Shown piece after piece: positions 1 to 64,000 of a stretch of 64,000 nucleotides of DNA. This DNA is from a virus (taxonomy: Duplodnaviria > Caudoviricetes). The stretch is from the IMG/VR virus record IMGVR_UViG_3300027707_000013, positions 6,610 to 70,609 of that record; one strand, written 5' to 3'. Within the stretch, counting starts at the first letter, position 1. Each line of letters opens with the position of its first letter. The notes under the pieces were generated by a model. The model searched no databases. It had not been told where the DNA came from and was given only the letters and a program-made list of their open reading frames with translations. The translations under genes and the position numbers were made by a program.

Positions 1-357
1 ATGTCTTTCTTTAAAGTGTCTTAAAAGAGTTTTAATAGAATCTTGTCTACCAACTTTTTGTAATAACAAATAAGCGCCTAAGTCAGCGTCCATCTCCTCA
101 TCATCATTTCTTGGACCGTCATGTCCCAATATAATATGAGAGACTTCATGGGCTTCAATAAATTTAAGAACATCAGTTCCAAAGTTATCAATAAATTGTT
201 CTCCATCTATTATAATCAAGTTTTTACCTGGCACCATAAATCCATACCCATACTCATCAAATAATGGTTTAAGTTCCCCATATTGAGGATGGTCGTCAAG
301 AATGACTGCGATTTGTACCTCTGGTATGAATTCGCTATTAAATATTAATGGTTCCAA
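1..357 (-). CDS. HExxH zinc metallopeptidase-like protein, runs off the window edge
   Basis: Manual translation from an inferred TTG at 357 gives MEPLIFNSEF...FIEAHEVSHIILGH...EEMDADLGA, open to position 1. Not in the ORF track. Confidence 0.6.
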   Translation of the reverse strand, partial: MEPLIFNSEFIPEVQIAVILDDHPQYGELKPLFDEYGYGFMVPGKNLIIIDGEQFIDNFGTDVLKFIEAHEVSHIILGHDGPRNDDEEMDADLGAYLLLQKVGRQDSIKTLLRHFKERH

Positions 358-577
358 TCTTACTATTTTTATCTTTATATAATGACCAAAAATTAAACTT
401 CAACTTATTCAACACATCTAATTCTAATCTTGTTAGACCTGAATCTGAATATTTTGAATCCCATAGTGAAAAACATTTTAAAGTTGTCTCCATATGACTT
501 TCATCTTCTGAAGACTCTAAAATCTTAATCACCCACTCAAAATCCTTGATTGCTAGTTTAATATTATCTTTGGTCAT
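338..577 (-). CDS. hypothetical protein
   Basis: 79-aa ORF, co-directional with and overlapping its neighbour. Confidence 0.5.
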   Translation of the reverse strand: MTKDNIKLAIKDFEWVIKILESSEDESHMETTLKCFSLWDSKYSDSGLTRLELDVLNKLKFNFWSLYKDKNSKIGTINI

Positions 578-627
578 AATTTTTTTAATTTAATTTAAAG
601 GTAATACTTTATTTGATAATTACAAAA

Positions 628-1467
628 TTATGACAATAAATGGTAATATTCTTTAAAGTGTTTAATTCTATCAGGTAATCCAGTAGTACCACCGTTAACT
701 CTTTTGGTTACCGCAGTTACTGTTGTAATATCTGCTCCTTTATCACAAATTGACCAAAGCCCGTTTGAATTAAAAAAGAATGCTGCAGATGCTAACGGAT
801 ATTTTGTTGCGACTAAATCAGGATTTGAAACAGTATCTTCTCCAATAAATTTTGCAAAGTTAGTGTAATTTTCTTTTCCTGTTAATTGAATGTACCCTCG
901 GCCTCGGAATTTAAATCCTTCACCTGTAGATTCATTTCCATTACCCATTCTACCACCATAAACTCTATTGGCAATTTTTTGAGGGTTTCTTTCATACGAT
1001 TCAGCCAAACCAACTTCTTTGAAGTATTTTGCAAAAGTACCTTTTAAACCTTTTGCCGAGTAATTTAAATTTTCATTAACAGCTTTAAACCCTCCAGACT
1101 CATGTCCACATTGAGCTAAAAAGTGTGCCAATCTTAATGGTGTTGTTATATTAAATTTCTTAGCGGTATCAGGAATCTGAGCTATTACCGAATCGGGTAT
1201 GTGACCTTTTAGATTTTCTAATTTAAATTCACTACCTGAAGTGGTTGATGATTTTACAGATGACGGTTCAGTAATTAATTGTTGAGATGGGAACATCTTA
1301 CTCCAAGTTCCTTCACCTACAATTCCATCGGCATCTAAATGATTATCTGTTTGCCATTTTTTAATTGCTTTTTCCGTTCCTGGTCCAAATACACCATCGG
1401 CATTTAAACCTAATTTAGATTGTATTTTTTTTACGTCTTCTCCTTTAGACCCAATTTTTAGTATCAT
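628..1467 (-). CDS. endolysin: peptidoglycan-binding domain plus GH19 lysozyme/chitinase
   Basis: N-terminal DGVFGPGT/DGIVGEGTW PG-binding repeats; HFLAQCGHES, GRGYIQLTGKENY and TKRVNGG GH19 motifs. Confidence 0.9.
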   Translation of the reverse strand: MILKIGSKGEDVKKIQSKLGLNADGVFGPGTEKAIKKWQTDNHLDADGIVGEGTWSKMFPSQQLITEPSSVKSSTTSGSEFKLENLKGHIPDSVIAQIPDTAKKFNITTPLRLAHFLAQCGHESGGFKAVNENLNYSAKGLKGTFAKYFKEVGLAESYERNPQKIANRVYGGRMGNGNESTGEGFKFRGRGYIQLTGKENYTNFAKFIGEDTVSNPDLVATKYPLASAAFFFNSNGLWSICDKGADITTVTAVTKRVNGGTTGLPDRIKHFKEYYHLLS

Positions 1468-1545
1468 AATAATTTACGTTTATAACTATAAATACTTTTT
1501 AATTAAAAGATTGTTAGTTTACTATTTATAATAAAATATAATGTC

Positions 1546-2343
1546 ATGAAAAAGTTATTATTAATTCTACTAATTTTACCATTATTGACTTTTGGTCAAA
1601 CGTCATCGTGGAGAAGTAATCCACCTCAAACCCCGAGACCATCAATTCAACCAACACAAACCCCAACGAATGGAGTAAGTAGTTGGAGAAATGACCCTCC
1701 AAGAAATAATGTTACCCAACCAAATGTTATTATTCATAACCCATATTGGAATAATTGGGGTTGGAATAATTGGAATATGTTGGGAGCCCCTGTCTTTGGA
1801 TTTAATCATTGGTCATCGAGTTGGTATATTAATGATTGGGGTTACAGACAACCATCAAGAGTGTATGTTTATAATAATGGTAAAACAGAGACTATTAGAG
1901 GTAAAAAACCAATTATTAGTTTTGGTATTCAAACAACTACAGATAAACAAATTGGTGGTTTTTTTACTATTGGAAACAAAGCGTATTTTATAGCTGAGTA
2001 CAATTCAACATTTAAAAGAGATAATTCAACATTCTTTCCGTATGGTACTATAACACAAGTTGATTTCCCAATGGTGGACGATTTTGTGGAACAAAGAAGT
2101 TTCTACGTGGGTGTTGGTAAGAGGATTAAAAGAACAGGTGTACATATGATGATTGGTAGTGTAACAGAAGATGTTAAATGGAGAGGTAAGGACAATATTG
2201 GATATATTACTTTTCCAAAATATGTTGATAGGTTTACAACTGTGAAAGTTGGTGTATTACATGATTATAAAAACTTTACAATAAAATTAGACTACGACCC
2301 AGTAATTAATAATGGAACAATTGGATTGGGAGTTAACTTTTAA
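1546..2343 (+). CDS. secreted protein, probable outer-membrane beta-barrel
   Basis: Signal peptide, Pro/Asn/Trp-rich N-region, amphipathic strands, terminal GLGVNF beta-signal. Confidence 0.5.
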   Translation: MKKLLLILLILPLLTFGQTSSWRSNPPQTPRPSIQPTQTPTNGVSSWRNDPPRNNVTQPNVIIHNPYWNNWGWNNWNMLGAPVFGFNHWSSSWYINDWGYRQPSRVYVYNNGKTETIRGKKPIISFGIQTTTDKQIGGFFTIGNKAYFIAEYNSTFKRDNSTFFPYGTITQVDFPMVDDFVEQRSFYVGVGKRIKRTGVHMMIGSVTEDVKWRGKDNIGYITFPKYVDRFTTVKVGVLHDYKNFTIKLDYDPVINNGTIGLGVNF

Positions 2344-2363
2344 GTATTTATAATAAAAATCGT

Positions 2364-2906
2364 ATGTATTTAAGACAATTGATAAAAGAAACGTTGAAGG
2401 AACATTTAAACAAATCTTTAGTATTAAAAGAGAATATTGAAGTTTCCGATGCGTTACAATATCACATTGAAAATGATATGTCATTAACTAATAATGTTTT
2501 TAAAGTTTACTCTGAGGGTTACTTTAATTTAGTTAATGAAGTTAGAGACCTTTATAATGAGGGTAAAATCGATTTAAACTACAAAGACAAATTAATGGTT
2601 GAATCTGATTTGGGTAAGAAAGTTAAAATTGGTAAACAATATATCTATTTGGACGCACCTTATGTTTACGAGACTGAAGAGGATACTTTAATGGAATCCA
2701 AAACTCCAAGAGGACATAAGAAATTTGCGGTTTACACTAAGAGTAAAACAGGTGGACTTAAGAAAGTAACTTTTGGTAATTCTAAATTAGTGGTTAAAGA
2801 AAGTAGTAATTGTCTTCAAAAAACAGACAGAACAACCGCAGGATATTGGTCTTGTAATATTGGAAGATACTCTAAACAATTAGGTCTTTCTTCTTCAAAT
2901 TCTTAA
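2364..2906 (+). CDS. hypothetical, probable virion/head-associated protein
   Basis: N-terminal LIKETLKE-type propeptide; KKFAVYTK..KKVTFG..TAGYWSC motif; TATTTAT upstream. Confidence 0.5.
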   Translation: MYLRQLIKETLKEHLNKSLVLKENIEVSDALQYHIENDMSLTNNVFKVYSEGYFNLVNEVRDLYNEGKIDLNYKDKLMVESDLGKKVKIGKQYIYLDAPYVYETEEDTLMESKTPRGHKKFAVYTKSKTGGLKKVTFGNSKLVVKESSNCLQKTDRTTAGYWSCNIGRYSKQLGLSSSNS

Positions 2907-2908
2907 TA

Positions 2909-3202
2909 ATGGAGATAGATAAAATTAAAAAATACTTACAAGTATATATTGATGATGTTATAACACCAGAAATTAATAGTGAATTAGTTGGAGAGGATGA
3001 TGAACCAATAAAAATTACAATACATAAAGTAAATTTTGGTGAGGCAAATCCAAATAGAATAAATTTTTTTTTAGATATGGACCCAGATTGGTCTAAAGGT
3101 AGTTTTACACATAAAATCAACTCAGATATTTCAGGTTTTTTTAAAATGTTGGGTGTTGATAAAAATCTACACATCTACTGGAATAAACGACCATTGTTTT
3201 AA
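2909..3202 (+). CDS. hypothetical protein
   Basis: 97-aa ORF directly after the previous gene, followed by a terminator. Confidence 0.5.
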   Translation: MEIDKIKKYLQVYIDDVITPEINSELVGEDDEPIKITIHKVNFGEANPNRINFFLDMDPDWSKGSFTHKINSDISGFFKMLGVDKNLHIYWNKRPLF

Positions 3203-3281
3203 TATGTTTTATCCGTGCCAAACAAATTGTTAAATGCCAAACAAATTCTGAATTCAAAATTTGTTTGGCATAGAATAAAAA

Positions 3282-3305
3282 AACCCACCATAAAGGTGGG
3301 TTTGT
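3282..3305. terminator. bidirectional intrinsic terminator
   Basis: aaaaaacccacc-ataaa-ggtgggttt between convergent genes. Confidence 0.6.
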
Positions 3306-3309
3306 TATT

Positions 3310-4362
3310 TTAAGCTCTCATTGGCATTGTTTCTGAGATTGAATCCTCGGGATAATGTTCTCTTACAACCTCCCTTAATTGTATTACAACATCATGGTCA
3401 ATTTCTCTTTGTATTTGTTCCTCCATACCAAACATAACTTCACCCATGTATCGTGGAGTACGAACTTCCATCTCACCTATTTCCTCACCCATATCCATCA
3501 TTGTTTCAGGTTCAGCAATGTCACTCATTTTTTTAATGTTATAACCACATTCTGAAGTAACTTGGTTTTGAATCTCAGGTGAACACAATTCTTTATTTGT
3601 TTTATTGGAACTAAGAATTCTTCTAACAATAGGGAATAAATAATCGTCAGCATCCACATCTAAGTAATCAATTCTACGGTCTTCGGCATTCCAAAAACTT
3701 AACTCATCACCATCTCTTAACGATTTATACCCCGCAAATTTGTATCCAGTTACTTTGTTGATGAAGTAAACCAAGATTCCATATTGCCAATATTTCTCAA
3801 AGTATTGTTTTTCTTTTTGGTAAGTGGTACACCATCTTGTGGTTGCACCATACTTAGAAGACGCTTGGAATGTTAAAGGTCTAACCACTAACCATTTATC
3901 ATCTTCATATTCTTTAACTACCTGACCCTCAAGTTCTTTAGTTAATTCCTTAATACTCGCCAAAGTAATTGCAGCTCTTAAATCATCAATCGTTGAATAA
4001 GATGTGACATCTTTATTTTCAATCTGATTTTTTTCCATGTAACGAATAAAATCTTTCACCGTGAAAAAATTATCGTTATTAAAATAATCAGTACTATAGT
4101 GTAAATAATACAATTCGTTTTCTGTCAATCCATCGGTAGAAATCCCACGACTAAGTAGGTTTTCATGGATTTCTAATTTTGCAATATCCTTCTTTACCTT
4201 ATTGTTCTCGTATTGGTCTAAAATATTAAATCTTTTACCAAATACCTTACATAATAATGGAAAATATTTATAACTGCTTGAGGTGTCGATTCTTTTAAAT
4301 AAATCGAACATGGTCATGTTTAGTTCAGGGAACTGTTTTTTTAATTCATCTATTCGAGACAT
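3310..4362 (-). CDS. hypothetical protein with KYGxxTxWCxT motif
   Basis: 350 aa; motif shared with 44002..45492. Confidence 0.65.
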   Translation of the reverse strand: MSRIDELKKQFPELNMTMFDLFKRIDTSSSYKYFPLLCKVFGKRFNILDQYENNKVKKDIAKLEIHENLLSRGISTDGLTENELYYLHYSTDYFNNDNFFTVKDFIRYMEKNQIENKDVTSYSTIDDLRAAITLASIKELTKELEGQVVKEYEDDKWLVVRPLTFQASSKYGATTRWCTTYQKEKQYFEKYWQYGILVYFINKVTGYKFAGYKSLRDGDELSFWNAEDRRIDYLDVDADDYLFPIVRRILSSNKTNKELCSPEIQNQVTSECGYNIKKMSDIAEPETMMDMGEEIGEMEVRTPRYMGEVMFGMEEQIQREIDHDVVIQLREVVREHYPEDSISETMPMRA

Positions 4363-4450
4363 AAGTTCTAATGTTTTTTGTAATTTTAGGTAAATAAAAA
4401 ATGATAGTCAAAAAAAAAACATCCCGAATTTACGGGATGTTAATAACTTG

Positions 4451-4623
4451 AGGCTGTAGAGGATGGATTCGAACCACCACGAGGAGATTCAATTGATAAC
4501 ACAACGCTTGCAAGCTGGTGGTCTACCCCATATTATCAATCTATTTCTTGGTCCTCACCCCCGAGACAGGAGGGCTTGTATGCCACGGCCAGCATTACCT
4601 AAACCTATTCCAACACTCTACAG
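4451..4623 (-). ncRNA. oversized tRNA-Asp-like RNA (about 169 nt)
   Basis: Acceptor TGTAGAG/CTCTACA plus G73; T-arm GGTGG-TTCGAAT-CCATC; anticodon arm CCCTC-CTGTCTC-GGGGG; 39-nt D region; 79-nt variable region; terminator at 4418-4440. Confidence 0.7.
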
Positions 4624-4628
4624 TGTAA

Positions 4629-4841
4629 TTATTTTCCACCAAAATACTTCTCAATAACCTTTAATCTGTCTTCAGCGTCTACCAACATTTGTAACGCTTC
4701 TTCAGCGTTGCTGTAGAAGTCTTTAGTTGAGTGGTCACCGATACCAACAGCTCTGTTTCCCAAAAGGTCTAAAGTTAATAATGCTTTTGCTTTATCTGAC
4801 TCTGCAGATAGTTTCAACATGGTAATCAATTTTTCGTTCAT
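4629..4841 (-). CDS. conserved-looking phage hypothetical protein
   Basis: 70-aa ORF containing AVGIGDHS. Confidence 0.55.
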   Translation of the reverse strand: MNEKLITMLKLSAESDKAKALLTLDLLGNRAVGIGDHSTKDFYSNAEEALQMLVDAEDRLKVIEKYFGGK

Positions 4842-4896
4842 ATGTGTTTGTTTTAATATTTTTGTTAGATTGATACAAAAGTAGTATATTTGTCTT

Positions 4897-5322
4897 ATGA
4901 AAACAACTATTACTTTATTTTTAATTTTAGTTTGTTCCGTAGTCTACGGGCAAACCTCAGATGTGATGTATGTTCCAAACGATAAGAGTCTTGTTGTGAC
5001 ATATAACGACAACTACAGTGGTCTTGGATTTTATATGGGTGGTTATATCACCACATCGTTCCCACAACCATACATTTATACAACTCCTCAGTCAAGACTT
5101 AATCGTGCTGGAATAAGCCTTACTTGTAACAATAAGGTATCTGTTATGGGTGGAGTATTTTTTGAAAATTTTATGGACAACACCGAGTTCAAACCAGATG
5201 TTTGGGTTAAAGTTTATCCTCTAAGAATTCTATTAAATGTTGAAAGGGGTCCTGACTTTACTTTAGGGGTTAACTATATGAATGGAATTAATTATGGAGT
5301 AGGGTTATCAATTCCATTTTGA
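4897..5322 (+). CDS. secreted protein, probable small outer-membrane beta-barrel
   Basis: Signal peptide; terminal YGVGLSIPF beta-signal. Confidence 0.5.
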   Translation: MKTTITLFLILVCSVVYGQTSDVMYVPNDKSLVVTYNDNYSGLGFYMGGYITTSFPQPYIYTTPQSRLNRAGISLTCNNKVSVMGGVFFENFMDNTEFKPDVWVKVYPLRILLNVERGPDFTLGVNYMNGINYGVGLSIPF

Positions 5323-5336
5323 TGTATTTATAGTTA

Positions 5337-6320
5337 ATGAATCAAGAACAGGTAATAATAGACAGAGTTAATAGATTTTTTGAAAACCATACATTTGAGA
5401 TATATTATCTTCAAGATGGGGATGGTGAATATCCTACGTCTACTAACATTAAAGTTGAAATTACAGGAATAAGGGAATATATCTCAATGGGGGATAAGAA
5501 AGATTTTGTTACTCTCACATTGTATGTCTTACCTTCAAGCGAATTATCTGACGCTCATAATTCAATTATGAGTGGTTATTTTGGTCGTGAAACAAAAATT
5601 GAAACATACGATTCTGGACCTTACCAAAATCTTGTGTGGGTAACACAACAAAAAGTAGATGAGTTATTAAAATATTTTTCATTACCATCATCAATGATTA
5701 CAAAAGTAATAAATAAAGTGGAACCAAGGAAAATGAACGAATCTTTAATAGTGGAGGGAGAATTAGATAAACTTACCAAAAAATTGGTTAAGGATGTGGT
5801 TCTGTTTTTTAAACATCAAAGAGTTGGTGAATTTTCACTACCTGAAGATATGGGTGTTGATGATATGGTTTACACTTATCCAGGATTTGACGGGTTTACA
5901 ATTAAATTGAATTTAGAATTAAGTGATAAGGTAGACACTATTGATGTTGATGCTGAATTACGATACAATGATGGTGATATGAATATCACAATTATATCAA
6001 ATCCGAAGGCGGGATATTCTGTTTTAGAAGAATTAACTTACGAATTAAACGAAGTTATTCGACATGAATTAGAACATGTAAAACAACATGATGATGGTTA
6101 TAATTTTCCTAAAAATGAGCCTAAAAACCCTGAAAAATATTACACACAACAACATGAGTTAGAAGCTCAAAGAGCTGGTTTTAATAAAAAATCTAAAACA
6201 ACAAAATTAGATTTTGAAACTTTGGTTAGAAGTTGGTTTGAAAAAAATTCTCACAAACATAGATTGAATCCGTCTCAAAAAGAAAAAGTAATTCAAAAAA
6301 TTCTTAACAATAATGACTAA
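5337..6320 (+). CDS. HExxH metallopeptidase-like protein
   Basis: IRHELEHVKQ followed by HELEAQ; TATTTAT at 5325. Confidence 0.55.
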   Translation: MNQEQVIIDRVNRFFENHTFEIYYLQDGDGEYPTSTNIKVEITGIREYISMGDKKDFVTLTLYVLPSSELSDAHNSIMSGYFGRETKIETYDSGPYQNLVWVTQQKVDELLKYFSLPSSMITKVINKVEPRKMNESLIVEGELDKLTKKLVKDVVLFFKHQRVGEFSLPEDMGVDDMVYTYPGFDGFTIKLNLELSDKVDTIDVDAELRYNDGDMNITIISNPKAGYSVLEELTYELNEVIRHELEHVKQHDDGYNFPKNEPKNPEKYYTQQHELEAQRAGFNKKSKTTKLDFETLVRSWFEKNSHKHRLNPSQKEKVIQKILNNND

Positions 6321-7047
6321 TCTTTACAAAATAGCTAAAAAGGTATTGATGAGTCAATCATTTTTTGAAGATGGTTACGAATATCAATTTGTTAAAGTTG
6401 AACTTGATGAGGATAGGTTTGCGTTTAACATTACGGTAAACGTTATTTTACCTAAAAAGGGTCAGTCATATGCAACTGCAGTTTTTAGTGGTGGAATTCA
6501 TAAAATACTTGATAATATATGGGGGTATATCGGTTCATCTTTTTCGTATTCTGAACATATATTAGTTGACGGTAAAGAACCAATAAACAATGGTGTCTAT
6601 ATTAGCCCTGAAAAACAAAATCAACTTTTATTTCAACTAAGAAAACAGATAAAAAGAGCCGAAATTATTACTAATAATAAAAACGTTTTATCGTTTGACG
6701 TTCAATGGATAAGAGATGATAAAGAATTTTACAAATACAACGACGTATATGTTAACTTGTATTTCTTTATTGACTTATCTAATTTTAAATTTGATGGTAA
6801 AAGGGTTATACCTAATTTAAAAATTGGTGATGAAATTGCTGGTATAATCAGCGATAACTTATATGATGATGATTCTTTTAAAAGTCGTGTGGATAATATT
6901 ATATACTCGGTAATGAATGATGAAATGGACCTACGTAATATTGATGATATGTACCTTGAAGGGTTATGGCATGTAAGAAAATTAGATGGGATGGAAGTCT
7001 TTCCAACGATGAGAGGTTACGATATAACCGACAACATGTTTACTTAA
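6313..7047 (+). CDS. hypothetical protein
   Basis: 244-aa ORF overlapping the upstream stop codon. Confidence 0.6.
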   Translation: MTNLYKIAKKVLMSQSFFEDGYEYQFVKVELDEDRFAFNITVNVILPKKGQSYATAVFSGGIHKILDNIWGYIGSSFSYSEHILVDGKEPINNGVYISPEKQNQLLFQLRKQIKRAEIITNNKNVLSFDVQWIRDDKEFYKYNDVYVNLYFFIDLSNFKFDGKRVIPNLKIGDEIAGIISDNLYDDDSFKSRVDNIIYSVMNDEMDLRNIDDMYLEGLWHVRKLDGMEVFPTMRGYDITDNMFT

Positions 7048-7660
7048 GTTTTTGAATTATCTTTCTAATAACTTGAGATAGAGCCTGAGCCCCTATAACA
7101 ACAATTCCTGATGACACAAGTCTTTCAGCAATTAACAATCCAGCCTCTTTAGGGTCGACCGAACTTTCGGCAATGTTTTGAATATCTAAAATAATTGGGA
7201 TTAAAAATGCATAAGCCACAATATCCATAAAACTACCAACACTAACATTTAGTGAGAATAGGAAACCTTTGAATGATGACTTCAACTCTTTTCCTTTGTC
7301 TAAAGTTTTTTTAAAAACTTCTTCAAGACCCTCTTCTTTAATTTTTTTTAAAACATCAACTATCCCCTTCTTATTATCAAAAAATAGTATGAAGGCAATT
7401 CCCGCCAAAACGAGATATCTTTGGTTATCGGATAAATTAAACTCACCTGACTTAATGAATTGGTCTAACGGCATTACTAATCCACCAACAGCGGTACCCC
7501 ACGTTAATAACATTTTTAGGTTAAGATTATAAACTTTACCAGCTCGGTTTACAAGATTTTTGGTGAAAGAATACATGGTTTTCATGTACCCGTTCATTCT
7601 TGATTCATCCTGCTCCTGTAAAATTGTTCTCAGTTGAGATTCGTTAATTAAAAAATCCAT
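7040..7660 (-). CDS. hypothetical, probable head-targeted protein with hydrophobic helices
   Basis: MDFLINESQLRTILQEQ N-terminus; three hydrophobic segments. Confidence 0.55.
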   Translation of the reverse strand: MDFLINESQLRTILQEQDESRMNGYMKTMYSFTKNLVNRAGKVYNLNLKMLLTWGTAVGGLVMPLDQFIKSGEFNLSDNQRYLVLAGIAFILFFDNKKGIVDVLKKIKEEGLEEVFKKTLDKGKELKSSFKGFLFSLNVSVGSFMDIVAYAFLIPIILDIQNIAESSVDPKEAGLLIAERLVSSGIVVIGAQALSQVIRKIIQKLK

Positions 7661-7693
7661 ACAACAATAAATATACTGTATATATTTATTATC

Positions 7694-8305
7694 ATGAGAG
7701 GTGAATTAAATCCAACATTAAAAGAGGGAGATAAAGTTGTTTGTTACCACATGGATGGTGAGACAGGTGTTCCTCCAGGGACTGAAGGTACTGTAAGAAG
7801 AATAAGTAGGGACCCATTTGAACCAAACGGTGACGAATTGATTATTGAAGTAAACTGGGATAACGGAAGTACGTTAGCTTTAGTTTCATCTACAGATGCG
7901 TGGAAAAAACCAAAAGAGAGAGTTCAAGAGGCCTCAACTACAGGTGACCGCCACTATGATTATTTTTCCAAAAACCCTGAAATTTTTGAAAACTTTAATT
8001 GGAGATTTTTTAGAGAATTTCTTAACAAACTTAGAGATTCTAGTGTTGTGAATATGTTCCAAGCTGGTCCTTTTTTATATTCAGGTAGAGAATGGATTGA
8101 TAGATACCATGGAGAAAACAAAGAAGAAAACGAAGCGTTTCAAGAAGTTTTAGAAATGGCGGAAGAATCTAAAATGAAATTGGTACAAGGTCTTATGAAA
8201 TACATGGAATCCAAAAAATTAGATATGGATGATATGAGTAGAGTGAACCATTTGGCTGAAAAGTTCGCCAGCAAAATAGTCCAACTCTACATGACATTCG
8301 ATTAA
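7694..8305 (+). CDS. DUF4314-like SH3-fold protein
   Basis: MDGETGVPPGTEGTV..VNWDNGSTLAL motif. Confidence 0.6.
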   Translation: MRGELNPTLKEGDKVVCYHMDGETGVPPGTEGTVRRISRDPFEPNGDELIIEVNWDNGSTLALVSSTDAWKKPKERVQEASTTGDRHYDYFSKNPEIFENFNWRFFREFLNKLRDSSVVNMFQAGPFLYSGREWIDRYHGENKEENEAFQEVLEMAEESKMKLVQGLMKYMESKKLDMDDMSRVNHLAEKFASKIVQLYMTFD

Positions 8306-8646
8306 GAATCTTCTCTACCGTAATCGTCATCTAACCTTACAATATCATCTTCACCAAAGTACTCACCAACTTGTACTTCAATAAAGATTAATGGTGATTC
8401 TTCTTCATTCATAATTCGGTGTTTTGCACCAAGTGGAATATGAATTGACTCTCCTTGATATCTGAAAACTTTTTCATCATCTAAAATTATCGTTGCAGAA
8501 CCTTGAACTATTGTCCAATATTCTTTTCTCTGATTATGGTATTGGTAGGACAGACGTTGTCCTGGATTTACGGTGATTTGTTTTACTTTAGTGTAACTTG
8601 TGTCTAATAGGATTTCGTAAAATCCCCATGGTCTTTCTTCTTTCAT
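8302..8646 (-). CDS. mannose-6-phosphate isomerase type II cupin
   Basis: ERPWGFY, VKQITVNPGQRLSYQYH, EYWTIVQG, DDIVRLDD. Confidence 0.85.
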   Translation of the reverse strand: MKEERPWGFYEILLDTSYTKVKQITVNPGQRLSYQYHNQRKEYWTIVQGSATIILDDEKVFRYQGESIHIPLGAKHRIMNEEESPLIFIEVQVGEYFGEDDIVRLDDDYGREDS

Positions 8647-9497
8647 AATGATTGAATATATGATTTTAATTTATCTGACGGACTCCAACCTAATCGGGTC
8701 AATGTGTCAAAATTTTCTCTTAATGTTGAAGGATAGTTTCCAGCTTGGTCAGGAATATGAATTTTTTTAATCTCTCCAAACTTTTCTACCATCATTTCAT
8801 AAACTTCATTTACAGAGTAATTAACTCCTGTTCCTAGTTCCCAAGCGTCCTCATGTTTTTCTGAAGACATACCAACTTTATATAGACCATCTACAATGTC
8901 TTCAACATGGGTAAAGTCTCTACGTTGATTACCATCACCAACTATCGTAATTGGTAATTCATTATTAATTTGATATCTCCAAATTCCAATAACCGCAGCC
9001 ATTTTACTGTCAACTAATTCGTTTGGACCATAAACATTATAGAATCTACAAATTTCAAAATCACAATTATATGCCGTCCTGTACATCTTCAAAATGTCCT
9101 CACCAATTTTTTTACTTGTTGCGTAAGGAGAAGTTTGAGGGTTACACCAACGAGATGATGAACCAGCATAAACCACTTTAACGTTGTTTTCTTTTGCCCA
9201 TTGTGCAACAGTTTGAGTACCTCCAGCATTTACTCTGAAGTTTTCCATTGGGTCATCAAATGAAGTTTGGATTCGAGACAACGCGGCAAGATGATAACAC
9301 AAATCAAAGTTATCATTTTTCCAATATAAAAGTTGCTCAATGTCACCGTATGAGTAACTACATCCTTCAACTTCATATTCTTTTAAACCTGTTGATAAGT
9401 CATCTAACGATACTACATTATGACCTTCACTAACCAATCTTTTAATTAAATTACTACCGATAAATCCATTACCACCTGTTACTAATATTTTTTTCAT
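8643..9497 (-). CDS. NAD-dependent nucleotide-sugar epimerase/dehydratase
   Basis: GGNGFIG, YxxxK (YATSK), RFYNVYGP, GDGNQRRDFTHV. Confidence 0.9.
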   Translation of the reverse strand: MKKILVTGGNGFIGSNLIKRLVSEGHNVVSLDDLSTGLKEYEVEGCSYSYGDIEQLLYWKNDNFDLCYHLAALSRIQTSFDDPMENFRVNAGGTQTVAQWAKENNVKVVYAGSSSRWCNPQTSPYATSKKIGEDILKMYRTAYNCDFEICRFYNVYGPNELVDSKMAAVIGIWRYQINNELPITIVGDGNQRRDFTHVEDIVDGLYKVGMSSEKHEDAWELGTGVNYSVNEVYEMMVEKFGEIKKIHIPDQAGNYPSTLRENFDTLTRLGWSPSDKLKSYIQSL

Positions 9498-9931
9498 TAT
9501 TTTTTTTTTATCATGTCACTCGAATTGTGAGTTTTTAATCCCAACCCGTCAACTATTTTTATACCTAATGAATCACAAACTATTTTCTCAGGGATTTCGT
9601 TTGCGAATCGGTCACCACCTTTTGTAAAGATGATTTCAGACTCAGGGTCTAATGATTTAATCTTATCGTGAAATAATTTAATTGTTTCACAAACACTACC
9701 GTCTTGGTCAATGGCAATTTCAGCATGGTCAACGTATCTGATTGATTCGATAACCACTTTACGATATTCCTCATCTTGGAAGGAAGGTATACCTCTTTTT
9801 AATTCGGCTTGTTTATCGTTATTTACGATTACCCATAGTTCGTCCACAAGTTCTTTGGACAACATAAGACATTCAATATGTCCTGGATGGATTGGGTTTC
9901 CATACATTGATGTTATTCCGTATTTTTTCAT
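9497..9931 (-). CDS. cytidylyltransferase-like nucleotidyltransferase (RfaE/TagD family)
   Basis: HPGH (HxGH) motif, IVNND, KGGDR. Confidence 0.8.
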   Translation of the reverse strand: MKKYGITSMYGNPIHPGHIECLMLSKELVDELWVIVNNDKQAELKRGIPSFQDEEYRKVVIESIRYVDHAEIAIDQDGSVCETIKLFHDKIKSLDPESEIIFTKGGDRFANEIPEKIVCDSLGIKIVDGLGLKTHNSSDMIKKK

Positions 9932-10152
9932 TAAACAGTAATTTGAATTATCGTTTTATCTTCTTTTTTTATTATTTTGTAACTTTTAAGGTAACGGTTG
10001 TCTAATGAAAGACAATATTTTTTCAAATCAATAATTGTTTTATCCCTATCTTCACCTCGGATGACTCCAGTAATTGTTTGAGGTGCAAAATCAATTCCAA
10101 TATTATGCCATTCGTCACCGATTATTTCGGGTAGTATGATTTCGTATTCCAT
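9931..10152 (-). CDS. hypothetical protein
   Basis: Translationally coupled 73-aa ORF. Confidence 0.5.
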   Translation of the reverse strand: MEYEIILPEIIGDEWHNIGIDFAPQTITGVIRGEDRDKTIIDLKKYCLSLDNRYLKSYKIIKKEDKTIIQITV

Positions 10153-11486
10153 TAGTTTGATAAGGGTGCTTTGATTGGGGGATGAGATTTATAATTTAAT
10201 AATTCAAAACAATCAGGTCTTAATGCCAATATTTTTTCATTAAACGTCTTTTCACCTAAATGTTCTTTAACTTTTTCATGTTGATACCACTCTCTGTGAG
10301 TTATTTTAACGGATGGTAATGGATATGGTTCTCTTGTTCTGGTTGGTATTCCTCTATCATCCATCATATCCAACCCATTAATTTTACCATACGAATTTCC
10401 ACCATCTTCTTCCCATGTTTTATCATGTCCTGTGTATAGGGAGTATCTTTCATCGAAAGTTAACGTTCTACCAATCTGTTCTTTTGATTGTTCGATATGG
10501 TTTGAATATAAGTGAACGTCACCTAAATTACCAATCAACTCATCAGGAATCATATCAACTTCTTTTGCAATAATTTCCAATAACAACGCATAAGATGCAA
10601 TATTGAACGGTAGACCTAAGAATGTATCCACTGAACGTTGATTCCACATTAAGGAGATTGCTCTCTTTGGGGTTGGAGTATAATATGGGTTATCAAAATC
10701 AGGTAAGTTTTTAGGGTCAAAGAACCTTTCCATACCTGTTTCGTAGTTGTTATTAAACCAAATATTATATCTTCTTAAATCACTTAATTCAGTTGTATAA
10801 ACTTGAAATCCATAATGACAAGGTGGTAAAACCATTTGGTTTAACTCACCTACATTCCAAGCATTAACCATCAATCGTCTTGAGTCTGGATTTGTTTTAA
10901 GGTCGTTGATAAGGTTTTGTATTTGGTCGATATACATTGAACCCGCTTCATATATAGTTTCACCATCTTCCGTTTTTAAGGTGGTTTCAATTCCTTTACC
11001 AACTCTCCAACCCCTCCATTGTGCCCCATAAATCGGACCTAAATCTCCCCACTTCTTAGCAAACTCATCATCTAATTTAATTGTATATATAAATTCTTCT
11101 TGAGTCAAAAGTCTTATTCCATCCCCTACAACAAGCAGTAGTCTGTCATAAATCATATCATCTAAATCCCCAATGCCAGATTTCAACCACATTTTATCAA
11201 CAGTGTCAACATAATTCTTATAAGCATCACCATCCCAAATATGACAATCATAATCTAACAAGAATTTGATGTTAGTTTCTCCACGAAGGAACCACAATAG
11301 TTCAACTACCATAGTTTTCCACGCCATTTTCTTTGTCGTAAGTAATGGAAATCCTTCAGACATTTTATGACGAATTTGTCTACCAAATACTGAAAGAGTA
11401 CCAGTACCTGTCCTATCTTTTTTCTCCACTCCGTTATCAAGAATGTCTTGAAGTAACTCTGTGTATTGTTTATCTAGTTGATTCAT
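10152..11486 (-). CDS. thyA: thymidylate synthase with several insertions
   Basis: DRTGTGT, FPLLTTKK, ELLWFLRG, LPPCH, WNQRSVDTFLGLPFNIASY, GDVHLYSNH. Confidence 0.95.
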   Translation of the reverse strand: MNQLDKQYTELLQDILDNGVEKKDRTGTGTLSVFGRQIRHKMSEGFPLLTTKKMAWKTMVVELLWFLRGETNIKFLLDYDCHIWDGDAYKNYVDTVDKMWLKSGIGDLDDMIYDRLLLVVGDGIRLLTQEEFIYTIKLDDEFAKKWGDLGPIYGAQWRGWRVGKGIETTLKTEDGETIYEAGSMYIDQIQNLINDLKTNPDSRRLMVNAWNVGELNQMVLPPCHYGFQVYTTELSDLRRYNIWFNNNYETGMERFFDPKNLPDFDNPYYTPTPKRAISLMWNQRSVDTFLGLPFNIASYALLLEIIAKEVDMIPDELIGNLGDVHLYSNHIEQSKEQIGRTLTFDERYSLYTGHDKTWEEDGGNSYGKINGLDMMDDRGIPTRTREPYPLPSVKITHREWYQHEKVKEHLGEKTFNEKILALRPDCFELLNYKSHPPIKAPLSN

Positions 11487-11661
11487 TTTTTATTGTGTTA
11501 TATGCGATTTCGATGGAAGTATTCATATCCATTCTAGGTTCTCTTTCCCTAATTTCTCTTGATAATGCTAATACTTTAGTTCTTATACCTAAAGATTCTG
11601 CCTCAATTAATAATTCAAAAATATATTCTTCTGATGTCATATTCCAGCCTCCTCTCTCCAC
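11470..11661 (-). CDS. hypothetical protein
   Basis: Short coupled ORF. Confidence 0.45.
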   Translation of the reverse strand: MERGGWNMTSEEYIFELLIEAESLGIRTKVLALSREIREREPRMDMNTSIEIAYNTIKNESTR

Positions 11662-11879
11662 ATTTCTTCCATATGATTTCTTGAAGCGTTATAGTTTCCA
11701 TAATCACCCCAATAATCCAATAAGGATTCAAACGCTAATTTAAGTTTATTGTATTTCTCTTCCGATTCTCTTAACCCTAAGATATAAGAATCTGTCATTG
11801 CGTCAACAACAGATTCTTTATCTAAGAATGAATTATGTACGATTTTTGATTCGTAAATTTCGTCTAAATTTGTTTTCAT
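11637..11879 (-). CDS. hypothetical protein
   Basis: ATGA overlap with the RNA ligase stop places the start at 11879. Confidence 0.5.
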   Translation of the reverse strand: MKTNLDEIYESKIVHNSFLDKESVVDAMTDSYILGLRESEEKYNKLKLAFESLLDYWGDYGNYNASRNHMEEMWREEAGI

Positions 11880-12964
11880 GGTTCTACCTCTTTTTGCCAA
11901 AATGGTTTACTGTATTGTGGTTTCATTAACTTCCAAATTATGTCGTCAACTTTTTCGTTGTTGTGGTCCCACATTGCAAACATAATTGGATGTAAGACTT
12001 CTTGTTGTTTCATTACAAATTCTGCAAATTCTTTTTTAGTAGGTTCAGGGTCTACATCACCATATTTTCCATAACGGAATCCATCGTGAAGTTTACCTGC
12101 TCTCTCCCTTAATTGATAACAACCGTATTTCAAGTTTTGAATTGTGGTTTTAACCCACTTATCAAACTCATCAGGTACTCGGTCCAACAGTTCGTCCAAA
12201 TCTTTCCCATCTTTCAAATATTCCCAAATATCAACATTAGAGAAACCAGTTAAAATTCTATGAAGACGAACATATTCTTCTCCTTTAATTTTTATTCTGA
12301 ACCCGTTTTTAAAACGAATTACATAACCCTCGCGGTTTCCACTAATCTTATCTTTAAGAGTATCGTAATCAGAAATACCATCGTATTTTTTAATGGTTGG
12401 GAATCCGCTTATTTCGTTGATTGACAACATTGAATCGTAATCTAACTCCTTACCATTGGCATTACTTACCATAGATAAAACAACTAATTCCTCGTCTTCA
12501 CCATAATCACAAACAATACGGTTTTCAGGGTAAATAATCTCAACAACCGTGGTATAACCTTTTGGTAATACCTCTACATTGTATTTGTTATTTAAAATCT
12601 GTCTACCTTTGATTGATTGGTCTGAAGTGAACGAACCCTTACTTGCTAAAATCCACTTACCTTGGTACCAAAATAAAATACCTAAAGAACCATCTAATTT
12701 TTCAAATACTTCAAAAGATTCCTCAGGAATATCAGATAAAGTTAATTCTTCGTAGTTAAAAAACTTATTAAACGCTTTAGCGACAACATTCCCCTCCTTA
12801 TCCAAGATAAGACCTCGGCACATTTTGGTAATATCGTCCCACCCACCTTCATACTGACAAGTACGAGAGTAGTTGTATATAGATAGAGGAAGGGTTGGGT
12901 GGTCATTTTTAACCACCAAACCCTTTTCTAAATAATCGTTCAATATGTTGATATCTACAGTCAC
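11876..12964 (-). CDS. T4 Rnl1-family RNA ligase
   Basis: FNKFFN, EKLDGSLG (motif I), EIIYPENRIV, REGYVIRF, KIKGEEYVRLH. Confidence 0.9.
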   Translation of the reverse strand: MTVDINILNDYLEKGLVVKNDHPTLPLSIYNYSRTCQYEGGWDDITKMCRGLILDKEGNVVAKAFNKFFNYEELTLSDIPEESFEVFEKLDGSLGILFWYQGKWILASKGSFTSDQSIKGRQILNNKYNVEVLPKGYTTVVEIIYPENRIVCDYGEDEELVVLSMVSNANGKELDYDSMLSINEISGFPTIKKYDGISDYDTLKDKISGNREGYVIRFKNGFRIKIKGEEYVRLHRILTGFSNVDIWEYLKDGKDLDELLDRVPDEFDKWVKTTIQNLKYGCYQLRERAGKLHDGFRYGKYGDVDPEPTKKEFAEFVMKQQEVLHPIMFAMWDHNNEKVDDIIWKLMKPQYSKPFWQKEVEP

Positions 12965-12965
12965 T

Positions 12966-13211
12966 TTATTTTTTAATTAACATGTTTGTGTTTGCAATAG
13001 GGAAACGAGCAACGGGTACTCTTTTTTCTTCAGTTGAAGTTGAGTCCATTTGCATTACTTGGTAATACCCTTCTTCGAATTTAACCGTAGGTACGTTTTC
13101 AAAAGTATAAAGGATTGGTGAAGACTCATTACCTTCATAAAGTTTTACTGATTTTGTTGATGTGTTGAATACTAATGTTTGCATGTGATTGTTTTTATAA
13201 TTTAATTTCAA
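12966..13211 (-). CDS. hypothetical protein
   Basis: Coupled ORF in the same operon. Confidence 0.5.
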   Translation of the reverse strand: MKLNYKNNHMQTLVFNTSTKSVKLYEGNESSPILYTFENVPTVKFEEGYYQVMQMDSTSTEEKRVPVARFPIANTNMLIKK

Positions 13212-13605
13212 ATCTATTCTTCATTTGTTCTATTTTTTCGTCAGGAACTCCATGTTCGTTTTTACCCCCATGTCTGTTCTCAACAATAATAGTATAAACT
13301 TTATAACCATACTTTTTTGCGATGATTTGGTAAAATTTCATTTCCCACTCTTGTGTGAATGTATTTGATACTACAATATTACGATAAAATAATGAATTAA
13401 CCAAATTAGGATACATTGCTTTATGGACTTGTCTCTTACAAAAATTGTGAGCGTCTTTTAACCCGTTGAAATCAAACTCGTAATTTCCATTTTTCATGAA
13501 ATACTTGTCAGCTTCAAAGATTTGCCATGATTTGGCAATTGATTTTGCTAGTGTAGATTTACCAGAACCTGGTACTCCTCTTACAATATATAAATTCTTT
13601 TCCAT
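13195..13605 (-). CDS. P-loop polynucleotide-kinase-like protein (AAA_33 type)
   Basis: RGVPGSGKST, EAD.YF, VSNTFT, RHGGKNEHGVP. Confidence 0.8.
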   Translation of the reverse strand: MEKNLYIVRGVPGSGKSTLAKSIAKSWQIFEADKYFMKNGNYEFDFNGLKDAHNFCKRQVHKAMYPNLVNSLFYRNIVVSNTFTQEWEMKFYQIIAKKYGYKVYTIIVENRHGGKNEHGVPDEKIEQMKNRFEIKL

Positions 13606-13606
13606 G

Positions 13607-13939
13607 TTATTTTTGTATAATATTGTTATCTATATTCCAAATATTGAAATGGTCAAAATCATTTTCTTTTTCCCATCCGTACATTCTCATACTAATTTCG
13701 TTTCTAGTCTCCAAAGATAGTAACTTTGAAATAACTTCTCGTGCAACTGGATGAATCATTTGAACCATCATAACAAAATTAGGTCCGTCATTTGGTAAAT
13801 CCTTAATTCTATTAATTTTTTCACTTGAGTATTCAAACTTATCATCAAATGTTTTCCAAAATTTAATACACACCTCTTTGAGTTCGTTAAACAATTCTTC
13901 TTTTGGTTGTGTATAAAATAATTTAACTGATTTCTCCAT
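13607..13939 (-). CDS. hypothetical protein
   Basis: 110-aa coupled ORF. Confidence 0.5.
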   Translation of the reverse strand: MEKSVKLFYTQPKEELFNELKEVCIKFWKTFDDKFEYSSEKINRIKDLPNDGPNFVMMVQMIHPVAREVISKLLSLETRNEISMRMYGWEKENDFDHFNIWNIDNNIIQK

Positions 13940-14606
13940 GTTCTTTATTTATAAGGTCATCTAAATGGTGGTCGTTCTGTATTTCAGAAAGTTTATCTCT
14001 GTGTCTTAATAAAGGAACCACTTCTCTCATAACATTGTAAGGTCTGAACTCAGGGTGACCATCCATCCCTACGTCCATTCTCTGACCTTTACCGAATCTT
14101 AAGTTAGTTGGTAAGTGACAGTGACCGTGTAAGTGCATTACACCCTTATTAAGACCATCCCATGAACTTATAGGGTAATGCATCAAACGGAAGGTATGTT
14201 CTTGTATCTTCAATGTATTGTAGTGAGAAACGGATTTAAATAACCCTTGAGAACCCCCTCTATTATTTTCAATGTGGTGGTCGTGGTTACCCAAGATTAA
14301 ATGAATGTTTTTACAAACAATTCGGTCCCAAAATTCACGTATAGATTCGTACCCACCAAAAGACCAGTCACCAAGACATATTAAGATATCATCTTGCATA
14401 ACGTTCTCGTTGATGTTATTTACGATTGCGGCGTTCATCTTCTCCAAAGTTGAGAAGTCACGAGTTTGAGAAACTGGTACTTCACCGTCAGGCGTTCTCC
14501 AATTAGTCGTTCCTCGACATATATTTTTGTGGTTAAAGTGTGGGTCAGAAAATATCCACACATCAGAGGTGGCTCTCCCCTTGCTATCGGTCTCTATCTT
14601 TATCAT
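13923..14606 (-). CDS. calcineurin-like metallophosphoesterase
   Basis: SDPHFNH, LGD, GNHD, MHYP, HGHCH. Confidence 0.9.
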   Translation of the reverse strand: MIKIETDSKGRATSDVWIFSDPHFNHKNICRGTTNWRTPDGEVPVSQTRDFSTLEKMNAAIVNNINENVMQDDILICLGDWSFGGYESIREFWDRIVCKNIHLILGNHDHHIENNRGGSQGLFKSVSHYNTLKIQEHTFRLMHYPISSWDGLNKGVMHLHGHCHLPTNLRFGKGQRMDVGMDGHPEFRPYNVMREVVPLLRHRDKLSEIQNDHHLDDLINKEHGEIS

Positions 14607-14624
14607 AGAGCAAAGATAATAAAA

Positions 14625-14882
14625 TTATTCTGAAATAGTAATTAAAAAAACAGGATTTTGTTCTCCCGCATATAAACCTTTTATGTTATAGTCGTAAAAC
14701 TCTTCGGCTTCACCCATAGTCATTAGGTCTCTTTCTTGTAGGATATTGATAATTTTACTTTGGGAGTAAAGTATTCGTGGACCGTTGAAATCCTCAACAA
14801 TACCAACAATTGCGTCTTCAAGTCCGTCTAACATAACGGCTCCTTCACAGTAAGATTCTATATCGTAATTGTTAATTATCAT
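14625..14882 (-). CDS. conserved-looking phage hypothetical protein
   Basis: First gene of the operon; EAEEFYDYNIKGLYAGEQNPVF. Confidence 0.55.
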   Translation of the reverse strand: MIINNYDIESYCEGAVMLDGLEDAIVGIVEDFNGPRILYSQSKIINILQERDLMTMGEAEEFYDYNIKGLYAGEQNPVFLITISE

Positions 14883-14966
14883 AATAAAAAAGGGGAGAAA
14901 TTCAAAATTGAGGCGATAAGTAAATTACCAAGATACTATCAAATGAACATGAACTTCTCCCTGTGT

Positions 14967-14999
14967 AAAAATATAGAATTACTTCTTAAAATAGTCAAA
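14967..14999 (-). promoter_or_regulatory. sigma70-like promoter of the RNA-repair/thyA operon
   Basis: TTGACT-N17-TATATT on the minus strand. Confidence 0.55.
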
Positions 15000-15045
15000 C
15001 GAAAAAAAGAACCTTTTCAAACTATTTATAATAAAAATAATAGTT

Positions 15046-16374
15046 ATGAGAGGATATTTTGGATTAGGTAAATTATCAGCATCTGAGAAGTCAGATATTT
15101 TAGACCAACATAAAAGTGTTTACAATGGTTACCAGACCATGCAGCCACAAGTGTCAAATACACAACCATTAACTGTGTATGATTTTGCTGGTGATAAAGA
15201 AGGTTTAGTCGTTAATAACAAGGGCGAAGTTAAAAAATACACAAACATGGGTATCAACGAACAAGTTGAAGAAAAATCTATGTGTGAAGAATGTGGAGGT
15301 CAAATGACTGAAGGGGAGTGTATGGAATGTGGTTATAATGAAGGTGAAATGGGAGAAGGTAAAAAATTTCCTGATTTAACTGGTGATGGTGAGGTGACCT
15401 ATTCCGATATTTTAAAAGGTAGAGGAGTAAAACCTAAAAACTCAAAAACCGATAAAGCAATTAAAAAAGTTAACAACATATCTAAGAAACATGGAATGGA
15501 AGAAGACGATTCTGATTGGGATGCGACTTTAATGGATGGGTTAGAAGAAGAAACAGGACATTTAGATGATATCTACAATGTTAGGGATTTAAATATGGAT
15601 TCAGGATTTGATTATATTGAGGGTGGTTCTAACGATGTTGATACATTCGAAGGAATGCATAAAAACCTTTATAGAGAAGATGAAGAAGAGGATATGGTTG
15701 ACTATGAAAATGACGACAATGAAGATGACGGATTTTTGGATGACCAATTAGATGAAGACCAAACAGACGACAAACCATATGAAAAAGGTAAATATGGAAT
15801 GAAAGCTTCTCGTGCAAGAGCAAGTTTTGAACCAACACCAAAAGAAAAAGATATTTTAGATAAACTTTTTGGTCAGTATGGTGATGATATCCCACCAATT
15901 GTTATTAGATATTTAAGAAAATTACCAAGAAAAGTTTTCACAAAAAGATTACAAGACCTTGGGTTATTAGATACTAAAGCAGATGTTAAAGAACAAGGTG
16001 GAAATGTTGATGATATGAATGTTTCCGATGTAGAATCAGCATATGATTTTGAATCAAATGGACCAATGGATGGTGGAGATTCTTACCCTGTAAATGAATA
16101 TGAATATGAAACAATGGAATCGGCCTTTGCTGACGAGATTGATGAGGTGGATGTATCAGGTTCACAAGGAATTTACGGTGATATGGACCCAGCATATGAT
16201 TTTGATAGTGACGGGCCAGGTAAAGGTGGACCATACCAAGAATTTTCACATGGAACGGTACATAGTGATTTAGATGATGAATTCGAGGAAATTGATGAGG
16301 ACCTACAAGAAGACTTTAAAACTCAAAAGAACAAAATTAAAGAAATGTTCGACAGATTTAACAAATATAATTAA
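15046..16374 (+). CDS. very acidic, probable head/internal protein
   Basis: D/E-rich, CxxC..CxxC stretch, TATTTAT at 15023, terminator at 16380-16408. Confidence 0.6.
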   Translation: MRGYFGLGKLSASEKSDILDQHKSVYNGYQTMQPQVSNTQPLTVYDFAGDKEGLVVNNKGEVKKYTNMGINEQVEEKSMCEECGGQMTEGECMECGYNEGEMGEGKKFPDLTGDGEVTYSDILKGRGVKPKNSKTDKAIKKVNNISKKHGMEEDDSDWDATLMDGLEEETGHLDDIYNVRDLNMDSGFDYIEGGSNDVDTFEGMHKNLYREDEEEDMVDYENDDNEDDGFLDDQLDEDQTDDKPYEKGKYGMKASRARASFEPTPKEKDILDKLFGQYGDDIPPIVIRYLRKLPRKVFTKRLQDLGLLDTKADVKEQGGNVDDMNVSDVESAYDFESNGPMDGGDSYPVNEYEYETMESAFADEIDEVDVSGSQGIYGDMDPAYDFDSDGPGKGGPYQEFSHGTVHSDLDDEFEEIDEDLQEDFKTQKNKIKEMFDRFNKYN

Positions 16375-16404
16375 TAACAAACCCCTCTTAACGGAGGGGT
16401 TTTT

Positions 16405-17640
16405 TTATAATATCTCAGAAATTTTATCGTATACAAATCCATCTTTTAATTCCCCCCAAGTAATACCTAAAAGAGTACCTGGCTTTTCACCATTAAAAAA
16501 AAGAAACAAATCTTTATTTAAAGGATGACCTGACGAAAGGATTTTTTTAATCTCGTTAATACCAAACATTTTTTGAAAATTTTCAAAAGTGTTTTCTTCG
16601 ATTAATATATCGTAATACTTTGAATTTGGGATTAATATATTGTATTGGGTGATTTTATCTGATAATTCAACCTTGAACGAAATTTGAGAATCATTAACAA
16701 AATTTATAAGGTAGATAGAATCACCGAATTGCTCAAAATACTTTTCAGATACCTCAATAGTTGAATTAATTGCAACAAAATGTTTTTTAATCTCCTCCCT
16801 ACCAATAGGTTGACTACTAAGTAATTCTATATTTTTTGGTAATTCTCCATCATATTTGGTTAAATTATAAACATTATTATCTTCATTTGTCGGTATTGAG
16901 AGCAAGTTATCCCAACTGTTCTTAATAACATGACTTGAAAGAGATGGATTAATTAATTTCAATTTATCTACAGTTTTGTTAAAATCGTAAAAATGAGAAA
17001 AATGATATCCAGAATCAACAATTTCAAATCTACTTAAATTTAGTAAACCTTTTTTAAAGTAAGAACTTAAAAAAACTGAAACATTTTTAATTAAAGAAGC
17101 GAATTGGTGACAAGTAGTACCTAAGTTTGGATTTGTGTTAATAAATTTAGTTGACCAAATAAAATTCTTTTGTCTCAAAATCACTGGAGAAAAACTTATT
17201 CTATCAATAACCTCTGGAAGTTTAGATAAATCAGGGATTTCATCTATATCTGAAATCATGACAATATCTTCCATATATAAATCTGAAGATAGTAAACTAT
17301 TATGTAAAAGGATTAACAAGTACAACTGAATATTAGTTCTATTAGATTCTTTGACAAAATTTGATATAGGAAGAGTATTCTTTTTTATAACCTTATCTAA
17401 AATTTCTAATTCGGATGATGATAATTCATTGAATGACAAATAAGAAATTTTATCTTTCCATTTTTCAAATAGATGTTCATTTTGTTTGAAGATTAAAGGT
17501 TTAGAATTACCCATAAAATCAATTCCAGACTCCATTATGATGAATTGGTCAACATGTTCGTTTAGTTCAGTTAACCTAAAAGTTAACATGTCAAGTTCAT
17601 CGTAAAAAAATACTGCGTCGATTATTTTATGTTTTTTCAT
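16405..17640 (-). CDS. glycosyltransferase family 17-like protein (diverged)
   Basis: FFYDELDMLTFRLTEL..VDQFIIMES, SDIDEIP, GYHFS. Confidence 0.7.
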   Translation of the reverse strand: MKKHKIIDAVFFYDELDMLTFRLTELNEHVDQFIIMESGIDFMGNSKPLIFKQNEHLFEKWKDKISYLSFNELSSSELEILDKVIKKNTLPISNFVKESNRTNIQLYLLILLHNSLLSSDLYMEDIVMISDIDEIPDLSKLPEVIDRISFSPVILRQKNFIWSTKFINTNPNLGTTCHQFASLIKNVSVFLSSYFKKGLLNLSRFEIVDSGYHFSHFYDFNKTVDKLKLINPSLSSHVIKNSWDNLLSIPTNEDNNVYNLTKYDGELPKNIELLSSQPIGREEIKKHFVAINSTIEVSEKYFEQFGDSIYLINFVNDSQISFKVELSDKITQYNILIPNSKYYDILIEENTFENFQKMFGINEIKKILSSGHPLNKDLFLFFNGEKPGTLLGITWGELKDGFVYDKISEIL

Positions 17641-17709
17641 TTCTTTTTATAATCCTATTGAAAATAGTTGATAAGTTATTTATACTTAATAATATAAAAT
17701 TAAATCAAA

Positions 17710-18309
17710 ATGTCATCATCAAACTATTTTTTAGAAGGTCAAAGAAACAATGTTAACCACTTAAATTACTATTATTTTACAGATGTCTTCACACCTGAAG
17801 AATTAGTTAAAATTATTGAAATAGGAGATAAACTCCCTAAAAAGAAAGCGACAACTGTCGGTAATGACGACGAGAACGGTGAAAACCCATTCCGATTGAG
17901 TGAGATATCTTGGATATCGGATAATCCTGAAACTGAATGGATTTATAGAAGAATTTCAAATTATGCTAAAATCGCTAACGAAGCGATGTGGAATTTTGAT
18001 ATTTGGGGATATCAAGATTTATTACAATATACCAAATACTATGGTAATGGTGGTCATTATGATTGGCACGCTGATTTAGGGCCAGGTATTTCTAACAGAA
18101 AACTATCTTGTGTATTACAATTATCAACACCTGAAGAGTATGAAGGCGGTGAATTACAAATGAATCCAGGAGGAGATATTATGTCAGTACCAAAAGGGTT
18201 GGGAACCATTTGTTTCTTTCCTTCATTCTTATTACATAGAGTAACACCTTTAACTTCAGGTACTAGAAAATCACTTGTAACTTGGTTATGTGGTGCAAAT
18301 CTTAGATAA
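17710..18309 (+). CDS. 2OG-Fe(II) oxygenase (prolyl-4-hydroxylase/PKHD type)
   Basis: YDWHAD, RKLSCVLQLS, YEGGEL, HRVTP, RKSLVTW. Confidence 0.9.
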   Translation: MSSSNYFLEGQRNNVNHLNYYYFTDVFTPEELVKIIEIGDKLPKKKATTVGNDDENGENPFRLSEISWISDNPETEWIYRRISNYAKIANEAMWNFDIWGYQDLLQYTKYYGNGGHYDWHADLGPGISNRKLSCVLQLSTPEEYEGGELQMNPGGDIMSVPKGLGTICFFPSFLLHRVTPLTSGTRKSLVTWLCGANLR

Positions 18310-18743
18310 TGGAAAGAAGAATTATTACTGTTAAAGATTTTCAAAGTGTTGCAAGAAATAACGAATATTTCTTGTGGCATTTTATGCAAAAAAAACAAGA
18401 AGAATCATCATTAGTACTTTATTCGTATTTTGATAAAAGAGAAGGAGAAGAGAATAAAATAAAAGAAATAATGGATTTGGTGAATATTCCATATTTTGAA
18501 TCTTATACTGAGGATAGTATAGATTTTTTAAACGGGCTTGGTATCCCATATGCAAACTTATGGTCTCCTGAAAACATGGCTCCAAATTCATTTCATCAAA
18601 CGTTTAGTCCAATCATAATAGGGTTTAAAAAGTTTAATAAAATAAAAACAACAAAAGATATTTGTTATTGTGTTGAAGGAGTTCTTGAAATAATCTCAGA
18701 ATTAAATCCTGAAATTTTATTTACTGTCGACACAGAAGATTAA
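18309..18743 (+). CDS. hypothetical protein
   Basis: Coupled 144-aa ORF. Confidence 0.5.
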   Translation: MERRIITVKDFQSVARNNEYFLWHFMQKKQEESSLVLYSYFDKREGEENKIKEIMDLVNIPYFESYTEDSIDFLNGLGIPYANLWSPENMAPNSFHQTFSPIIIGFKKFNKIKTTKDICYCVEGVLEIISELNPEILFTVDTED

Positions 18744-19345
18744 CGTTCTGTGTTAAAGAAAAACACTTGGAATAATCTACCGTCATTAATATCCTTACCA
18801 AAGTAGTCTAAAGATACGTGATAGTTATCTGCTCTATACATAATCAATCTATTGAATATGTTACCAACTCTATCAACCATTTCCCATTTAGTGTAGTCTT
18901 GCATGTCATCTCCTGAAGGAGCGTTTTTATCGTATTCAGGATTTTGTTTAGCTTCTTTATAGTCGTAATTCATCCAACCCGTTTTTTTATGTTTAAAAAT
19001 TCCAGTACCTGAACTAACGGGAGCATCAGGTGTCAAATAACATACCGCAGCCCAATCAGTAGTTGAATCTGCGTGAATCCACGACCTATCAGCGGCGGTT
19101 GTATATTGGAATGACCCTGTGTAATCACCACCCCACCAAGTAATCTCACCTGCAAAAGGATATAATATGTCTCTCATCCTTTTTTTGATAGAATCATTCA
19201 AGAATGATTTTGTTCTCATCCCTGGATAGTTTCCTCTTACTTCAAAATCTTGTTTAAGTGCGAATTCTCTAACCTCCATTGGGTTTGAGTAAAAGTCGTC
19301 AATAGTTAGTGAATTGAATCTCATGTACTTTAAGTTATAAACCAA
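18740..19345 (-). CDS. DUF6445-like 2OG-Fe(II) oxygenase
   Basis: IDDFY, YPG.RT, WIHAD, AVCYL, NRLIMY..H, RLFQVFFF. Confidence 0.75.
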   Translation of the reverse strand: MVYNLKYMRFNSLTIDDFYSNPMEVREFALKQDFEVRGNYPGMRTKSFLNDSIKKRMRDILYPFAGEITWWGGDYTGSFQYTTAADRSWIHADSTTDWAAVCYLTPDAPVSSGTGIFKHKKTGWMNYDYKEAKQNPEYDKNAPSGDDMQDYTKWEMVDRVGNIFNRLIMYRADNYHVSLDYFGKDINDGRLFQVFFFNTER

Positions 19346-19430
19346 TTATAACAATAAATATGAAAATAAAAACAATATTAATTCGTAAAATTAATGACTT
19401 TTGATATGTTTTTGAATATTTCTTTATAAA

Positions 19431-19742
19431 TTGTTTTATATGGAAATTAAAGAAATTGTGTCCTATTTTCTTAATAGTGACTCCAACATTTTAGACGTGT
19501 CTTTCAGAACTATTGAAGACGACGAGGAAGTTATGAGAACCGATAATATTGATTACACTATTGTCGAGGACTATGGGTTCGATTTGGTTACAGAATCTTT
19601 TGACTTTTTTGGTGACGATTTTGAAGATGACGAAATACTACCAATAGACAAAGTTGAATTAGATGAGGATGAGTTAATTATATTTTTAAACGAATATTAT
19701 ACAATAAATCCTGAGTCATTACCCAAGGGTGAGTTCTATTAA
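19431..19742 (+). CDS. acidic hypothetical protein (ATG at 19440)
   Basis: ORF track. Confidence 0.55.
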   Translation: MFYMEIKEIVSYFLNSDSNILDVSFRTIEDDEEVMRTDNIDYTIVEDYGFDLVTESFDFFGDDFEDDEILPIDKVELDEDELIIFLNEYYTINPESLPKGEFY

Positions 19743-20272
19743 GGACCCACTCTTGATAAAGACATTGTCATAACTTGTTTTTGGCCAAACTTACCGTTAA
19801 ACCAAGCTCCCGAACTTTTTAATTGCAGACTTTCGTAGCTATCATCTTCGATTTGAAACGTGATAGTTCTTGAAGACCCGTCTTCGGTTATATAATCAAA
19901 TTGTATATATCCAAAATTGTACGGTGTACGACCGAAAGTCCTATAAAATATTGGGTTTGAACCACTACCGTACCTCCAAATATCTTGGCCTGATTGGGTA
20001 ACTCCAAGTAATTTCATTCTTAAGGTAGAATAATCCATGTGAAGATAGAAATTATTTATCCTAATCGAATCAAACGGTTTTGGTAATAAAGGATTAACAT
20101 AGTTTGTCCCAAGAAGATACAACGAATCTCTTGTTTGATTTTGGTCCACATTAGTTATCTCCAATTTGGAAACAACGTATTTTCCACTTAATGTAAGGTC
20201 TCTAATCTCTGTGACATATTGTTCACAAGATGTTAAGGATAAAATGACTAATAATAAAAACAGTTTTCTCAT
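19739..20272 (-). CDS. Bacteroidota-type lipoprotein, lipocalin-like
   Basis: MRKLFLLLVILSLTSC lipobox followed by beta-rich sequence. Confidence 0.6.
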   Translation of the reverse strand: MRKLFLLLVILSLTSCEQYVTEIRDLTLSGKYVVSKLEITNVDQNQTRDSLYLLGTNYVNPLLPKPFDSIRINNFYLHMDYSTLRMKLLGVTQSGQDIWRYGSGSNPIFYRTFGRTPYNFGYIQFDYITEDGSSRTITFQIEDDSYESLQLKSSGAWFNGKFGQKQVMTMSLSRVGP

Positions 20273-20319
20273 GCCACAAATATAATATTTTTTTTTACAA
20301 ACTACAAATATTTATAACT

Positions 20320-20559
20320 ATGATATTAGACGTAGATTTCCTAATAGGGTTTTTTAAAAAACATTCTGAGGAGAGTAATAAAGGAGAAATGGGTGAACAA
20401 GATGCCGCTACGGCACCTGCATCATCATCAGGTGGTGGTTCAGTTCCTAAATGGGCTGACACATATACATTAACAAGAGGTAAAGCAAATAAACTAGGAG
20501 TTGCTGGTGAGAAATGGGAAACAGGACTTACTCGAGGGGCTGCTAATAAAATTTGGTAA
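20320..20559 (+). CDS. small hypothetical late protein
   Basis: TATTTAT at 20309; GEQDA motif; RGKAN/RGAAN repeat. Confidence 0.55.
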   Translation: MILDVDFLIGFFKKHSEESNKGEMGEQDAATAPASSSGGGSVPKWADTYTLTRGKANKLGVAGEKWETGLTRGAANKIW

Positions 20560-20591
20560 TAACAATATATTTATAAATAAAATACATTCAC

Positions 20592-21476
20592 ATGGTACAA
20601 CCAAAATATAGCCCAGAAGAGGCTTTACAGAGAATAAAATTGATGATGGAGTATGATACTTCAAAAACGTTAAACGAAAACGTTGAAACAATTAAACAAC
20701 CGATAAATGAGATTGCACCGCTTTTAGGGTTAATACCTATGGCATTACCTTGGTTAATTGGATATGGAACTGCCGCAGCGGCGGGTATTGGGACTTGGAT
20801 ATATAATGTCCAAGGAGGAGGAGATGCTTTTAGTAAAACCCAAACATTTTTACAAGGATGTTCTTCACTTGATAAAAACTTAAAACCAACTCAAAGTAAA
20901 GGAGACCACAGAGAGGCTGCGGATTCAATATACAACGCTATTCAAGGAATAGGTACTGATGAGGATGCAATTAAAGGAGCTATATCATCGATGGAAACTG
21001 TTGCCGACCTTTGTGCAATGGCGAAATACTACAATAAAGTTTATGGTGATTTATATGATGACTTAGATAGCGACCTTGACGGTGAAAGTTTTAGACAATA
21101 CGTTTGGTCAGCAATTGCACCTATAGTTGACGACGCTGAAGAAAATTTAGAACAAGCTAAAAAAGAAGAGGGTGGAAAAACTGGCGGTGGAAAAACTGGC
21201 GGTGGAAAAACTGGCGGTGGAACGGGTGGATATAAATCTTGTTCAGGAACTTATGAAAAAGGATGTAAGTCTGATACAATTGCTAAAGTACAAGGATGTT
21301 TAGGGTTAGTTGCCGATGGTAAATTTGGTCCAAAAACTTTAGCCGCTTTAAGTGGTAAAGGGTTTTCGAAATTTACAGACGCTGACGTAACTAAAATATG
21401 TGAAAAAACAACAACTGTTGTTGAACCTGAGGTTTCAGGGGAAGTACAATCTATAAGCGGAAACTCTGATTTCTAA
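20592..21476 (+). CDS. annexin-repeat plus peptidoglycan-binding domain protein with hydrophobic segment
   Basis: AIQGIGTDEDAI..YGDLYDDLDSDLDG (GxGT-38-D); GGKTG x3 linker; VQGCLGLVADGKFGPKTLAAL. Confidence 0.7.
   Translation: MVQPKYSPEEALQRIKLMMEYDTSKTLNENVETIKQPINEIAPLLGLIPMALPWLIGYGTAAAAGIGTWIYNVQGGGDAFSKTQTFLQGCSSLDKNLKPTQSKGDHREAADSIYNAIQGIGTDEDAIKGAISSMETVADLCAMAKYYNKVYGDLYDDLDSDLDGESFRQYVWSAIAPIVDDAEENLEQAKKEEGGKTGGGKTGGGKTGGGTGGYKSCSGTYEKGCKSDTIAKVQGCLGLVADGKFGPKTLAALSGKGFSKFTDADVTKICEKTTTVVEPEVSGEVQSISGNSDF
21171..21215 (+). repeat. 15-bp tandem repeat, three copies (GGTGGAAAAACTGGC)
   Basis: Exact repeats encoding the GGKTG linker. Confidence 0.9.
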
Positions 21477-21491
21477 ATTTTAAAAAAGAAT

Positions 21492-22487
21492 ATGAAAATG
21501 TATAATGTCACTCAAATAGATAGAGAATCAATATTGGAAATGCATTCCAATATGAAAAAACCTTTAATTTCAGAACAAGTTGTTGATGATTTAAAAAGTA
21601 GACTAAATAAAATATTAGCTGACGGATGTGTAAAAAACGGTAAAATTGTGTCAATGCAAACCAAGAATCCTGAATTACAATTTGCCATTAAACAAGAAAG
21701 TACTAAAACGCCAGGAAAATTTAGATATTTCTTTGCTGACGGTAGAGCAGGTATTTTTGACTCTAGTAACAAATTCCAATTCCTTCCAGGTAAATTGGAT
21801 TGTTCGGGAGTTCAACAAGCGGCAGCGGCAGCTGCATTATCCGCAACAACAGCGGCAAACAATGCTGACACTGCTTTAGTACAACAAGAAGGTGGATGGC
21901 AAGAAGCTAAAGACATTAAAACAACTCGTGAGAACTTGGAGAACCCACAAATGTTCGAAAAGAAAGTTGTTAATGGTGTGACACTATACAGAAGTGTTAT
22001 TAGTAAAGGAGTTACAGGAGGATTAACACCTGAACAAATTAAAGTTGTTAAAAAATATACTGACTTAGGTGGTAAATTAAGAAAAGACTTAGATGCCGAA
22101 GAAGCTCAAACTTGGAGTTCTAAAGTTGTTTATCCTGCAGGAACATTGTTCGCTGAAGATTTGGTTATGTTTTTCCCACCAAAAAATGTAGTGGGTGCTG
22201 ACGGAGGTAATATTGAACAACAATTTACTAAAGCAATTTCTAACCAGACTCCAACAAGTAAAAGAGACTGTAAAGATACTATCGAAGCCTATTACGAAGC
22301 ATGGAGAACCAAAAAACGTATTGAACCAAACACTTTATTACCAATGAAAGAAAAAGTTCAGGCATGTGCTAACGAATTCCAAGGTAAATGGGGTGGTGTT
22401 TTAAGTAGAATTGACAACTATGTTGACATTCTTAGAGGAGACAAAGAAGGTGGTCCATTATCGGATTCTAAATGGAGAATAGAGTAA
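21492..22487 (+). CDS. hypothetical, probable head-targeted protein
   Basis: ESILEMH..KPLISEQ N-terminus. Confidence 0.6.
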   Translation: MKMYNVTQIDRESILEMHSNMKKPLISEQVVDDLKSRLNKILADGCVKNGKIVSMQTKNPELQFAIKQESTKTPGKFRYFFADGRAGIFDSSNKFQFLPGKLDCSGVQQAAAAAALSATTAANNADTALVQQEGGWQEAKDIKTTRENLENPQMFEKKVVNGVTLYRSVISKGVTGGLTPEQIKVVKKYTDLGGKLRKDLDAEEAQTWSSKVVYPAGTLFAEDLVMFFPPKNVVGADGGNIEQQFTKAISNQTPTSKRDCKDTIEAYYEAWRTKKRIEPNTLLPMKEKVQACANEFQGKWGGVLSRIDNYVDILRGDKEGGPLSDSKWRIE

Positions 22488-22498
22488 AAAAAACAACG

Positions 22499-23209
22499 AT
22501 GTTAAAAAATAAAATCAAAAGGTCTATTATAGAGACTAAAGAAAGAAAAGAGAAACTTTTAATTGAACAAAAATTAGTTGAAAGTAGAATCATGATGATT
22601 GTTGAATCTGAAAGTAATACAAAAAACTTTCACAGATTATCTGAAGAGAAACAACAAAAAATCATGTACTCTCTTTTGGCCGAGATTAATTACCTTGATG
22701 AACAAGGTATGATAAATGAACAACTATGGGATTTTTTAGGTAAAATCTTTGGTAATTCATTTGGAGGAGCTGTTGAAACTATAGTTGAACCTTTGGTTAA
22801 TTCACTTTTAAGTTCACTTGGACTTGGAGGGTATTTCAAAAATTTCTTAGTTTCATTTATTACAACAAACCCATTAGAATTAGCTAAAGCTCTTAAGAGT
22901 TGTGAAGCGTTAACAACCTTAATTGCCAACTCACTTTCAGAAGCCGTATTTATGATGATTCAAAAAGACAAAGGTCTTTCAGGTGATGGATATACGTTTA
23001 TAAGAAACGCCTTAGGTGGTGTCGTTAAAGATACTAAATTTGTAAATAGTTTAGAGAAACAACTTAGTGGTATTGTTTGTGAACTATTTGGAAAAATGAA
23101 TGATAAAGCATCTGGAGTATATGACAAATTAAAAACAGGTATGGCAGACAGTGGAGGTTTAGGAGGTTTACTTGATAAAGGTAAAACAGCTCTTGCCTCG
23201 GCAGTCTAA
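22499..23209 (+). CDS. hypothetical, probable head-targeted protein
   Basis: LLIEQKLVES and INEQ; start taken at ATG 22499. Confidence 0.6.
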   Translation: MLKNKIKRSIIETKERKEKLLIEQKLVESRIMMIVESESNTKNFHRLSEEKQQKIMYSLLAEINYLDEQGMINEQLWDFLGKIFGNSFGGAVETIVEPLVNSLLSSLGLGGYFKNFLVSFITTNPLELAKALKSCEALTTLIANSLSEAVFMMIQKDKGLSGDGYTFIRNALGGVVKDTKFVNSLEKQLSGIVCELFGKMNDKASGVYDKLKTGMADSGGLGGLLDKGKTALASAV

Positions 23210-23295
23210 TAAGGCAAAATGACGATAAAACGTTATTTTATAAACTGACTAACAAAAACAAAGGGGGGTGTTCTAAAGTCTAAAAAAAAGAAGGG

Positions 23296-23976
23296 TTAAA
23301 CACCCTTCTTTTTTGTTTTTACTATCTCATCGATAATACCGTAGTCTAAAGCCTCTTGACTATCCAACCACAAATCACGGGTTGCGTCAAGTTTAATTTG
23401 TTCCGCAGTCTTACCACAGTATTCTCCTAATAGGTCGAATAAAGTATCGTTAATTTTTTCCCACTCTTTGAAGGAAACTCTCGCATCTTGGATATTACCA
23501 CCAGCACCTCCTGAAGATTGGTGTAACATTGTTCTTGAAAACTTCAACGAACTTCTCTTACCCTTGGTTCCTGCACCCAATAGTATTGAACCCATAGATG
23601 CCGCCATACCAGTGTTGATAGTTCTAATATCACAAGCTATGTAATTCATTACATCAACCATAGACAATCCTGACTTTACACTTCCACCTGGAGAATCGAT
23701 ATGCATCGTAATGTCGGCTTTATCGTTTGAATCCAAGAACATTAACTGAGCCTGAACGATAGTTGACATGTGGTCATTAACAGGACCCGCAACCCATAGA
23801 ATTCTATCTCTCATTAATCTCGAAAAAATGTCAATTTGAGTTGCTCTCAGTTCTCTTTCTTCAAGAATATAAGGAGTCATAGATGACTCAATATGGTTTG
23901 AAAAATTATGTAAATCCAACGAAGGTTTACCTAAATGTTTTACGTAATAATTTTGAAAATCTTGTCCTATATCCAT
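23296..23976 (-). CDS. clpP: ATP-dependent Clp protease proteolytic subunit
   Basis: DIFSRLMRDRI, IDSPGGSV, GMAASMG, MLHQ, RDLWL..EALDYGIID. Confidence 0.95.
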   Translation of the reverse strand: MDIGQDFQNYYVKHLGKPSLDLHNFSNHIESSMTPYILEERELRATQIDIFSRLMRDRILWVAGPVNDHMSTIVQAQLMFLDSNDKADITMHIDSPGGSVKSGLSMVDVMNYIACDIRTINTGMAASMGSILLGAGTKGKRSSLKFSRTMLHQSSGGAGGNIQDARVSFKEWEKINDTLFDLLGEYCGKTAEQIKLDATRDLWLDSQEALDYGIIDEIVKTKKKGV

Positions 23977-24010
23977 ATGTTTTATTTTTTACAAAGATAA
24001 GTAAAAAATA

Positions 24011-24655
24011 TTAAAGTCCCAATATGTCATCAACAATTTCTTGACTACTTAAAGTATTCCATGGTCTTGGGTGTTGATACGACCAAAATGTTTTCCAATA
24101 TCCATACCAAATAACTCCTTCTTTACGAGGGTCAATAGTTCTCCAATCAGTACTTTGTTTTGGAAATCTCCCAATGTTATAAGTTTTATAATAATCAATT
24201 CCTCCTGTTTCATAATAAGTTAGATACTTCTTATTAATTTTATCAAATTGGGAATGTAACACTACCTTACACCCATGAATACGTTGATACTCATCTACTC
24301 TTTGTGACCATAATTTAGCTTCGTTAATGTTATTGGTGACTAAGTTAAATAAGACCATCTTACCGTAATCATTATATCTGTGAGTGAATATTCTTTTCAT
24401 CCCATAGTCAGGAATGTACTTGTGAACAGAAATTTCAAAATCACAGTAAAACTCAATTCCACATTTAAACCTATCTTTCCAATCTATATCCCCTCCATTA
24501 GTTACTTTGTAAGATTCGATACTAACTGATTGGTCTTCACCCTTCTTATATTCACGTAATTCAACGTAATATAACGGGTCAGGACCTGTAATTTTTAGTT
24601 GCGGGTGCGGATTAAAATTCAGTGATAACGTTTCTTGGTTCAGGGTAATATACAT
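24011..24655 (-). CDS. hypothetical protein
   Basis: 214-aa ORF within the operon. Confidence 0.55.
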   Translation of the reverse strand: MYITLNQETLSLNFNPHPQLKITGPDPLYYVELREYKKGEDQSVSIESYKVTNGGDIDWKDRFKCGIEFYCDFEISVHKYIPDYGMKRIFTHRYNDYGKMVLFNLVTNNINEAKLWSQRVDEYQRIHGCKVVLHSQFDKINKKYLTYYETGGIDYYKTYNIGRFPKQSTDWRTIDPRKEGVIWYGYWKTFWSYQHPRPWNTLSSQEIVDDILGL

Positions 24656-26228
24656 AATCTTCTATTATTAGTTTATCTATAACCCCTCTACGTAAAGTAA
24701 TAAACGCTTGTGTAGGGTTTTCAATAATTGGCTCGTTATGACTGTTAAATGACGTATTCAATAAGACAGGAATTCCTGATATTTTATAGTATTCGTTTAA
24801 TATGGTCCAAAACTTTTTGTTTTTAGACTTCACAACTACTTGTGGTCTGGCACTTTTATCTGATTTTTGAATGACAGCAGGTATTTTATTAATCCATTCT
24901 TCTTTGGTGTTATAACATAATGTCATAAACTCTGCGGTATATTTTGATTTTGATGGAGTAAATAACTCATCAAAATGTTCTTCTAATACTATCGGAGCGA
25001 ATGGCATAGTATCATGTCTTTTCAATCTTTCGTTCAATAATTGATGGGTATCTATGTCTGTAGGTCTTACTAATATACTTCTGGCACCTAATGCTCTTGG
25101 GCCATGTTCGGACCCGTTTTGGAACCATCCAACAATTAAACCATTATTAATTTCTTCCGCAATTTTAGAAGGTATGTAAGGCTCCCTAACAAATCTAAAT
25201 CTCTTAGAAGTTTCAAATATGTCATCATTAGAATATCTCATTCCAAAAAACATATTATCAAACTTAAATGGTTTACTTATTTCTCCAAGTTCAACCGATT
25301 TGTATATACAGGAACCCAATGCAAGTCCCTCATCTCCCATAGGAGGATAAACATACATTTCATCTAACCATTCCAACTCATTAATCTTTTGGTTTAATTT
25401 AACATTGGCAAATAACCCGCCAGCAAAACATAAGTTCTTATAGTCGGGGTATAATTTGTGTAAGTCATCCAAAAATTTTAAAAACAAATCTTCGGTTAAT
25501 TTTTGTAAGTTAAATGAAAAAATCTCTCTTTGGTGTGGTGTGTCCAATAGCCCTTTGAGTTTCATCATGTCCACAACAAATTGAGTTTTACTGTTATTAG
25601 ATGATGGATAAAATCTTAAGTTTTCGTAGTTAATACAAGATTTTAGTTCATTGTAAATTCTTTCATTGTAATGACCATTAGCAGCCATACCCATAAGTTT
25701 ACCCTCATCCTTACACATCTTCCAAACTCCTTCGCCAAAAATATTATAACCCATAATTGAAGATGTACTGAATCCCCAAACGTGAGAAAGGCTACCATAT
25801 GAAGACATTGGAAAACTATGTAGGAGGGTCATTTTACCGTCATCACATAGAAATATTTTCATAACACTGGTATCACCTCCACCATCATAAGTGATTGTCA
25901 TGGTTTTACCCTCCATACCACTTGTGTAGTACGCTCCATAGGCGTGTGCGGTGTGATGACTTACAGTTTCGTAATGATTGTTTGTTACTTTTCGGGCAAA
26001 CCCATCAGGGGTTGGTAATGCAAACACATTATAGTCTACGTCCGTCATTTTTAACCCTGTGTATTTTTGAATTGAATCTAAAGATAAATCGGCGTTTACA
26101 TCGTAATTATCTCCAGCCTTTAATCGGGTTATTCGTTCTTCTTCGATTACGGATACCACTTTTCCGTCTACCATTAATGCAACGGTAGCACTGTGGGAAC
26201 CAGTAAAACATCCATAAATTGAACTCAT
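24612..26228 (-). CDS. carbamoyltransferase (NodU/CmcH family), copy 1
   Basis: EEERITRLK, HHTAHA, DGGGD, EGKLMGMA, GGLFANVKLN, GPRALGARS, RPQVV, LLNTSFN. Confidence 0.9.
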   Translation of the reverse strand: MSSIYGCFTGSHSATVALMVDGKVVSVIEEERITRLKAGDNYDVNADLSLDSIQKYTGLKMTDVDYNVFALPTPDGFARKVTNNHYETVSHHTAHAYGAYYTSGMEGKTMTITYDGGGDTSVMKIFLCDDGKMTLLHSFPMSSYGSLSHVWGFSTSSIMGYNIFGEGVWKMCKDEGKLMGMAANGHYNERIYNELKSCINYENLRFYPSSNNSKTQFVVDMMKLKGLLDTPHQREIFSFNLQKLTEDLFLKFLDDLHKLYPDYKNLCFAGGLFANVKLNQKINELEWLDEMYVYPPMGDEGLALGSCIYKSVELGEISKPFKFDNMFFGMRYSNDDIFETSKRFRFVREPYIPSKIAEEINNGLIVGWFQNGSEHGPRALGARSILVRPTDIDTHQLLNERLKRHDTMPFAPIVLEEHFDELFTPSKSKYTAEFMTLCYNTKEEWINKIPAVIQKSDKSARPQVVVKSKNKKFWTILNEYYKISGIPVLLNTSFNSHNEPIIENPTQAFITLRRGVIDKLIIEDYVYYPEPRNVITEF

Positions 26229-26229
26229 A

Positions 26230-27897
26230 TTAACCTCTTGTAATTACAATATTATTAAGTACTAAGATATCAAGATTGCAACTTAGAAAGGTTCCGATTG
26301 CGTCCATTGGGGTTTCAACAATAGGTTCGTGAGGTCCGTTAAAACTAGTGTTTAATAAAACAGGAACTCCTGTTTTTTCGTTAAATTTAGAAATTAACGA
26401 ATAAAATCTTGGATTATTTTCTACCGTAACAGATTGATGTCTTGATGAATTATCAATGTGGGTGATTGCAGGTACTTTATTTCTCCACTCTTCTTTAACG
26501 GTTGTTGTTACCAACATGTATGGGGAATAAACAGAGCTTTCAAACACATCTCCTTGATGTTCAAATAAAACCGCAGGGGCGAAAGGTCTATACCATTCTC
26601 TGCGTTTAATATCACTATTAATATGACCTGTCATCCAAGAGTTAATTGGTGAGGCAATAATTGAACGATTTCCTAACGCTCTTGGGCCAATTTCTGACCC
26701 TCCTTGGAACCATCCAATAACTCTATTTTGACTTAATGAGAAACTTACGTTTTCAATTAAATCATCAAAATTTTCATATTCGGTATAAACTAATGTAGGA
26801 TGTTCGTTAAGTGCTGCAAAAACTTCACCTTTAGAATACTCCCTACCAAAATAAGGACTTAACATTTCTGTTTCCTCAATATCTGTTAGTTTTTGGTATG
26901 CAAACCAAGCACAACCTAATGGTATTCCACTATCATCACTTGGAGGTAAAAAATAACAGTTTTCAAAAAGACCTGAGTTCAAAATTTTCTCATTTGAATT
27001 ACAGTTTAAGAAAGACCCACCAACAACACATATATTTTTAGAATCAGTAAATTTCTTGGTCATATTTGCCAACATTAAAGACGCTCTTTCTTGTTCTCGT
27101 TGGTAAATCCCAGCAACACAAGCTTTTGAATAGAAATCAGATTTCCAAGAAACTTTTGGGTATATGTTATTATTAGAAATGTAAATATCATCTTCCTTTT
27201 CCTCAACAAAAAACGGTGCCTCATTTACAATATCTTCATTAGCATAAGAAGCTAACCCCATTAATTTTCCTGCGGGCCATGTTTGAGTGTTTGGTTCGTA
27301 GATTAATTGAAGAGAGCCTGTTGAGTACATGGTACCCAACGAAACTCCTTCATCTGTGTTAATAGGAACGGGATATTTTATCCATTTTTTATAAAGTTCT
27401 TTATGTTCATTTTTATTAAAATGATATATAGAAATTCCTTCAGCCCAATCAGAATCAGTGTCTAAATTATATTCTTTTGGGTCATACCAAATGTGTGTTT
27501 TATTTTTGAAAGTAACGATACTTCCTGAGGCATCTGCAACAATTACCGCGGCGTCCTCTAACCCTGAGCTAAAGAATGCCGAATATGCGTGTGCCAAATG
27601 ATGAGGAATGAAATTTAATATTTCTACCTTAAGGTCATAATATTTTGAAAAAAATTGAGAACCTACAGTATCTTCAATTTCGGTTGTACTATACACATAG
27701 TAATCAATATCTCTATGTGTAATGCTAAGAGCATTTAAACAATAGTTAATTGATTCAAATGGTATTAGACCACCTTGATATGCCCCATCATGTTTTATTC
27801 GGGTAAGTCTTTCTTGGGTTATACCAACAACAACTTTACCGTTCTCAATGATGACAGCACCTTTGTCGTGTCCAACTGAAAATCCTAATACTCTCAT
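26230..27897 (-). CDS. carbamoyltransferase (NodU/CmcH family), copy 2
   Basis: HHLAHA, GKLMGLASY, PPSDDSG, GPRALGNRS, REWYRPFAP, LLNTSFNGPHEPIV. Confidence 0.9.
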   Translation of the reverse strand: MRVLGFSVGHDKGAVIIENGKVVVGITQERLTRIKHDGAYQGGLIPFESINYCLNALSITHRDIDYYVYSTTEIEDTVGSQFFSKYYDLKVEILNFIPHHLAHAYSAFFSSGLEDAAVIVADASGSIVTFKNKTHIWYDPKEYNLDTDSDWAEGISIYHFNKNEHKELYKKWIKYPVPINTDEGVSLGTMYSTGSLQLIYEPNTQTWPAGKLMGLASYANEDIVNEAPFFVEEKEDDIYISNNNIYPKVSWKSDFYSKACVAGIYQREQERASLMLANMTKKFTDSKNICVVGGSFLNCNSNEKILNSGLFENCYFLPPSDDSGIPLGCAWFAYQKLTDIEETEMLSPYFGREYSKGEVFAALNEHPTLVYTEYENFDDLIENVSFSLSQNRVIGWFQGGSEIGPRALGNRSIIASPINSWMTGHINSDIKRREWYRPFAPAVLFEHQGDVFESSVYSPYMLVTTTVKEEWRNKVPAITHIDNSSRHQSVTVENNPRFYSLISKFNEKTGVPVLLNTSFNGPHEPIVETPMDAIGTFLSCNLDILVLNNIVITRG

Positions 27898-27918
27898 TTA
27901 TATGTTTTTAAAAAAAAA

Positions 27919-28236
27919 TTATGCCTCAGTTTCAGGCTCTGCATTTGGTTCTATAACTTCAGGACCATTATTATTTGAATCCATGTTTACAGCAGTTCCT
28001 TCTTCTAAGTCTTCTTCACATTTATAAATGTGAACTTGGTTATTGTATTCAAATACAATAACTTTTTTAACTTCAGGTCCTAAATTAATATCTCCTACAA
28101 CATCAACAACAATACCTTCACCGTTCTTTAAGATTAAACCTAAAGCTCTCGCGAAGATTAATGATGCGTTAATTAGGTCTTGAGGTTTTTGTCCTTTACC
28201 TTCTTGTTCTGGGTTTGTGTAATTCGCTTCTTGCAT
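27919..28236 (-). CDS. hypothetical protein
   Basis: 105-aa ORF. Confidence 0.55.
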   Translation of the reverse strand: MQEANYTNPEQEGKGQKPQDLINASLIFARALGLILKNGEGIVVDVVGDINLGPEVKKVIVFEYNNQVHIYKCEEDLEEGTAVNMDSNNNGPEVIEPNAEPETEA

Positions 28237-28237
28237 T

Positions 28238-28489
28238 TTACTCTGTTTCGTGATTGTAATACTCTTCGTATTGTTTATTTATTTTTTTATTTGGTTTGAG
28301 AATCTCTTCTCGAGTTAACTCATGTCTAAAGTTTTCAACTTTGATGATAAATAATTCGTCATGTAAACTATCAATCGTATTTGACTGTAATTTAACGGTT
28401 TCAATACTATTACTCCACATTACTGTCGACCATAATAGTGTTAAAACTGATAGAACTATACCTACTTTTAGTTTAATCTCTGTTGTCAT
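28238..28489 (-). CDS. small membrane protein
   Basis: N-terminal hydrophobic helix followed by a coiled region. Confidence 0.5.
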   Translation of the reverse strand: MTTEIKLKVGIVLSVLTLLWSTVMWSNSIETVKLQSNTIDSLHDELFIIKVENFRHELTREEILKPNKKINKQYEEYYNHETE

Positions 28490-28518
28490 AAGTGTACTTT
28501 TAAATTTAGTAAATTTTT

Positions 28519-29007
28519 CTAATAAACAAATGATTTTTGATAATCATTCCAAACCTTTTGAAGGTTTGCGTTATCATTAATCAATGTTGGTACATAAGGT
28601 TTTTGTTTCATAAACATCTTCGCCTCATCAGGTGTTCTATTTCCTTTCCTTAAGTTACATTTAAAACAAGACGTTACAAGGTTAGTCCATTCATTACCTC
28701 CACCTCTTGATTTAGGGGTAACGTGGTCTAACGTCAAATCTTTTTTTGACCCGCAATAAACACATTCGTGATTATCTCTCTTATATATTCTTGTCCTGTT
28801 CGCCCTTAACTTTCTAACCTGATATTTTATGTACTTTAATAATCGGATGATAACTGGGCGTACGTAGACATTGTATCCTGCAACAATAGGATTCTCGTCT
28901 GATTTTATAACTTCAGCCTTCCCTTTGTCCACCAATACAAAACCTCTCCTAACACTTGTTACATTAAGAGGGGTATAGTCGTAATTTAATACTAATACCG
29001 TACTCAT
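28519..29007 (-). CDS. HNH endonuclease
   Basis: RDNHECVYCG..TLDHVTPKSRGG..NLVTSCFKCNLRKG. Confidence 0.9.
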   Translation of the reverse strand: MSTVLVLNYDYTPLNVTSVRRGFVLVDKGKAEVIKSDENPIVAGYNVYVRPVIIRLLKYIKYQVRKLRANRTRIYKRDNHECVYCGSKKDLTLDHVTPKSRGGGNEWTNLVTSCFKCNLRKGNRTPDEAKMFMKQKPYVPTLINDNANLQKVWNDYQKSFVY

Positions 29008-29096
29008 TTTAATCCAATTTTTACAAACATAGTTTAATTAATTAATAAAAACAAAAAAGGGGACGAACTTCGACCCCTTTCTAATATACTAATGAT

Positions 29097-29201
29097 TTAG
29101 CAATATTTTATGGTTCGAGGTTTTCCACATCTCAAAGCTCCCGAGTTCTCATATTTTTGGTTAATTCCCAAAAGACACGTAATAAATTTGTCTATCATCA
29201 T
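29097..29201 (-). CDS. 34-aa small ORF followed by a terminator (possible leader peptide)
   Basis: MMIDKFITCLLGINQKYENSGALRCGKPRTIKYC; TATTTAT upstream; hairpin plus T-run at 29054-29080. Confidence 0.35.
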   Translation of the reverse strand: MMIDKFITCLLGINQKYENSGALRCGKPRTIKYC

Positions 29202-29277
29202 AATAATAAATATCTGTAAAAAGTTTCCAAAATCAAATTATTTCCATATCTTTGTTAAGAATTAAAAATATAAAAAA

Positions 29278-30051
29278 ATGACTATGAAACTAAAACAATT
29301 ATTTATTGCGATTTTCGCAACATCGGTATTATTCGTATCTTGTAGTAAAGATGACGTGTATGAACCAGTTAAACAAACTTCAATTGAATCAACTCAGGGA
29401 CAAGACCTAAGAACAATGTCTACATCACCGACTGTTTCAACGGTTGAACCAAAGGCTTACATTTTTGTTGAAAGTAGAATTAACAAAAGTCCAAGAAAAG
29501 TTGTGGATTATTTAAAAACAACTCAAAGACATTCACAATCAACAGGAACAAGATTTCTTTCTTTTTTTGTGAATGGTATTACAAGTTCTAATTTTAATGA
29601 TTTAATTAATTATTATAATATACCTTTTTGGAAAACTGACGCATCTTTAAAGGTTATCGAAACCGAAGTACCACAAGTAACTGGAGATGTGGATTCTTAT
29701 AATAACCCAAAATTAGCCTATAATTTTACAACTGTTAAAATACCTAAAGGTACGTTCAACGATTGGGGATGGGTTACGGTACTTATACCAACGTCAGCGA
29801 TGAATAATGACACAAAAAGACAAAATCAAATTGGTTATTATGCTAAAAACGGAAACAGAATAACCTCAAGCGGTAATAATACTCAAACAATTATTAACAC
29901 TAATAGACAACTATCGTCTTACGTAATCAATTATACAGGAAATGTAATCCCACAAGGTCAATATCGAGTATACACTACTCATGGCGGATTTGGAATGATG
30001 ATTGGTTTTAACTCAACAAATGACGTTTATTTTAGGGGAGCGTCTAATTAA
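29278..30051 (+). CDS. Bacteroidota-type lipoprotein
   Basis: VLFVSC lipobox; TATCTTTG upstream. Confidence 0.65.
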   Translation: MTMKLKQLFIAIFATSVLFVSCSKDDVYEPVKQTSIESTQGQDLRTMSTSPTVSTVEPKAYIFVESRINKSPRKVVDYLKTTQRHSQSTGTRFLSFFVNGITSSNFNDLINYYNIPFWKTDASLKVIETEVPQVTGDVDSYNNPKLAYNFTTVKIPKGTFNDWGWVTVLIPTSAMNNDTKRQNQIGYYAKNGNRITSSGNNTQTIINTNRQLSSYVINYTGNVIPQGQYRVYTTHGGFGMMIGFNSTNDVYFRGASN

Positions 30052-30107
30052 TTGAGATTTATTTAGAATTTATTTGATTTATAATATATTTATTGTAATA
30101 TTGCACT

Positions 30108-30206
30108 ATGAAAACTATGAACACAAATACAAATTTAGACACACCGACAACTCCTAATGGGGATGCAGGCACTATTTGCGTAAGTTCAGAAGCGAGTGGT
30201 TGGTAA
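30108..30206 (+). CDS. leader peptide 1 of tRNA cluster 1 (T/N/D/P/G/A-rich)
   Basis: MKTMNTNTNLDTPTTPNGDAGTICVSSEASGW*; 18 of codons 3-22 are T, N, D, P, G or A. Confidence 0.8.
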   Translation: MKTMNTNTNLDTPTTPNGDAGTICVSSEASGW

Positions 30207-30227
30207 CAATATTATAGCCAATTATCT

Positions 30228-30258
30228 AAACCCTGAACTAATACTTCAGGGTTTTTTT
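30228..30258 (+). terminator. attenuator terminator 1
   Basis: AAACCCTGAA-CTAATAC-TTCAGGGTTT plus T-run, 5 nt before tRNA-Pro. Confidence 0.85.
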
Positions 30259-30263
30259 ATGTA

Positions 30264-30337
30264 CGGGATGTAGCGTAGTCAGGTATCGCGCCACGTTTGG
30301 GACGTGGAGGCCGTTGGTTCGAATCCAGCTATCCCGA
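30264..30337 (+). tRNA. trnP: tRNA-Pro(TGG)
   Basis: Cloverleaf; anticodon arm CCACG-TTTGGGA-CGTGG. Confidence 0.95.
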
Positions 30338-30377
30338 CAAAAGTTTTCCTTATGGAAAAGTTTGATTATTATTATAT

Positions 30378-30449
30378 TGCTCTATCGTATAAGGGTTATT
30401 ACGGTTGACTGTTAATCAATTTATCCAAGTTCGAATCTTGGTGGAGCAG
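30378..30449 (+). tRNA. trnN: tRNA-Asn(GTT)
   Basis: GTTGA-CTGTTAA-TCAAT; T-loop TTCGAAT. Confidence 0.9.
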
Positions 30450-30529
30450 CTGTGGTGGGTGGAAAAATTCCAATGTTGTAGTATCGTGGATGGAGAAATC
30501 CTGAAGCATAAACAGACAAAAAGAAAGAA

Positions 30530-31018
30530 ATGATGTTAAAAACATTCTTATTGACTGGATTGTTATTGTTAGGAACAATAACAACAAAAGCACAAGAGAA
30601 GCAAGTACAGATTGATTCAAATACTAAAGAGAGTATTACAAAAGAAAATTTGTATGAGCAGATAATGAAGTACGGGATTAAGTTCCCTGATGTGGTATTC
30701 GCACAAGCGGTATTAGAGTCAGGTCAATTTACCTCCAAGTTGTTCAAATCGGCAAACAACTTATTTGGTATGAAAATACCAACAAAAAGGGAGTCATCGG
30801 CAAATGGTAAAACCAAAAGTGGATACTCAAGTTATGAAGATTGGAACTTTAGTGTATACGATTACTCTTTATGGCAAAATTTTATGTTAAGAAACAAAAG
30901 TGATTTAACAAAAAAAGAGTACCTTGCACTCCTTGGTAAGGTTTATGCAGAAGACAAAAGATATGTTAGTAGTTTAAAACGAGTAATCGGTGAACACCAA
31001 CATATTTTAACACAGTAA
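30530..31018 (+). CDS. glucosaminidase/FlgJ-like muramidase with signal peptide
   Basis: AQAVLESG, NNLFGMK, YAEDKRY. Confidence 0.85.
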   Translation: MMLKTFLLTGLLLLGTITTKAQEKQVQIDSNTKESITKENLYEQIMKYGIKFPDVVFAQAVLESGQFTSKLFKSANNLFGMKIPTKRESSANGKTKSGYSSYEDWNFSVYDYSLWQNFMLRNKSDLTKKEYLALLGKVYAEDKRYVSSLKRVIGEHQHILTQ

Positions 31019-31047
31019 AAAGTTTGGGGTGAAACTCCCCATAATTT

Positions 31048-31120
31048 GGTCCCGTGGTTGAATGGTTACAATTCCACCCTGTCACGGTGCGAGATACGGG
31101 TTCGAATCCCGTCGGGACCG
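31048..31120 (+). tRNA. trnD: tRNA-Asp(GTC)
   Basis: GGTCCCG/CGGGACC acceptor; loop CTGTCAC. Confidence 0.95.
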
Positions 31121-31177
31121 CAAAGAGGGTTATATGTGTAGTAACCTCAGGTGTGATATCCGCCACTACACTCTTAA

Positions 31178-31253
31178 GCGGTAGTAGCTCAGTTGGTAGA
31201 GCTCGTTCCTTCCAAGTACGAGGTCGCAGGTTCGAACCCTGTCTACCGCTCCA
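31178..31253 (+). tRNA. trnG: tRNA-Gly(TCC), CCA encoded
   Basis: Loop CTTCCAA; GCGGTAG/CTACCGC acceptor. Confidence 0.95.
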
Positions 31254-31300
31254 AGGGTTGTGGGAACCCAAGAGTATGTGATGAGCATACACCCACAAAT

Positions 31301-31376
31301 GCTTCCATAGCTCAGTTGGTAGAGCAGCTGATTTGTAATCAGCAGGTCGTTGGTTCGAGCCCGACTGGAAGCTCCA
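31301..31376 (+). tRNA. trnT: tRNA-Thr(TGT), CCA encoded
   Basis: GCTGA-TTTGTAA-TCAGC. Confidence 0.95.
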
Positions 31377-31381
31377 CTTTA

Positions 31382-31453
31382 GGGGATTTAGCTGAGTTGG
31401 TTTAGCACCGCCCTTGCACGGCGGGGACAAGAGTTCGAGTCTCTTATTCTCCA
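31382..31453 (+). tRNA. trnA: tRNA-Ala(TGC)
   Basis: G3.U70 pair; CCGCC-CTTGCAC-GGCGG. Confidence 0.95.
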
Positions 31454-31467
31454 CAAACAAATAAACG

Positions 31468-31821
31468 ATGGCACATCCAAACTTACATGCAAAATCATCC
31501 GCCAAAAAGTTTGGTGGGAAACCTGAGGACTACATTCATTTACACGAATGGTTAGATGAAACCAAAGGATGGTTTGGAGATTCACTTCATAGAATGTTTA
31601 GACATCATAGTGAAGGAATCTTTGAAATGGAAAAACGATTTGGTACTGAATTCAAAAACAGTGACGGGGATACCGTTTACACAAGATATATTGGAGAACA
31701 ACATATAAAAGAGGATTGTAATAACTACATTCCGTCAGCCAAAGAGTGGGTAAATAACATATCTACAAATCAACGACCTCAGTGGATGTTAAAAACAATA
31801 AAATTAGAATTCACTGACTGA
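31468..31821 (+). CDS. DUF6915-like protein
   Basis: MAHP..HAKSSAKKFGG.PEDY..HRMFRHHSEG..EQHIKED. Confidence 0.7.
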   Translation: MAHPNLHAKSSAKKFGGKPEDYIHLHEWLDETKGWFGDSLHRMFRHHSEGIFEMEKRFGTEFKNSDGDTVYTRYIGEQHIKEDCNNYIPSAKEWVNNISTNQRPQWMLKTIKLEFTD

Positions 31822-31832
31822 TATTTATAAGT

Positions 31833-32546
31833 ATGAAAGAACTTTTAACACCAGAAGAAAAACAATACTTAAAAAGAGTATCCAATTACTTAGGTTCAAT
31901 GGGGATGCAAGATGGTAATGTTGAAATTGACATAGATAATGGATGGACATTTAGTTATGATGATATCGATTGGAATTATATTACCCATTTCACTAATAAC
32001 TATAATGCGGATATTCCATCAGGATTAATACCAATACTTCAAAAAATAATGAAATATTGTGATGATGAGGGGTTAATTAAAGAACATGATGATAATATAA
32101 ATTATCAGAGATTAGAATATGATATTGATGTTGATGCTAAAAAAATTCAATTAAGTCATTGGTGGTCTTTTTATGATAGAGGTGAAGGTAGTTCAAGAGA
32201 ATATGATTCAGAAGAGGATATTGAAAGGTTTGATAGTTGGATGGAACTGTATTTTTCCGATGTCGAAATTCCCAATGATGGTGTCCTAACTGTAACCTAT
32301 AATGGGTCAGGTGATTCAGGTTATATGGAGAGTTCGTTTGAAGAAAATAATGACCAAGTTCCTGCAGGAATTGAGGATTGGTGTTACGGAGAATTATCAA
32401 GAAATTATGGTGGATGGGAAATTAATGAAGGGTCCGATGGTAACTTTATATTTGACTTCAACACAAAAATAGTTACATTAAATCATACAGAGAACATTGA
32501 AGAAAACGCAAGCGATACTTATTTTGAGCAGAGCTTCGCAAATTAA
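31833..32546 (+). CDS. DUF6878-like protein
   Basis: YNGSGDSG and GGWEINEGSDG motifs. Confidence 0.6.
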   Translation: MKELLTPEEKQYLKRVSNYLGSMGMQDGNVEIDIDNGWTFSYDDIDWNYITHFTNNYNADIPSGLIPILQKIMKYCDDEGLIKEHDDNINYQRLEYDIDVDAKKIQLSHWWSFYDRGEGSSREYDSEEDIERFDSWMELYFSDVEIPNDGVLTVTYNGSGDSGYMESSFEENNDQVPAGIEDWCYGELSRNYGGWEINEGSDGNFIFDFNTKIVTLNHTENIEENASDTYFEQSFAN

Positions 32547-32562
32547 GACATATTTATAAAAC

Positions 32563-32631
32563 ATGAGAACAACATTATTACATACGTTATTACTTGATAG
32601 ACAAGGTCTATTAAGAAGACTTATGCCGTAA
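32563..32631 (+). CDS. leader peptide 2 of tRNA cluster 2 (Leu/Arg-rich)
   Basis: MRTTLLHTLLLDRQGLLRRLMP*; 5 TTA, 2 CTT, 1 CTA and 4 AGA codons. Confidence 0.8.
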   Translation: MRTTLLHTLLLDRQGLLRRLMP

Positions 32632-32663
32632 TTTGTTCAGAGCCGTTCTATTTATAGATATTC

Positions 32664-32695
32664 AACCCTGAACCAAAAAAGTTCGGGGTTTTTTT
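32664..32695 (+). terminator. attenuator terminator 2
   Basis: AACCCTGAAC-CAAAAAA-GTTCGGGGTT plus T-run. Confidence 0.85.
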
Positions 32696-32735
32696 ATGAC
32701 TTTTTCAGAGATATTCACTATCTTTGTAAAATAAC

Positions 32736-32820
32736 GCCGAGGTGGTGTAATGGTAGCCACGAGGGACTTAAAATCCCTTGGTCAGTAACGACCGTGAGGG
32801 TTCGAGTCCCTCCCTCGGTA
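32736..32820 (+). tRNA. trnL: tRNA-Leu(TAA)
   Basis: AGGGA-CTTAAAA-TCCCT; long variable arm. Confidence 0.95.
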
Positions 32821-32827
32821 CAAAATT

Positions 32828-32901
32828 GGTTTGGTAGCTCAGCTGGATAGAGCAACGCACTTCTAATGCGTAGGTCATAGGTTCGAATCCTATCCGAATC
32901 A
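32828..32901 (+). tRNA. trnR: tRNA-Arg(TCT)
   Basis: ACGCA-CTTCTAA-TGCGT. Confidence 0.95.
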
Positions 32902-32903
32902 CA

Positions 32904-32997
32904 ATCATTATCGTAGCTCAGTGAGATACGGCGCAAGATACACACTTAAACAACGCGGGAGAGGCGCCTTTCCCGATGTGGCTGAAGCGATAATGAT
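32904..32997 (+). ncRNA. unassigned structured RNA between tRNAs
   Basis: 10-bp closing stem ATCATTATCG/CGATAATGAT with internal CGGGAGAG/CTTTCCCG hairpin. Confidence 0.45.
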
Positions 32998-33001
32998 ATT
33001 T

Positions 33002-33082
33002 ACCCCGATGGCGTAATGGTAGCCGCGCAAGTCTTAGGAACTTGTGACTTCGGTCGTATCGGTTCGAGTCCGATTTGGGGTA
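33002..33082 (+). tRNA. trnL: tRNA-Leu(TAG)
   Basis: CAAGT-CTTAGGA-ACTTG; long variable arm. Confidence 0.95.
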
Positions 33083-33096
33083 CAAGAAAGTAAATT

Positions 33097-33816
33097 ATGT
33101 ACGTACAAAATCCTTTAGTTAAAACTAGTCAACCGAATTTATTTCATTTGGCTCCAATTCCCGTATTCATGAAAGTTTTCGGTGACGATGAATTCCATGA
33201 TGAGGTATACACGTTTGGGTTTGAGAATCTAACTCCCCAACAAAAGTTAATGGGTCAGGAACTTCCTGAACAATACGACATTAACAGACAATCAAATTAT
33301 TCTGTGAATTACGATAAGAGAGAAATGTGGGTGGAACCTACAGAGTATAATCCTATTGGTAGTCGTTTTTGGACACCGCCTAACGACTTTCTTGACATCA
33401 ACAATGAGAACGTTAAGAAGATTAGACAAAGGGTTGAGAGTGGTTATATGGAGTTATTAGACATGTTAGGGTTCCAACACAATAGAAAACCTGATATTAC
33501 CGAGAGCTGGATTCAATATTATAACCCAACTGAAGGTAGAGGTCATAATGCTCACAATCACTGTAGATGGCAACCAAATGAAGAAACAATGTTAAACTTC
33601 TCAGGAGGTTATTACTTATCTGACGGTGACCCTATTGCCGACCATCCTTATAGTGGAGTTTTTACATTCCATATTAGAGGGATGTCTCACTTTATCAGAC
33701 CTAAAAAAGGTATGTTAATCATTTGGCCGTATGATATCGTACATTCGGTTAAACCATTTTACGGAAAAACACATAGATGTGTTATTAATTTCAATATTCA
33801 AGACGGAAAAAAATGA
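33097..33816 (+). CDS. 2OG-Fe(II) oxygenase-like protein (TIGR02466-like)
   Basis: ESWIQYY, HNAHNH, FSGGYYL, KGMLIIWP..HSVKP, RCVINFN. Confidence 0.75.
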   Translation: MYVQNPLVKTSQPNLFHLAPIPVFMKVFGDDEFHDEVYTFGFENLTPQQKLMGQELPEQYDINRQSNYSVNYDKREMWVEPTEYNPIGSRFWTPPNDFLDINNENVKKIRQRVESGYMELLDMLGFQHNRKPDITESWIQYYNPTEGRGHNAHNHCRWQPNEETMLNFSGGYYLSDGDPIADHPYSGVFTFHIRGMSHFIRPKKGMLIIWPYDIVHSVKPFYGKTHRCVINFNIQDGKK

Positions 33817-33867
33817 TTATCTATATTATATATATAATAAATAATATGTTTAAATTAACAAGTAAAG

Positions 33868-34455
33868 ATGCTATATAAAACTTTTGTTATTTCATTAAAA
33901 AGAAGACCCGATAGAAGAGCAAAAATTAAAGATTTGTTTATAAAAAACAATCTAAAGTTTTCTTTTTATGACGCAATTGATGGACGTGATTTAATTGTTA
34001 CGGATGAGATTGAAGAATTATTTTTAAATAATGAGTTTGAAGATTGGGGTATAATAAAAGAATGTATCTATGGTAATACCTTAACTCATCTAAAGCTATT
34101 GAAAGAATGTTCTGAGCAGAATTTACCGTATTTTATTTTTGAGGATGATGTTAAAATAAAGAAAGATATTAATTTCACGTTTGAGAGTATTGTTGAAAAA
34201 CAATTAGATGCTTTTTGGTTAATAGATTTAGAACCTTCGTCGTTAGCATACGTTGTTTGGCCTGAAGGGGCTAAAAAAATACATGATTGGATAATGAATG
34301 TTGGAAAGGCAGATAAAGGAATGGATTGGAAATTATTAGAAATAAAAAACACTAATCTCCTAAATTCTGATAAGATATGGGACGAATACTTCTATCAAGT
34401 ACCTGGAGAAGATTCCGATATTGCCCCTAAAGGATATAAAAAAATAATAATATGA
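33868..34455 (+). CDS. glycosyltransferase family 25
   Basis: VISLKRRPDRR, FYDAIDG, THLKLL, IFEDDV. Confidence 0.85.
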   Translation: MLYKTFVISLKRRPDRRAKIKDLFIKNNLKFSFYDAIDGRDLIVTDEIEELFLNNEFEDWGIIKECIYGNTLTHLKLLKECSEQNLPYFIFEDDVKIKKDINFTFESIVEKQLDAFWLIDLEPSSLAYVVWPEGAKKIHDWIMNVGKADKGMDWKLLEIKNTNLLNSDKIWDEYFYQVPGEDSDIAPKGYKKIII

Positions 34456-35030
34456 AACAAATAGATTTAGATATTTTTGTATTTCCAAAAATCATGACTG
34501 ATGAACTTATTGAAAGACTAATGTCGGTTAGAAATAAGAGCGGTTTTGATGGAAGATTAGATTTACATATTGAGGATAAAAACACATTTTATATTTTTGA
34601 TAATTTTTGGTTTTCTGAAATTGAATCCAAATATTTGGGACATTATTTTAGTACGTATGATGTTGAAAAAGGAATAGGATTAAATTCAAGTGAGGAGACT
34701 ATAAAACAATTAAGTAAATTTGTTGAAACAAAATGGAGAGATTTATTCTTACTTCATTATACACCTAATAGTTTAATTAACGGTGAAAAAGATATTCATT
34801 GGGATTTTAGTGGGTTAAGTATGGTTGGATGTTTAACTGATGATTATGAAGGAGGTAAACTAATTTTTCCTAGACAGAATGTTACTTACAGATTAGAAAA
34901 AGGGGATGTTATCGTGTTTCCAGGAGGTTTAACTCACCCACACTATGTGGAACCCGTAACTAAAGGTTTTAGGGATGTAATTGTTGGTCAAAGTATGACA
35001 TTACCTCAAGACCATAAAATCGATTATTAA
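34452..35030 (+). CDS. 2OG-Fe(II) oxygenase (lysyl/prolyl hydroxylase-like)
   Basis: IHWD, DYEGGKL, FPG..THPH.VEPVTKG.R. Confidence 0.8.
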   Translation: MKQIDLDIFVFPKIMTDELIERLMSVRNKSGFDGRLDLHIEDKNTFYIFDNFWFSEIESKYLGHYFSTYDVEKGIGLNSSEETIKQLSKFVETKWRDLFLLHYTPNSLINGEKDIHWDFSGLSMVGCLTDDYEGGKLIFPRQNVTYRLEKGDVIVFPGGLTHPHYVEPVTKGFRDVIVGQSMTLPQDHKIDY

Positions 35031-35036
35031 AAATAA

Positions 35037-35067
35037 TTTGACAACTCAGAGATTTTTACTATCTTTG
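35037..35067 (+). promoter_or_regulatory. Bacteroidota-type promoter of leader 3
   Basis: TTTG-N19-TATCTTTG. Confidence 0.7.
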
Positions 35068-35085
35068 AACTATATATTAGAAATA

Positions 35086-35187
35086 ATGAAAACTACAATA
35101 AAACATATGGTCTTTAGTACACAGCAAAAATCGATTTGTTGGTATGAGCGTATGCGCGATTGTAGTTCGGATATAATTTTTGAGTAA
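35086..35187 (+). CDS. leader peptide 3 of tRNA cluster 3
   Basis: MKTTIKHMVFSTQQKSICWYERMRDCSSDIIFE*; contains all 13 amino acids of cluster 3 and no L, P, G, A or N. Confidence 0.8.
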   Translation: MKTTIKHMVFSTQQKSICWYERMRDCSSDIIFE

Positions 35188-35222
35188 TTTTTTAAAATAA
35201 AAATAAACCAAATTTTTTATAT

Positions 35223-35255
35223 ACCCCGAACTCGTAAAAAGGTTCGGGGTTTTTT
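35223..35255 (+). terminator. attenuator terminator 3
   Basis: ACCCCGAACT-CGTAAAAA-GGTTCGGGGT plus T-run. Confidence 0.85.
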
Positions 35256-35271
35256 GTTTTAAAATTGTTAG

Positions 35272-35283
35272 GTTCTTTGAAAT
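35272..35283 (+). promoter_or_regulatory. boxA-like antitermination element
   Basis: GTTCTTTGAAAT; the same TTCTTTGAAAT lies just upstream of the tmRNA. Confidence 0.5.
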
Positions 35284-35313
35284 ATTGGTTGTAATTTTGT
35301 ACTTGATTTAAAC

Positions 35314-35387
35314 GTCGCGTTGGACAAATTGGTTAAGTCGTCATCCTTTCACGATGAAGATTACGGGTTCGAACCCCGTACGCGATA
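35314..35387 (+). tRNA. trnE: tRNA-Glu(TTC)
   Basis: TCATC-CTTTCAC-GATGA. Confidence 0.95.
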
Positions 35388-35397
35388 CATAATTTAC

Positions 35398-35469
35398 AGT
35401 TCCTTAGCTCAGTGGAAGAGTCCTTGCCTTACATGCAAGTAGTCGTAGGTTCGAATCCTACAGGAACTA
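35398..35469 (+). tRNA. trnV: tRNA-Val(TAC)
   Basis: CTTGC-CTTACAT-GCAAG. Confidence 0.95.
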
Positions 35470-35474
35470 CATTA

Positions 35475-35547
35475 GGTGACGTAGCTCAGTTGGTAGAGCA
35501 CTTGCCTGAAGAGCAAGGTGTCGTCAGTTCGATTCTGACCGTTACCA
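35475..35547 (+). tRNA. trnF: tRNA-Phe(GAA)
   Basis: CTTGC-CTGAAGA-GCAAG. Confidence 0.95.
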
Positions 35548-35622
35548 CGGAGTCCCGAATTAACGGGAAACCCCCACTCCCATATGGCAGCCAGTCCGTT
35601 AACCTGGTGAAGTGGGGTATTT

Positions 35623-35696
35623 GACCTCTTAGCTCAGTTGGCTAGAGCACTTCACTTTTAATGAAGGAGTCCCGAGTTCGAGTCTCGGAGGGGTCA
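35623..35696 (+). tRNA. trnK: tRNA-Lys(TTT)
   Basis: CTTCA-CTTTTAA-TGAAG. Confidence 0.95.
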
Positions 35697-35711
35697 CAAA
35701 AAACATATATT

Positions 35712-35945
35712 ATGAAAGCAATACTTGAATTTAATTTACCTGAAGATAATCAGGAGTTTGAATTGGCAACAAAGGGTCTTAAATTTTGGTCGGTCTTATG
35801 GGAATTAGACCAATCTTTAAGGACTAAAACAAAATATGCTCCCGACAATTTACCTCAAGATAAGTACGACGCTTATCAAGAAATAAGGGATGAACTTCGT
35901 GAGTTAATGTCGGATAATAATGTTAATTTTGACATGGTTAAATAA
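35712..35945 (+). CDS. conserved-looking phage hypothetical protein
   Basis: MKAILEFNLPED; start moved out of tRNA-Lys. Confidence 0.65.
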   Translation: MKAILEFNLPEDNQEFELATKGLKFWSVLWELDQSLRTKTKYAPDNLPQDKYDAYQEIRDELRELMSDNNVNFDMVK

Positions 35946-35956
35946 AAAACAATAAG

Positions 35957-36580
35957 ATGATAGATAACATAAACATAATAAAACCGTTATTAAACTTCGA
36001 GGAGAAGGGAGACTTCTATATGTTGTATGTCTTCAAACGTAAGAAAGACCAACCTGAAGGTGAGAGAGATAACCATCAGTCGGTTAGAACTATCAAAACA
36101 TATTGCATTGAATCAATTGACCATTTGGAAAGGAGATATGATGAGGTAAAACAACTATGTGAGATGTTCAAGGCAAGAGCTTACATTCATGTTCAGAAAC
36201 AAAATCACAGAGATGTGTCTTTGGATATGTTGGCGAGTTTAGCTGAGAGAATTAAGAATGGAGTTCAAAACCAAAAGGGGTTATTTGATTCGGTTGTTGG
36301 ACAGATTAAGACTCAAGAGAAAAGATGGATTATCGATATTGATAACGTATCAATGGATGGATTCAATCATGACCCATACCAAGTATCGTTGAGAGAATAT
36401 ATAAACGAGTTACAGAAAGAGGCAGGAAAAGACCAAGGAATGACTTTTATTAAGACAAGAAGTGGATTCCATATCATAACTCAACCTTTTAATGTGATGA
36501 AATTTAAAGAAAGATATCCCGAGGTTGATATCCAAAAAAAGAACCCAACATTATTATATTATCCCAATAATTTGGGTTAA
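35957..36580 (+). CDS. hypothetical protein, possible AEP/primase-like fold
   Basis: WIIDID..TRSGFH resembles the DxD and SGxH motifs; the fold assignment is weak. Confidence 0.55.
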   Translation: MIDNINIIKPLLNFEEKGDFYMLYVFKRKKDQPEGERDNHQSVRTIKTYCIESIDHLERRYDEVKQLCEMFKARAYIHVQKQNHRDVSLDMLASLAERIKNGVQNQKGLFDSVVGQIKTQEKRWIIDIDNVSMDGFNHDPYQVSLREYINELQKEAGKDQGMTFIKTRSGFHIITQPFNVMKFKERYPEVDIQKKNPTLLYYPNNLG

Positions 36581-36595
36581 ATTTGTAAAACAAAG

Positions 36596-36667
36596 GGTCG
36601 GTTGGCCGAGTGGTTTAGGCGGTAGTCTGCAAAACTATCTACACAGGTTCGATTCCTGTACCGACCT
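36596..36667 (+). tRNA. trnC: tRNA-Cys(GCA)
   Basis: GTAGT-CTGCAAA-ACTAT. Confidence 0.95.
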
Positions 36668-36668
36668 C

Positions 36669-36788
36669 ATGACAAAGAAAGAAATTAACAAAATGGTTAA
36701 AGCCATTAGAATGACAACAAAAAAAGCTTGTAAGAATAAGAAATCTGCTCGTAAGTTTCTTATTAAGGCGGGAATTGTAAAAAAATAA
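36669..36788 (+). CDS. 39-aa Lys-rich peptide
   Basis: MTKKEINKMVKAIRMTTKKACKNKKSARKFLIKAGIVKK*, filling the Cys-Trp spacer. Confidence 0.5.
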   Translation: MTKKEINKMVKAIRMTTKKACKNKKSARKFLIKAGIVKK

Positions 36789-36789
36789 T

Positions 36790-36862
36790 ACGTGTGTAGC
36801 TCAGACGGTAGAGCAGTAGTCTCCAAAACTATGTGTCAGAGGTTCGAATCCTTTCATGCGTG
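36790..36862 (+). tRNA. trnW: tRNA-Trp(CCA)
   Basis: GTAGT-CTCCAAA-ACTAT. Confidence 0.93.
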
Positions 36863-36865
36863 CTA

Positions 36866-37127
36866 AAGGTTGATTGGAAAGCCTTACACCTTCTCTAAGG
36901 AGTTGGAATGTAAGCGAGGGGACTGAATGAAGTCGAAGAAATGCCAATCATAAAAGTAGATGTCCACGCACCCATCTTCTACTTTCCTTAAAATATTAGG
37001 TTGATTGGGGAATGATGATGTAAATACCTGGTAGTGGTTGGAATAAGACATCGTCGGAGTTTAAATTACCATTAGTAATGCCAATCATAAAAGGAGATGT
37101 CCACTGAACCATCTTCTCCTTTCCTTA
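36866..37127 (+). ncRNA. two tandem copies of an unassigned structured RNA motif
   Basis: Both copies read AGGTTGATTGG..GTTGGAAT..ATGCCAATCATAAAAG(T/G)AGATGTCCAC..CCATCTTCT(A/C)CTTTCCTT, with a compensatory T-A/G-C change. Confidence 0.65.
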
Positions 37128-37131
37128 TTTT

Positions 37132-37213
37132 GGGAGTATCGCATAGCGGCAATTGCAGAAGACTGTAAATCTTCCCTCTTTAGAGTTCGTAGGTTCGAGT
37201 CCTACTCCTCCCA
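37132..37213 (+). tRNA. trnY: tRNA-Tyr(GTA)
   Basis: GAAGA-CTGTAAA-TCTTC; long variable arm. Confidence 0.95.
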
Positions 37214-37219
37214 CATTTT

Positions 37220-37293
37220 GGACTTGTAGCTCAGTTGGTTAGAGCGCTTCACTCATAATGAATAGGTCCCTGGTTCGAGCCCAGGCTGGTCCA
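37220..37293 (+). tRNA. tRNA with CAT anticodon (probably Ile2, possibly Met)
   Basis: Loop CTCATAA; C4-G69 pair as in Ile2 tRNAs. Confidence 0.85.
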
Positions 37294-37299
37294 CAATAT

Positions 37300-37370
37300 T
37301 GCCCGATGGTGTAGCGGTAGCACAAATGTTTTTGGTGCATTTAGGGTTGGTTCGAATCCAGCTCGGGTAA
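37300..37370 (+). tRNA. trnQ: tRNA-Gln(TTG)
   Basis: AATGT-TTTTGGT-GCATT; TGCCCGA/TCGGGTA acceptor. Confidence 0.92.
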
Positions 37371-37379
37371 CTAAATAAA

Positions 37380-37451
37380 ATGAATATGTGGTTTTTAATT
37401 GTTTGGATTGTATTGATGATTATTGTCAAATGGGACAATGACCGTGATTAG
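37380..37451 (+). CDS. 23-aa hydrophobic peptide
   Basis: MNMWFLIVWIVLMIIVKWDNDRD*. Confidence 0.35.
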   Translation: MNMWFLIVWIVLMIIVKWDNDRD

Positions 37452-37523
37452 GGTTTTATGGTGTAACGGATAGCACACGAAACTACGGATTTCGGAGTTT
37501 AGGTTCGAATCCTAATAGAACCT
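37452..37523 (+). tRNA. trnR: tRNA-Arg(ACG)
   Basis: CGAAA-CTACGGA-TTTCG. Confidence 0.92.
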
Positions 37524-37529
37524 CTAAAC

Positions 37530-37599
37530 TGCGTGGCTTAGAGGAAAAGAACTATCTCTCATAAGGATGGTCAATTGGGTTCGAAACCCAAACACGCAA
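37530..37599 (+). tRNA. atypical tRNA with CAT anticodon (Met-like), weak D-arm
   Basis: TGCGTG/CACGCA acceptor, loop CTCATAA, T-arm TTGGG-TTCGAAA-CCCAA. Confidence 0.6.
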
Positions 37600-37604
37600 C
37601 ATAT

Positions 37605-37678
37605 GGTGGCTATAGCTCAGTTGGCAGAGCGCTTGGTTGTGGTCCAAGTTGTCACGGGTTCGATTCCCGTTAGTCACC
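37605..37678 (+). tRNA. trnH: tRNA-His(GTG)
   Basis: G-1 and C73; CTTGG-TTGTGGT-CCAAG. Confidence 0.95.
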
Positions 37679-37812
37679 CAAAGTGTTTACAACGGACAAG
37701 GCTTAGGCAAGTGAGTTGAGAATGAGTAGTAGGAGATTTAATCGTTTGGACTACAGAAAGTTTGATACAATAGATTGGTGGGATGCGAGTGGTTGACCAA
37801 AACACTTATTAC

Positions 37813-37898
37813 GGAAGGATGGCAGAGTTGGTCTATCGCGCTTGACTTGAAATCAAGTGTACTGCAAGGTACCGTGGGTTCGAATCCTACTCCTTCCG
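37813..37898 (+). tRNA. trnS: tRNA-Ser(TGA)
   Basis: CTTGA-CTTGAAA-TCAAG; long variable arm. Confidence 0.95.
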
Positions 37899-37930
37899 CA
37901 ATTTTTTACCCATATTGACTATTTATTAGT

Positions 37931-38380
37931 ATGGAAAAAGTAACATTAACAAAAGAGCAACTATTCAAGGTAATGCATTTGAATGAGCAGGAAAATAAGC
38001 CTGAAACTAAAAGTAACTCAGGATTTAAGAATATGGTGTCAACACTATTACATTCTCAAACTCAAGTACATATTTTTCATTTACAGACTAAGTCATATTC
38101 TGAACATAAAGCATTACAAAAGTACTATGAAGGTATTGACGCATTAGTGGACGGTATTATCGAAAGTTATCAAGGTAAGTACGATGTTATTAAAAATTAT
38201 GATTCAGTTAAAACTGAGGACTACAAGAGTTCTGAGCAAGTAATTAATTATTTCAAATCATTAGATACTATGATTGAGAAAGCAAGAAAAGGAGTTAAAG
38301 AATCGTATATTCAAAACCAAATTGATACGGTTCAGGAATTAATATTTTCCACAGTGTATAAGTTAAGATTCTTAAAATAA
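37931..38380 (+). CDS. ferritin/Dps-like protein (DUF5856-like) with head-type propeptide
   Basis: QVHIFHLQTKSYSEHKALQKYYEGI..D.IIESYQG; TATTTAT at 37920. Confidence 0.7.
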   Translation: MEKVTLTKEQLFKVMHLNEQENKPETKSNSGFKNMVSTLLHSQTQVHIFHLQTKSYSEHKALQKYYEGIDALVDGIIESYQGKYDVIKNYDSVKTEDYKSSEQVINYFKSLDTMIEKARKGVKESYIQNQIDTVQELIFSTVYKLRFLK

Positions 38381-38474
38381 TATACTGTTGAAATCTAATA
38401 TTGAATTCCTCTAATTAAAAGTTAGGGGAATTTTTTTTTATGGTATGATTTTAATATATTTGTACCAACAACAA

Positions 38475-38548
38475 TGGAATATAACTCAGTTGGTTAGAGT
38501 GTCATCCTGATACGGTGAAAGTCGATGGTTCGAGTCCATCTATTCCAA
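38475..38548 (+). tRNA. trnI: tRNA-Ile(GAT)
   Basis: TCATC-CTGATAC-GGTGA. Confidence 0.93.
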
Positions 38549-38550
38549 CA

Positions 38551-38886
38551 ATGGAAAATGAAATTAAAAAGAAAACTGGCAATAGAGCCAAGTTTAAGAA
38601 AATTGTAAAAGAGTATAAAGAAGCGACCAATAAAGAGATTTGGGAAGGAGTTAGAGATAATTTTACTTTCGGGTTTATTGGAGCGACTATTGTTGTGTTT
38701 ATAGCGACAAGAGCTGATATTGCGGTATTATTAGGTTATTTAGCTTATTACTTTTTTGTAGGTAAGATAGTTAATCGACCAAAATACGTAACCGATTTGG
38801 GAAAATTAATTGTGTTTCCAGTACCATCAGCATTAGGTGCATTTATAGGATATAAATTATCCTATTACCTTTTACAGTTATTGTAA
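38551..38886 (+). CDS. membrane protein
   Basis: Three hydrophobic segments; start moved out of tRNA-Ile. Confidence 0.6.
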   Translation: MENEIKKKTGNRAKFKKIVKEYKEATNKEIWEGVRDNFTFGFIGATIVVFIATRADIAVLLGYLAYYFFVGKIVNRPKYVTDLGKLIVFPVPSALGAFIGYKLSYYLLQLL

Positions 38887-38892
38887 TGTTTT

Positions 38893-38978
38893 GGAAAGTT
38901 ACCCAAGTTGGTGAAGGGGCTTGTTTGCTAAACAAGTAGGGTGTAAAAGCCGCGAGGGTTCGAGCCCCTCACTTTCCG
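38893..38978 (+). tRNA. trnS: tRNA-Ser(GCT)
   Basis: CTTGT-TTGCTAA-ACAAG; long variable arm. Confidence 0.95.
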
Positions 38979-39066
38979 CAGAAAAAAAATATTTGAAAAG
39001 TTGACATAATCGATTAACCTTCTTATATTTATAATCTATTAATAAATAAAACAAATAAAAAAAAAC

Positions 39067-39252
39067 ATGAAAAAAGTAGTATTAGCAATCTTTACAATCG
39101 TAGCGTTAGCCTCTTGTGGTAACGGAAAATCAACTGAAGTTAAATCTGACTCAACTGTAGTAGCGGTAGATTCAGTTAAAGTAGATTCAGCAGCAGTGGC
39201 TGTAGATTCTGTAAAAGCTGAAGCGCCTGCGTCAGTAGAAGAAAAAAAATAA
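39067..39252 (+). CDS. small lipoprotein with D(S/T)(A/V/T) repeats
   Basis: IVALASC lipobox; own TTGACA-N17-TATATT promoter and terminator. Confidence 0.75.
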   Translation: MKKVVLAIFTIVALASCGNGKSTEVKSDSTVVAVDSVKVDSAAVAVDSVKAEAPASVEEKK

Positions 39253-39297
39253 TTACATTCTATTGGAAAAACAAAACCCACCTATTGGTGGGTTTTT

Positions 39298-41325
39298 TTA
39301 TTTTAATAATCTTTTAATTTTTTCAATGTTTTCGGTAACTTTCTTTCTTCCAAGTGGGTCCTTGATAAAATTTAATATCCATGGGTCTACTTCTCTTTCG
39401 TCAGCAACTCCTCCCCATCTTTTCTGAGTCATTTCTCCTGTTTTCTCATCGTATTTATTTCCGAATACTTTATCAATTGCCTTTGCAGGTAAAGAAGATA
39501 CCATTGATGTGATATTGTCTATAGGTGTTCTATCACTATCAAAGACAGATGACCTACCCGATTGATTTTTCTTATTGTCTTTACCCGATGAACTATCTTT
39601 TTTAGGAGAATCTGTTTTAATACCGCCCGAACCAATCGGTACTGTATTCCATGAACCGTCTAACATTGTAACTTCAACATCAGAATCAGTTTTACCTATA
39701 ACATCTCCAACTGAAATTGATTGACCATCTCTGACCATAGGAGAACTTATACCACAAAATTGTAGGTAGAATTTTTTATTATCCTCATTCTTGATTGTAA
39801 TTTGGTTTGTACATGATGAAGAATATCTTTTGTTAAAAACAACACCTGATATCGGGCTTTTAATTTTTGGATTAGTGTCTTTAGGAATTATAATTCTACC
39901 GTATCTGTTACTAACGTCTCTACCAAAACTTTTTTGTTCTCCAAGTTGGGTATTTTCTGTTTTAAGAAATTTACTTGCAATCGATTTACCCATCTGTACT
40001 AAATAATCGTCTTTAGCGACATTAGGAGCATCAAATACTGAACCTGATTTTGCTGATTGAACCCCTGTTGCAGCATTATATGCCGTTTCACTCGAATTTG
40101 AATCTACTGTAGGAGCAGTTCCTGACTCTCCTGAGTTATTCGATACGTGTAAATGGTTGAAGTGGTTACCACCTGTATTTGTTTGCCACAGGACCGCTTT
40201 ACTATTACCTGACTCAGTGTTTAGTGTATAACCCATAGAAACCAAGGCGTTGGCTAGTTTGGTTCCAAGAGACCTAAACTCCGCATTACCGTTGGACGCA
40301 TTGGTTGCACCTCCTGCACCAACACCATTTAAGATTGCAATATCAACAGCGGTTTGTTGACCATGTCTACTTGTATTACCTGTCTTAGTTTTTATAGAAT
40401 GACCTGTACTTGCAGTGGTAATTGTTGTAGTAATACCCGCAGCTTTTGATGCGGCATCAAGGTCATCTAATAACGGTTTATTAACCGAATCAAATTGAGT
40501 TCCATCACTATCGTATTTAAGATTACTATAACTTGTGTCATTGAGTTGAACCAACTCTAATTCACTTAAGATATTCTTATTGTTAGTTAGAATATCTTCA
40601 TATATTGATAATATCTGTTCATCAACATTTTCTGTTTTAAGAAATTTACTTGCAATTGATTTACCCATTTGTACTAAATAATCGTCTTTATCGACATTAG
40701 GTGCATCAAATACTGAATCTGATTTTGCGGTTACAGCCCCCGAAGTACTTGTAGCAGCATTATACGCTGTTTCACTACTATTTCCTGTCACGGTAGTTCC
40801 TGAAATTGATTGTCCGTTAGCACATTTTAAAGTCCCGTTGTCATTTAAGAATTGTCTTACATTACCTGATTCAACTCCAATATGTAAGTGGTCGTAATCA
40901 CTACCTGGAAAGTCCATAACATAACCCAAAAGTTGACCACACGTAACTTTATCACCTTGTTTTACCGTCACATCTTTCAAGTGAGTATAATACACGTCTG
41001 GAAGACCATCATCACTATCAACAGTAAATCCTGCCCCAAATAAAGTTTTCCCATCTTTTTTTATTGGTGTCGGGCCATAATCAGTATATGTTTTAAGAGT
41101 TCCTCCTATAACTGCATATACAGGTGTACCTATTGTGGCTTTGATATCCCAAGCATTATTACTTTGCCATCCTGATTGACCCCCATGGGCTCCATCCGAA
41201 GGGATTGATACATTACTTCCACCAAATAACTCACTACTTGCGTTAGAAACCTCATTAATTGATTTGGTCTTTAAAATAGACTCATACAATGATAAGATAT
41301 CTAATATTTCTTTTTCTTTGGACAT
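39298..41325 (-). CDS. multidomain peptidoglycan hydrolase (M23, M15-like, degenerate M23)
   Basis: WDIKA..GTPVYA..YTHL..HLHIG; SRHGQQTAVD..HFNHLHVS; duplicated linker. Confidence 0.75.
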   Translation of the reverse strand: MSKEKEILDILSLYESILKTKSINEVSNASSELFGGSNVSIPSDGAHGGQSGWQSNNAWDIKATIGTPVYAVIGGTLKTYTDYGPTPIKKDGKTLFGAGFTVDSDDGLPDVYYTHLKDVTVKQGDKVTCGQLLGYVMDFPGSDYDHLHIGVESGNVRQFLNDNGTLKCANGQSISGTTVTGNSSETAYNAATSTSGAVTAKSDSVFDAPNVDKDDYLVQMGKSIASKFLKTENVDEQILSIYEDILTNNKNILSELELVQLNDTSYSNLKYDSDGTQFDSVNKPLLDDLDAASKAAGITTTITTASTGHSIKTKTGNTSRHGQQTAVDIAILNGVGAGGATNASNGNAEFRSLGTKLANALVSMGYTLNTESGNSKAVLWQTNTGGNHFNHLHVSNNSGESGTAPTVDSNSSETAYNAATGVQSAKSGSVFDAPNVAKDDYLVQMGKSIASKFLKTENTQLGEQKSFGRDVSNRYGRIIIPKDTNPKIKSPISGVVFNKRYSSSCTNQITIKNEDNKKFYLQFCGISSPMVRDGQSISVGDVIGKTDSDVEVTMLDGSWNTVPIGSGGIKTDSPKKDSSSGKDNKKNQSGRSSVFDSDRTPIDNITSMVSSLPAKAIDKVFGNKYDEKTGEMTQKRWGGVADEREVDPWILNFIKDPLGRKKVTENIEKIKRLLK
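39952..40717. repeat. 91-bp direct repeat (39952-40042 and 40627-40717)
   Basis: Four mismatches; encodes SVFDAPNV.KDDYLVQMGKSIASKFLKTEN. Confidence 0.85.
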
Positions 41326-41364
41326 ATTAATAAATACCTAAGTTAAATAAAAAAAGACCAACTA

Positions 41365-41700
41365 TTAGTTGGCCTTCTTTGTATACGTAAGTCTTTTGAT
41401 TTTAACTTGAGTTGGTTCAGGTAATCCTGTTAGTAATGTTGATTCCTCTTCTTTAACTATTTTTGATTTTTTTGTCGGTTTAACCTCAACCAATCCGAAT
41501 TTAATGAAACGGTACCAAACTCTTTCGTGAATATAATATTGAATTGGTTTATATAATAATTCTGCAACACCAAATGCAGCTCCAAATGTTATATTTCCCG
41601 TTGCCCACCACATAATTAAGAATCCAACTGCGGTACTAATTATTCGATAACTAATTGTTTTTGCTAAATGTCGTTTAGCGGATACTTTAATCTGATTCAT
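41365..41700 (-). CDS. DUF2061-like membrane protein
   Basis: RHLAKTISYRIIS..YYIHERVWY. Confidence 0.75.
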   Translation of the reverse strand: MNQIKVSAKRHLAKTISYRIISTAVGFLIMWWATGNITFGAAFGVAELLYKPIQYYIHERVWYRFIKFGLVEVKPTKKSKIVKEEESTLLTGLPEPTQVKIKRLTYTKKAN

Positions 41701-42082
41701 AAGGACTAATGTAAGATGGAATTGTGATATCTTTCAATCCACCATCTCTTTCTAAGTTTATACCAATCGCTCTTGGTAGTTCAGGATTTTCAGGGTCAAT
41801 ATCATTTAAGATTACCCTTGTACCTCTTCCCATCTCCATAATTAATTGGCTATATCTAACACCAAGGGTGTCAAGTTCCTGTTTAGTAAATAGTCTATAA
41901 CTATCAGGACGAGCAGTTGTAATTACAACAACAGAACCATTGTCATGATGATTATTCACGTAATCAATTACGTCTTGAATTGGAGTTAATGTTGACTCGG
42001 CAAGTTCACTGAACTTCCTATACTTAACTAAAGTACCGTCAATATCGACAAATAAAGTTGGGTTTTTAATTACTTTGTTCAT
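41687..42082 (-). CDS. HAD-superfamily phosphatase
   Basis: FVDIDGTL, ITTAR. Confidence 0.75.
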   Translation of the reverse strand: MNKVIKNPTLFVDIDGTLVKYRKFSELAESTLTPIQDVIDYVNNHHDNGSVVVITTARPDSYRLFTKQELDTLGVRYSQLIMEMGRGTRVILNDIDPENPELPRAIGINLERDGGLKDITIPSYISPYESD

Positions 42083-42083
42083 A

Positions 42084-42272
42084 TTAAAATTTCGGTTCTT
42101 TTGGGATTACAACCCAAAGTAAAAGATATGTAAAAATTGATGGTAAAGGGGTAAAAATCCCAATTAAAAAAAGAACACGAAATATTGTTTCGTCAACTCC
42201 AAAATAATCTTCTAACCCCCCACAAACTCCTCCAAGTTTGGATTCTCTTCTTCTTAATAATTGTTTTTTCAT
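42084..42272 (-). CDS. PspC domain protein
   Basis: KLGGVCGGLEDYFGVD..FRVLF..YLLLWVVIP. Confidence 0.85.
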   Translation of the reverse strand: MKKQLLRRRESKLGGVCGGLEDYFGVDETIFRVLFLIGIFTPLPSIFTYLLLWVVIPKEPKF

Positions 42273-42468
42273 AATTTAAAAATAAAAAAAGGTGGTCAGG
42301 GACTATTGGGGTATCCCCTGAGAGTGCACTTCCGTTCGTCGCTGCAGGCAACTACAATAGTTTGACCACCATACGTTAAGGTCTTATGGTTTACCTTGTC
42401 AAGTTCTACCTCGATTCAAATTCACATACACCTAACGCCTTTAACTGTGTTACAAATGTAACAAATTT

Positions 42469-42666
42469 TTACACTTTAACAAAGTGTTTATTGTTTAATT
42501 CTCTAATAGAAATTTGGTTATGTTTCCATTCTTTCCAAACCTCAAAATCTTTCAATTCTTCTAATGTGTCCTCATGAACCAAAACAAACCCTTCAGGAGC
42601 GTTCCCTTCTAATTTTCCAGTAGGTCCTCTTTCTTCTAGTATTCTTTTAATGTCTACTTGTCCCAT
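42469..42666 (-). CDS. hypothetical protein
   Basis: Coupled short ORF. Confidence 0.5.
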   Translation of the reverse strand: MGQVDIKRILEERGPTGKLEGNAPEGFVLVHEDTLEELKDFEVWKEWKHNQISIRELNNKHFVKV

Positions 42667-43256
42667 TACATTAAATACTTGATTACCTTTTCTTTTATCC
42701 CCGATTGTTTGATTCCTTCAGTACTTTTTGGGGTTAAGACAAAATTAGTTAAACCCCAATCCATCTCCATTTCTCCCCAACTTTCGTGAGTCTGTGGGAT
42801 ACCCATGTTTAAATCGTCAATTGCAACCCATTCTGTAACCTCTAAATTGTCTCTAAGGTATTGAAGTATCTCTAAGGACCTTGACTGTTCTAAGTCCCAC
42901 TGACGAGACCATATGAAGTTTTGAGGTACATCACATTCCCCTAATTTTTTTGTAAATCCAATAGGTTTTTTTAAGATTCCTTGAGATAGGTAATATTCAC
43001 CTAATTCTTCTAAGTTTGCGTGAAATCTCCAATCAGAAGATACTACAATCTCAGCACCTGTTTCTTCCAAAATTTCATTTAAAACCTTGATGGCTTTTTG
43101 GTCAAAATCATCAAATCTTACGTTCACAGGTCCATCACTTATTAACTTACTTGATTCAGGATTAGCAGAACGATATTTTGACCATTTCTTAGAACGACCT
43201 CCCCAATTATTTGCCAAACAGATTACTCCGTCATTATCTAAAAATATTACTTTCAT
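42666..43256 (-). CDS. HAD domain protein of the Swiss-Army-Knife RNA-repair type
   Basis: KVIFLDNDGV, IVVSSDWR, WVAIDD; start taken at 43256. Confidence 0.75.
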   Translation of the reverse strand: MKVIFLDNDGVICLANNWGGRSKKWSKYRSANPESSKLISDGPVNVRFDDFDQKAIKVLNEILEETGAEIVVSSDWRFHANLEELGEYYLSQGILKKPIGFTKKLGECDVPQNFIWSRQWDLEQSRSLEILQYLRDNLEVTEWVAIDDLNMGIPQTHESWGEMEMDWGLTNFVLTPKSTEGIKQSGIKEKVIKYLM

Positions 43257-43260
43257 TTTA

Positions 43261-43710
43261 TTATTTTTTATCTTTTTCTTTCTTCCAATTTTCGTAATTG
43301 TATTTATCAAACTCTTCTTTGGTACCGATACCTATTGGTACAAATAAGGCAAATCCATCATCATCTTCGAAATGGTTACATTCATCTTCCATAGGAAAAA
43401 ACTCCCATTTCCAATATTCAAATACGTTACCATTCCATTTTCCAATTCCTGTACATCTGTGGTTTCCAACATAGTATTCACCAACAACTAAATCCTTTTT
43501 AGGGATTGCTCCTGCTTCAATCAATTTAGGTACGTAAAATTCTTCCCATTCTTGTTTGTCTACTTTTGGTAAGGTTGGGATATCGTGTCGATTTTTGAAT
43601 GGTTTTAAAGTCATCCACCACTCTTTCATACGGGCAGCTCTCTCCTCTTTGGTTTCAGTATTTAACTTAACCCAAGTTTTGAAGTCTTCTTTGTTCTTGA
43701 ACTTTTCCAT
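43261..43710 (-). CDS. hypothetical protein
   Basis: 149 aa; TATCTTTG promoter upstream. Confidence 0.55.
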   Translation of the reverse strand: MEKFKNKEDFKTWVKLNTETKEERAARMKEWWMTLKPFKNRHDIPTLPKVDKQEWEEFYVPKLIEAGAIPKKDLVVGEYYVGNHRCTGIGKWNGNVFEYWKWEFFPMEDECNHFEDDDGFALFVPIGIGTKEEFDKYNYENWKKEKDKK

Positions 43711-43783
43711 AAAGCAAAGATAAGATATTTATATGAAAAACAACTGTCTACTGGCATAAAAATTAAATACCGAAATATGGAAG

Positions 43784-44005
43784 ATGGTGGAAAAAATCAA
43801 AACGTGGAGAAGGACTCTTCAAGACAACCTATCGCAGGTATTTTTAATGCTCGCGTTATTCTTCAATCCTTTTGGATTCGATGCCGTGCAGTATTCCCTA
43901 ATATTACTGACAGGAAGTTTATGGAAAGCGAACTTCGTCTTGTATTGTATTGCGGGGCTTTTCTTTGGATTATATATCTACTTTCGCAGATTATCTAAAC
44001 GTTAA
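43784..44005 (+). CDS. small membrane protein
   Basis: Two to three hydrophobic helices and a basic C-terminus. Confidence 0.55.
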   Translation: MVEKIKTWRRTLQDNLSQVFLMLALFFNPFGFDAVQYSLILLTGSLWKANFVLYCIAGLFFGLYIYFRRLSKR

Positions 44006-45492
44006 ATGGATTTAAGTTGACCTTCTTTGAATGCTTCAAAATTAGGTCCTTTAGTTAAGAAATAACCTGTACCTACTTTTCTGTAAGTTAAAATTCCTGC
44101 CATTTTTGCAGACGCAAAGAAAGACGAGAAATACCCTCTCCATTGAGATGATGGTAGATAGTCACCATTTTTAGAATAATATTTTTTACCGTCAACAATT
44201 TTGGATTTAAGTTTTCCTATAGATTCTAAGAAATCTAATTTTGTTCCAATGGTACCCTCATCCAAATAGTCAACCAATTTTTTGATAAGACCTTTGTTCT
44301 TACTAAATGTGTATCCGTAATTGGCTCTATCAGGTCTCCAAACCTTTGAAGTTCCTGCGATTTTTTGTAAAAGTGCTGAATTATTCTGAATATGGTTTAA
44401 TACTCGACTACAAATGTGTCTTCTAATTCCTTCTGCGGTTTCCACAGGATTCTTACCAATATTATATGTTACATCAATTCCCCAATCTTCAAGGCCAAGG
44501 TTTGTTAAATCATCTCCTGTTACTTCATCATCACTCATAAAACCTATACTGGCGGAGAATGAATCACTGTCTTTAGATTTGTATGTTATGAAAACTTCGT
44601 ATCCATCAATTAACTTACCTCCGTCAACAGAATATAATGATATTGACAATTCAGCTTGTGAACGACCGAAACCTAAATCAGATGTATTTTGAAATCCTTT
44701 AATATGTACTGACAAGTCATTACGTGAATTTAAATAATTTGATGTCCCAACAGAAGTTTCTCCAATAGAGTTAAAAATTTGAGCTAAAACTCTATCTGCT
44801 ATTGAAACAGAGTATAATTTATAATCATCTTTAATTGAATCAATCATTTCAGGAAAGGCGTATTCAAAGACATCAATTTCCCTTTGAGTCATTGGAGAAT
44901 CTTGAGAATCCCAGTATTTAATATTTCCACCATCATCAAAATGTATTGCAACTTTTGAGTAGTTTGCATTTGTCGATTTGGCTTTGTTGATTATGAAATA
45001 TAATCCTTGACGACCTGCAGTGTATCTACCAAAATGTCCTGAGTCTTTTGATGTAACACACCACTTTGTATTTGAACCGTATTTACACGAAGCTTGTTCA
45101 GTTTTTGGTTGGATAACTACAAAGTCTCCCTTTTCGTAAATCTTTTTTGCTTGACCTTCTAATTCCTTATCTTTGTTTTTAGTTCTTACAAAATTGACTA
45201 CACTCTCAAGCTCATTAAGAGACATGTATTGATTTATATCTTTTTTAGGAAATTGACCTGAATATTTATTAAAATCTTTTATAAGACCTACAAGGTGTTC
45301 TAATTCATCAGTATCTAATTCACCATCGCCATCCGTATTTTTTAATACAAAATCGGTGTACTTGTGATTGAAATCTTTTAAATCGGAAATATTCAAAATA
45401 AATTCTAAATCTTGTTCATTGAACTTTGTAGAATATTTTTTCTTTAAATCTTCTTTACGACCCTCCTTTAATAAAATACCTATAAATTTCAT
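44002..45492 (-). CDS. hypothetical protein with ASCKYGSNTKWCVT motif
   Basis: Paralogous motif to 3310..4362; LLKE N-terminus and TATTTAT upstream. Confidence 0.65.
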   Translation of the reverse strand: MKFIGILLKEGRKEDLKKKYSTKFNEQDLEFILNISDLKDFNHKYTDFVLKNTDGDGELDTDELEHLVGLIKDFNKYSGQFPKKDINQYMSLNELESVVNFVRTKNKDKELEGQAKKIYEKGDFVVIQPKTEQASCKYGSNTKWCVTSKDSGHFGRYTAGRQGLYFIINKAKSTNANYSKVAIHFDDGGNIKYWDSQDSPMTQREIDVFEYAFPEMIDSIKDDYKLYSVSIADRVLAQIFNSIGETSVGTSNYLNSRNDLSVHIKGFQNTSDLGFGRSQAELSISLYSVDGGKLIDGYEVFITYKSKDSDSFSASIGFMSDDEVTGDDLTNLGLEDWGIDVTYNIGKNPVETAEGIRRHICSRVLNHIQNNSALLQKIAGTSKVWRPDRANYGYTFSKNKGLIKKLVDYLDEGTIGTKLDFLESIGKLKSKIVDGKKYYSKNGDYLPSSQWRGYFSSFFASAKMAGILTYRKVGTGYFLTKGPNFEAFKEGQLKSI

Positions 45493-45507
45493 ATAGATAA
45501 ATACCCA

Positions 45508-45855
45508 TTATTTCCAAAACAATTGAATGGCAACAATGGAAACCGATAAACCAAGACATATACCTGTTTTAAGTGTTATATCTTCTTTAAATAAAAGAGT
45601 TGATAGTAGGGTAAAGACCATAATACCAAGAGCAAATCCAATTAACCTACTCGGCCATATTTGACCTTCAAATGCGTCAACATATAAGTTTACCGCTCTA
45701 ATGTATATGTAACTTATTGGTACACTACACAATAAGATAACCCACAAATACTTTTCATACCAACCGAACTTAATCCCTCCTTGTAATTGCAAAAAAGAAC
45801 CTATCTGACCTAATATCATCAATAGGGTTGCAATTATTAATTTTGTTATATTCAT
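45508..45855 (-). CDS. four-helix membrane protein (SMR/DMT-like size)
   Basis: Four hydrophobic segments. Confidence 0.55.
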   Translation of the reverse strand: MNITKLIIATLLMILGQIGSFLQLQGGIKFGWYEKYLWVILLCSVPISYIYIRAVNLYVDAFEGQIWPSRLIGFALGIMVFTLLSTLLFKEDITLKTGICLGLSVSIVAIQLFWK

Positions 45856-45915
45856 TCTGTAATTATAATAAATTTTTATAATAAAAAAACCCTCACGTTC
45901 AGTGAAGGTTTTAAA

Positions 45916-46299
45916 TTATGTGTTATTTGATAGATACTCACATTCGTATTCTTGGCACGTTTTAGGTCTAATATCATACATAGAACATGCTTTGACCTTT
46001 GTATTGTAAAAAATACATGGAAGTCTTGGGTTATAAAAATCTACTCTAAATGCTGGATATGAATCAGGATTTTGCCAAGTTGATTTATTTGGAAATAAAG
46101 TTTTCCCTTCTTCGTAATCTACAAAAACTTCTCTGTATTCAATTTCTCTTCCTAACTTATCTGATAATTTTGTAACAAATTCTTCGGCATCAGAATGAGG
46201 TCCGATGATAAAATCTCTATCCTCAATCGTACAACAACTCCCATGGTGTCCTGGTATTCCATAACACTTGTTACTACATATATTACAATCTAATCCCAT
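45916..46299 (-). CDS. YkgJ-family cysteine-cluster protein
   Basis: CxxC..CC..CIFY..CSMYDIRPKTCQEYEC. Confidence 0.75.
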   Translation of the reverse strand: MGLDCNICSNKCYGIPGHHGSCCTIEDRDFIIGPHSDAEEFVTKLSDKLGREIEYREVFVDYEEGKTLFPNKSTWQNPDSYPAFRVDFYNPRLPCIFYNTKVKACSMYDIRPKTCQEYECEYLSNNT

Positions 46300-46344
46300 A
46301 TAAAATACTATTAAAAAAAGGGACCACAAATTGGGTCCCTTATT

Positions 46345-46741
46345 TGGTGGAGATGGAGGGATTCGAACCCTCGTCTTGTTTACGAATAACGTAAGTGACT
46401 ACACGTTTATTATAACATTGGTTCTCAATGTTCCAAAATATCAGGTTTGATGTATGTGAGAACCCTACCTGCAAACAACTTGGTCTTAGAGTTATTTTAA
46501 ACGAGCTCTAACCTGTCACCCGTATGTTGGACTTCTGTTCCTGGGTGTATGTCCTAACCGACCCGAGTGTTGTTCCCTATCTTAGATAGTAACAACAGCT
46601 TCTTCTCTAGTTAAACCTAAAGCAGAAAGCTTAGCAAAAGTATTGCCATTTGATTGTTTTAAACCAGTTGATAACGGAGTTAATTCAGCTCCGACGTGCC
46701 ACCTAAGCAATTGCATACCAATCAATTACCGTGTCATCCCC
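46345..46741 (-). ncRNA. ssrA: transfer-messenger RNA
   Basis: GGGGATG/CATCTCC-A-CCA acceptor with G3.U70; T-arm; internal tag ORF at 46647-46582, (A)GNTFAKLSALGLTREEAVVTI*. Confidence 0.9.
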
Positions 46742-46843
46742 ATAATTTCAAAGAAACAAACATATCTTATTGTTTGTGAGTACAAAGATAAGGATAAATA
46801 TGTATAATCCAAACAGAAAAGATATTTATTTAAAAAAAGTTTA

Positions 46844-47986
46844 ATGAGGGTAATAAAATTAACGGAATCGGACCTTATACGTTTGGTAAAGAAAGTCATT
46901 TTAACTGAACAGACAGATGAGGTAGAAAATGATGGTAATACGTTACTTGCACTCAGAAATTTCTCAAAAGGTAAAATTACGACAAATGATTTATTTGATA
47001 TGGATGAAACCATTGACGACATTCGTGTTAAAAATCCATTAGGTCAGTCATTGATTACCATTAAGTTAGGTGAAAAGGAAAAGTTTTTAGAAGAAATTGG
47101 TTTAAGTACTGATGATGCGTGGTTTAGAGATGTTATAATGTCATCTTATGGTAATGGGTATGAATTTACCGATAGTTACACCATACATGAGGACTTCAAC
47201 GAAGGATATGTTTTTGAATACGACTTGAATGAGGAAAATACCCAAACCCTTAAAGGAATTGCGGGAAGACTGATATCTAATGAGGAAGTTAATCTCGATG
47301 ACGACGAATATAGAAAAAAATTACATGGATTAATGTCAGATATTTTCCCAAGGGAAATTGATTACATACTTAGTGACTACTCTATAGAAAAAGACAATGA
47401 AATGAATCAAGTTGCTAAAGAATCTATTAAATCCGAGTTTGACGATAAATTAGATGAGATGGGTATCGACCTTAGTTATGATATGGATGAAGCTACAATT
47501 ACTTTGGCAGATTTATTCTCAGAGGCATTACAACTAAACCTATTTAATTCAAGCGCGCAGGAAATGGTTACCAAAATCATCTCAAATAAATTGGGTAGTG
47601 ATGTAGGTGGTTGGTATGAGAATAATTATGAATATAGAGACCAAAGTAAGTTTGATACAGAATCATTCAATAGAACCGTTGAAAATCAATTTGAAAAAAT
47701 AATAGAAAAGATGGATGAGGATAGTGATTCTGAATACACCATTAAAGATTATATTGAATTTAGAGCCCGTGTTTTAAATAAATTTAAAATGAAAACATGG
47801 TACGAAACCCCTAAAGACAAGGATATTATATTCTCAATTAAAGACTTTCAACCTGAGAATATGTCGATTATATTGACAATTAAAGATAGAGGAACTCAAG
47901 TACTTAAAGATATTAAGTTGGATGAAGAAAATTTTAAACAATTTTTATACCAACCTTCATTATTTAAGTTGGAAGATATGTATTAA
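46844..47986 (+). CDS. hypothetical, probable head-targeted protein
   Basis: MRVIKLTESDLIRLVKKVILTEQ N-terminus; TATTTAT at 46823. Confidence 0.65.
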   Translation: MRVIKLTESDLIRLVKKVILTEQTDEVENDGNTLLALRNFSKGKITTNDLFDMDETIDDIRVKNPLGQSLITIKLGEKEKFLEEIGLSTDDAWFRDVIMSSYGNGYEFTDSYTIHEDFNEGYVFEYDLNEENTQTLKGIAGRLISNEEVNLDDDEYRKKLHGLMSDIFPREIDYILSDYSIEKDNEMNQVAKESIKSEFDDKLDEMGIDLSYDMDEATITLADLFSEALQLNLFNSSAQEMVTKIISNKLGSDVGGWYENNYEYRDQSKFDTESFNRTVENQFEKIIEKMDEDSDSEYTIKDYIEFRARVLNKFKMKTWYETPKDKDIIFSIKDFQPENMSIILTIKDRGTQVLKDIKLDEENFKQFLYQPSLFKLEDMY

Positions 47987-48003
47987 TTACCTATCTTTGT
48001 GGT

Positions 48004-48846
48004 ATGACACAAAATATAGACTTGCTAAAAGAAGTTCTTAGCGTTCCAAGTAAAACATACAAAGAAGACCTTATGGTTGAATTTTTGGTTAATTGGTTAA
48101 CCGAGAATAATATCGAACACTATGTAGACGAGCATAACAATGTTTATGCGACAAAACAAGAAACACCTGAATTACCAGAAGATTTCCATTTCCCATGTGT
48201 GATTGCTCACACTGATACTGTACACGAGTTGGATACCATCCTTGTTCGTGAAGAACAATTACCTAACGCCCAAGGACAGGTTAAAGATGCACTAAAAGCG
48301 TATAACCAACACGGAATGCCAACAGGAATTGGTGGTGATGATAAATGTGGTGTATTCGCCTGTTTAACATTACTTAAAGAATTACCGTACTTAAAAGCAT
48401 CATTCTTTGTTTCAGAAGAAACAGGATGTCATGGTTCAAAAAAGGCGGACGAATCATTCTTTGAGAATGTAGGTTATGGAATTCAATTTGACGCACCTGA
48501 AAACTGGATGATTACTGAAAAATGTTTTGGGCAAGTACTATTTGATAGGAACACTGAATTTTTTGAAAAAATTGATAAAATATTAACAGAAGGTATGGTT
48601 AATGAAGATATGCAATACATGGTTCACCCATATACCGATGTTTACGCTTTAAGAAACAAATTTGATTTCTCTTGTATTAACTTCTCAATCGGATATTACG
48701 ATTATCATACAAAAAATGAGTATGTTGTAATTGAAGACGTTTTTAACGGAATTGAAATGGGTAGAAAAATGATTTCAGAATTAGGGTACAAGTTACACTA
48801 CAAGGAATCTGTAAAATATGACCCAATGCAAAGATACATTAGATAA
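48004..48846 (+). CDS. M20/M28-family zinc peptidase
   Basis: AHTDTVH, GGDDKCG, EETGCHGS, QFD, YH. Confidence 0.8.
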   Translation: MTQNIDLLKEVLSVPSKTYKEDLMVEFLVNWLTENNIEHYVDEHNNVYATKQETPELPEDFHFPCVIAHTDTVHELDTILVREEQLPNAQGQVKDALKAYNQHGMPTGIGGDDKCGVFACLTLLKELPYLKASFFVSEETGCHGSKKADESFFENVGYGIQFDAPENWMITEKCFGQVLFDRNTEFFEKIDKILTEGMVNEDMQYMVHPYTDVYALRNKFDFSCINFSIGYYDYHTKNEYVVIEDVFNGIEMGRKMISELGYKLHYKESVKYDPMQRYIR

Positions 48847-49507
48847 AATCCTCTAACTTATCGATATGACGTTTAACCATCGGGTGGTCTTGAATATCTT
48901 CATATTCGGCCCCCGATTTTTTTATTTGTTTAATACCGTTAATAATTTGGGCCAAATGACCTCTAATCATTCCTGACATAGATGGATAGCTCTGAATGTA
49001 GAGAGATAATGAAAATAATCTTGATGCAACATCAATCGGTATACCCAACTTAATTACAATTTTGGCAACCATATTTTTAGCAAATTGGTCTGCATCTAAT
49101 TCCATTTCCCAGTATTGGTCTGCAAGATTTTCAAAATCTTCTAAGTCAAATTCGGTTAATGGGTTTGGCATTTTGATATCACGAATTTGGTATTCGTGTC
49201 TAATTTCGTGAAAAACGGTATATAGGAAATCTCCGATAGTTGTCATTTGTGATGGTGCACAAATTATGACTTGGTCTTTAGTTCTAACACCTGCAAATCC
49301 AGCATAACAAGAGTTTAAGAATTTAATCTTGATGTTATTTTTTTTAATGTAGTCAGAAACAAACTTACCAATTACAGGTACTTTAGATTGTAGATTGTCA
49401 GGGAATTGATACTTAAATTGACCCATAAGTCTATCAAGATTTGACTGAGGAATTTGCTCATCATCCTTAACTGACTCTCTAACTATCTGTCTAATCAAAT
49501 CTTTCAT
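48839..49507 (-). CDS. HExxH metallopeptidase-like protein with head-type propeptide
   Basis: MKDLIRQIVRES; FHEIRHEYQ..ELDAD. Confidence 0.6.
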   Translation of the reverse strand: MKDLIRQIVRESVKDDEQIPQSNLDRLMGQFKYQFPDNLQSKVPVIGKFVSDYIKKNNIKIKFLNSCYAGFAGVRTKDQVIICAPSQMTTIGDFLYTVFHEIRHEYQIRDIKMPNPLTEFDLEDFENLADQYWEMELDADQFAKNMVAKIVIKLGIPIDVASRLFSLSLYIQSYPSMSGMIRGHLAQIINGIKQIKKSGAEYEDIQDHPMVKRHIDKLEDFI

Positions 49508-49550
49508 ACTTATAAATACAAAAAAAGGGGGAAATAAATCCCCCTTCTTA

Positions 49551-51563
49551 TTATCGTCCTTTTTTCTGAACTTTAACCTCTTCGTTCTCAACTTTGATGG
49601 TGTAGGTTTTACCCTCAATCATCTTACCTGTTAGAACTTCTTCAGATAACAAATCCTCAACTTTGTCTTGGATTGCTCTCTTAAGTGGTCTTGCTCCGTA
49701 CATATCGTCGAATCCAATTTTAGCTAAATAATCAACTAAAGTATCATCGAAGTTTATAGTGTACTTCATGTCCTTAAGACGTTTACCTAATTTCGCCAAT
49801 TCAATCACAGTGATTTTCTTGATGTCCTCAGGAGTTAATGAGTTGAATACAATCGTATCGTCGATACGGTTGATAAATTCAGGTGAGAAGAATTTCTTCA
49901 TCTCTTTCATTAACACTTCTTTTTTGGCCTCCTCGTTAGCGTAAGGACTGTTTGAGAAACCGATACCTGTACCAAAGTCTTGTAACTTCTTCACACCCAA
50001 GTTTGAAGTTAAGATGATTAAGGTATTCTTGAAGTTAATCTTTCTACCTAAACTATCTGTAACGTGACCGTCATCCAAGATTTGAAGTAAGATGGTAAAC
50101 ACATCTTTGTGAGCTTTCTCCACCTCGTCAAATAAGATAACTGAATATGGTTTGTTCTTAACTTTTTCAGTTAATAAACCGCCTTCTTCGTATCCAACAT
50201 AACCTGGAGGAGCTCCAACTAATTTAGATACACTGTGTTTCTCTTGGTACTCTGACATATCCACACGGATAAGTGAATCTTCGGTACCAAACATTTCTTT
50301 CGCCAACTGTTTTGCCAAGTGAGTTTTACCTACACCTGTTGAACCTAAGAATACAAATGAACCAATCGGACGGTTTGGGTCCTTAATACCCAAACGGTTT
50401 CTCTTGATAGACTTTGCAATCTTAACAACCGCAGAGTCCTGACCAATCACTTTACCGATTAACTCTTTGTCCAAGTTCAATAAAGCTTTAGTGTCGTCAA
50501 CACTCATTTTACTAACAGGGATTTTAACCATGTTGGATACCACATCATAAACGTTATCCAATAGGATAGTCTGTTTGTTCTGTGACATAGACTCCTCAAA
50601 CTTACGTTTTTCAGCTTCTAATTTATCCAACACTTTTTTCTCCTTGTCTCTCAACTGAGCAGCTTGTTCGTAGTTTTGTTTTTTAACCACGTCAATCTTT
50701 TGTTGTCTGATGTCAGCAGCAGCCTTCTTTAAAGTTTCGATTGACTCAGGAACTTTAAGTTCGGTCTGCATACGAGCTCCAACCTCATCCAAGATATCAA
50801 ATGCTTTATCAGGGAACTCACGGTCTGTAATGTAACGGTCAGCCAATTTAACACAAGCTTCGATTACCTCATCACTATAAGTCACCTTGTGATAAGACTC
50901 ATACTTATCACGTACATTTTTAAGGATTTGGATTGTCTCTTCGACAGTTGACGCATCCACAATTACTTTTTGGAATCTACGTTCCAATGCTCCATCCTTC
51001 TCGATGTTCTTACGGAACTCATCAAGAGTTGTTGCTCCAATGATTTGAATCTCACCACGAGACAACGCTGGTTTGAAGATGTTAGAACCATCCATTGAAC
51101 CTGAAGAGTTACCTGAACCAACCAAGGTATGTACCTCATCGATAAACACAATGATTTGTGGGTTTGCGGTAAGTTCTTCAATAATCACTTTCATTCTTTC
51201 CTCAAACTGTCCACGGTATTTTGTACCCGCAACAACTGAAGTCAAATCAAGGTTAACTAATCTTTTATCGACTAAATTTCTTGGACAATCTCCATTAACA
51301 ATTTTCATTGCCAATCCTTCAACAATCGCGGTCTTACCACAACCAGGTTCTCCAAGAATGATAGGGTTGTTCTTTTTTCTACGTGATAAAATCTGTGCAA
51401 TTCGTAGAATCTCTCTGTCTCGTCCAATCACAGGGTCCAATTTACCTTCTTCCGCAAGTTTATTCAAGTCTCGACTAAAGTTATCCAAAACGGGAGTACC
51501 GCTGTCAGATTGCTTTTGTTTTTTACTCATCATTTTGTCGTCGTCGTCCATTAAGTCGTTCAT
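49551..51563 (-). CDS. ClpC-like AAA+ chaperone lacking the N-terminal domain
   Basis: LDPVIGR, GEPGCGKT, FIDEVH, UVR-type M domain (QNYEQAAQLRD), GSTGVGKT, RIDD, GARPLKR. Confidence 0.9.
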   Translation of the reverse strand: MNDLMDDDDKMMSKKQKQSDSGTPVLDNFSRDLNKLAEEGKLDPVIGRDREILRIAQILSRRKKNNPIILGEPGCGKTAIVEGLAMKIVNGDCPRNLVDKRLVNLDLTSVVAGTKYRGQFEERMKVIIEELTANPQIIVFIDEVHTLVGSGNSSGSMDGSNIFKPALSRGEIQIIGATTLDEFRKNIEKDGALERRFQKVIVDASTVEETIQILKNVRDKYESYHKVTYSDEVIEACVKLADRYITDREFPDKAFDILDEVGARMQTELKVPESIETLKKAAADIRQQKIDVVKKQNYEQAAQLRDKEKKVLDKLEAEKRKFEESMSQNKQTILLDNVYDVVSNMVKIPVSKMSVDDTKALLNLDKELIGKVIGQDSAVVKIAKSIKRNRLGIKDPNRPIGSFVFLGSTGVGKTHLAKQLAKEMFGTEDSLIRVDMSEYQEKHSVSKLVGAPPGYVGYEEGGLLTEKVKNKPYSVILFDEVEKAHKDVFTILLQILDDGHVTDSLGRKINFKNTLIILTSNLGVKKLQDFGTGIGFSNSPYANEEAKKEVLMKEMKKFFSPEFINRIDDTIVFNSLTPEDIKKITVIELAKLGKRLKDMKYTINFDDTLVDYLAKIGFDDMYGARPLKRAIQDKVEDLLSEEVLTGKMIEGKTYTIKVENEEVKVQKKGR

Positions 51564-51620
51564 ATGTTTCTATATTTATTTTACAAAGTAATATCAAATA
51601 TTGGACTTCTCCAAATGTTT

Positions 51621-51664
51621 TGACAAATTGTCAGGTTATAATTATTTCACCTGACATCTTGACA
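51621..51664. promoter_or_regulatory. putative operator in a divergent promoter
   Basis: TGACA-AAT-TGTCA palindrome plus TGACA-TCT-TGACA. Confidence 0.45.
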
Positions 51665-51735
51665 TAAAGATTCAGTTGGTATATTATTTGAATACCACAA
51701 AGGTAATAAATAAAATTCAATTAAAAAATAAAATT

Positions 51736-52113
51736 ATGTTTGGAAACAGAAGAAATTACAATGACATCTTCAGAGCATTCGATGAAATGTTCTCTCATTT
51801 CGATTTAAACCAAGGTGAATGGAAATCACAAAGTAAAGTATCTGATGACGGTACGATAAAAGTAACAACTTATTATAGAGGAGACTCACCTAAAGAAACA
51901 GGAGGATTACAATCTTTAAAGTCTCAACTTGACAAATCAATTGAGAATGAAGATTTTGAATCTGCGGTTAAACTTAGAGACCAAATCAAAAACTTCGAAA
52001 AAAATCAAAAGTCTATTGAGAAACTTGAATTGGAATTAAAGAAGTCGATTGAAAACCAAGAGTTTGAAAAATCGATTGAACTTAGAGACCAAATCAAAAA
52101 CTTGAAAAAGTAA
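51736..52113 (+). CDS. tandem UVR (UvrB/UvrC motif) protein
   Basis: SIENEDFESAVKLRDQIK and SIENQEFEKSIELRDQIK. Confidence 0.85.
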   Translation: MFGNRRNYNDIFRAFDEMFSHFDLNQGEWKSQSKVSDDGTIKVTTYYRGDSPKETGGLQSLKSQLDKSIENEDFESAVKLRDQIKNFEKNQKSIEKLELELKKSIENQEFEKSIELRDQIKNLKK

Positions 52114-52123
52114 AACCAAACCC

Positions 52124-52786
52124 TCACTTAACGGTGGGGGTTTTTAATTTATCACATAAGTAATCTATTGGGTCTATGTCGGTACCAAGGTAGTATTCGT
52201 AATAAATGTTATCTCCTTTGTTATTATATTTCCTAAAAGAGATTGAAGAAGAACTCACACCGTAAGGAGTACAACTACTATCAAACCCAACTATTTTATT
52301 TTTACTAAGGGATTCAATAATTCTATTGTTAACTGAACCTTCAGAATCGTTTAAATCATTAAAAAGTTTTAAAAGGTTATCTTTATTATTAACTCTATTA
52401 CCTATTACCAATAAATTATTATTACCGTAATGTCCGTAATTGTTTAAACACTTTTCACCATGATAAAATTCATATCTATCATCAAATAAAAAACCATATT
52501 GTCTAAAATTTGGATATAACGATTCAAATCCATTTATTGTATTGTTTTCTTTAATGTAATTATGGAGTAAGTCTGTGTTTTCTGAAGTAAAAAAAGATTG
52601 AGTAACCCCCATGTAACCTTCCCCAACAATATTCATATTAGGAAGAACCACATTAACACACGAGAAAGAACATATCGCTCTTTCATTGTCTTGTTTTAAT
52701 AAAATAGAAATTGTTGGCATTAAATTTAATTTTGTATCTATATTTATAAGTATGAAACCATATGAAAATTTTTTAAACGAAAGCAT
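52124..52786 (-). CDS. DUF1028/Ntn-hydrolase-like protein (diverged)
   Basis: GVTQS, RQYG, HGEKC, GN and SSSI pattern. Confidence 0.55.
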   Translation of the reverse strand: MLSFKKFSYGFILINIDTKLNLMPTISILLKQDNERAICSFSCVNVVLPNMNIVGEGYMGVTQSFFTSENTDLLHNYIKENNTINGFESLYPNFRQYGFLFDDRYEFYHGEKCLNNYGHYGNNNLLVIGNRVNNKDNLLKLFNDLNDSEGSVNNRIIESLSKNKIVGFDSSCTPYGVSSSSISFRKYNNKGDNIYYEYYLGTDIDPIDYLCDKLKTPTVK

Positions 52787-53087
52787 TGGTCTTAAAGAAC
52801 TTGTAGAAATATATCTACAATTAAGACAACATTTTCAAGAGTTAGGGTTTAGTGAAGGTGATTTAGAATCACCTCCGACCTATACTCCACTAATGATGAC
52901 AATATTTCATAAGTTTGGTGATAGACAAAAAGCTTTATTTCAACAAGTAAAAGATTATGGTTTTAATATTGATTGGAATGAATTTACGGATTACATGAAA
53001 CCAATATTAACTAAAATAGATGAAATAACACCATTAAGTCATGGCAATTACAAAAGAGGAAATCAAGGGGACGAAGATTTTGAATGA
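52752..53087 (+). CDS. hypothetical protein
   Basis: MKPYENFLNES start; TATTTAT at 52741. Confidence 0.55.
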   Translation: MKPYENFLNESIGLKELVEIYLQLRQHFQELGFSEGDLESPPTYTPLMMTIFHKFGDRQKALFQQVKDYGFNIDWNEFTDYMKPILTKIDEITPLSHGNYKRGNQGDEDFE

Positions 53088-53283
53088 AATTAAATCTTCA
53101 AACATTAGAAAAACAGAATACGACACTGAAACTAAATCATTAGTCATTGAGTTTAATAACGGACATAGATATGAGTACGAATCAGTACCTCATCAGTCTT
53201 ACACGGCATTTAGAACCGCTCAATCTCAAGGGAAGTATTTTACCACAGATATCTCAAAAAAGTATAAGTACAAGAAACTGTAG
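53041..53283 (+). CDS. KTSC domain protein
   Basis: SSNI..EYD..SLVIEF.NG..YEY.SVP..A.SQGKYF. Confidence 0.85.
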   Translation: MAITKEEIKGTKILNEIKSSNIRKTEYDTETKSLVIEFNNGHRYEYESVPHQSYTAFRTAQSQGKYFTTDISKKYKYKKL

Positions 53284-53295
53284 TATTTATAAAGG

Positions 53296-54027
53296 ATGAA
53301 TAAATTCCAACAGTTACTTAATAGTTTCTCAATTAAGAAAACCTTGAATCCTAAAATTTGGGAAGACCCTGAAGACCCTAATAAGTCTACCATGGTTCCT
53401 AAAGTTAGGAAAGCTCTTGAACGCATTGCGGATGAGTTTATTGAGTATTTGGGAGATGAGGTTTTTGTTGACGACGTAGTACTAACAGGTTCGTTGGCGA
53501 ATTTCAATTGGTCGGAATTTTCAGATTTTGATTTACATATAATTGTAGATTTAAAACAATACGAAGACGACTCTGAATTATATAAAGAGTTATTTAATTT
53601 AAAAAAACAAGTTTTTAACGACAAACACAATATTAAAATTTACGGATATGATGTTGAATTATATGCCCAAGACCTTGAGGAATCTCATTATGCTTCGGGA
53701 GTATATTCTGTTATGAATAATGAATGGGTAACCAAACCTAAAAAATTTAAAGCAGAAATTGATAAAGAAGTCCTTAAAAATAAAATTGATTGTTGGGTTG
53801 AAAAAATTGATAAAGGTCTTGAATCTGATGAAACAAAAACTTTGGAATCTATTAAAGACAAATTAAAAGATTACAGAAAATCTGGTCTTGAAAAAGATGG
53901 AGAACTATCATATGAGAATTTAGTTTTTAAATTTTTACGTAGGTCAGGACATATTCAAAAACTATTCGACACCGCAAATAATGTGATAGATAAAGGTCTT
54001 TCAGTTGAAAGAAAGTTAGAAGACTAA
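53296..54027 (+). CDS. Pol-beta superfamily nucleotidyltransferase
   Basis: LTGSLANFNWSEFSDFDLHII (GS..DxD) and DVELY. Confidence 0.8.
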   Translation: MNKFQQLLNSFSIKKTLNPKIWEDPEDPNKSTMVPKVRKALERIADEFIEYLGDEVFVDDVVLTGSLANFNWSEFSDFDLHIIVDLKQYEDDSELYKELFNLKKQVFNDKHNIKIYGYDVELYAQDLEESHYASGVYSVMNNEWVTKPKKFKAEIDKEVLKNKIDCWVEKIDKGLESDETKTLESIKDKLKDYRKSGLEKDGELSYENLVFKFLRRSGHIQKLFDTANNVIDKGLSVERKLED

Positions 54028-54082
54028 TAACTATTCCTTAATAAATGTAAACAATCGTATATTTATAAAGAAAAAAACTTAA

Positions 54083-54835
54083 ATGGCATTTAATTATTAC
54101 ATAGCATCATCTTGTAGTTCTTCTACACAGTTATACATTAAGTCAGAAGATGGTTTAATTGAGGGTAAAATATATGACCTTATAATTAATGGAGGAAATA
54201 GTTGTTATACGGTTGGACCAGGTATTGATACCCCGTTAGCCGCGGTTGCTACTATTTACAATGGTCCATGGAATACATGTATTGAATGTCTTGGAGACGT
54301 TACACCAACTCCAACTGCATCTGTTACAACAACTCCGACAACCACCCCAACAAATACACCAACTCAAACACAAACAGGTACAGCATCTGTAACACCAACC
54401 CCAACTCAAACTGAGACCCCAACAAATACACCAACAACAACTCAAACACCTACTAATACGGCAACAGGGACTAACACACCTACGCCAACAAATACATCAA
54501 CAACTACTCAAACACCTACTAACACCGCGACAAGAACTCCAACACCAAGTATTACTGCTTCGCCAACAGGCACCGCATCTGTAACACCAACTCCAACAGG
54601 AACACCAGCATCAACTCCAACATCAACACCAACTCCAAGTGTTACTTTAGGGTTTGTGATTGAAGTAAATCAACAGTATGAATATACTATTGGAATGTTA
54701 GGTAATTTTAGTGGAGGAACTGCACCTGAGGGAGCAACTGTTCCATATTCGGTAATGACAAGTGAAGATGGTGATGAGTCTATTGTACAACTAAACGCAA
54801 TCTCATTAGGAGGTTTTCAAGGATTAAATAATTAA
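54083..54835 (+). CDS. Thr/Pro-rich (PTPT) probable virion surface protein
   Basis: About 110-aa T/P stalk between small Cys-containing and beta-rich domains. Confidence 0.65.
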
Positions 54836-54854
54836 AAAAAAAATAAATCATAAT

Positions 54855-56105
54855 ATGGGAGATTTAAAACCAATTGGTAGCGAAAAACTTCAAGGCCAAG
54901 ATAAATTAAGAAGAATTATGGAAATTGCTCGTTTTAACGAGACAATTCCAACTACTATAAATGAAACATCAAAAACTGAGTTTAATAAAACTTTATCTGA
55001 TGGTAACAACTACGAAATCGTAAAAGAAAGACAAGGTTATATCATTAAGAAAGCTATCTCAGAATCTGAAACTGATTACATTGAGCCAATGAAAAATAGA
55101 AAATACTATTCTTCATATTCTCAAGCTTTAAAAAGATTAAACTTAGTTGCGGGTGAGTTGAATAGAATTAACGAAAATGAAGAAGGTACTTCAATGTTTG
55201 GAGAACAAAAAAGATTTACGTTAAAAACTCCAAAACCTAAAGAGGTTGCTGCTCCTGTAGAGGCTGCGGTACCACCAATGGCTCCACCACCAGTACCTGC
55301 ACCTGAATTACCAGCGTCTCCTGTAGGAGGTGAAGAAATGGATATTAGTATGGACTCTGAAGAGATGGGACCTGAAGGTGACATGGAAATGGACACTGAT
55401 ATGGACATGGAAATGGATGGAGGAGATGACGAACAAGTAACGTTTAAAACAATCCAAAAATTAACAGGTAAGTTAACTCAAAAGATTAGAACATTAGATA
55501 CTGAAGAAGGAATGACTTCTGAAGATATCAAATATGTTATTAATATGGTTATTTCATCTTTAGACTTAAATTCATTAAGTGAAGAAGATAGAGATGATAT
55601 CATGGACAAACTTGAAGGTCAAGAAGAAGACTTAGGTGGTGACGACATGGACGGAGAAGACTTGACTGATGATAGTGAAGTTGAAGATATCCAAGCTGAC
55701 ATGGACATTCCAATGGAAGGTGAAATGGAAGAAGGTGGTTATTACGAAAACGAAGATATGGAAGAAGAAGATATGGACTACGGAAACGGAGCAATTATCG
55801 ATAGTATCTTTGGTGAATCTAAAGTAGATAAGGTAATATCAAAATATTTTGAAATTTCTAAAAAAGAAATTGTTGAAAGTAGAGAAAGAAATGCGAAGAA
55901 AAAATTAACTAAGATTGCTGAGGTTAGAAAACAAATGAAAGAAGTTGTTAAACTAACTGAAACTATTGAACAAGAATTGGCTTCACAAAAATTCTTAACT
56001 GAAAATTCTTTAGCTAAGATTGTTGGAGTAACAAACAAGAAAAACTTAGTGTTTGAAAACAGAGGTAAACAAATTAGAATAACACCTGAAGGACAAATAT
56101 TGTAA
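54855..56105 (+). CDS. acidic head-associated protein
   Basis: Pro-rich and D/E-rich regions; lies in the head operon. Confidence 0.6.
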   Translation: MGDLKPIGSEKLQGQDKLRRIMEIARFNETIPTTINETSKTEFNKTLSDGNNYEIVKERQGYIIKKAISESETDYIEPMKNRKYYSSYSQALKRLNLVAGELNRINENEEGTSMFGEQKRFTLKTPKPKEVAAPVEAAVPPMAPPPVPAPELPASPVGGEEMDISMDSEEMGPEGDMEMDTDMDMEMDGGDDEQVTFKTIQKLTGKLTQKIRTLDTEEGMTSEDIKYVINMVISSLDLNSLSEEDRDDIMDKLEGQEEDLGGDDMDGEDLTDDSEVEDIQADMDIPMEGEMEEGGYYENEDMEEEDMDYGNGAIIDSIFGESKVDKVISKYFEISKKEIVESRERNAKKKLTKIAEVRKQMKEVVKLTETIEQELASQKFLTENSLAKIVGVTNKKNLVFENRGKQIRITPEGQIL

Positions 56106-56107
56106 TT

Positions 56108-56503
56108 ATGAGTAATTTGATATACGTAAATGGTTTGGGGCCCAACTACAAGGGAGACAATCTTTACGAATTCATATTCTCTGACAGTTTAGATGTGTGG
56201 GGAGAGTCTTGGGAGAGTAAACCATCCAATGGTTACCCGACTCCACCTGAATTAAAATATATTAAAAAAGTAGGAGTTCTGAGAAATACTGATATAAAAT
56301 TGGAATTGATTCAGAACTCCGATTTTTTTTGTATGATAGACGCAATTGACGATGTTGTTGCGTTAGCCTGGGAAACCGATGAAGAGAACGGACAGAAACG
56401 TTTAGTTTTTAGATTTGGAATGACTGAACAAGAAATAAAAGACAAACTCTACGAAAAAGATTTGATTTTAGAATTTGAAAAGAAAGTAATTTATGAAAAT
56501 TAA
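56108..56503 (+). CDS. hypothetical protein
   Basis: Coupled ORF. Confidence 0.6.
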   Translation: MSNLIYVNGLGPNYKGDNLYEFIFSDSLDVWGESWESKPSNGYPTPPELKYIKKVGVLRNTDIKLELIQNSDFFCMIDAIDDVVALAWETDEENGQKRLVFRFGMTEQEIKDKLYEKDLILEFEKKVIYEN

Positions 56504-57314
56504 TAAAAAAGCATTAGAACTTATTGAAAAAGGATTATCATCTAAAACGGTTTCAAAATTAGATGAGTCTCAAATCAATATATTGCACACAAGATTAGTT
56601 GGTGAGCAAGTGGAAGAAATTCCATCTAAAAAAAGTTATAAGGTTGGACAAGATGGTGGGAATTTACCACCAGCAACAAAAGGATATAATGTAAAGAAAA
56701 CCGAAACAGGTGATGTTGTTGCAACTCCAAATGAATCTGAAATGTCTGAACAAGACGATTTACAAAATAATGATGCTCTTGGTGCCGACGCAATGCAAAG
56801 TGCTACAGGTCAAGAAACTCCACACATGGCAGATGATATGGCTCCTGATGGAATGGATGATGATAGTGATGATAATAGAAAAGAAATGGGGGAATCTAAG
56901 AAAAAGAAAGATGAACCAAATCCATGGGCAATTTGCCATTCTCAAGTAGGACCTAAAAAATCCAGAAAATGGGAAAGATGTGTGAGAGAAGTAAAAAAAC
57001 AATTGGCAGAAGGAAAAAATCCTGTATCTTTGTTTATTGAAAATCAAATCATGAAAATCGTAGAAAAAAACTTACCACCAAGAATTACTAAAGGTGATTT
57101 AGTGAAATACTTGACTGAGAACAGTCCATCTGTCGCACCTACAAAACCAACAACAAAACCTGGTACAAAACCTGGTACAAAACCACAAAGACCTGCACAT
57201 CCAGGAAAAAACCCTAACCCAGGAGAAAATCCTGCACCGAAGGCTAAAGGACCTTCTGCAGAAGATACAAAAGATAAAGTTATTGACGTAATATTAAACC
57301 TACTACAAAATTAA
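56493..57314 (+). CDS. hypothetical head-operon protein
   Basis: NPWAICHSQVG..ERCV motif; PGTK repeats. Confidence 0.6.
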   Translation: MKINKKALELIEKGLSSKTVSKLDESQINILHTRLVGEQVEEIPSKKSYKVGQDGGNLPPATKGYNVKKTETGDVVATPNESEMSEQDDLQNNDALGADAMQSATGQETPHMADDMAPDGMDDDSDDNRKEMGESKKKKDEPNPWAICHSQVGPKKSRKWERCVREVKKQLAEGKNPVSLFIENQIMKIVEKNLPPRITKGDLVKYLTENSPSVAPTKPTTKPGTKPGTKPQRPAHPGKNPNPGENPAPKAKGPSAEDTKDKVIDVILNLLQN

Positions 57315-57315
57315 A

Positions 57316-58626
57316 ATGGCAAAGAGAGTTAAAGAACAATTAGATTACGGGAATAGACCCGAAAGAATGGACCCAAATTTAGAAAGAAAATTGGCTAGTC
57401 CTGAAAATTTATATGCTCAAAATCCTGCCATGAAAAAAGGACCTGAGGATGTACAAAGGTTAGTTAGTAATCGTTTTCAAAAAGTTGCAGAAAAACTAAG
57501 TCAAGTTACAGGTATTGATAATTTAAGTTCTCAACAAACTCAAGGTATGATATACCAAGAGATGATGAGAAAATTACCGTCAATTATGAGAATTGAGGGT
57601 CAACATAGGGAAGAATTAGAAGAACTCGCCAAAGAAGCTGCTTTAGAAGAAACTGAAGTACCTGCGGATTGGTATGAAATTGAGGCATTACTTAATAGAC
57701 AACCTATCAACACAGGTAATTTTAGAATGAAACCTGAAGATGAAGAAGAGGAAGAAGAGGATGAAAACAAAACTCCTGAAATCCCATCGTTTGATGTTGA
57801 AGACTTAACGGATGAAGAAATCCTTGAGTTAGAAAAACACAAAAGAAATATCATCAACGCCATTATTCAAGGAGCTGCGAAGAAAGGACATTACCTTTTT
57901 CAAAAACCTGACATTAAAGCAAGATTAGATGAAATCGACCCATCTCTATACAGAGACTATTTGGGTATCATGGCAATCAACGACTTCCTATATTTTAGTA
58001 TGGAACAGATGATTGAAATGATGAGTCAAACAGGACAAGGAGTCGCTGGTAAAGTTGAATTGAAAGATAACGATGATGAGGGAGAAGAAGGAGAAGAAAA
58101 ACCAGATACAAAAATTGTTGCTGAAGGTATGATTTTCCCAATTTTATGTCACGAAATCATTAAGGGAATTGAAGAAGGTAAGGGAAGACATGGTCTACCT
58201 AAAGACCCTTCATTACGTCAAAAAGTTCAAGGGCAAGTAGATGTTTTATCTAACGAACCAATGCAACTTAGAATAGGCCCTGAAATCGTAGAAAAAATTA
58301 GGTTAGCATTACCTGATGAAATGTACGAAGAATCAAATAAGGGTTTGATAAACTGGTTTCATACTTTACTGTACCAAATACCAGCTCAAGAATTTTTAGA
58401 AGTTATTGGACAAGCTATATCAGAAGACCAATCAAAAGTTAAAAAAGCAACCGCAAGATTTAAGGAGATAATGAAAGAAGCACAACAATTAAAAAGTGAC
58501 TTTGAAGATTATCAAGAAGAAGAAGGTTCGGACTTGGACAACTATGGTGGTGGTGACGATGATGATGACGATGATGATGGTTTAGACGATTTCTTGGGTA
58601 GTTTAGGTATTTCGAGACCTAAATAA
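57316..58626 (+). CDS. hypothetical head-operon protein
   Basis: 436 aa immediately upstream of the terminase. Confidence 0.65.
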   Translation: MAKRVKEQLDYGNRPERMDPNLERKLASPENLYAQNPAMKKGPEDVQRLVSNRFQKVAEKLSQVTGIDNLSSQQTQGMIYQEMMRKLPSIMRIEGQHREELEELAKEAALEETEVPADWYEIEALLNRQPINTGNFRMKPEDEEEEEEDENKTPEIPSFDVEDLTDEEILELEKHKRNIINAIIQGAAKKGHYLFQKPDIKARLDEIDPSLYRDYLGIMAINDFLYFSMEQMIEMMSQTGQGVAGKVELKDNDDEGEEGEEKPDTKIVAEGMIFPILCHEIIKGIEEGKGRHGLPKDPSLRQKVQGQVDVLSNEPMQLRIGPEIVEKIRLALPDEMYEESNKGLINWFHTLLYQIPAQEFLEVIGQAISEDQSKVKKATARFKEIMKEAQQLKSDFEDYQEEEGSDLDNYGGGDDDDDDDDGLDDFLGSLGISRPK

Positions 58627-58636
58627 CCTAACTCTT

Positions 58637-60394
58637 GTGAATAAAGAACAATTAATTATAGAAGTAACGAAGTGTATGAGGAATACTCCTTACGCACTTC
58701 GTACTTATTTACAGACCTACGATAACACCGTATCCAAATACGTTCCGTTAGACTTATTCCCCGACCAAGTTTCCCTTATAGAAGATTACGATAACTACAA
58801 TGAAAATGTTGCCTTGAAATACAGACAGGCAGGGGTTTCAACAGTTACCGCCGCTTGGATATCAAAACGACTAGCCTTCGCCAGAAAAGAAAAACCAGAA
58901 AAAGTTCTGATTATTGCAAACAAATTAGATACTGCAGTAGAGATGGCAAATAAGGTTAGAGGATTTACCGAACAATGGCCTGCATGGGTTGGTGCTGGAT
59001 TCTCACAAGAAAAGAACGCCCAAAGACATTTTAAATTAACTAACGGATGTGAAGTTAAAGCCGTTGCAACATCACGAGATGCACTGAGGGGTTATACTCC
59101 TACCATCCTGATATTTGATGAGGCAGCTTATATTGAAGCCGATGGAGATTTCTGGGCAGCCTGTATGGCATCCCTATCTACAGGGGGTAAAGTAATTGTA
59201 GTTTCAACTCCAAACGGATACGATGCGATTTACTATGAAATCTATGACCAATCTTTGAGAGGTATGAATGATTTTAAAGTTACCGAAATGTTTTGGCATC
59301 GTGACCCACGATATACAAAAGACTTGTATATGGTTAAAACCAATGATTTAGTTCACTTCCTTTTAAACAGAGAAGAATATAATCTTGATGAGGTGGTTAT
59401 TAATCTATCTATTGATAACCCATACGATAGAGACCATTCAATAGTGACTGACTATATTGAACAAGGATACAAACCATGTTCTGCTTGGTTTGAAGGTATG
59501 GTTAAAAAATTAAAATACGATAGACGTAAAGTAGCTCAGGAGTTAGAATGTAACTTTTTGGGTTCAGGTGATAACGTATTCGATTCTGAAATGATGTTAG
59601 ATATATCTAAAAACCAAGTTAAAGACCCAATTGCAAAAATGATGGCTGGAGGTCTTTGGATTTGGAAAGAACCTGTTAACGGACATAAGTACGTTATGGG
59701 TGTCGACGTATCAAGAGGAGACTCCGAGGATTTCTCGTGTGTTCAAATTATTGATTTTGATACAAGGGAACAAGTGTTAGAATACGTCGGTAAGGTACCT
59801 CCTGACATCCTGGCGGAGATTGCCTACAAATGGGGTACAATGTACAACGCGTACTGTGTAGTCGATTTAACGGGAGGTATGGGGGTTGCAACCGCTAGAA
59901 AAATGCAAGAGATGGGATATCAAGCAGGAATGTATGTTGATAACGTTGACACAACAAACAAATGGAAGTTTGACCCAAAGATGAATGAAAAAATACCAGG
60001 TATTAATTTTAACAGTAAAAGGGTTCAAATTATTTCATCGTTTGAAGAATCTATGAGACATAAGTTTAGAATTTATTCAAGTAGACTTTATAACGAAATG
60101 AACACATTTGTTTACATTAACGGTAGACCTGACCACCAAAAAAATCATCACGATGACTGTATCATGAGTATTTCTATGGCAATATATGTTGCAGAGAAAT
60201 CTTTCCAATCTTTAGAGAAGGTGGTAAACCATACTAAAGCTATGTTAAATTCTTGGTCTACAGCAATAAGTGAGAACAAAAATACTTCGGATTACTTTAA
60301 CCCAATGGTTCCACAAATGGGTAGACAGAACCCCATAAATCAAGGTGCGACCCGAGCCGATTACCAAAAATATGGGTGGTTATTTGGCGCGTAA
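58637..60394 (+). CDS. terL: terminase large subunit (T4 gp17-like)
   Basis: KYRQAGVS, LIFDEAAYI, VSTPNG, AQELEC, GVDVSRG, HDDCIMS. Confidence 0.95.
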   Translation: MNKEQLIIEVTKCMRNTPYALRTYLQTYDNTVSKYVPLDLFPDQVSLIEDYDNYNENVALKYRQAGVSTVTAAWISKRLAFARKEKPEKVLIIANKLDTAVEMANKVRGFTEQWPAWVGAGFSQEKNAQRHFKLTNGCEVKAVATSRDALRGYTPTILIFDEAAYIEADGDFWAACMASLSTGGKVIVVSTPNGYDAIYYEIYDQSLRGMNDFKVTEMFWHRDPRYTKDLYMVKTNDLVHFLLNREEYNLDEVVINLSIDNPYDRDHSIVTDYIEQGYKPCSAWFEGMVKKLKYDRRKVAQELECNFLGSGDNVFDSEMMLDISKNQVKDPIAKMMAGGLWIWKEPVNGHKYVMGVDVSRGDSEDFSCVQIIDFDTREQVLEYVGKVPPDILAEIAYKWGTMYNAYCVVDLTGGMGVATARKMQEMGYQAGMYVDNVDTTNKWKFDPKMNEKIPGINFNSKRVQIISSFEESMRHKFRIYSSRLYNEMNTFVYINGRPDHQKNHHDDCIMSISMAIYVAEKSFQSLEKVVNHTKAMLNSWSTAISENKNTSDYFNPMVPQMGRQNPINQGATRADYQKYGWLFGA

Positions 60395-60434
60395 TAACTA
60401 TTTATATTATCAAGGTAATAAGTAAATTTACATT

Positions 60435-62300
60435 ATGGCAGAACAGAATATGACGGTTTGGCAAAGACTGTCGCAAACATTTGGTCCGAACTCACTCTTA
60501 CAACAGGATTATCCAACTTTTAAGTTCGATAAGAAGGAACTTTTGCGCACCAAAAGTAGAGAGGAATACGAGAAGGAAAAACTACAGGCACAACAAACTT
60601 TTTATTTAACAAATCAATGGGCTAAGGTTGAAAACAATCTTTACTCACAAGCGATTTATTATGAACCATCAAGGTTATCTGCACAGTATGATTACGAGTC
60701 AATGGAGTATACTCCTGAGATTTCTGCAGCGTTAGACATCTACGCCGAGGAATCAACAACAACTAATGAAGATGGATTTATTTTACAAATCTATTCTGAG
60801 TCAAAAAGAATAAAAGGGGTATTAGCCGATTTATTTAACAATAACTTAGACATTAACACCAACTTACCAATGTGGACAAGAAACACTTGTAAGTACGGTG
60901 ACAATTTTATTTACTTGAAATTAGACCCTGAGAAAGGAGTGGTTGGTGTACAACAGTTACCAACAATTGAAATCGAAAGACATGAGGTAGGTGCGAGTGG
61001 AAAAATTTCAACAGACATTACAAAAGAATTAGACAAGGATAAAAAAGCCCTTCACTTTAGTTGGAAGAATAAAAACATGGAATTTCAATCATGGGAAATT
61101 GCTCACTTTAGATTATTAGGTGACGATAGAAAACTCCCTTACGGTACTTCTATGTTAGAGAAAGCAAGAAGAATTTGGAAACAATTATTACTATCAGAAG
61201 ATGCGATGTTAATTTACCGTACATCAAGAGCACCTGAAAGAAGAATGTTCAAAGTTTTCGTAGGTAATATGAATGATGATGATGTTGAGGCATACGTACA
61301 ACGTGTTGCCAATAAATTTAAAAGAGAACAAATTGTAGATAATAAAACAGGTAACGTAGATATGAGGTTTAACCAAATGGCGGTTGACCAAGATTATTTT
61401 ATACCTGTTAGAGACCCTGCGGCACCAGACCCAATTACAACATTACCTGGAGCAACAAACTTATCAGAGATTGCGGATATCGAGTATATCCAAAAGAAAT
61501 TATTAACAGCACTTCGTGTACCTAAGGCATTCTTAGGATTTGAAGAAGTTGTTGGTGACGGTAAAAATTTAGCATTACAAGACATTAGATTTGCTCGTAC
61601 AATCAACAGAATCCAAAAAAGTATGTTGGCTGAGTTAAATAAGGTTGCGATTGTTCACCTATTCTTATTAGGATTTGAAGACGAACTTTCAAACTTTACT
61701 TTAGGTCTTACAAACCCATCAACTCAAGCAGATTTATTAAAAATTGATGTTTGGAAAGAAAAAGTATTATTGTATAAAGATTTAGTATCTGACCCAGGAA
61801 ATGGTATTCAAGCAACATCATCTACATGGGCTAAGAAACACATCTTTGGATGGTCTGACGAAGAAGTTCGTTTGGATTTACAACAACAAAGAGTAGAAAG
61901 AGCTGTTGGTGAAGAACTTAAAGCAACTGCAACAGTTATTACTAAAACAGGATTATTTGATAACATAGACAAATTATACGGAAGTGCAACAGGTTCAACA
62001 CCTGCGGCAGGAGCTGCAACAACGCCAGGAGGAACTGAAGAGTTAGGAGCACCACCATCATTTGGAGGGGGAGCTGAACCAGCACCCGACTTAGGAGCTG
62101 AAGTACCACCAGCAGGAGGAGAGGCACCACCACCACCACCAACAGGAGAACCAGAATTAGCTCCTGAATCTAAGAAAAAAGACATGAACATTTTAATTGA
62201 AAGTAACCTAATTGAAGGAGCTCAAATGATAAATTTGGGTCAGGCACAACAATCTTTAGGAGAAATTTCAAAAGAATTGGATAAGTTATTAAATACGTAA
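60435..62300 (+). CDS. portal protein (T4 gp20-like)
   Basis: PEISAALDIY, LPYGTSML, EDAMLIYRTSRAPERR.F, DYFIP, TLPG, ALRVPKAFL, QDIRF. Confidence 0.95.
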   Translation: MAEQNMTVWQRLSQTFGPNSLLQQDYPTFKFDKKELLRTKSREEYEKEKLQAQQTFYLTNQWAKVENNLYSQAIYYEPSRLSAQYDYESMEYTPEISAALDIYAEESTTTNEDGFILQIYSESKRIKGVLADLFNNNLDINTNLPMWTRNTCKYGDNFIYLKLDPEKGVVGVQQLPTIEIERHEVGASGKISTDITKELDKDKKALHFSWKNKNMEFQSWEIAHFRLLGDDRKLPYGTSMLEKARRIWKQLLLSEDAMLIYRTSRAPERRMFKVFVGNMNDDDVEAYVQRVANKFKREQIVDNKTGNVDMRFNQMAVDQDYFIPVRDPAAPDPITTLPGATNLSEIADIEYIQKKLLTALRVPKAFLGFEEVVGDGKNLALQDIRFARTINRIQKSMLAELNKVAIVHLFLLGFEDELSNFTLGLTNPSTQADLLKIDVWKEKVLLYKDLVSDPGNGIQATSSTWAKKHIFGWSDEEVRLDLQQQRVERAVGEELKATATVITKTGLFDNIDKLYGSATGSTPAAGAATTPGGTEELGAPPSFGGGAEPAPDLGAEVPPAGGEAPPPPPTGEPELAPESKKKDMNILIESNLIEGAQMINLGQAQQSLGEISKELDKLLNT

Positions 62301-62322
62301 TATTTATTTGAAAACGAACAAA

Positions 62323-63021
62323 ATGACCTTTGGTAACATCAAATCCCTAATTGAGAACAATCTACTAGAATCCTACAAAGATGAAAAGGATTTCAAGAAG
62401 ACATTGAGAGAATTCAAACACAACGTGTTGAGTAATAAATCTATGTCAAAAGCGTATGCTTTATATGACCAATTGAGTAAACCTCAAGGGTTAAATGAAC
62501 ATGATGCGAAAGAGTTTTTAGAAGAAGGGATATCGTTATTACAAAGAATTTTGCCAACAATTAAATTACCAAAAACAATTTCTGAATCAGTTAAAAATAG
62601 TTATGCCGATATCGATACATTGGTTTACACTCAAAAAACAGATTTAAAGGAAAGAATAAATGCTAAGAAAAATATCATTTCAATTATTACTTTAAAAACT
62701 GAAACAGTTAAAGAATCTATCAATATTCCTATTAAATCTATGGTGAATATTGCAAACCAAACTTTGAGAAATTACCTTGATACTTTAGATGAAAATTCTA
62801 AAAAAGAATTTATTCAAATTGTGTCTGAAGATACGAAAACTCTTGAAACTAAATTTGAGACTATTCGTGAAAGTGCTATCACTAAACTTCAAACAATATT
62901 AGAAAATGAGAAGGAATCTGATATTAAAACAAGAATTTCTGAAACCATCAACCAATTAAAGGATGAAAAATTTGACCAAATGAATTTTTTAAGATTAAAA
63001 AATCTTGAGGAATCAATCTAA
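62323..63021 (+). CDS. hypothetical head-module protein
   Basis: Follows the portal gene; TATTTAT at 62301. Confidence 0.65.
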   Translation: MTFGNIKSLIENNLLESYKDEKDFKKTLREFKHNVLSNKSMSKAYALYDQLSKPQGLNEHDAKEFLEEGISLLQRILPTIKLPKTISESVKNSYADIDTLVYTQKTDLKERINAKKNIISIITLKTETVKESINIPIKSMVNIANQTLRNYLDTLDENSKKEFIQIVSEDTKTLETKFETIRESAITKLQTILENEKESDIKTRISETINQLKDEKFDQMNFLRLKNLEESI

Positions 63022-63204
63022 TAGGTCTTTCTTTTTCTGAATATACTTAGCTTTTAAAATCTGTGTTCTTTTGAGTACAGATTTTTTTGTATATTGTTTT
63101 TTCTCTTTTAACTTTTGAGTTTGTTTGGTCTTAATGACTTTAGATTTTAATGTTTTTAGGGCTATCTCGATATTGTCCCCACTCTTAATGTTTACGATTA
63201 TCAT
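63013..63204 (-). CDS. rpsU: ribosomal protein bS21 homolog
   Basis: IIVNIKSGDNIEIALK.LKSK..K..LKEKKQYTKKSV.KR matches the bS21 pattern; located between portal and prohead genes. Confidence 0.8.
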   Translation of the reverse strand: MIIVNIKSGDNIEIALKTLKSKVIKTKQTQKLKEKKQYTKKSVLKRTQILKAKYIQKKKDLLD

Positions 63205-63286
63205 AATGATTTAAAAATTTTTTGACTATTAGGTATAAATACTCTATTCTTTTATAGAAAATAAACATACATAATCATGAACATTA

Positions 63287-63727
63287 ATGAAAAAAGGAAA
63301 AAGTGTAAAGTTAAATTTATACAATCCAATTAAATCAGTCTACGGAACTGTCGATTCAAAAAACCTAAAATCAGTCTACATAAACATACAATCATGGGTG
63401 ACCCCAAAACAAGAATACGATAATTGGAATAGAGTTGTCTCTAACTTAGGTAGAGAAATTAAACATTCGGTATTCGAATCAATAAACCAAAAATTATTTC
63501 AAGAAAAAAGTATCGTAGATTTAGACCTACGAACGAGTGGAATTTCCCACGGTAAAAAATCTTTCTTTAACTTAGAAATTAATTTATACACCAACTCTGA
63601 AATGGATTTTAAGTCCGTGGAAATCAAAGATTCCATTAAAACTATAGTCAAATCTATATTCAGAAATAACATTCAACAAAACAAATACTTCGAATTTTCA
63701 ACCTCAAAAAAGACAGATGACCAATAA
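63287..63727 (+). CDS. hypothetical protein
   Basis: 146-aa ORF. Confidence 0.6.
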   Translation: MKKGKSVKLNLYNPIKSVYGTVDSKNLKSVYINIQSWVTPKQEYDNWNRVVSNLGREIKHSVFESINQKLFQEKSIVDLDLRTSGISHGKKSFFNLEINLYTNSEMDFKSVEIKDSIKTIVKSIFRNNIQQNKYFEFSTSKKTDDQ

Positions 63728-63763
63728 ACTATCGAGAACGGTATATTTATCTTAAAAGATTAG

Positions 63764-64000
63764 ATGAAAAATTTAAGAATATTAGAGGCAAGCGAATTAG
63801 GTCACGGTATCTTAGTCGAGGCTGACGCGGGTTGGGTATCACCTAAAGATTCTCGTAATGAAAAAATGTTGAGAGAAGCTAAAGATATGGACTATAGAAA
63901 TCCATTTGAGTTTTATGCTGTTTTACAAAAATACGATACTCCAAATAGAAACGGTAGAACTTATCCTGAAAGAATTCTTAAAAGAGAAGCCGAAAATTAT
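63764..64000 (+). CDS. prohead core protease (T4 gp21-like), truncated by the window end
   Basis: Manual translation: MKNLRILE...VLQKYDTPNRNGRTYPERILKREAENY. Confidence 0.85.
   Translation, partial: MKNLRILEASELGHGILVEADAGWVSPKDSRNEKMLREAKDMDYRNPFEFYAVLQKYDTPNRNGRTYPERILKREAENY

Follow-up and report, generated by a model that had tools for sequence, protein, structure and literature searches.

The window, a stretch of 64,000 nt from a large lake phage (IMG/VR record IMGVR_UViG_3300027707_000013; 70.6 kb, estimated 23% complete), carried on its minus strand a gene for a tRNA-shaped RNA with a giant variable arm (Table 1). The gene lay directly behind a short ORF, and the hairpin of its own terminator began 12 nt after G73; the spacing of ORF, RNA and terminator indicated that the three probably form one transcription unit. 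The RNA started 5-8 nt past an ORF stop in many relatives too. Matches to the promoter consensus numbered 4, against 2.6 expected. The window also held 23 ordinary tRNA genes, including a tRNA-Asp at 31048-31121, and a tmRNA at 46345-46741 (ARAGORN and Rfam); the tRNA clusters began 25.6 kb from the giant-armed RNA. The initial annotation was thus right that this RNA has a terminator of its own, stands apart from the tRNA clusters and is accompanied by a separate normal tRNA-Asp at 31048. A tmRNA, which combines tRNA-Ala-like ends lacking an anticodon arm with a tag reading frame, was ruled out as an identity, as the RNA has a full anticodon arm and the tmRNA of the phage lies elsewhere.

Table 1. 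Features of the giant-armed RNA gene and its surroundings in the window.
Feature	Position	Strand	Evidence or detail
tRNA-shaped RNA body, tRNA positions 1-73, 169 nt	4454..4622	-	sequence and covariance model R1
Acceptor stem, 7 bp	4622-4616 (TGTAGAG) with 4461-4455 (CTCTACA, 3' strand)	-	5/8 helix-1 pairs changed on both sides
D region, 39 nt	4575..4613	-	D stem of 3 bp, 4613-4611 (TTG) with 4578-4576 (CAA); 32-nt D loop
Anticodon arm	4558..4574	-	5-bp stem, 4574-4570 with 4562-4558; 7-nt loop CTGTCTC, 4569-4563
Variable region, 79 nt	4479..4557	-	P1 4556-4553/4484-4481; P2 4548-4546/4487-4485; P3 4539-4531/4501-4493
T arm, GGTGG TTCGAAT CCATC	4462..4478	-	canonical; 3/5 pairs compensatory; GGTTCGA invariant
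Intrinsic terminator	4408..4441	-	9-bp hairpin 4441-4418, then T run; 1 found vs 0.4 expected in shuffles
Upstream 70-aa ORF, phrog_1811	4629..4841	-	stop codon ends 6 nt before RNA position 1
Sigma-70-like promoter match upstream of the ORF (TTGCCC, 18 nt, TAAAAT)	4924..4953	-	weak; consensus match alone
178-nt span with ends joined head to tail	4450..4627	-	one 208-nt contig, run X17, no mismatches

Reading of the minus strand confirmed the earlier description of a 169-nt tRNA-Asp-like RNA with a 79-nt variable region and a 39-nt D region. All elements of a cloverleaf were present, namely a 7-bp acceptor stem, a D stem, a 5-bp anticodon stem with a 7-nt loop and a T arm of the GTTCRA type. 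When searched with covariance model R1, the window copy scored 187.3 bits (E 1.7e-51) over 4453-4623. G73 fell at 4454 and C74 at 4453, and the C at 4623 (N-1) was able to pair with G73. U8 and G9 stood between the acceptor stem and the D region. The D loop was tRNA-Leu-like (GAATA ... GTGGCATA) and contained a 19-nt inserted hairpin at 4605-4587. In the anticodon loop, U33 was present, G34, U35 and C36 occupied 4567-4565, and U37 and C38 followed at 4564 and 4563. From its 4-bp base the arm ran through a 4-nt bulge, a second helix of 3 bp, the internal loop AATAGA/TTGAA and a 9-11-bp helix to a branched tip. In this tip, a hairpin bearing one bulged A (GGGG TAGA CC A CC, 4529-4517) was followed by the 10-nt palindrome GCTTGCAAGC (4515-4506). 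Several finer details had been drawn differently at first. The simple 5-bp GAGGA/TCCTC stem proposed for the base of the arm gave way to the 4-bp, bulge and 3-bp arrangement. The ATGC/GCAT hairpin suggested for the D region would consume the conserved GGCA (G18 G19) and was not retained in relatives; the hairpin consistent with the family was GG(T)TTAG/CTGGCC, within 4605-4587. The tip sequence GCTTGCAAGC is a perfect palindrome and therefore a poor hairpin. A link drawn between GTTGGAAT in the D region and a motif at 36866-37127 was at chance level, with 8 occurrences in the window versus 4 expected and 4/100 shuffles reaching 8.

Rfam searches (RF00005 included), whether run with the gathering score or relaxed to E up to 10, gave no credible family for the giant-armed RNA; matches to rimP, Yfr10 and the like covered the terminator alone. 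ARAGORN made no call on the native sequence or on three versions in which the inserts had been trimmed in silico, and blastn of 4300-4800 against GenBank phages returned no match. The family was found neither in Rfam 15 nor in the literature searched. It is therefore uncatalogued, and since current tRNA finders miss it, it goes unannotated.

The fold of the single sequence had a z-score of only -0.8, and the verdict that the structure exceeds chance came from comparison among relatives, not from folding energy. When a 20-mer from the arm tip was used as a search word, it occurred exactly in 96 IMG/VR contigs, which yielded 56 distinct full-length phage copies. In these copies 99.1% of the alignment cells formed standard pairs, and 24 of the 44 pairs showed changes on both sides, a number equalled in 0 of 500 shuffles; when partners were slid, pairing fell to 40-61%. 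Compensatory changes were seen in each varying helix, that is, in the acceptor, D, anticodon and T stems and in the three arm helices. The D stem covaried among AU (24), GC (24) and UA (6), 3/5 pairs of the anticodon stem were compensatory, and in the arm the proportions were 3/4 for P1, 2/3 for P2 and 6/9 for P3. Because all varying helices behaved in this way, both inserts represent selected structure and not decay. A decayed tRNA gene or a chance fold would agree with the missing ARAGORN and Rfam calls and with the z-score of -0.8, but this explanation was refuted by the covariation, by the conservation of the inserts and by the presence of the family in phages and bacteria alike, and we give it practically no weight. 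A search for homologs and covariation had been proposed in the initial annotation; run with a covariance model, it returned relatives in phages and Bacteroidota, compensatory changes and conserved inserts. The view of the RNA as a tRNA-scaffolded ncRNA, and not a decayed tRNA, was thereby strengthened, with additional backing from RNA-library contigs.

The insert in the D loop sat between AAAT(N) and GGCA. It consisted of hairpins of 8-27 nt that were unlike in sequence, self-complementary and placed at the same spot, and relatives free of it had an 11-nt D loop, AAATTGGCAAA, resembling that of tRNA-Leu. The palindrome GCTTGCAAGC was complete in 55/56 phage copies, a count to be read knowing that its first six bases belonged to the search word and the rest did not. 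RNAcofold predicted a dimer formed through GCTTGCAAGC at 16.1 kcal/mol below two monomers. Pairing of the CCACC of the tip with the GGTGG of the T stem showed no covariation where the T stem changed. The TGTCTC found in the D-loop insert of many relatives was considered as a second "anticodon" and rejected, being partly buried in a stem and absent from the window copy.

Covariance model R1 was built from the phage copies and defines the family of giant-armed tRNA-Asp-like RNAs. The window copy matched it over the full length and had U1-A72, G2-C71, G73, a YNGUCNC loop and a structured arm longer than 35 nt. When an exact arm-tip 21-mer was sought among 185,579 species genomes, one match was obtained. 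It fell in a Flavobacterium MAG, on a 12.6-kb contig probably of phage origin, and the phylum of this match, Bacteroidota, was the one sampled for bacterial relatives. Full-length R1 relatives were detected in 13/151 genomes sampled across Bacteroidota, or in 13-14/151 with a weaker further copy in genome G044; within one class, R1 relatives were found in 28/151 genomes. The bacterial arms measured 37-141 nt, and some genomes had tandem double copies. The best R1 matches from outside the family were ordinary tRNA-Leu and tRNA-Tyr genes, in agreement with the Leu-like D arm. Among the phages, the related G152 is complete at 256 kb, has terminal repeats and encodes a full set of tRNAs, tRNA-Asp among them; its copy of the giant-armed RNA lay about 8 kb from the tRNA array, just past an ORF stop and ahead of its own terminator; relatives often place the giant-armed RNA inside phage tRNA arrays. 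The family is both widespread and strongly conserved: some hundred lake phage contigs and about one in ten of the Bacteroidota sampled carry it. We regard it as practically certain that the window holds a genuine, selected RNA gene belonging to a large tRNA-derived family common to Bacteroidota and their phages.

Other stable-RNA genes were seen in the same place behind the ORF. At loci L010 and L014 (3219-3594), a tmRNA gene, and not the giant-armed RNA, filled the slot directly after the same 70-aa ORF. At L004-L006, the slot contained a tRNA-Ser(tga), and a conserved spacer about 90 nt long separated this tRNA gene from the giant-armed RNA that followed. Stable-RNA genes thus seem to be exchanged at the site behind the 70-aa ORF. 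The spacer between tRNA-Ser and the giant-armed RNA (L003-L006, ~3312-3400) contained GGAGTACGAGGAAC, which presumably recalls the sarcin-ricin loop motif of 23S rRNA. On one contig (L003 3390-3864, the same as L089 1-436), a stretch resembling the 5' end of the RNA (TTGTAAGATGGCAATT) was followed by an ORF and then by an intact RNA gene. This ORF gave a weak match to a SegE-type GIY-YIG endonuclease (E 3.7e-4, below cut-off), and a free-standing homing endonuclease may have been inserted beside the RNA gene.

The anticodon loop was compared across 97 copies (56 phage and 41 bacterial). U35, C36 and C38 were present in all 97 and G34 in 95, and the Asp set of GUC, C38 and G73 together with U37, noted earlier in the window copy, proved to be real and family-wide. 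U33 was kept in just 85/97 copies, and position 37 was U in 83, C in 9, G in 5 and A in none. By contrast, 185 distinct ordinary tRNAs from the same phage loci had U33 in 184 and a purine at 37 in all 185, a control that is partly circular in that these tRNAs were called by ARAGORN, which may itself favour U33 and purine 37. The window copy retained one of these decoding features (U33) and lacked the other. G73, C74, U1-A72 and G2-C71 were invariant or nearly so, the TG/CA acceptor ends being present in 40/41 bacterial copies. The identity set of E. coli AspRS comprises G73, G2-C71, G10, G34, U35, C36 and C38. All of these except G10 were near-invariant in the family; position 10 was U in the window copy and varied elsewhere. 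The kept positions therefore match AspRS identity better than decoding, G10 excepted, and the relaxed ones are those that the ribosome would need. The variation at position 10 argues against an Asp-charged non-decoder, as does a UUC anticodon in two tandem copies of one genome. Five bacterial copies had a fully canonical loop with G37, so some family members could decode.

All copies of the family (41/41 bacterial, 56/56 phage) encoded C74 without a full CCA. The same signature was found in 89 of the 94 ordinary tRNA genes checked (21/23 in the window, 26/27 in G152 and 42/44 in the bacterial loci), and the related phages G152 and G153 encode a short nucleotidyltransferase of the PolyA_pol/CCA-adding type. 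The shared signature and this enzyme fit maturation by a common tRNA route. An ordinary tRNA-Asp coexisted with the giant-armed RNA in the window, in G152 and in 13/13 bacterial carriers, showing that in each carrier checked it is never the sole Asp decoder.

In bacteria, an AsnC-like gene lay divergently upstream of the RNA in 28/36 loci. The best NCBIfam match of this regulator was AsnC at 161-170 bits, which is below the cut-off of 227 bits and far above other Lrp types. Close orthologues of the regulator (at least 51% identity) were confined to all the carriers plus one other sampled genome. AsnC-like genes that did not adjoin the RNA had unrelated neighbours (glycosyltransferase, sigma factor, transketolase). 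The pairing of RNA and regulator is the strongest functional clue obtained, and it links the RNA to amino-acid status.

Assembled contigs from four lake metatranscriptome runs covered the gene, which lends moderate support to transcription of the gene, as these are assembled contigs and such libraries may contain DNA. In run X17, the 208-nt contig joined 4627 to 4450 and so closed a circular path of 178 nt, overlapping by k-1 bases. Its word depth was 18.6, compared with 3 to 4.2 for neighbouring contigs of the same strain. The 5' end at this joint lay 5 nt ahead of position 1 and the 3' end 4 nt past G73; if real, they differ from the ends of a mature tRNA, which argues against a tRNA-processed, Asp-charged RNA; this junction comes from one run at the contig level and is the only end information available for the RNA. 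It could derive from a circular RNA, from template-switched head-to-tail cDNA of an abundant sharp-ended RNA, from a tandem DNA variant or from an assembly artefact. The phage RNA may thus exist also as a covalent circle or concatemer. RtcB ligase, as a source of circles, was not found in five related phage records. The same run had no contig over 4357-4449 or 4628-4636, and such gaps carry no weight; the high word depths of short contigs at 4552-4585 stem from a segment conserved among relatives and are a poor measure of expression.

The reading we prefer, and hold tentatively, is that of an RNA which is processed like a tRNA and probably charged with Asp, which is not a routine decoder, and whose arm lets it take hold of a partner or dimerise. 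The RNA would be transcribed behind the 70-aa ORF up to its own terminator, then excised and finished by the route of the ordinary phage tRNAs (RNase P, 3' trimming and CCA addition). Host AspRS would recognise it through G34, U35, C36, C38, G73 and G2-C71. Class II synthetases such as AspRS approach the tRNA from the variable-loop side, and the giant arm might hinder this enzyme. Once charged, the RNA would stay out of the routine decoding of GAY codons, which the normal tRNA-Asp covers in the phage and in every bacterial carrier; that tRNA-Asp, and a loop without the features that decoding needs, are the grounds for supposing so. The conserved 79-nt arm would hold a partner, and the palindromic tip of the phage copies may also self-pair into dimers; no partner of the arm was found. 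In bacteria, pairing with the AsnC-like regulator would link use of the RNA to amino-acid status, and the phage would bring its own copy along with its tRNA set. A fuller version of this idea, possible but rather unlikely as a whole, is a regulated non-decoding aspartyl-RNA that is charged by AspRS and left unused by the ribosome, with the giant arm recruiting a partner and phage copies pairing through the palindromic tip.

The main rival is an extra working tRNA-Asp isoacceptor with a long variable arm, charged by AspRS and reading GAC and GAU, perhaps under special conditions. The full cloverleaf, the tRNA-gene 3' signature, the GUC anticodon, the canonical T loop and the U33 of the window copy all agree with such a role, as do the frequent location of relatives in phage tRNA arrays and the canonical G37 loop of five bacterial copies. 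In addition, C36 pairs with a codon G, for which a purine at 37 matters less. We nevertheless consider it unlikely, given a pyrimidine at 37 in 92/97 copies and a non-U33 in 12/97 (0/185 and 1/185 in ordinary tRNAs), constant redundancy with a normal tRNA-Asp, arms of 37-141 nt that appear to be far beyond those of any tRNA known to function on the ribosome, and strong conservation of an arm that has no role in decoding. Retention of the anticodon loop motif with relaxed decoding features would suit instead a decoy that soaks up a host anticodon nuclease or another defence aimed at tRNA-Asp (the initial annotation had suggested a decoy for anticodon nucleases or synthetases), and the phage does carry the RNA on top of its normal tRNA-Asp. 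Phage tRNAs with altered loops evade tRNA-targeting defences. However, the bacterial copies are chromosomal genes whose partner is an amino-acid regulator, not a defence gene, and we know of no nuclease cutting tRNA-Asp in these hosts, which makes a decoy improbable.

The invariant U1-A72 and G73, as in tRNA-Asn, raise the idea of a carrier for asparagine synthesis, in which AspRS would load Asp and GatCAB, reading U1-A72, would amidate it to Asn off the ribosome under AsnC control. The adjacent AsnC-like regulator and the presence of GatB in 13/13 carriers speak for it. However, GatB occurred in 125/151 sampled genomes, so 13/13 would be expected by chance about 9% of the time; AsnRS was present in all carriers, the three class IIb synthetase genes were alike in carriers and non-carriers, and AsnA was rare throughout with no complementary pattern. 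Neither an AspRS-type nor an asparagine synthase gene was detected in the four related phage records searched, and we know of no way in which Asn carried by a non-decoding RNA could be put to use. The idea gained no support and is very improbable. Least likely among the functional readings is an RNA resembling the allo-tRNAs, charged with serine by SerRS on the strength of its long arm and G73 and acting as a missense or regulatory RNA, to which we attach hardly any probability. Beyond the arm and G73, it has on its side G2-C71, C11-G24 in most copies and the frequency of GUC among allo-tRNAs (PMC5389517). Against it, the acceptor/T branch is 7/5 and not 8/4 or 9/3, the anticodon is fixed where those of allo-tRNAs are diverse (PMC5389517), and the nearest ordinary tRNAs are Leu and Tyr, not Ser. 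A possible eighth acceptor pair, N-1/G73, was U-G or C-G in 55/56 copies.

Among known RNAs, class II tRNAs, above all tRNA-Leu (RF00005), came closest in sequence and shape. Like the giant-armed RNA, they have an L-shaped cloverleaf frame in which the D stem is 3 bp long, the D loop belongs to the AAATTGGCAGA type and an extra arm emerges from between the anticodon and T stems; their genes, too, encode C74 without CCA. Their arms are of about 13-21 nt, however, against 37-141 nt in the giant-armed family, which differs also in its Asp-type loop with pyrimidine 37, its G73 and U1-A72 and its optional D-loop hairpin, and the giant-armed RNA falls below the Rfam and ARAGORN thresholds. In phage context, a likeness is found in species 1 and 2 of T4 (rnaC, rnaD) and RNA1 and RNA2 of T5, stable RNAs of 120-145 nt that lie in phage tRNA regions and undergo tRNA-like processing; they are not known to have a full Asp-type anticodon arm or counterparts in bacteria. 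MALAT1 mascRNA and the plant virus TLS are tRNA-like structures at mRNA 3' ends, and they resemble the present case in that the RNA starts a few bases past an ORF stop, so that an RNase P cut would also make an mRNA 3' end. Many family members, however, belong to tRNA arrays or stand alone in bacterial genomes, and a 3'-UTR site does not define the family. The preferred reading, with its charged RNA held off routine decoding, is closest in working to Bacillus cereus tRNA-Other and the staphylococcal cell-wall tRNA-Gly, which are aminoacylated and kept from routine translation. For these two charging has been shown, where that of the giant-armed RNA is a prediction, and they have no giant arm, AsnC pairing or phage copies. 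tRNA-Other is cited in PMC5389517. The closest concept is that of the allo-tRNAs described by Mukai et al. (2017; PMC5389517). These tRNAs are irregular and long-armed, frequently have GUC, occur in bacteria and phages and were proposed to act in missense or regulatory roles. They differ in their 8/4 or 9/3 stems, arms of ordinary length, serine identity, diverse anticodons and occurrence in other phyla. Few tRNA-shaped RNAs act outside decoding, and every one of them has led to new biology, whether in cell-wall synthesis, antibiotic synthesis or stress signalling. Identifying the partner of the arm would reveal which needs of giant phages a full tRNA set leaves uncovered, and the giant arm itself probes how much cargo a tRNA frame can carry.

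Further unusual elements were observed in these phages. Two odd tRNA-like sequences were present in G152 (L230, 7859-8016 and 7720-7802), with R1 scores of 29.8 and 20.9 bits; one of them, of 158 nt, had a Leu-like D arm, a hairpin insert in the D loop and an irregular anticodon region. Phages of the G152 type seem to carry several kinds of tRNA look-alikes. On the plus strand of the window, between tRNA-Trp and tRNA-Tyr, two tandem structured elements were found at 36866-37127 with a spacing of 137 nt. Their 54-nt cores were 89% identical, with a compensatory change in a hairpin (AAAGTAGATG...CTACTTT vs AAAGGAGATG...CTCCTTT), and each copy began with AGGTTGATTGG; Rfam gave no match for them at E up to 1. 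A similar AGGTTGACTGGAAT element lay directly after the giant-armed RNA in many relatives (e.g., L084, L090 and L113).

Follow-up and report, generated by a model that had tools for sequence, protein, structure and literature searches.

In enterobacteria, the trp, his, leu and phe leader peptides each report on a single amino acid. Multivalent leaders combine Thr and Ile codons (thr) or Ile, Leu and Val codons (ilvGMEDA and ilvBN). The E. coli pheST attenuator places a leader of Phe codons before the phenylalanyl-tRNA synthetase genes, and in pyrBI it is close coupling of the ribosome that suppresses the hairpin. T-box RNAs are untranslated and bind uncharged tRNA directly.

Phage tRNAs have been described as a counter-defence against tRNA-cleaving systems (PMC10264068; PMC11464382), which gives a phage a reason to need more of a particular tRNA at a particular time. 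Both papers concern the tRNAs themselves; the words 'attenuator' and 'leader ORF' do not occur in them and control of the tRNA genes is not described. A sequence-only reading of the DNA analysed here knew of no ribosome-mediated attenuation acting on phage tRNA arrays, and a literature search likewise turned up no published account.

We analysed a 64,000-nt stretch (the window) of IMG/VR record IMGVR_UViG_3300027707_000013, which comes from an uncultured freshwater phage. The window holds 23 tRNAs, on which ARAGORN and Rfam agree, rather than the 24 counted earlier. Three ATG ORFs of 32, 22 and 33 codons each precede one tRNA block, and all three are followed, 22-36 nt past the ORF end, by a + strand hairpin and T-run. 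The terminator stems are 10 bp long and G+C-rich, and they are kept in relatives. Terminator and first tRNA are separated by 5, 39 and 58 nt in blocks 1, 2 and 3, respectively. The blocks are not continuous, as protein genes, a plain terminator and promoter-like motifs intervene. The sequence-only reading had seen a codon-matched leader and terminator before each tRNA block, and this is confirmed with corrections. All three leader peptides do open with MKT or MRT, and the short ORF and terminator are present each time, but the promoter it had placed before every ORF has a canonical form only at leader 3.

These elements are likely to be ribosome-mediated attenuators of transcription, akin to those of trp, thr and ilv, that stand before tRNA genes instead of biosynthetic genes. 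As in the enterobacterial systems, a short leader, here putatively translated, is rich in the codons that would be sensed, and an intrinsic terminator competes with an antiterminator that shares the terminator 5' arm. The antiterminator is formed by region 2, a copy of the terminator 3' arm near the end of each ORF, which can base-pair with the 5' arm plus the first base of the terminator loop. The stop codon is sited so that a finishing ribosome would block region 2, and leaders 2 and 3 also have a predicted region 1:2 helix. There are also differences. Biosynthetic enzymes are regulated in enterobacteria and phage tRNA genes would be here, and a run of one to three amino acids is replaced by up to 13, mostly present once or twice each. 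Candidate internal promoters lie behind two of the three phage terminators. Neither sequence nor Rfam relates the phage leaders to the enterobacterial ones: the Rfam Trp, His, Leu, Phe and Thr leader models have no match at the three leaders, and sub-threshold Phe_leader and Leu_leader matches (26-32 bits, cut-offs 50-55) occur only at an unrelated bidirectional terminator (39233-39322). Like the phage elements as proposed, pheST is a leader-peptide attenuator of a translation component for the same amino acid and so feeds back on decoding capacity; unlike them, it targets a synthetase rather than a tRNA, senses one amino acid and is a cellular gene.

The first attenuator and its block comprise the following features.

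30073-30103, + strand: uncertain promoter candidate for leader 1 (TTTG and, after 19 nt, TAnnTTTG with one mismatch, ending 4 nt before the ATG)
30108-30206, + strand: leader ORF 1, 32 codons
30183-30189, + strand: region 2, terminator 3'-arm copy that can pair with 30233-30239
30200-30221, + strand: helper hairpin (30200-30204 with 30217-30221) enclosing the stop codon
30228-30258, + strand: intrinsic terminator 1 (10-bp stem, 7-nt loop, T-run)
30264-31454, + strand: tRNA block 1, with Pro, Asn, (glucosaminidase gene, 30530-31018), Asp, Gly, Thr and Ala

The candidate promoter is not among the window's exact matches to TTTG-N19-TAnnTTTG, and the L010 group of relatives does not conserve it. 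The region 2 core, GTTCAGA, is invariant in eight variants, while the codon position immediately 5' of it takes all four bases. Both arms of the helper hairpin are invariant too, including in the L024 group, whose 5' arm falls outside the ORF. In the window the predicted upstream helix of leader 1 leaves region 2 uncovered.

The second attenuator is arranged as follows.

32563-32631, + strand: leader ORF 2, 22 codons
32635-32640, + strand: region 2, 4 nt past the stop codon, pairing with 32668-32673
32664-32696, + strand: intrinsic terminator 2 (hairpin and T-run)
32719-32726, + strand: TAnnTTTG promoter-like motif, 9 nt 5' of tRNA-Leu(TAA)
32736-33083, + strand: tRNA block 2, with Leu(TAA), Arg(TCT), a structured 99-nt spacer and Leu(TAG)

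Leader 2 has no promoter of its own and begins 17 nt past the stop of the gene at 31833-32546. When no ribosome is present, its region 2 is predicted to be locked in a long helix with codons 2-7 (32567-32581 with 32628-32638).

The third attenuator precedes the largest block.

35037-35067, + strand: promoter P1 of leader 3; matches TTTG-N19-TAnnTTTG exactly and is also kept in L010 and L112
35086-35187, + strand: leader ORF 3, a 'checklist' ORF of 33 codons
35092-35099, + strand: region 1 (codons 3-5), pairing with 35159-35166
35159-35170, + strand: region 2; region 1 is the partner of its 5' part, and 35226-35232 of the terminator that of its 3' part (35164-35170)
35223-35255, + strand: intrinsic terminator 3 (10-bp stem, 8-nt loop, T-run)
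35292-35299, + strand: TAnnTTTG promoter-like motif P2, 14 nt 5' of tRNA-Glu, kept in relatives
35314-38979, + strand: tRNA block 3, with Glu, Val, Phe, Lys, Cys, Trp, Tyr, Met, Gln, Arg(ACG), His, Ser(TGA), Ile and Ser(GCT)

Block 3 is interrupted by protein genes, TAnnTTTG motifs (36578 and 38455) and the plain terminator (38403-38433). The region 1:2 helix of attenuator 3 shows compensatory changes in relatives, at one pair in L019 and at two in L027.

The leaders are written in the codons of the tRNAs that follow them. We assigned each codon to the block that holds the matching tRNA and took the 59 long ORFs of the window as background. Own-block codons make up 20/32 of leader 1, 12/22 of leader 2 and 28/33 of leader 3, against background shares of 0.337, 0.109 and 0.555 (binomial p = 8e-4, 6e-7 and 3.6e-4). 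The compositions read from the sequence earlier hold in detail. The 20 codons of leader 1 specify Thr, Asn, Asp, Pro, Gly or Ala, and leader 2 has eight Leu codons (five TTA, three CTN) and four AGA among its 22. Leader 3 contains 13/13 of the amino acids that the tRNAs of block 3 carry (simulated p about 1e-3), while codons for L, P, G, A and N and AGR codons are all absent from it (p about 5e-6). The match extends to the codon for Arg: leader 2 uses AGA, four times, and leader 3 uses CGT and CGC; CGN accounts for only 20% of Arg codons in the phage.

Promoter-like motifs lie close to several of the tRNAs. The exact TTTG-N19-TAnnTTTG pattern occurs nine times in the window where 2.3 are expected, and TAnnTTTG stands 9-14 nt 5' of tRNA-Leu, Glu, Cys and Ile, with an estimated 0.13 such placements expected by chance. 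The hairpins could then be ordinary insulating terminators, with the tRNAs made only from the TAnnTTTG promoters behind them and the short ORFs unrelated or due to chance. Along with the motifs ahead of those four tRNAs, the leaderless terminator-promoter-tRNA arrangement at 38403-38475 fits this explanation, and so do relatives in which block 2 follows a bare terminator (L019) or a promoter alone (L010). We consider it unlikely, as it leaves the codon match unexplained and block 1 has no room for such a promoter: tRNA-Pro starts at 30264, 5 nt past the T-run, so this tRNA can be transcribed only through terminator 1. For attenuation, the motifs located behind the terminator and ahead of the tRNA in blocks 2 and 3 make the attenuator a modulator of expression, not an on-switch. 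Such control would probably supplement a basal level, and most tRNAs may be made from their own promoters regardless of it.

The short ORFs behave as coding sequence. Each of the five clean indels within leader ORFs is a multiple of 3, including a 3-nt indel in leader 1, whereas indels in the spacers have arbitrary lengths, and no variant interrupts the reading frame. Invariant nucleotide islands cut across the codons; they and the in-frame indels are further features that insulating terminators do not explain. Of the conservation expected from the earlier reading, that of leaders 1 and 3 stands (five lineages each), but leader 2 is present only in window-like phages and in L077 and L112. The L019, L024, L027 and L010 groups keep the Leu/Arg block without it, and relatives lacking leader 2 carry the same TAnnTTTG motif directly 5' of that block.

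An untranslated switch that binds tRNA or another ligand directly, as a T-box does, with the ORFs incidental, would share the sensing of tRNA status and the choice between terminator and antiterminator upstream of translation-related genes; that choice is also the output stage of T-boxes and other riboswitches. We regard such a switch as very improbable. The sensing part of the phage elements behaves as coding sequence, unlike an untranslated T-box, and indels before region 2 are in frame. The stretch from the start codon to region 2 is short and constrained only in its amino-acid make-up, and 13 tRNAs cannot be specified by the single specifier of one RNA. Between 29000 and 40000 neither the T-box covariance model nor any other riboswitch model has a match, even at E <= 1.

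We scanned IMG/VR with the RNA core alone (regions 2, 3 and 4), leaving ORF and tRNA out of the query. This gave 79 phage loci with 53 unique sequences. An ATG ORF of 19-53 codons is present in all cases with a single exception, a match beginning 15 nt into its locus, and a same-strand tRNA follows 10-277 nt downstream at all but one, which lies at a locus end. Although offsets up to +70 were permitted, in 53/53 unique loci the stop codon begins -6 to +26 nt relative to where region 2 begins; leaders 1, 2 and 3 of the window have offsets of +20, -6 and +20. At several other loci the tRNA begins 10-23 nt past the matched pattern and can only arise by read-through.

The same loci carry covariation in the antiterminator. 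At its R/Y position there are 17 G-C, 34 A-T, 2 G-T and 0 A-C pairs (51/53 Watson-Crick), whereas the terminator itself has G-T in 25/53. The flanking pair, which joins the base 5' of region 2 to the base that opens the terminator loop, was left unconstrained by the search. It is Watson-Crick in 43/53 (A-T 12, G-C 19, T-A 12) against 17.3 expected (P <= 5e-5) and exists only in the antiterminator, since the terminator does not use that position. Insulating terminators offer no explanation for covariation in an antiterminator-only helix. RNAfold predicts the antiterminator in 12/12 variants when the 3' arm is left out of the fold and the 5' part blocked.

The leaders could instead be translated and sense decoding speed with an output that is not trp-like, through pyrBI-style inverted logic, Rho or RNase acting on an untranslated spacer, or the stability or processing of the precursor. 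The composition match and coding constraint show only that translating these codons matters, and the fold evidence from single sequences is weak: exact-complement p values are 0.037, 0.082 and 0.013 for the three attenuators, and the antiterminator is not unusual, with 41%, 8.5% and 19% of dinucleotide shuffles pairing the 5' arm equally well or better. We nevertheless think such outputs improbable. The ORFs stop 22-36 nt ahead of the stem, which leaves a terminating ribosome too far away to melt the hairpin, and the covarying region 2:region 3 helix is predicted by the trp scheme and not needed by the alternatives.

Leader content follows tRNA content across phages overall, but it tracks recent tRNA losses only weakly, and within the Pro-type family its fine tracking of tRNA gain and loss is not significant (P = 0.14). 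Over 13 family representatives the match between leader and downstream tRNA set is 0.536, against 0.353 +/- 0.037 when permuted (P <= 5e-5). For 15 'checklist' leaders it is 0.70 against 0.55, with 97.5% of the downstream-tRNA amino acids present in the leader against 85.5% (P <= 5e-5 for each); these permutation P values overstate independence, because related sequences share ancestry. Leader 3 of L027 retains Glu, Val, Lys and Arg codons in the absence of the matching tRNAs. In L010, where tRNA-Lys and tRNA-Arg(ACG) are lacking, leader 3 has lost every Lys and Arg codon, and leader 1 has Gly in place of its Ala codon where tRNA-Ala is missing.

The trp/his/leu/pheST layout had been invoked from the sequence alone, and all computational tests run agree with ribosome-mediated attenuation, from composition and in-frame indels to the covarying antiterminator. 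Under the attenuation model, transcription would enter a short ORF written in the codons of the downstream phage tRNAs, starting at a dedicated promoter for leader 3 and probably in upstream genes for leaders 1 and 2. A ribosome that reaches the stop codon would cover or just pass region 2, so that the terminator forms and the transcript ends. Were it slowed at a listed codon, region 2 would be free to pair with the terminator 5' arm and first loop base, and RNA polymerase would continue into the tRNA genes. The helix of codons 2-7 with region 2 in leaders 2 and 3 would set termination as the default without translation. The net effect would be negative feedback, boosting a tRNA block when its own decoding capacity is short, of which starvation, host shut-off or tRNA-cleaving defences such as anticodon nucleases could be the cause.

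The phage thus probably raises its output of a tRNA set when translation of the matching codons is slow. We lean towards the view that these leaders represent a widespread, undescribed regulon, in which large phages of (probably) Bacteroidota group their tRNA genes in blocks and gate each one by a translated 'checklist' leader and a terminator/antiterminator switch, steadying supply block by block and restoring tRNAs that such stresses deplete. If true, this would be the first ribosome-mediated attenuation of tRNA genes, and these would be the first leaders to sense more than 10 amino acids at once.

The 64-kb window is part of a phage contig of 70.6 kb (G+C content 33.6%) and includes terminase and portal genes. 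The large terminase is less than 32% identical to that of any cultured phage, leaving no close cultured relative, and a megablast search of a 10-kb region against 50,697 phage records returned matches to single tRNAs only. The host probably belongs to the Bacteroidota, judging by the promoter type and the absence of Shine-Dalgarno sequences. ARAGORN and Rfam each identify 23 tRNA genes, all on the plus strand between 30264 and 38979; the sequence-only reading had counted 24, and no further tRNA was found. The tRNA region also encodes two 2OG-Fe(II) oxygenase-like genes, a family-25 glycosyltransferase, DUF6915, DUF6878 and DUF5856. The features discussed below, together with minus-strand genes elsewhere in the window, are as follows.

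Leaders, leader 3 promoter and minus-strand genes in the window
24612-27897 and 49551-51563, minus strand: two adjacent Nol-like carbamoyltransferase genes and an ATP-dependent protease gene (phrog_4871)
30108-30206: leader 1, ATG ORF upstream of tRNA block 1 (Pro, Asn, Asp, Gly, Thr, Ala)
32563-32631: leader 2, ATG ORF upstream of tRNA block 2 (Leu(TAA), Arg(TCT), Leu(TAG))
35037-35067: promoter copy 19 nt upstream of leader 3, a motif match conserved in the related loci L010 and L112
35086-35187: leader 3, ATG ORF upstream of tRNA block 3 (14 tRNAs, 13 amino acids)

Behind each of the three leaders, at a distance of 22-36 nt, lies a 10-bp G+C-rich hairpin followed by a T-run, which confirms the short ORF and intrinsic terminator described ahead of every cluster from the sequence alone. 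The T-run is separated from the first tRNA by 5, 39 and 58 nt in blocks 1, 2 and 3. Codon content was judged against the 59 long ORFs of the window, with each codon assigned to the block that carries the matching tRNA and Arg codons split into AGR and CGN. The background shares of blocks 1, 2 and 3 are 0.337, 0.109 and 0.555, and own-block codons make up 20/32, 12/22 and 28/33 codons of the respective leaders (p = 8e-4, 6e-7 and 3.6e-4). Leader 3 names all 13 amino acids of its block, as do about 1 in 1000 random 32-codon peptides, and lacks Leu, Pro, Gly, Ala, Asn and AGR codons altogether, as do 5 per million. The proposed match at the level of Arg codons also holds: AGA occurs four times in leader 2, and the Arg codons of leader 3 are CGT and CGC, whereas AGR accounts for 80% of Arg codons in the phage. 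Own-block enrichment and the composition of leader 3 relative to random peptides establish that the codon match is real. It is left unexplained if the hairpins are plain insulating terminators that stand beside unrelated small ORFs.

Two other elements lie between tRNA genes. A 39-codon ORF (36669-36788), in which Lys makes up about one third of codons, occupies the gap between tRNA-Cys and tRNA-Trp; it was ruled out as an attenuator of this kind as no terminator lies behind it. A structured 99-nt spacer (32903-33001) between tRNA-Arg(TCT) and tRNA-Leu(TAG) has an 11-bp closing stem and a minimum free energy of -31.4 kcal/mol (z = -3.6), and neither ARAGORN nor Rfam finds a tRNA in it. It is covered, in variant form, by a metatranscriptome contig of depth 105, and relatives have a spacer of similar size and other sequence at the same site (L010, 9082-9192).

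At the end of each leader ORF is a copy of the terminator 3' arm (region 2), which is predicted to form an antiterminator by pairing with the terminator 5' arm and the first loop base. Leaders 1 and 3 have a region 2 of 7 nt within the ORF, its first base 20 nt ahead of the stop codon; that of leader 2 has 6 nt and starts 4 nt past the stop codon. With the 3' arm still untranscribed and the 5' part blocked, RNAfold predicts the antiterminator in 12/12 variants; for the complete RNA it predicts the terminator. In the absence of a ribosome, codons 2-7 of leaders 2 and 3 are predicted to pair with region 2, and in leader 3 this helix is kept through compensatory pairs, one in the related locus L019 and two in L027. 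In L027 the usual region 2 of leader 3 is lost, and a new 7-bp complement to the terminator loop takes its place. Dinucleotide shuffles pair with the terminator 5' arm as well as real leaders 1, 2 and 3 do in 41%, 8.5% and 19% of cases, and exact complements give p values of 0.037, 0.082 and 0.013. Since shuffles match the real leaders, folding of single sequences proves nothing here and the evidence must be comparative.

We scanned IMG/VR with the RNA core only (region 2 and the two terminator arms, with R and Y free), a query that contained neither ORF nor tRNA. The scan recovered 79 loci with 53 unique sequences. With one exception at a locus edge, each has an ATG ORF of 19-53 codons whose stop falls between -6 and +26 nt relative to region 2; with one exception at a locus end, each is followed 10-277 nt downstream by a tRNA on the same strand. 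Both the leaders and the tRNA blocks vary, one example being a Ser/Tyr/Leu-rich leader upstream of His-Ser-Tyr-Leu-Leu. Among 13 family representatives, 0.536 of leader codons match the leader's own downstream tRNA set, compared with 0.353 +/- 0.037 after permutation (P <= 5e-5). For 15 'checklist' leaders, which name many amino acids of their tRNA block mostly once or twice each, the codon match is 0.70 versus 0.55 permuted, and 97.5% of amino acids with a downstream tRNA are present in the leader versus 85.5% (both P <= 5e-5). The expectation that leader codons follow tRNA content in relatives is borne out across families; inside the Pro-type family taken alone, the finer correspondence does not reach significance (P = 0.14).

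Antiterminator pairing also covaries across these 53 sequences. The R left free in region 2 and its Y partner, likewise free, in the 5' arm are G-C in 17, A-T in 34, G-T in 2 and A-C in none, and the terminator's own 3' arm accepts G-T in 25/53. The flanking pair, formed by the base 5' of region 2 and the first terminator loop base, was free in the search and is unpaired in the terminator. It is Watson-Crick in 43/53 (A-T 12, G-C 19, T-A 12) against 17.3 expected, with P <= 5e-5 inflated by shared ancestry, and all three pair types occur within single leader families. The next pair outward is Watson-Crick in 24/53 (P = 0.02, likewise inflated by ancestry), and the third carries no signal. Invariant nucleotide islands in leader 1 (GTTCAGA, TGGT, GCCAA and the terminator arms) cut across codons, and TGGT is kept in the L024 group of related loci, where it lies downstream of the stop codon. 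All four bases occur at the codon position directly upstream of GTTCAGA, because this base pairs with the first terminator loop base. The island pattern is the mark of RNA structure superimposed on a reading frame. Insulating terminators leave this covariation unexplained as well.

Through two neighbouring proteins we gathered 38 related IMG/VR loci, which form five lineages with differing tRNA sets. The sequence-only reading had named conservation of the leader ORFs as a test; leaders 1 and 3 are kept in 5/5 lineages, and leader 2 is missing from four that retain the Leu/Arg block, with a bare terminator there in L019 and only a promoter-like motif in the others. Two further phages (L077 and L112) have leader 2. 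Five clean indels inside leader ORFs are multiples of three, and spacer indels have arbitrary lengths. An untranslated riboswitch is highly improbable, since the sensing part has evolved like coding sequence and Rfam finds no T-box or other switch at the leaders. In L010, which lacks tRNA-Lys, tRNA-Arg(ACG) and tRNA-Ala, leader 3 has lost every Lys and Arg codon and one Ala codon of leader 1 is changed to Gly. Phe has gone from leader 3 of L027 along with tRNA-Phe, and its Glu, Val, Lys and Arg codons stay without their tRNAs. The two reduced leader-3 lineages, which may be non-independent, have lost codons for 4/10 lost tRNAs versus 0/16 kept (hypergeometric p ~0.014). L035 and L036, more distant phages that share the 2OG-oxygenase-like neighbour gene, have tRNAs without leaders. 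In L019 (5683) and L024 (5895) a lone tRNA-Met(CAT) with no leader ahead of it stands some 1.3 kb before leader 1; in L019 it directly follows a TAnnTTTG motif.

The window contains 9 copies of the Bacteroidota-type promoter motif TTTG-N18-20-TAnnTTTG, where 2.3 are expected, and most of them lie directly upstream of genes. A promoter had been proposed before each cluster. This stands for leader 3, which has the exact motif; leader 1 has a version with one mismatch only, and leader 2 has no such motif of its own and is probably co-transcribed with the preceding gene. TAnnTTTG also lies 9-14 nt upstream of tRNA-Leu (32736), Glu (35314), Cys (36596) and Ile (38475), with an estimated 0.13 such placements expected by chance. 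Blocks 2 and 3 thus very likely have their own promoters downstream of the terminators, by motif placement, and attenuators there would add to a basal level and not be the sole source. There is no room for such a promoter ahead of block 1 of the window or at several other loci, so transcription there must pass through the terminator. This too is unexplained by insulating terminators, a reading we consider unlikely.

A metatranscriptome contig (run X1) spans 34922-35306, including leader 3 and its terminator, and a contig from another run starts at the same base; both are assembled contigs in which ends, levels and strand are unreadable and DNA carry-over is possible, and they were set aside as evidence. 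Leader 1 is covered by none of the listed metatranscriptome contigs. A plain terminator with a 14-bp stem (38403) follows the gene at 37931-38380, with TAnnTTTG at 38455-38462 and tRNA-Ile 12 nt further on. It was rejected as a leader-bearing unit as no leader ORF is present, and 38403-38475, which has the terminator-promoter-tRNA layout of blocks 2 and 3 minus the leader, is a useful natural control. A bidirectional terminator (39233-39322) behind a 61-codon lipoprotein-like ORF (39067-39252) was rejected as a Phe_leader or Leu_leader attenuator, with Rfam scores of 26-32 bits against cut-offs of 50-55 and the hairpin alone scoring. Related loci of one sub-lineage (L013 at about 11565-11650, and L004-L009, L014 and L015) carry an insertion of about 80 nt between the TAnnTTTG motif and tRNA-Glu that is not present in the window.

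Taken together, the leader-terminator units are probably ribosome-mediated attenuators, from which we infer regulated read-through: classical attenuation would here serve as feedback on tRNA supply. There is a small chance that a translation-dependent mechanism with another output is at work. Leader-peptide attenuation is a textbook mechanism, and why and when phages use their own tRNAs is an old question. Full-text literature searches found no account, for phages or any other system, of tRNA genes controlled by leader-peptide attenuation, in line with the novelty claimed from the sequence. The proposed attenuators would work like the multivalent thr and ilv attenuators, but differ in having tRNA genes as their target, in their checklist leaders and in belonging to a different sequence family. 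Phage tRNAs are currently explained by codon compensation and by escape from tRNA-cleaving defences, and work on the latter is the closest to ours (PMC10264068, PMC11464382).

If the attenuation reading is true, a codon-by-codon sensor of decoding speed acts on tRNA transcription, and tRNA supply is something that the phage regulates. The sorting of tRNA genes into blocks by amino acid would be explained, and leader-peptide attenuation would gain a new class of target genes and checklist leaders for up to 13 amino acids. The units would also supply small natural modules for reading out the decoding capacity of chosen codons, and phage tRNA use becomes testable with simple reporters.

Follow-up and report, generated by a model that had tools for sequence, protein, structure and literature searches.

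A predicted leader-peptide attenuator ahead of the first tRNA block of a large freshwater phage

In a large uncultured freshwater phage, the first block of tRNA genes is preceded by a short unit that is likely to be a ribosome-mediated leader-peptide attenuator, placed before a tRNA operon and sensing the supply of the very tRNAs that it controls. This unit (unit 1) combines a small leader ORF, composed for the most part of codons for the amino acids of the block, with a predicted switchable stop located 5 bases before tRNA-Pro, and the tRNAs are thus probably made when the leader codons are read slowly. A preliminary description of this DNA had proposed such an attenuator, and our in silico analysis supports this proposal through the tRNA-matched codons, the predicted terminator, a covarying antiterminator and the location of the sensor codons upstream of the switch.

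The phage, its tRNA genes and its relatives

The window, i.e., the whole stretch of 64,000 nucleotides analyzed here, belongs to an IMG/VR virus record of 70.6 kb. CheckV gives this record a completeness of 23%, which points to a phage genome of roughly 300 kb, and the related full-length genomes measure 317–326 kb. When positions 29000–33000 were compared by megablast with the deposited phage genomes, the matches were tRNA-sized only, hence there is no cultured close relative among these genomes. The window carries 23 tRNA genes (called by ARAGORN and Rfam), which all have + orientation, extend from 30264 to 38979 and are interspersed with protein genes (among them those for a glucosaminidase, DUF6915, DUF6878, 2OG-Fe(II) oxygenases, a GT25 glycosyltransferase and DUF5856). 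Together, these tRNAs constitute a near-minimal complete decoding set. Those of the four-codon boxes all have U34 (UGG, UCC, UGU, UGC, UAC, UGA and UAG), and the rest of the set consists of one Arg tRNA with the anticodon ACG, of tRNAs with G34 or U34 in the split boxes and of a single CAU. The leaders described below define three tRNA blocks that partition all 20 amino acids.

Between blocks 2 and 3 (33097–35030) lie a 2OG-Fe(II) oxygenase-like gene, the GT25 glycosyltransferase gene and a second oxygenase-like gene. The Pfam matches of both oxygenase-like genes are under the curated cut-off, and the oxygenase/GT25 pairing resembles the hydroxylase/glycosyltransferase pairs that modify proteins. 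Elsewhere in the window, on the − strand (24612–27897), two adjacent large ORFs encode 538 and 555 aa; by its Pfam domains, Carbam_trans_N and Carbam_trans_C, the product of the second is a carbamoyltransferase.

The conserved DUF6915 gene was used to find related loci, which gave 294 loci, of which 80 were fetched. The tRNA content and order vary widely among these 80 loci. Leader–terminator units were collected in them by an automatic, rule-based search, which asked for a hairpin with a T-run at most 260 nt from a tRNA and then, as leader, for the longest ATG ORF whose end lies at most 75 nt upstream; it returned 135 units, 86 of them distinct.

Organization of unit 1

Unit 1 and the tRNA block that follows it are composed of these elements:

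30085–30093, + strand: TATATTTAT promoter-like box, 14 nt upstream of the leader ATG
30108–30206, + strand: leader ORF 1, 32 codons and a TAA stop, with an ATG start and a synonymous substitution pattern
30114–30173, + strand: sensor codons 3–22, of which 18 of 20 specify T, N, D, P, G or A
30183–30189, + strand: region 2, AGTTCAG, predicted 5′ strand of the antiterminator, complementary to 30233–30239
30195–30227, + strand: inner hairpin (by folding), enclosed by the antiterminator helix and spanning the stop codon
30228–30258, + strand: predicted intrinsic terminator, with the hairpin at 30228–30254 and the T-run at 30252–30258
30264–30338 and 30378–30450, + strand: tRNA-Pro(UGG) and tRNA-Asn(GUU) (ARAGORN, Rfam)
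30530–31018, + strand: glucosaminidase-domain gene inside tRNA block 1 (Pfam PF01832, E 2e-17)
31048–31454, + strand: tRNA-Asp(GUC), Gly(UCC), Thr(UGU) and Ala(UGC), the rest of block 1 (ARAGORN, Rfam)

The TATTTAT that had been noticed ahead of the leader ORF is indeed present, at 30087–30093, inside the TATATTTAT box. The hairpin comprises 10 pairs (−12.3 kcal/mol), is completed by 7 T and is located 22 nt past the leader stop codon; its 5′ arm, CTGAACT (30233–30239), doubles as the predicted 3′ strand of the antiterminator. The end of the T-run (30258) and the start of tRNA-Pro (30264, by both ARAGORN and Rfam) fall where the preliminary description had placed them, and the five bases ATGTA separate one from the other. 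Across the relatives, the terminator hairpin is paired in 93% of the cells of the alignment. Moreover, hairpin/T-run terminator sites are enriched in the tRNA cluster (19 vs. 7.9 expected). Judging from its sequence, the hairpin with its T-run is a predicted intrinsic terminator, at which transcription would end.

The leader codons match the downstream tRNA block

A recount of codons 3–22 gives the 18 of 20 block codons that had been reported earlier, the two exceptions being Met4 and Leu10; Lys2 is the further residue of the N-terminal part that lies outside the block set. The six amino acids had been equated with those of the downstream tRNAs, and the equation is exact, since Pro, Asn, Asp, Gly, Thr and Ala are those of the tRNAs found up to the next unit. 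Over the whole peptide, 20 of the 31 residues belong to the block set, for a background of 0.339 (binomial 4.8e-4). We ranked all the ATG ORFs of 18–45 residues found in the six frames of the whole window, i.e., 308 small ORFs, and leader 1 came first for the block-1 amino acids. Under strict wobble rules, 14 of the 31 leader-1 codons are read by the block tRNAs, so U34 must read four-codon boxes for the match to extend further.

Two sister units are found further downstream in the cluster:

32563–32726, + strand: unit 2, with a 22-codon Leu/Arg-rich leader (32563–32631), region 2 GTTCAG (32634–32639), a predicted terminator (32664–32690) and a TATCTTTG box (32719–32726), followed by tRNA-Leu(UAA), Arg(UCU) and Leu(UAG)
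35060–35299, + strand: unit 3, with a TATCTTTG box (35060–35067), a 33-codon leader (35086–35187), region 2 AGTTCGG (35164–35170), a predicted terminator (35223–35250) and a TAATTTTG box (35292–35299), followed by the remaining 14 tRNAs

Leaders 2 and 3 rank 1st and 3rd of the 308 ORFs for the amino acids of their own block, and leader 3 holds all 13 amino acids of its 14 downstream tRNAs. Measured against the amino-acid usage of the window, the binomial probabilities for leaders 2 and 3 are 7e-7 and 1.4e-3, and the joint rank probability of the three leaders is about 1e-7. The Arg codons differ between the leaders: AGA is used in leader 2, which precedes tRNA-Arg(UCU), and CGT/CGC in leader 3, which precedes tRNA-Arg(ACG).

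Another junction of the cluster is located at 38403–38462, where a strong hairpin, a 9-T run and a TATATTTG box precede tRNA-Ile without any leader ORF. The DUF5856 gene (149 aa) ends 22 nt upstream of this hairpin. The junction is of the terminator–promoter kind, without a sensor.

Leaders and tRNA blocks covary among relatives

In the close relatives, the flanking 257-aa protein is 40–55% identical and the stretch from the leader through the terminator to tRNA-Pro is nearly identical. Within codons 1–22, these relatives show at least nine synonymous sites for one non-synonymous change, and this pattern argues that leader ORF 1 is constrained as codons. The sole non-synonymous change is GCA to GGG, and it occurs in lineages devoid of tRNA-Ala.

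Beyond the close relatives, the codon content of the leaders follows the tRNA content of the blocks. By block permutation, which ignores shared ancestry, the L1-type leaders (20 unique) show 394 matches, for 368.6 ± 5.0 expected (0/20000), and the L3-type leaders 433, for 398.8 ± 6.9 expected, a value that no permutation attained either. In locus L078, both tRNA-Thr and the Thr codon are absent; in L116 and L119, tRNA-Pro is absent and so is Pro from the leader; in L111 and L113, a tRNA-Tyr has been added and the leader has three Tyr codons. L101 lacks tRNA-Asp and Asp, and with Leu and Arg tRNAs in its block it has gained Leu and Arg codons. Across the related loci, the amino acid of a tRNA that is present is almost never absent from the leader. 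The match is nonetheless imperfect, since Ala, Gly or Arg codons are kept in L103, L075 and L117 though the tRNA is gone.

Several related loci have an organization of their own. In L003 (13400–13572 and 15250–15350) and also in L008, leader 2 is missing, and tRNA-Leu is preceded by a terminator and a promoter box only; their leader 3 has Leu-Leu (CTA TTA) in place of the Arg-Asp of the window, and their tRNA-Met has been relocated upstream of the 257-aa gene. In L015, which belongs to a 12-tRNA lineage, leader 3 (around 15385–15475) retains TGTAGTTCGGAT in another frame (Pro-Val-Val-Arg-Met-Ser). It is devoid of Lys, Phe and Trp codons, matching the tRNAs absent from the block, yet it has four Asn codons for a block without tRNA-Asn. 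L011 (around 15880–15965), as well as L022 and L023, carries an insertion (about 80 nt) that is richer in GC and seems to be structured, located between the promoter box that follows terminator 3 and tRNA-Glu; an Rfam search with the L011 insertion gave no family match.

A conserved putative antiterminator and the modelled position of the ribosome

The AGTTCAG of region 2 is located in the 3′ third of the leader ORF and is complementary to the 5′ arm of the terminator. Aligning 20 distinct units shows that the six pairs at the core of the antiterminator are formed in 99.2% of the cells, and pairing falls to 54% or 40% when the partner is slid by one column as a control. Compensatory changes are found in both directions, from G:C to A:U and from A:U to G:C, in two units each. 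Across the lineages, the GTTCAG motif is read in three frames (AGT TCA GAA, GTT CAG and AAG TTC AGA), which argues that it is kept as RNA and not as peptide. In the unit-3 family, region 2 also tracks the variants of the terminator arm, e.g., TGTAGTC with GACTACA. The antiterminator domain (30181–30241) folds at −15.9 kcal/mol (z −3.8; 0/200 shuffles as good), to be compared with the value given above for the terminator. The inner hairpin is paired in 70% of the cells across relatives, which argues weakly for its conservation.

To model the geometry of the unit, we cut the transcript before the 3′ arm of the terminator and masked the ribosome footprint. With the modelled ribosome at codons 1–21, the antiterminator forms; from codon 22 through the stop codon, it is abolished. 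Family-wide, 82% of the residues of the sensor part match the block, compared with 31% in the switch part (Fisher 3e-35). According to this model, the layout of unit 1 is that of classical attenuators. Equilibrium folding of the transcript with the full terminator and a masked ribosome gives a dominant terminator wherever the ribosome is placed (P never lower than 0.70, the value at codons 14–15). Since equilibrium always favors the terminator, the switch would require kinetic trapping by a helix of only 6–7 bp, and it is the kinetic-style model, on the cut transcript, that supports the geometry.

In classical attenuators, a 1:2 stem can act as anti-antiterminator, so that transcription ends when the leader goes untranslated, although this stem is not universal among the known ones. 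Folding reveals such a stem in units 2 and 3. In unit 1, by contrast, folding gives no 1:2 stem, and the antiterminator forms without any ribosome; the one candidate, a 5-bp TGAAC/GTTCA complement, is not conserved and was rejected. An untranslated transcript of unit 1 is thus predicted to read through by default.

Promoters and transcripts

TATATTTAT occurs 9 times in the window, for 3.2 ± 1.7 expected, mostly 5–35 nt upstream of gene starts. Its sites are found at 7667–7689, 20566, 30085, 39024, 51571, 54058 and 63742, with a back-to-back pair (7667/7681) in the divergent intergenic region 7660–7694. Among the relatives, nearly all the L1-type units have kept TATTTAT 4–20 nt ahead of the ATG. 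On these sequence grounds, TATATTTAT may represent a class of phage promoters that differs from the TAnnTTTG boxes, which we take to be the −7 type box of Bacteroidota and which stand directly before several tRNA blocks of the window.

The preliminary description had stated that the space between the terminator of unit 1 and tRNA-Pro leaves no room for a promoter. This stands for the window, where the gap after the hairpin measures 9 nt and holds no TAnnTTTG box, but not for the units in general. Indeed, a TAnnTTTG box lies between the terminator and the first tRNA in 18 of the 29 unit-1-type units (with gaps of 20–100 nt), in 6/6 unit-2 and in 33/33 unit-3 units. Where the box follows the terminator, i.e., in most related units and in units 2 and 3 of the window, read-through would only be an addition. 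For block 1 of the window, devoid of such a box, dependence on read-through is plausible. The hairpins of the promoter-less units are weaker than the others (−12.7 vs. −14.8 kcal/mol).

A 920-nt contig from an RNA library joins the upstream gene to positions 30068–30217 and ends about 23 letters later, near the hairpin. The proximity of this end to the hairpin is no more than a hint of termination. The contig shows the leader joined to the upstream gene, hence transcripts may also come from elsewhere than TATATTTAT. Other freshwater metatranscriptome contigs link tRNA-Asn with the glucosaminidase gene and with tRNA-Asp through Thr, and none of the assembled RNA contigs listed spans 30217–30264. 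These contigs, which come without transcript ends and may include DNA carry-over, fit one operon.

Proposed mechanism

We infer that the leader ORF is translated, that transcription terminates at the hairpin and that a switch couples the two processes. Transcripts would start at or upstream of TATATTTAT and carry the 32-codon ORF, in which codons 3–22 would serve as a checklist for the decoding of Thr, Asn, Asp, Pro, Gly and Ala. Slow decoding of any of the listed codons would make the ribosome lag in the sensor part, leaving AGUUCAG (30183–30189) free to pair with the emerging CUGAACU (30233–30239). This pairing would block the terminator hairpin, and the polymerase would run the 5 nt into tRNA-Pro and through the block. 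On the contrary, fast decoding would bring the ribosome to codons 22–33 or to the stop codon, where it would cover AGUUCAG; the hairpin and the U-run would then form and transcription would stop at about 30258. In this way, the tRNA products would feed back on their own synthesis.

Alternative explanations

The leader could sense the tRNA supply and have another output than termination, namely the processing or the stability of the tRNA precursor, for instance by deciding whether RNase P or RNase E reaches the hairpin, 10 nt from the 5′ end of the tRNA, or, in relatives, through the activity of a promoter overlapping the hairpin. Indeed, the codon/tRNA match and its covariation demand a link with the tRNAs and no particular output; the hairpin adjoins the 5′ end of the tRNA, the promoter box begins inside the T-run in most relatives, and the terminator is never displaced at equilibrium. 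On the other hand, a GC-rich hairpin with a run of 7 U is a canonical intrinsic terminator, of a kind that is enriched in the cluster, and antitermination predicts a strand such as region 2, which is conserved, covaries and has precisely the 5′ arm of this terminator as its complement. We consider an output at the level of processing rather unlikely.

Lower in probability still is an ordinary small gene, or a functional peptide, followed by a leaky terminator, with constitutive read-through and a composition match devoid of regulatory meaning. Such a gene would suit the high conservation of the N-terminal peptide, the RNA-library contig that links the upstream gene to the leader and the fact that few terminators are completely efficient. 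However, this explanation accounts neither for three leaders that match their own blocks (ranks 1, 1 and 3 of 308) nor for leader codons that are gained and lost along with the tRNAs, and it leaves aside the confinement of the matching to the codons upstream of region 2 and the conservation of GTTCAG at the nucleotide level in three frames. As for an ORF arising by chance across an AT-rich spacer, an AT-rich genome does contain many small ORFs, as the 308 ranked here show, but the joint rank probability, the pattern of synonymous substitutions and the conservation of the ORF where the upstream protein is only 40–55% identical all speak against it. With the ORF ranks, the block permutation and the synonymous pattern, chance is effectively refuted, and we give it hardly any weight. 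The attenuator that senses the supply of its own tRNAs is therefore the reading that we retain.

Implications for phage tRNA genes

The reason why phages have tRNA genes has been a matter of debate for decades, and to our knowledge hardly anything is known of how these tRNAs are regulated. Codon compensation and escape from tRNA-targeting defences are among the rival hypotheses put forward in one source (PMC10264068). A leader that lists the amino acids of the downstream tRNAs would imply that the phage measures decoding capacity directly, that tRNA synthesis is adjusted block by block and that tRNA genes are grouped into blocks for the sake of regulation. Classical attenuation, a control of amino-acid biosynthesis, would thus extend to decoding itself, by means of a compact sensor of about 150 nt. 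Moreover, such leaders could be used to predict where the operons of phage tRNA clusters begin and end, and the promoter-less unit 1 of the window is the simplest construct for an experiment.

More tentatively, and we would not wager on it, the three leaders could act together as a circuit that induces, on demand, a full set of phage tRNAs sufficient by itself, and each block would be turned on only when the decoding of its codons fails. They would then be both a sensor of, and a counter-measure to, a tRNA-targeting defence. If so, the triggers could be, e.g., host tRNAs cleaved by anticodon nucleases or lost during host shut-off, and the tRNA product, by closing a negative feedback, would make this the first ribosome-read autoregulated tRNA operon.

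Comparison with known attenuators

We searched for known systems in the cluster and in the literature. A search for a T-box with Rfam over 29000–39500 gave no match at E values up to 1, and the Rfam models of the Thr, His, Leu, Phe and Trp leaders gave none on 30085–30260, 32555–32700 and 35060–35260; sub-threshold matches to the Phe and Leu leaders fell only on a bidirectional terminator at around 39233–39322. The literature search, which covered sources other than subscription journals, returned no account of tRNA genes controlled by a leader peptide.

Multivalent leader attenuators are known in enterobacteria, i.e., thrL (Thr/Ile) and ilvL (Leu/Val/Ile), besides trpL, hisL, leuL and pheL. 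Like thrL and ilvL, the phage units would consist of a short ORF rich in regulatory codons with an intrinsic terminator directly behind, of an antiterminator strand covered by the ribosome near the stop codon and free under an upstream stall, and of several amino acids sensed by one leader. Unlike them, the phage units would regulate tRNA genes and not biosynthetic enzymes, so that the sensed quantity would include the product itself. Their leaders list six and up to thirteen amino acids, instead of one to three, with codons that are mostly interspersed and not arranged in long runs, and unit 1 is devoid of a 1:2 stem. The setting also differs from that of the enterobacterial leaders, since it is a phage of a Bacteroidota-like host, and there is no sequence similarity.

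Attenuation applied to the translation machinery is found with the pheM leader of pheST, which encodes the Phe-tRNA synthetase; however, pheM senses one amino acid, controls a synthetase and not tRNAs, and is chromosomal. In T-box riboswitches, as predicted for unit 1, the decision between terminator and antiterminator depends on the status of tRNA, but T-boxes bind the uncharged tRNA directly (through the specifier loop and the T-box sequence) and without translation, whereas the sensor of unit 1 is predicted to be a translated ORF. By analogy, the closest known systems would hence be the thr and ilv leaders for the logic of the unit and the pheST leader for its target.

Follow-up and report, generated by a model that had tools for sequence, protein, structure and literature searches.

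Candidate ribosome-mediated attenuators in front of the tRNA gene blocks of a freshwater phage, with a covarying GTTCRG word as the probable switch element

Why should a phage keep a short reading frame and a terminator in front of its own tRNA genes? In the window, by which we mean the whole stretch of 64,000 nucleotides analysed (IMGVR_UViG_3300027707_000013:6610-70609, from a freshwater phage), there are three units of leader, terminator and tRNA block, with tRNA genes lying 3' of each of the three terminator hairpins. In our opinion these units are ribosome-mediated (leader-peptide) transcription attenuators fronting the phage's own tRNA gene blocks, with GTTCRG as the core of segment 2, and we give this reading a probability of about 0.7. 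Judged from sequence comparison, the GTTCRG word is probably a real switch element, by which slowing of ribosomes on the corresponding codons would raise the phage's output of tRNA.

The first-pass annotation had named six segments, a word and a terminator-arm segment in each leader, and had proposed that they pair. All six are present at the positions it gave (Table 1) and the complementarity is real, each arm segment occupying the side of the terminator 5' arm nearest the loop. The stem of each of the three terminators is 10 bp long, 4-6 of its pairs are G-C and a T run comes next; the hairpins range from -11 to -17 kcal/mol. What was overlooked is segment 1, an upstream partner of the word region, which completes the 1:2 / 2:3 / 3:4 layout. 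Two further additions are a stop-codon hairpin between word and arm and a conserved word-to-stop spacing: although the tail peptides are unrelated, 41 of 44 units of leader 1 and 10 of 12 of leader 3 have 14 nt here.

Table 1. Positions of the leader, switch, terminator and tRNA features in the window
Feature	Position	Strand	Description	Basis
Leader 1 ORF	30108..30206	+	32 codons + stop	
Leader 1 segment 1	30118..30122	+	TGAAC, pairs with GTTCA of the word	
Leader 1 segment 2	30183..30189	+	antiterminator word AGTTCAG (codons AGT TCA GA-)	
Leader 1 word-arm hairpin	30195..30227	+	AGTGGTTGGT ... GCCAATTA.CT	RNAfold, RNAalifold
Terminator 1	30228..30258	+	10-bp stem, 7-nt loop, T run	hairpin 30228-30254, -11.2 kcal/mol
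Leader 1 segment 3	30233-30239	+	CTGAACT, in terminator 1 5' arm + first loop base	
tRNA block 1	30264..31454	+	Pro(tgg), Asn(gtt), glucosaminidase gene, Asp, Gly, Thr, Ala	
Leader 2 ORF	32563..32631	+	22 codons, 8 Leu + 4 Arg, Arg codons all AGA	
Leader 2 segment 1	32567..32578	+	GAACAA.ATTAT, pairs with 32628-32638, 11 bp	RNAfold
Leader 2 segment 2	32628..32640	+	spans stop codon, includes word GTTCAG 32635-32640	
Terminator 2	32664..32697	+		hairpin 32664-32690, -13.5 kcal/mol
Leader 2 segment 3	32668-32673	+	CTGAAC, in terminator 2 5' arm + first loop base	
Predicted block 2 promoter box	32719..32726	+	TATCTTTG, Bacteroidota-type -7 box, 10 nt before tRNA-Leu	consensus/position after PMC9723704
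tRNA block 2	32736..33083	+	Leu(taa), Arg(tct), Leu(tag)	
Leader 3 promoter-like site	35038..35067	+	TTG, 19 nt, TATCTTTG	kept in relatives
Leader 3 ORF	35086..35187	+	33 codons; Arg codons CGT and CGC	
Leader 3 segment 1	35091..35099	+	AACTACAAT, pairs with ATTGTAGTT at 35159-35167	
Leader 3 segment 2	35159..35170	+	includes word AGTTCGG 35164-35170	
Terminator 3	35223..35256	+		hairpin 35223-35250, -16.8 kcal/mol
Leader 3 segment 3	35226-35232	+	CCGAACT, in terminator 3 5' arm + first loop base	
-7-like box	35292..35299	+	TAATTTTG, 15 nt before tRNA-Glu	kept in relatives
tRNA block 3	35314..37899	+	Glu, Val, Phe, Lys, Cys, Trp, Tyr, Met, Gln, Arg(acg), His, Ser(tga), interspersed ORFs	

Is the word/arm pairing maintained by selection? 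Viral and metagenome contigs gave about 60 distinct related units, in all of which the six core pairs form, and the changes seen in this core are compensatory, with G-C, G.U and A-U at two positions. In 27 distinct units covering all three leader types, 89% of cells of the 8-pair helix are paired against 17-49% when the partner is slid, and the covariation score is 0.245 against 0.131 +/- 0.021 after shuffling, with none of 500 shuffles as high; the first-pass annotation had suggested such a covariation check on homologs, and its outcome favours the helix. Overall 89-91% of cells of the antiterminator helix are paired, with compensatory changes at three or four positions, terminator loop bases included. 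Among 32 distinct units of leader 1, the first base of the word faces the last base of the arm as G-C 23 times, as A-U seven times and as G.U twice, and the two are never unpaired. The A-to-G change of leader 3, read earlier as compensated by T-to-C in its terminator, recurs as the same contrast inside the leader-3 family, where the position is mostly G-C, is G.U in relative L038 and A-U in L082; further G.U intermediates occur in leader 1 (L148 and L153). The helix extends into terminator loop bases, which covary with an amino-acid-variable NGT codon and for which constraint on the terminator does not account. The codon concerned, which precedes the Ser codon of the leader-1 word, is NGT or GAT and keeps its last two bases while its amino acid is S, R, G, C or D. 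All 44 leader-1 units write the Ser codon itself as TCA, and 11 of 12 leader-3 units use TCG for it, a rare codon (8% usage). Leader 2 shows no sequence variation in word or arm among relatives, hence its case rests on analogy with the other two.

The additional helices are also conserved to different degrees. The leader-1 segment 1 helix has 5 bp in this phage against 11-12 continuous bp in many relatives, where nucleotide 15 and the first word base are C-G in 16, U.G in six and U-A in seven units; covariation at the first word base is three-way, involving both segment 1 and segment 3. In leader 3 the 1:2 helix has 9 bp and little variation, with pairing in 85% of cells, a share that drops to 20-45% once the partner is slid. 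The stop codon of leader 1 (30204-30206) lies at the loop edge of the word-arm hairpin, of which 72% of cells are paired among relatives, with double changes at five pairs.

The codon content of each leader reflects the tRNAs behind it, and by cognate control codons we mean here those read by the tRNAs encoded downstream. Codons 3-22 of leader 1 nearly all specify Thr, Asn, Pro, Asp, Gly or Ala, the six amino acids of the block 1 tRNAs, which together make up 20 of its 31 residues (p = 5e-4). The corresponding figures are 12 of 21 in leader 2 (p = 7e-7) and 27 of 32 in leader 3 (p = 1e-3), which includes every amino acid of the block 3 tRNAs (12 of 12 non-Met residues present, p = 0.003). When the three leaders are compared with the three blocks, the match lies on the diagonal only, with no off-diagonal enrichment. 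Even the Arg codons are split accordingly, AGA in leader 2 preceding tRNA-Arg(tct) and CGT/CGC in leader 3 preceding tRNA-Arg(acg). Relatives point the same way: L038 and L082 are without tRNA-Lys and tRNA-Arg(acg), and their leaders are without Lys and CGN codons, while in L018, which is without leader 2, leader 1 carries five Leu and one Arg. The match is imperfect in some relatives; L082 has Val, Phe and Glu codons in its leader though its 5-kb locus is without those tRNAs.

Could the terminators merely insulate the tRNA promoters, the small ORFs being independent mini-genes and the word/arm pairing serving, for instance, the folding or stability of the terminated RNA, with tRNA output independent of the pairing? 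Promoter-like boxes indeed follow T2, T3 and T4 immediately, and several relatives have one behind T1 as well (TAnnTTTG boxes after terminator 1, before block 1, in L018, L038 and L102, for example). After terminators 2 and 3 of this phage the TAnnTTTG boxes precede the predicted start of blocks 2 and 3 by 5-10 nt. Leader 3 has a canonical promoter of its own, so that promoter, ORF and terminator make a complete small unit, and the close relatives L014, L019 and L038 are without leader 2 yet keep the same tRNAs. Given their own promoter-like boxes, blocks 2 and 3 need not depend on read-through, which at terminators 2 and 3 would add to tRNA transcription rather than be its sole source. However, tRNA-Pro abuts terminator 1, beginning 5 nt past its T run, which leaves no room for a promoter; block 1 would therefore be expressible only by read-through in this phage, and insulation leaves this arrangement unexplained. 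It equally leaves unexplained why a helix that excludes the terminator should be kept up by compensatory change, and why each ORF should be written in codons of the tRNAs behind it. As for mini-genes, the leader peptides match no protein family, and the order of residues in leader 1 varies while the composition is kept (TPNGDAG in most units, PTNDGTG in L018 and L019). We consider insulation unlikely.

A second question is whether the helices are a real switch whose trigger is not the ribosome but a protein, uncharged tRNA in the manner of a T-box, or polymerase speed, with the ORFs incidental. Covariation proves RNA helices and not translation, and the concentration of substitutions at third codon positions in the leader ORFs is weak; both agree with such a trigger. 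Yet among about 60 distinct relatives the leader start codons and ORF length are conserved, every ORF indel is a multiple of three (so too in leader 1, whose ORF is kept in 44 distinct relatives), the word always lies in the same reading frame, and the 14-nt spacing persists in front of unrelated tails. Codon content, too, follows the downstream tRNAs. Moreover, a T-box riboswitch model finds no match in 29000-39500 at E <= 1, nor does any other Rfam family, the Trp, His, Leu, Phe and Thr leaders included, on 30100-30262, 32560-32700 and 35080-35260 at the same threshold. A trigger other than the ribosome thus seems to us improbable. As a separate observation, weak matches to Phe/Leu leaders lie at 39233-39322, on another terminator, and are far below gathering scores.

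Finally, we asked how often such complements arise by chance, shuffling the 67 nt upstream of each terminator and counting complements at least as long as that observed. Within the window the probabilities are 0.026 (T1), 0.063 (T2) and 0.004 (T3), values that are suggestive only, because the three units are paralogues. A control terminator (38403-38433) has an upstream 7-nt complement as well (P = 0.11), which we regard as chance because it is broken in relatives. Despite these modest per-site values of 0.004-0.06, the paralogy of the units and the complement of the control, the idea that the complementarity is accidental, or a by-product of duplicating one terminator-containing module, is very improbable and already contradicted by covariation, for compensatory and wobble-intermediate changes occur in many lineages, terminator loop positions included, and the control complement is not conserved.

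We return, then, to ribosome-mediated attenuation. The comparisons support the word/arm pairing as a conserved, covarying helix that cannot coexist with the terminator and sits within a conserved, frame-preserved short ORF, which is the classical attenuation geometry proposed in the first-pass annotation. That annotation also held that a ribosome at the stop codon covers the word. This stands for leader 2, where the word starts 3 nt beyond the stop, occupies nt 4-9 after it and lies fully within the footprint, but not for leaders 1 and 3. In these the word ends 14 nt before the stop, its last base being at about -12 relative to the P site, where the footprint has its trailing edge; there a ribosome at the stop codon would block the word sterically and, in addition, by melting the word-arm hairpin. 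Folding of the nascent RNA, which had been suggested as a check, agrees in part. With early codons masked, the probability of the antiterminator rises from 0.04 to 0.75 in leader 2 and from 0.26 to 0.92-0.98 in leader 3, but in leader 1, whose only 1:2 helix is TGAAC:GTTCA, it is already 0.99 without a ribosome. With a ribosome at the stop it is 0 in all three. The antiterminator core has just 6-8 bp. At equilibrium the full-length RNA favours the terminator (P 0.7-0.8); therefore any switch must be kinetic.

That the leaders are translated, and in which direction and how strongly tRNA transcription responds, we infer as follows. Before the terminator 3' arm exists, segment 2 would pair with the loop-side half of the 5' arm and one or two loop bases (the 2:3 antiterminator), taking away the nucleation site of the terminator, so that RNA polymerase would read into the tRNA genes. 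Otherwise segment 2 would be held by segment 1 in the first codons of the leader. A ribosome stalled on control codons would cover segment 1 and free segment 2, giving read-through, while one reaching the stop would sit on or against segment 2 and melt the hairpin between segments 2 and 3, and the terminator would form. As the control codons are read by the tRNAs behind each terminator, a shortage of those tRNAs would raise transcription of that block. On a wider view we are evenly divided: phage tRNA arrays may be under autogenous, codon-resolved feedback, each leader inventorying the tRNAs behind it, so that just the block whose tRNAs are in short supply is transcribed, the switch module (word, tail and terminator) being exchanged between leaders by recombination and new leaders, leader 2 for example, arising by duplication and recoding. 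If this is true, the tRNA shortage sensed by the phage could arise because the host pool is mismatched or because the host defends itself by cleaving tRNAs.

We found no published precedent in the literature for leader attenuators of phage tRNA blocks; several known systems come close. The trpL, hisL, pheL and leuL regions are leader-peptide attenuators of enterobacterial amino-acid operons, and thrL and ilvL are multivalent. With these the phage units share a short ORF with control codons, alternative 1:2/2:3/3:4 pairing, an intrinsic terminator and, as proposed, a decision made by ribosome position; as in thrL and ilvL, one leader would monitor several amino acids. They differ in fronting tRNA genes rather than biosynthetic enzymes, in the proposed monitoring of 2 to 13 amino acids with mostly 1-4 codons each instead of long runs, in placing segment 2 of leaders 1 and 3 14 nt before the stop and not after it, in their Bacteroidota-type expression signals (a TAnnTTTG promoter, no Shine-Dalgarno sequence), and in having no sequence or model similarity to the Rfam leader families. 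The pheST attenuator of E. coli (pheM leader) controls a cellular tRNA synthetase through a leader peptide and a single amino acid. In common with the scheme proposed here, its attenuation acts on part of the translation machinery and answers to charged-tRNA supply, but its target is a synthetase, it reads one amino acid and it is not viral. T-box riboswitches likewise let tRNA status choose between terminator and antiterminator upstream of translation-related genes, although they bind uncharged tRNA directly, have no ORF and carry a conserved T-box sequence. Amino-acid operons of Flavobacterium psychrophilum have been inferred to have leader-peptide attenuation upstream (PMC9723704); this attenuation shares with the phage units the likely host's phylum, the promoter type and the proposed class of mechanism, and differs in that it governs host biosynthetic operons and not phage tRNA genes.

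All six complementary segments lie exactly where the first-pass annotation placed them, and the anatomy of the three leaders (short ORFs, each with a terminator-like hairpin ahead of a block of tRNA genes) shows those hallmarks of leader-peptide attenuation that sequence can test. The classical geometry proposed for them stands, with corrections, and we consider the observation confirmed and its reading as leader-peptide attenuation supported at a probability of roughly 0.7. In each leader the partner of the word GTTCRG, which we call the arm, is made up of the half of a hairpin's 5' arm nearest the loop, together with the first base of that loop; the hairpin is terminator-like and is followed by a T run. 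When the 67 nt upstream were shuffled, complements of at least the observed length arose with P = 0.026 for leader 1, 0.063 for leader 2 and 0.004 for leader 3. As all three units are paralogues, the window by itself is only suggestive.

Queries with a 239-aa protein encoded nearby and with the leader peptides retrieved relatives from IMG/VR and metagenome contigs, which gave 44 distinct units of leader 1, 12 of leader 3 and five of leader 2. The pairing, whose conservation in homologs had been left to be checked, is kept: the six core pairs form in all units that retain a leader, apart from one decaying copy described below. Of 32 leader-1 units, 23 pair the first word base with the last arm base as G-C, seven as A-U and two as G.U, and none leaves them unpaired. 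At the fifth word base leaders 1 and 2 have an A-U pair; most leader-3 units have G-C, contig L038 has G.U and L082 has A-U. The changes indeed are compensatory, as had been claimed, with G-C, A-U and wobble variants at both positions across relatives.

The helix also extends outward into the loop bases of the terminator, as in AGTTCAG/CTGAACT, AGGTTCAG/CTGAACCT, ATGTTCAG/CTGAACAT, GTGTTCAG/CTGAACAC, AGATTCAG/CTGAATCT and GTAAGTTCAG/CTGAACTTAT. Since the terminator puts no constraint on loop bases, covariation there is specific to the antiterminator. In a set of 27 units that covers all three types, 89% of the 8-pair helix is paired, against 17-49% with the partner slid, and the helix scores 0.245 for covariation, compared with 0.131 +/- 0.021 in shuffles (0/500); kinship among units can inflate these figures, but the changes nonetheless occur in several separate lineages, wobble intermediates included. 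Leader 2 shows zero variation by which its pairing could be tested.

The exception is leader 3 of L022 (6766-6930) and L045 (4252-4332), where the word was lost through a small indel, the ORF is truncated and 5 bp to the arm are left. This lineage has also lost the tRNA-Val, Phe and Lys genes behind leader 3. In our view this is a copy in decay and does not count as contrary evidence. The terminator after the DUF5856 gene served as a negative control; its 7-nt upstream complement, AGGAATT/AATTCCT, has p = 0.11, is disrupted in both L011 and L018, and is attributed to chance.

Positions in the window of the leaders and other features, with predicted antiterminator probability, P(AT), for each leader
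Feature	Position	Codons	P(AT), no ribosome	P(AT), early codons masked	P(AT), ribosome at stop
Leader 1 ORF	30108-30206	32	0.99	0.99	0
Leader 2 ORF	32563-32631	22	0.04	0.75	0
Leader 3 ORF	35086-35187	33	0.26	0.92-0.98	0
Leader 2 segment 1; partner	32567-32578; 32628-32638
Leader 3 segment 1; partner	35091-35099; 35159-35167
Leader 1 stop-codon hairpin	30195-30227
GCCAA of leader 1	30217-30221
tRNA genes (+ strand)	30264-38979
TAnnTTTG box, tRNA-Leu	32719
TAnnTTTG box, tRNA-Glu	35292
TAnnTTTG box, tRNA-Cys	36578
TAnnTTTG box, tRNA-Ile	38455
Promoter-like block before leader 3	35038-35067
Promoter-like block after terminator 2	32697-32726
Tandem ~133-nt elements	36864-36996; 36997-37131
Control terminator; its complement	38403-38433; 38333-38339

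The word can also be held by an upstream partner, segment 1. In leader 3, AACTACAAT pairs with ATTGTAGTT, which overlaps the word, and leader 2 has a corresponding pairing. Leader 1 of this phage offers only TGAAC:GTTCA (5 bp); many of its relatives have an unbroken helix of 11-12 bp in the same register, and in these the first word base covaries with its partners in both segment 1 and the arm. Between word and arm leader 1 has a further hairpin, whose loop edge carries the stop codon and which shows double changes at five pairs; it would draw word and arm together, and a ribosome terminating at the stop would melt it. Its 3' arm, GCCAA, lies 5-10 nt before terminator 1 and is nearly invariant in leader-1 units.

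According to the first-pass annotation, a ribosome at the stop codon would cover the word. This holds for leader 2, where the word begins 3 nt past the stop, but not literally for leaders 1 and 3. There 14 nt separate the end of the word from the stop (41 of 44 leader-1 and 10 of 12 leader-3 units), despite differing tail peptides, which places the last word base at roughly -12 relative to the terminating ribosome's P site. The tails vary (SEASGW, SDIIFE, SDTDVG and others), and some are swapped between leaders 1 and 3 across phages; SSDIIFE and SDTDVG belong to one leader or the other depending on the phage (L098:3001-3099, L102:3001-3096, L011:7465-7566, window 35164-35187). The word, tail and terminator appear, from these sequences, to move between leaders as a module via recombination.

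Folding was modelled on RNA ending before the 3' arm of the terminator, with no ribosome, with early codons masked or with a ribosome at the stop (see table). In full-length RNA at equilibrium the terminator is favoured (P 0.7-0.8), and any antitermination must hence be kinetic. This is plausible in the model, as the antiterminator would take the loop-side bases where closure of the terminator hairpin would start.

Enrichment in each leader is confined to the amino acids served by the tRNAs behind its own terminator: 20 of 31 residues of leader 1 are P, N, D, G, T or A, 12 of 21 of leader 2 are L or R, and 27 of 32 of leader 3 fall in its 13-residue set, all twelve non-Met members of which are present (p = 0.003). 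The match reaches the codons of Arg, with AGA in leader 2 (tRNA-Arg tct) versus CGT/CGC in leader 3 (tRNA-Arg acg). Leader 1 has a conserved core, TPNGDAG or, in L018, PTNDGTG, which is made of the leader's six amino acids in permuted order. L018 is without leader 2, and its leader 1 has five Leu and one Arg; L038 and L082 have neither tRNA-Lys nor tRNA-Arg(acg), and neither Lys nor CGN codons occur in their leaders. The tracking is imperfect, L082 being an exception.

Judged by its sequence, the leader RNA is under selection, and not the peptide alone. The word always has the frame xRT-TCR-GAx; its Ser codon is TCA in 44/44 leader-1 units and TCG in 11/12 leader-3 units, TCG making up 8% of Ser codons in the long ORFs of the phage. 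In the preceding codon the last two bases are kept and the amino acid varies (Ser, Arg, Gly, Cys, Asp). We dropped substitution periodicity as proof of translation: variable sites at codon positions 1/2/3 number 14/11/19 and 11/12/14, which is too weak, and frame-preserving indels are more informative. A PHROGs search gave no family for the leader peptides.

The window belongs to a 70.6-kb IMG/VR phage fragment, estimated as ~23% complete, of a phage present in many freshwater metagenomes. Beside its 23 tRNA genes it encodes a carbamoyltransferase, a glucosaminidase, 2OG-Fe(II) oxygenase-like proteins and a family-25 glycosyltransferase. TAnnTTTG, the Bacteroidota consensus (PMC9723704), occurs in four boxes with predicted starts 5-10 nt before a tRNA, and the stretches ahead of start codons are, by eye, A-rich and without a Shine-Dalgarno-like purine run; from these two features we infer a Bacteroidota host. 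Several tRNA sub-blocks thus seem to have their own promoters, and read-through would add to constitutive transcription, which speaks against a plain on/off gate. Block 1 of this phage is different: tRNA-Pro begins 5 nt past the T run of terminator 1, so this block has to be read through. In L018, L038 and L102 a box also follows terminator 1. A near-identical promoter-like block, TGAC..TCAGAGAT.TT.ACTATCTTTG, stands before leader 3 and again directly before tRNA-Leu. One lineage (L005 ~7560-7650, also L061 and L066) has an ~85-nt insert between the box after terminator 3 and tRNA-Glu, which has no Rfam match. RNA-library contigs from three runs cross terminator 3 (X15 34922-35306, X16 35112-35301, X18 34993-35284); being assembled contigs with possible DNA carry-over, they are counted neither for nor against read-through.

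Leader 2 is confined to close relatives and looks like a recoded duplicate: it shares its first 12 nt and a CAT at codon 7 with leader 3 of the L018 type. Where the neighbouring oxygenase gene has more distant relatives, the locus either lacks tRNAs or, as in L048, has tRNAs, and there the stretches read by eye show no obvious leader or terminator. A DNA search of cultured phage records gave matches at the tRNA level only. The leader system appears confined to one clade. Spacing in the tRNA arrays of relatives varies because of inserted HNH-like ORFs with CxxCH...H motifs (L012:3628-4203, L019:8936-9355, L022:3136-3675). Between tRNA-Trp and tRNA-Tyr the window holds two tandem ~133-nt elements, each with a closing helix TGATTGG...CCAATCA and a 3' hairpin followed by TTTCCTT. 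A 16-codon ORF (MPIIK...) is kept in L012, L014 and L022. The fold z-scores are not significant, and the elements could represent an unknown type of small RNA or a further terminator-like structure; the GGTTG..GCCAAT pairing that closes the two elements resembles the GCCAA arm of the leader 1 hairpin.

Why phages carry tRNA genes, and how these are controlled, is still debated, and RNA-based regulation in Bacteroidota is little studied. If our reading is true, an attenuator whose leader uses the codons of the tRNAs behind it would sense decoding capacity directly, and the small modular units could double as natural reporters for the supply of tRNA. With a covarying antiterminator at hand, a few point mutants would suffice to test the idea. 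In Rfam the leaders match no leader family and no T-box; our literature search, of incomplete coverage, found no leader-peptide attenuation of tRNA genes or phage tRNA clusters, and we know of no earlier case of classical attenuation controlling tRNA genes. This one would be the first known, and in a virus of Bacteroidota. The evidence supports a known kind of regulation in a new setting, namely leader-peptide attenuation applied to phage tRNA genes.
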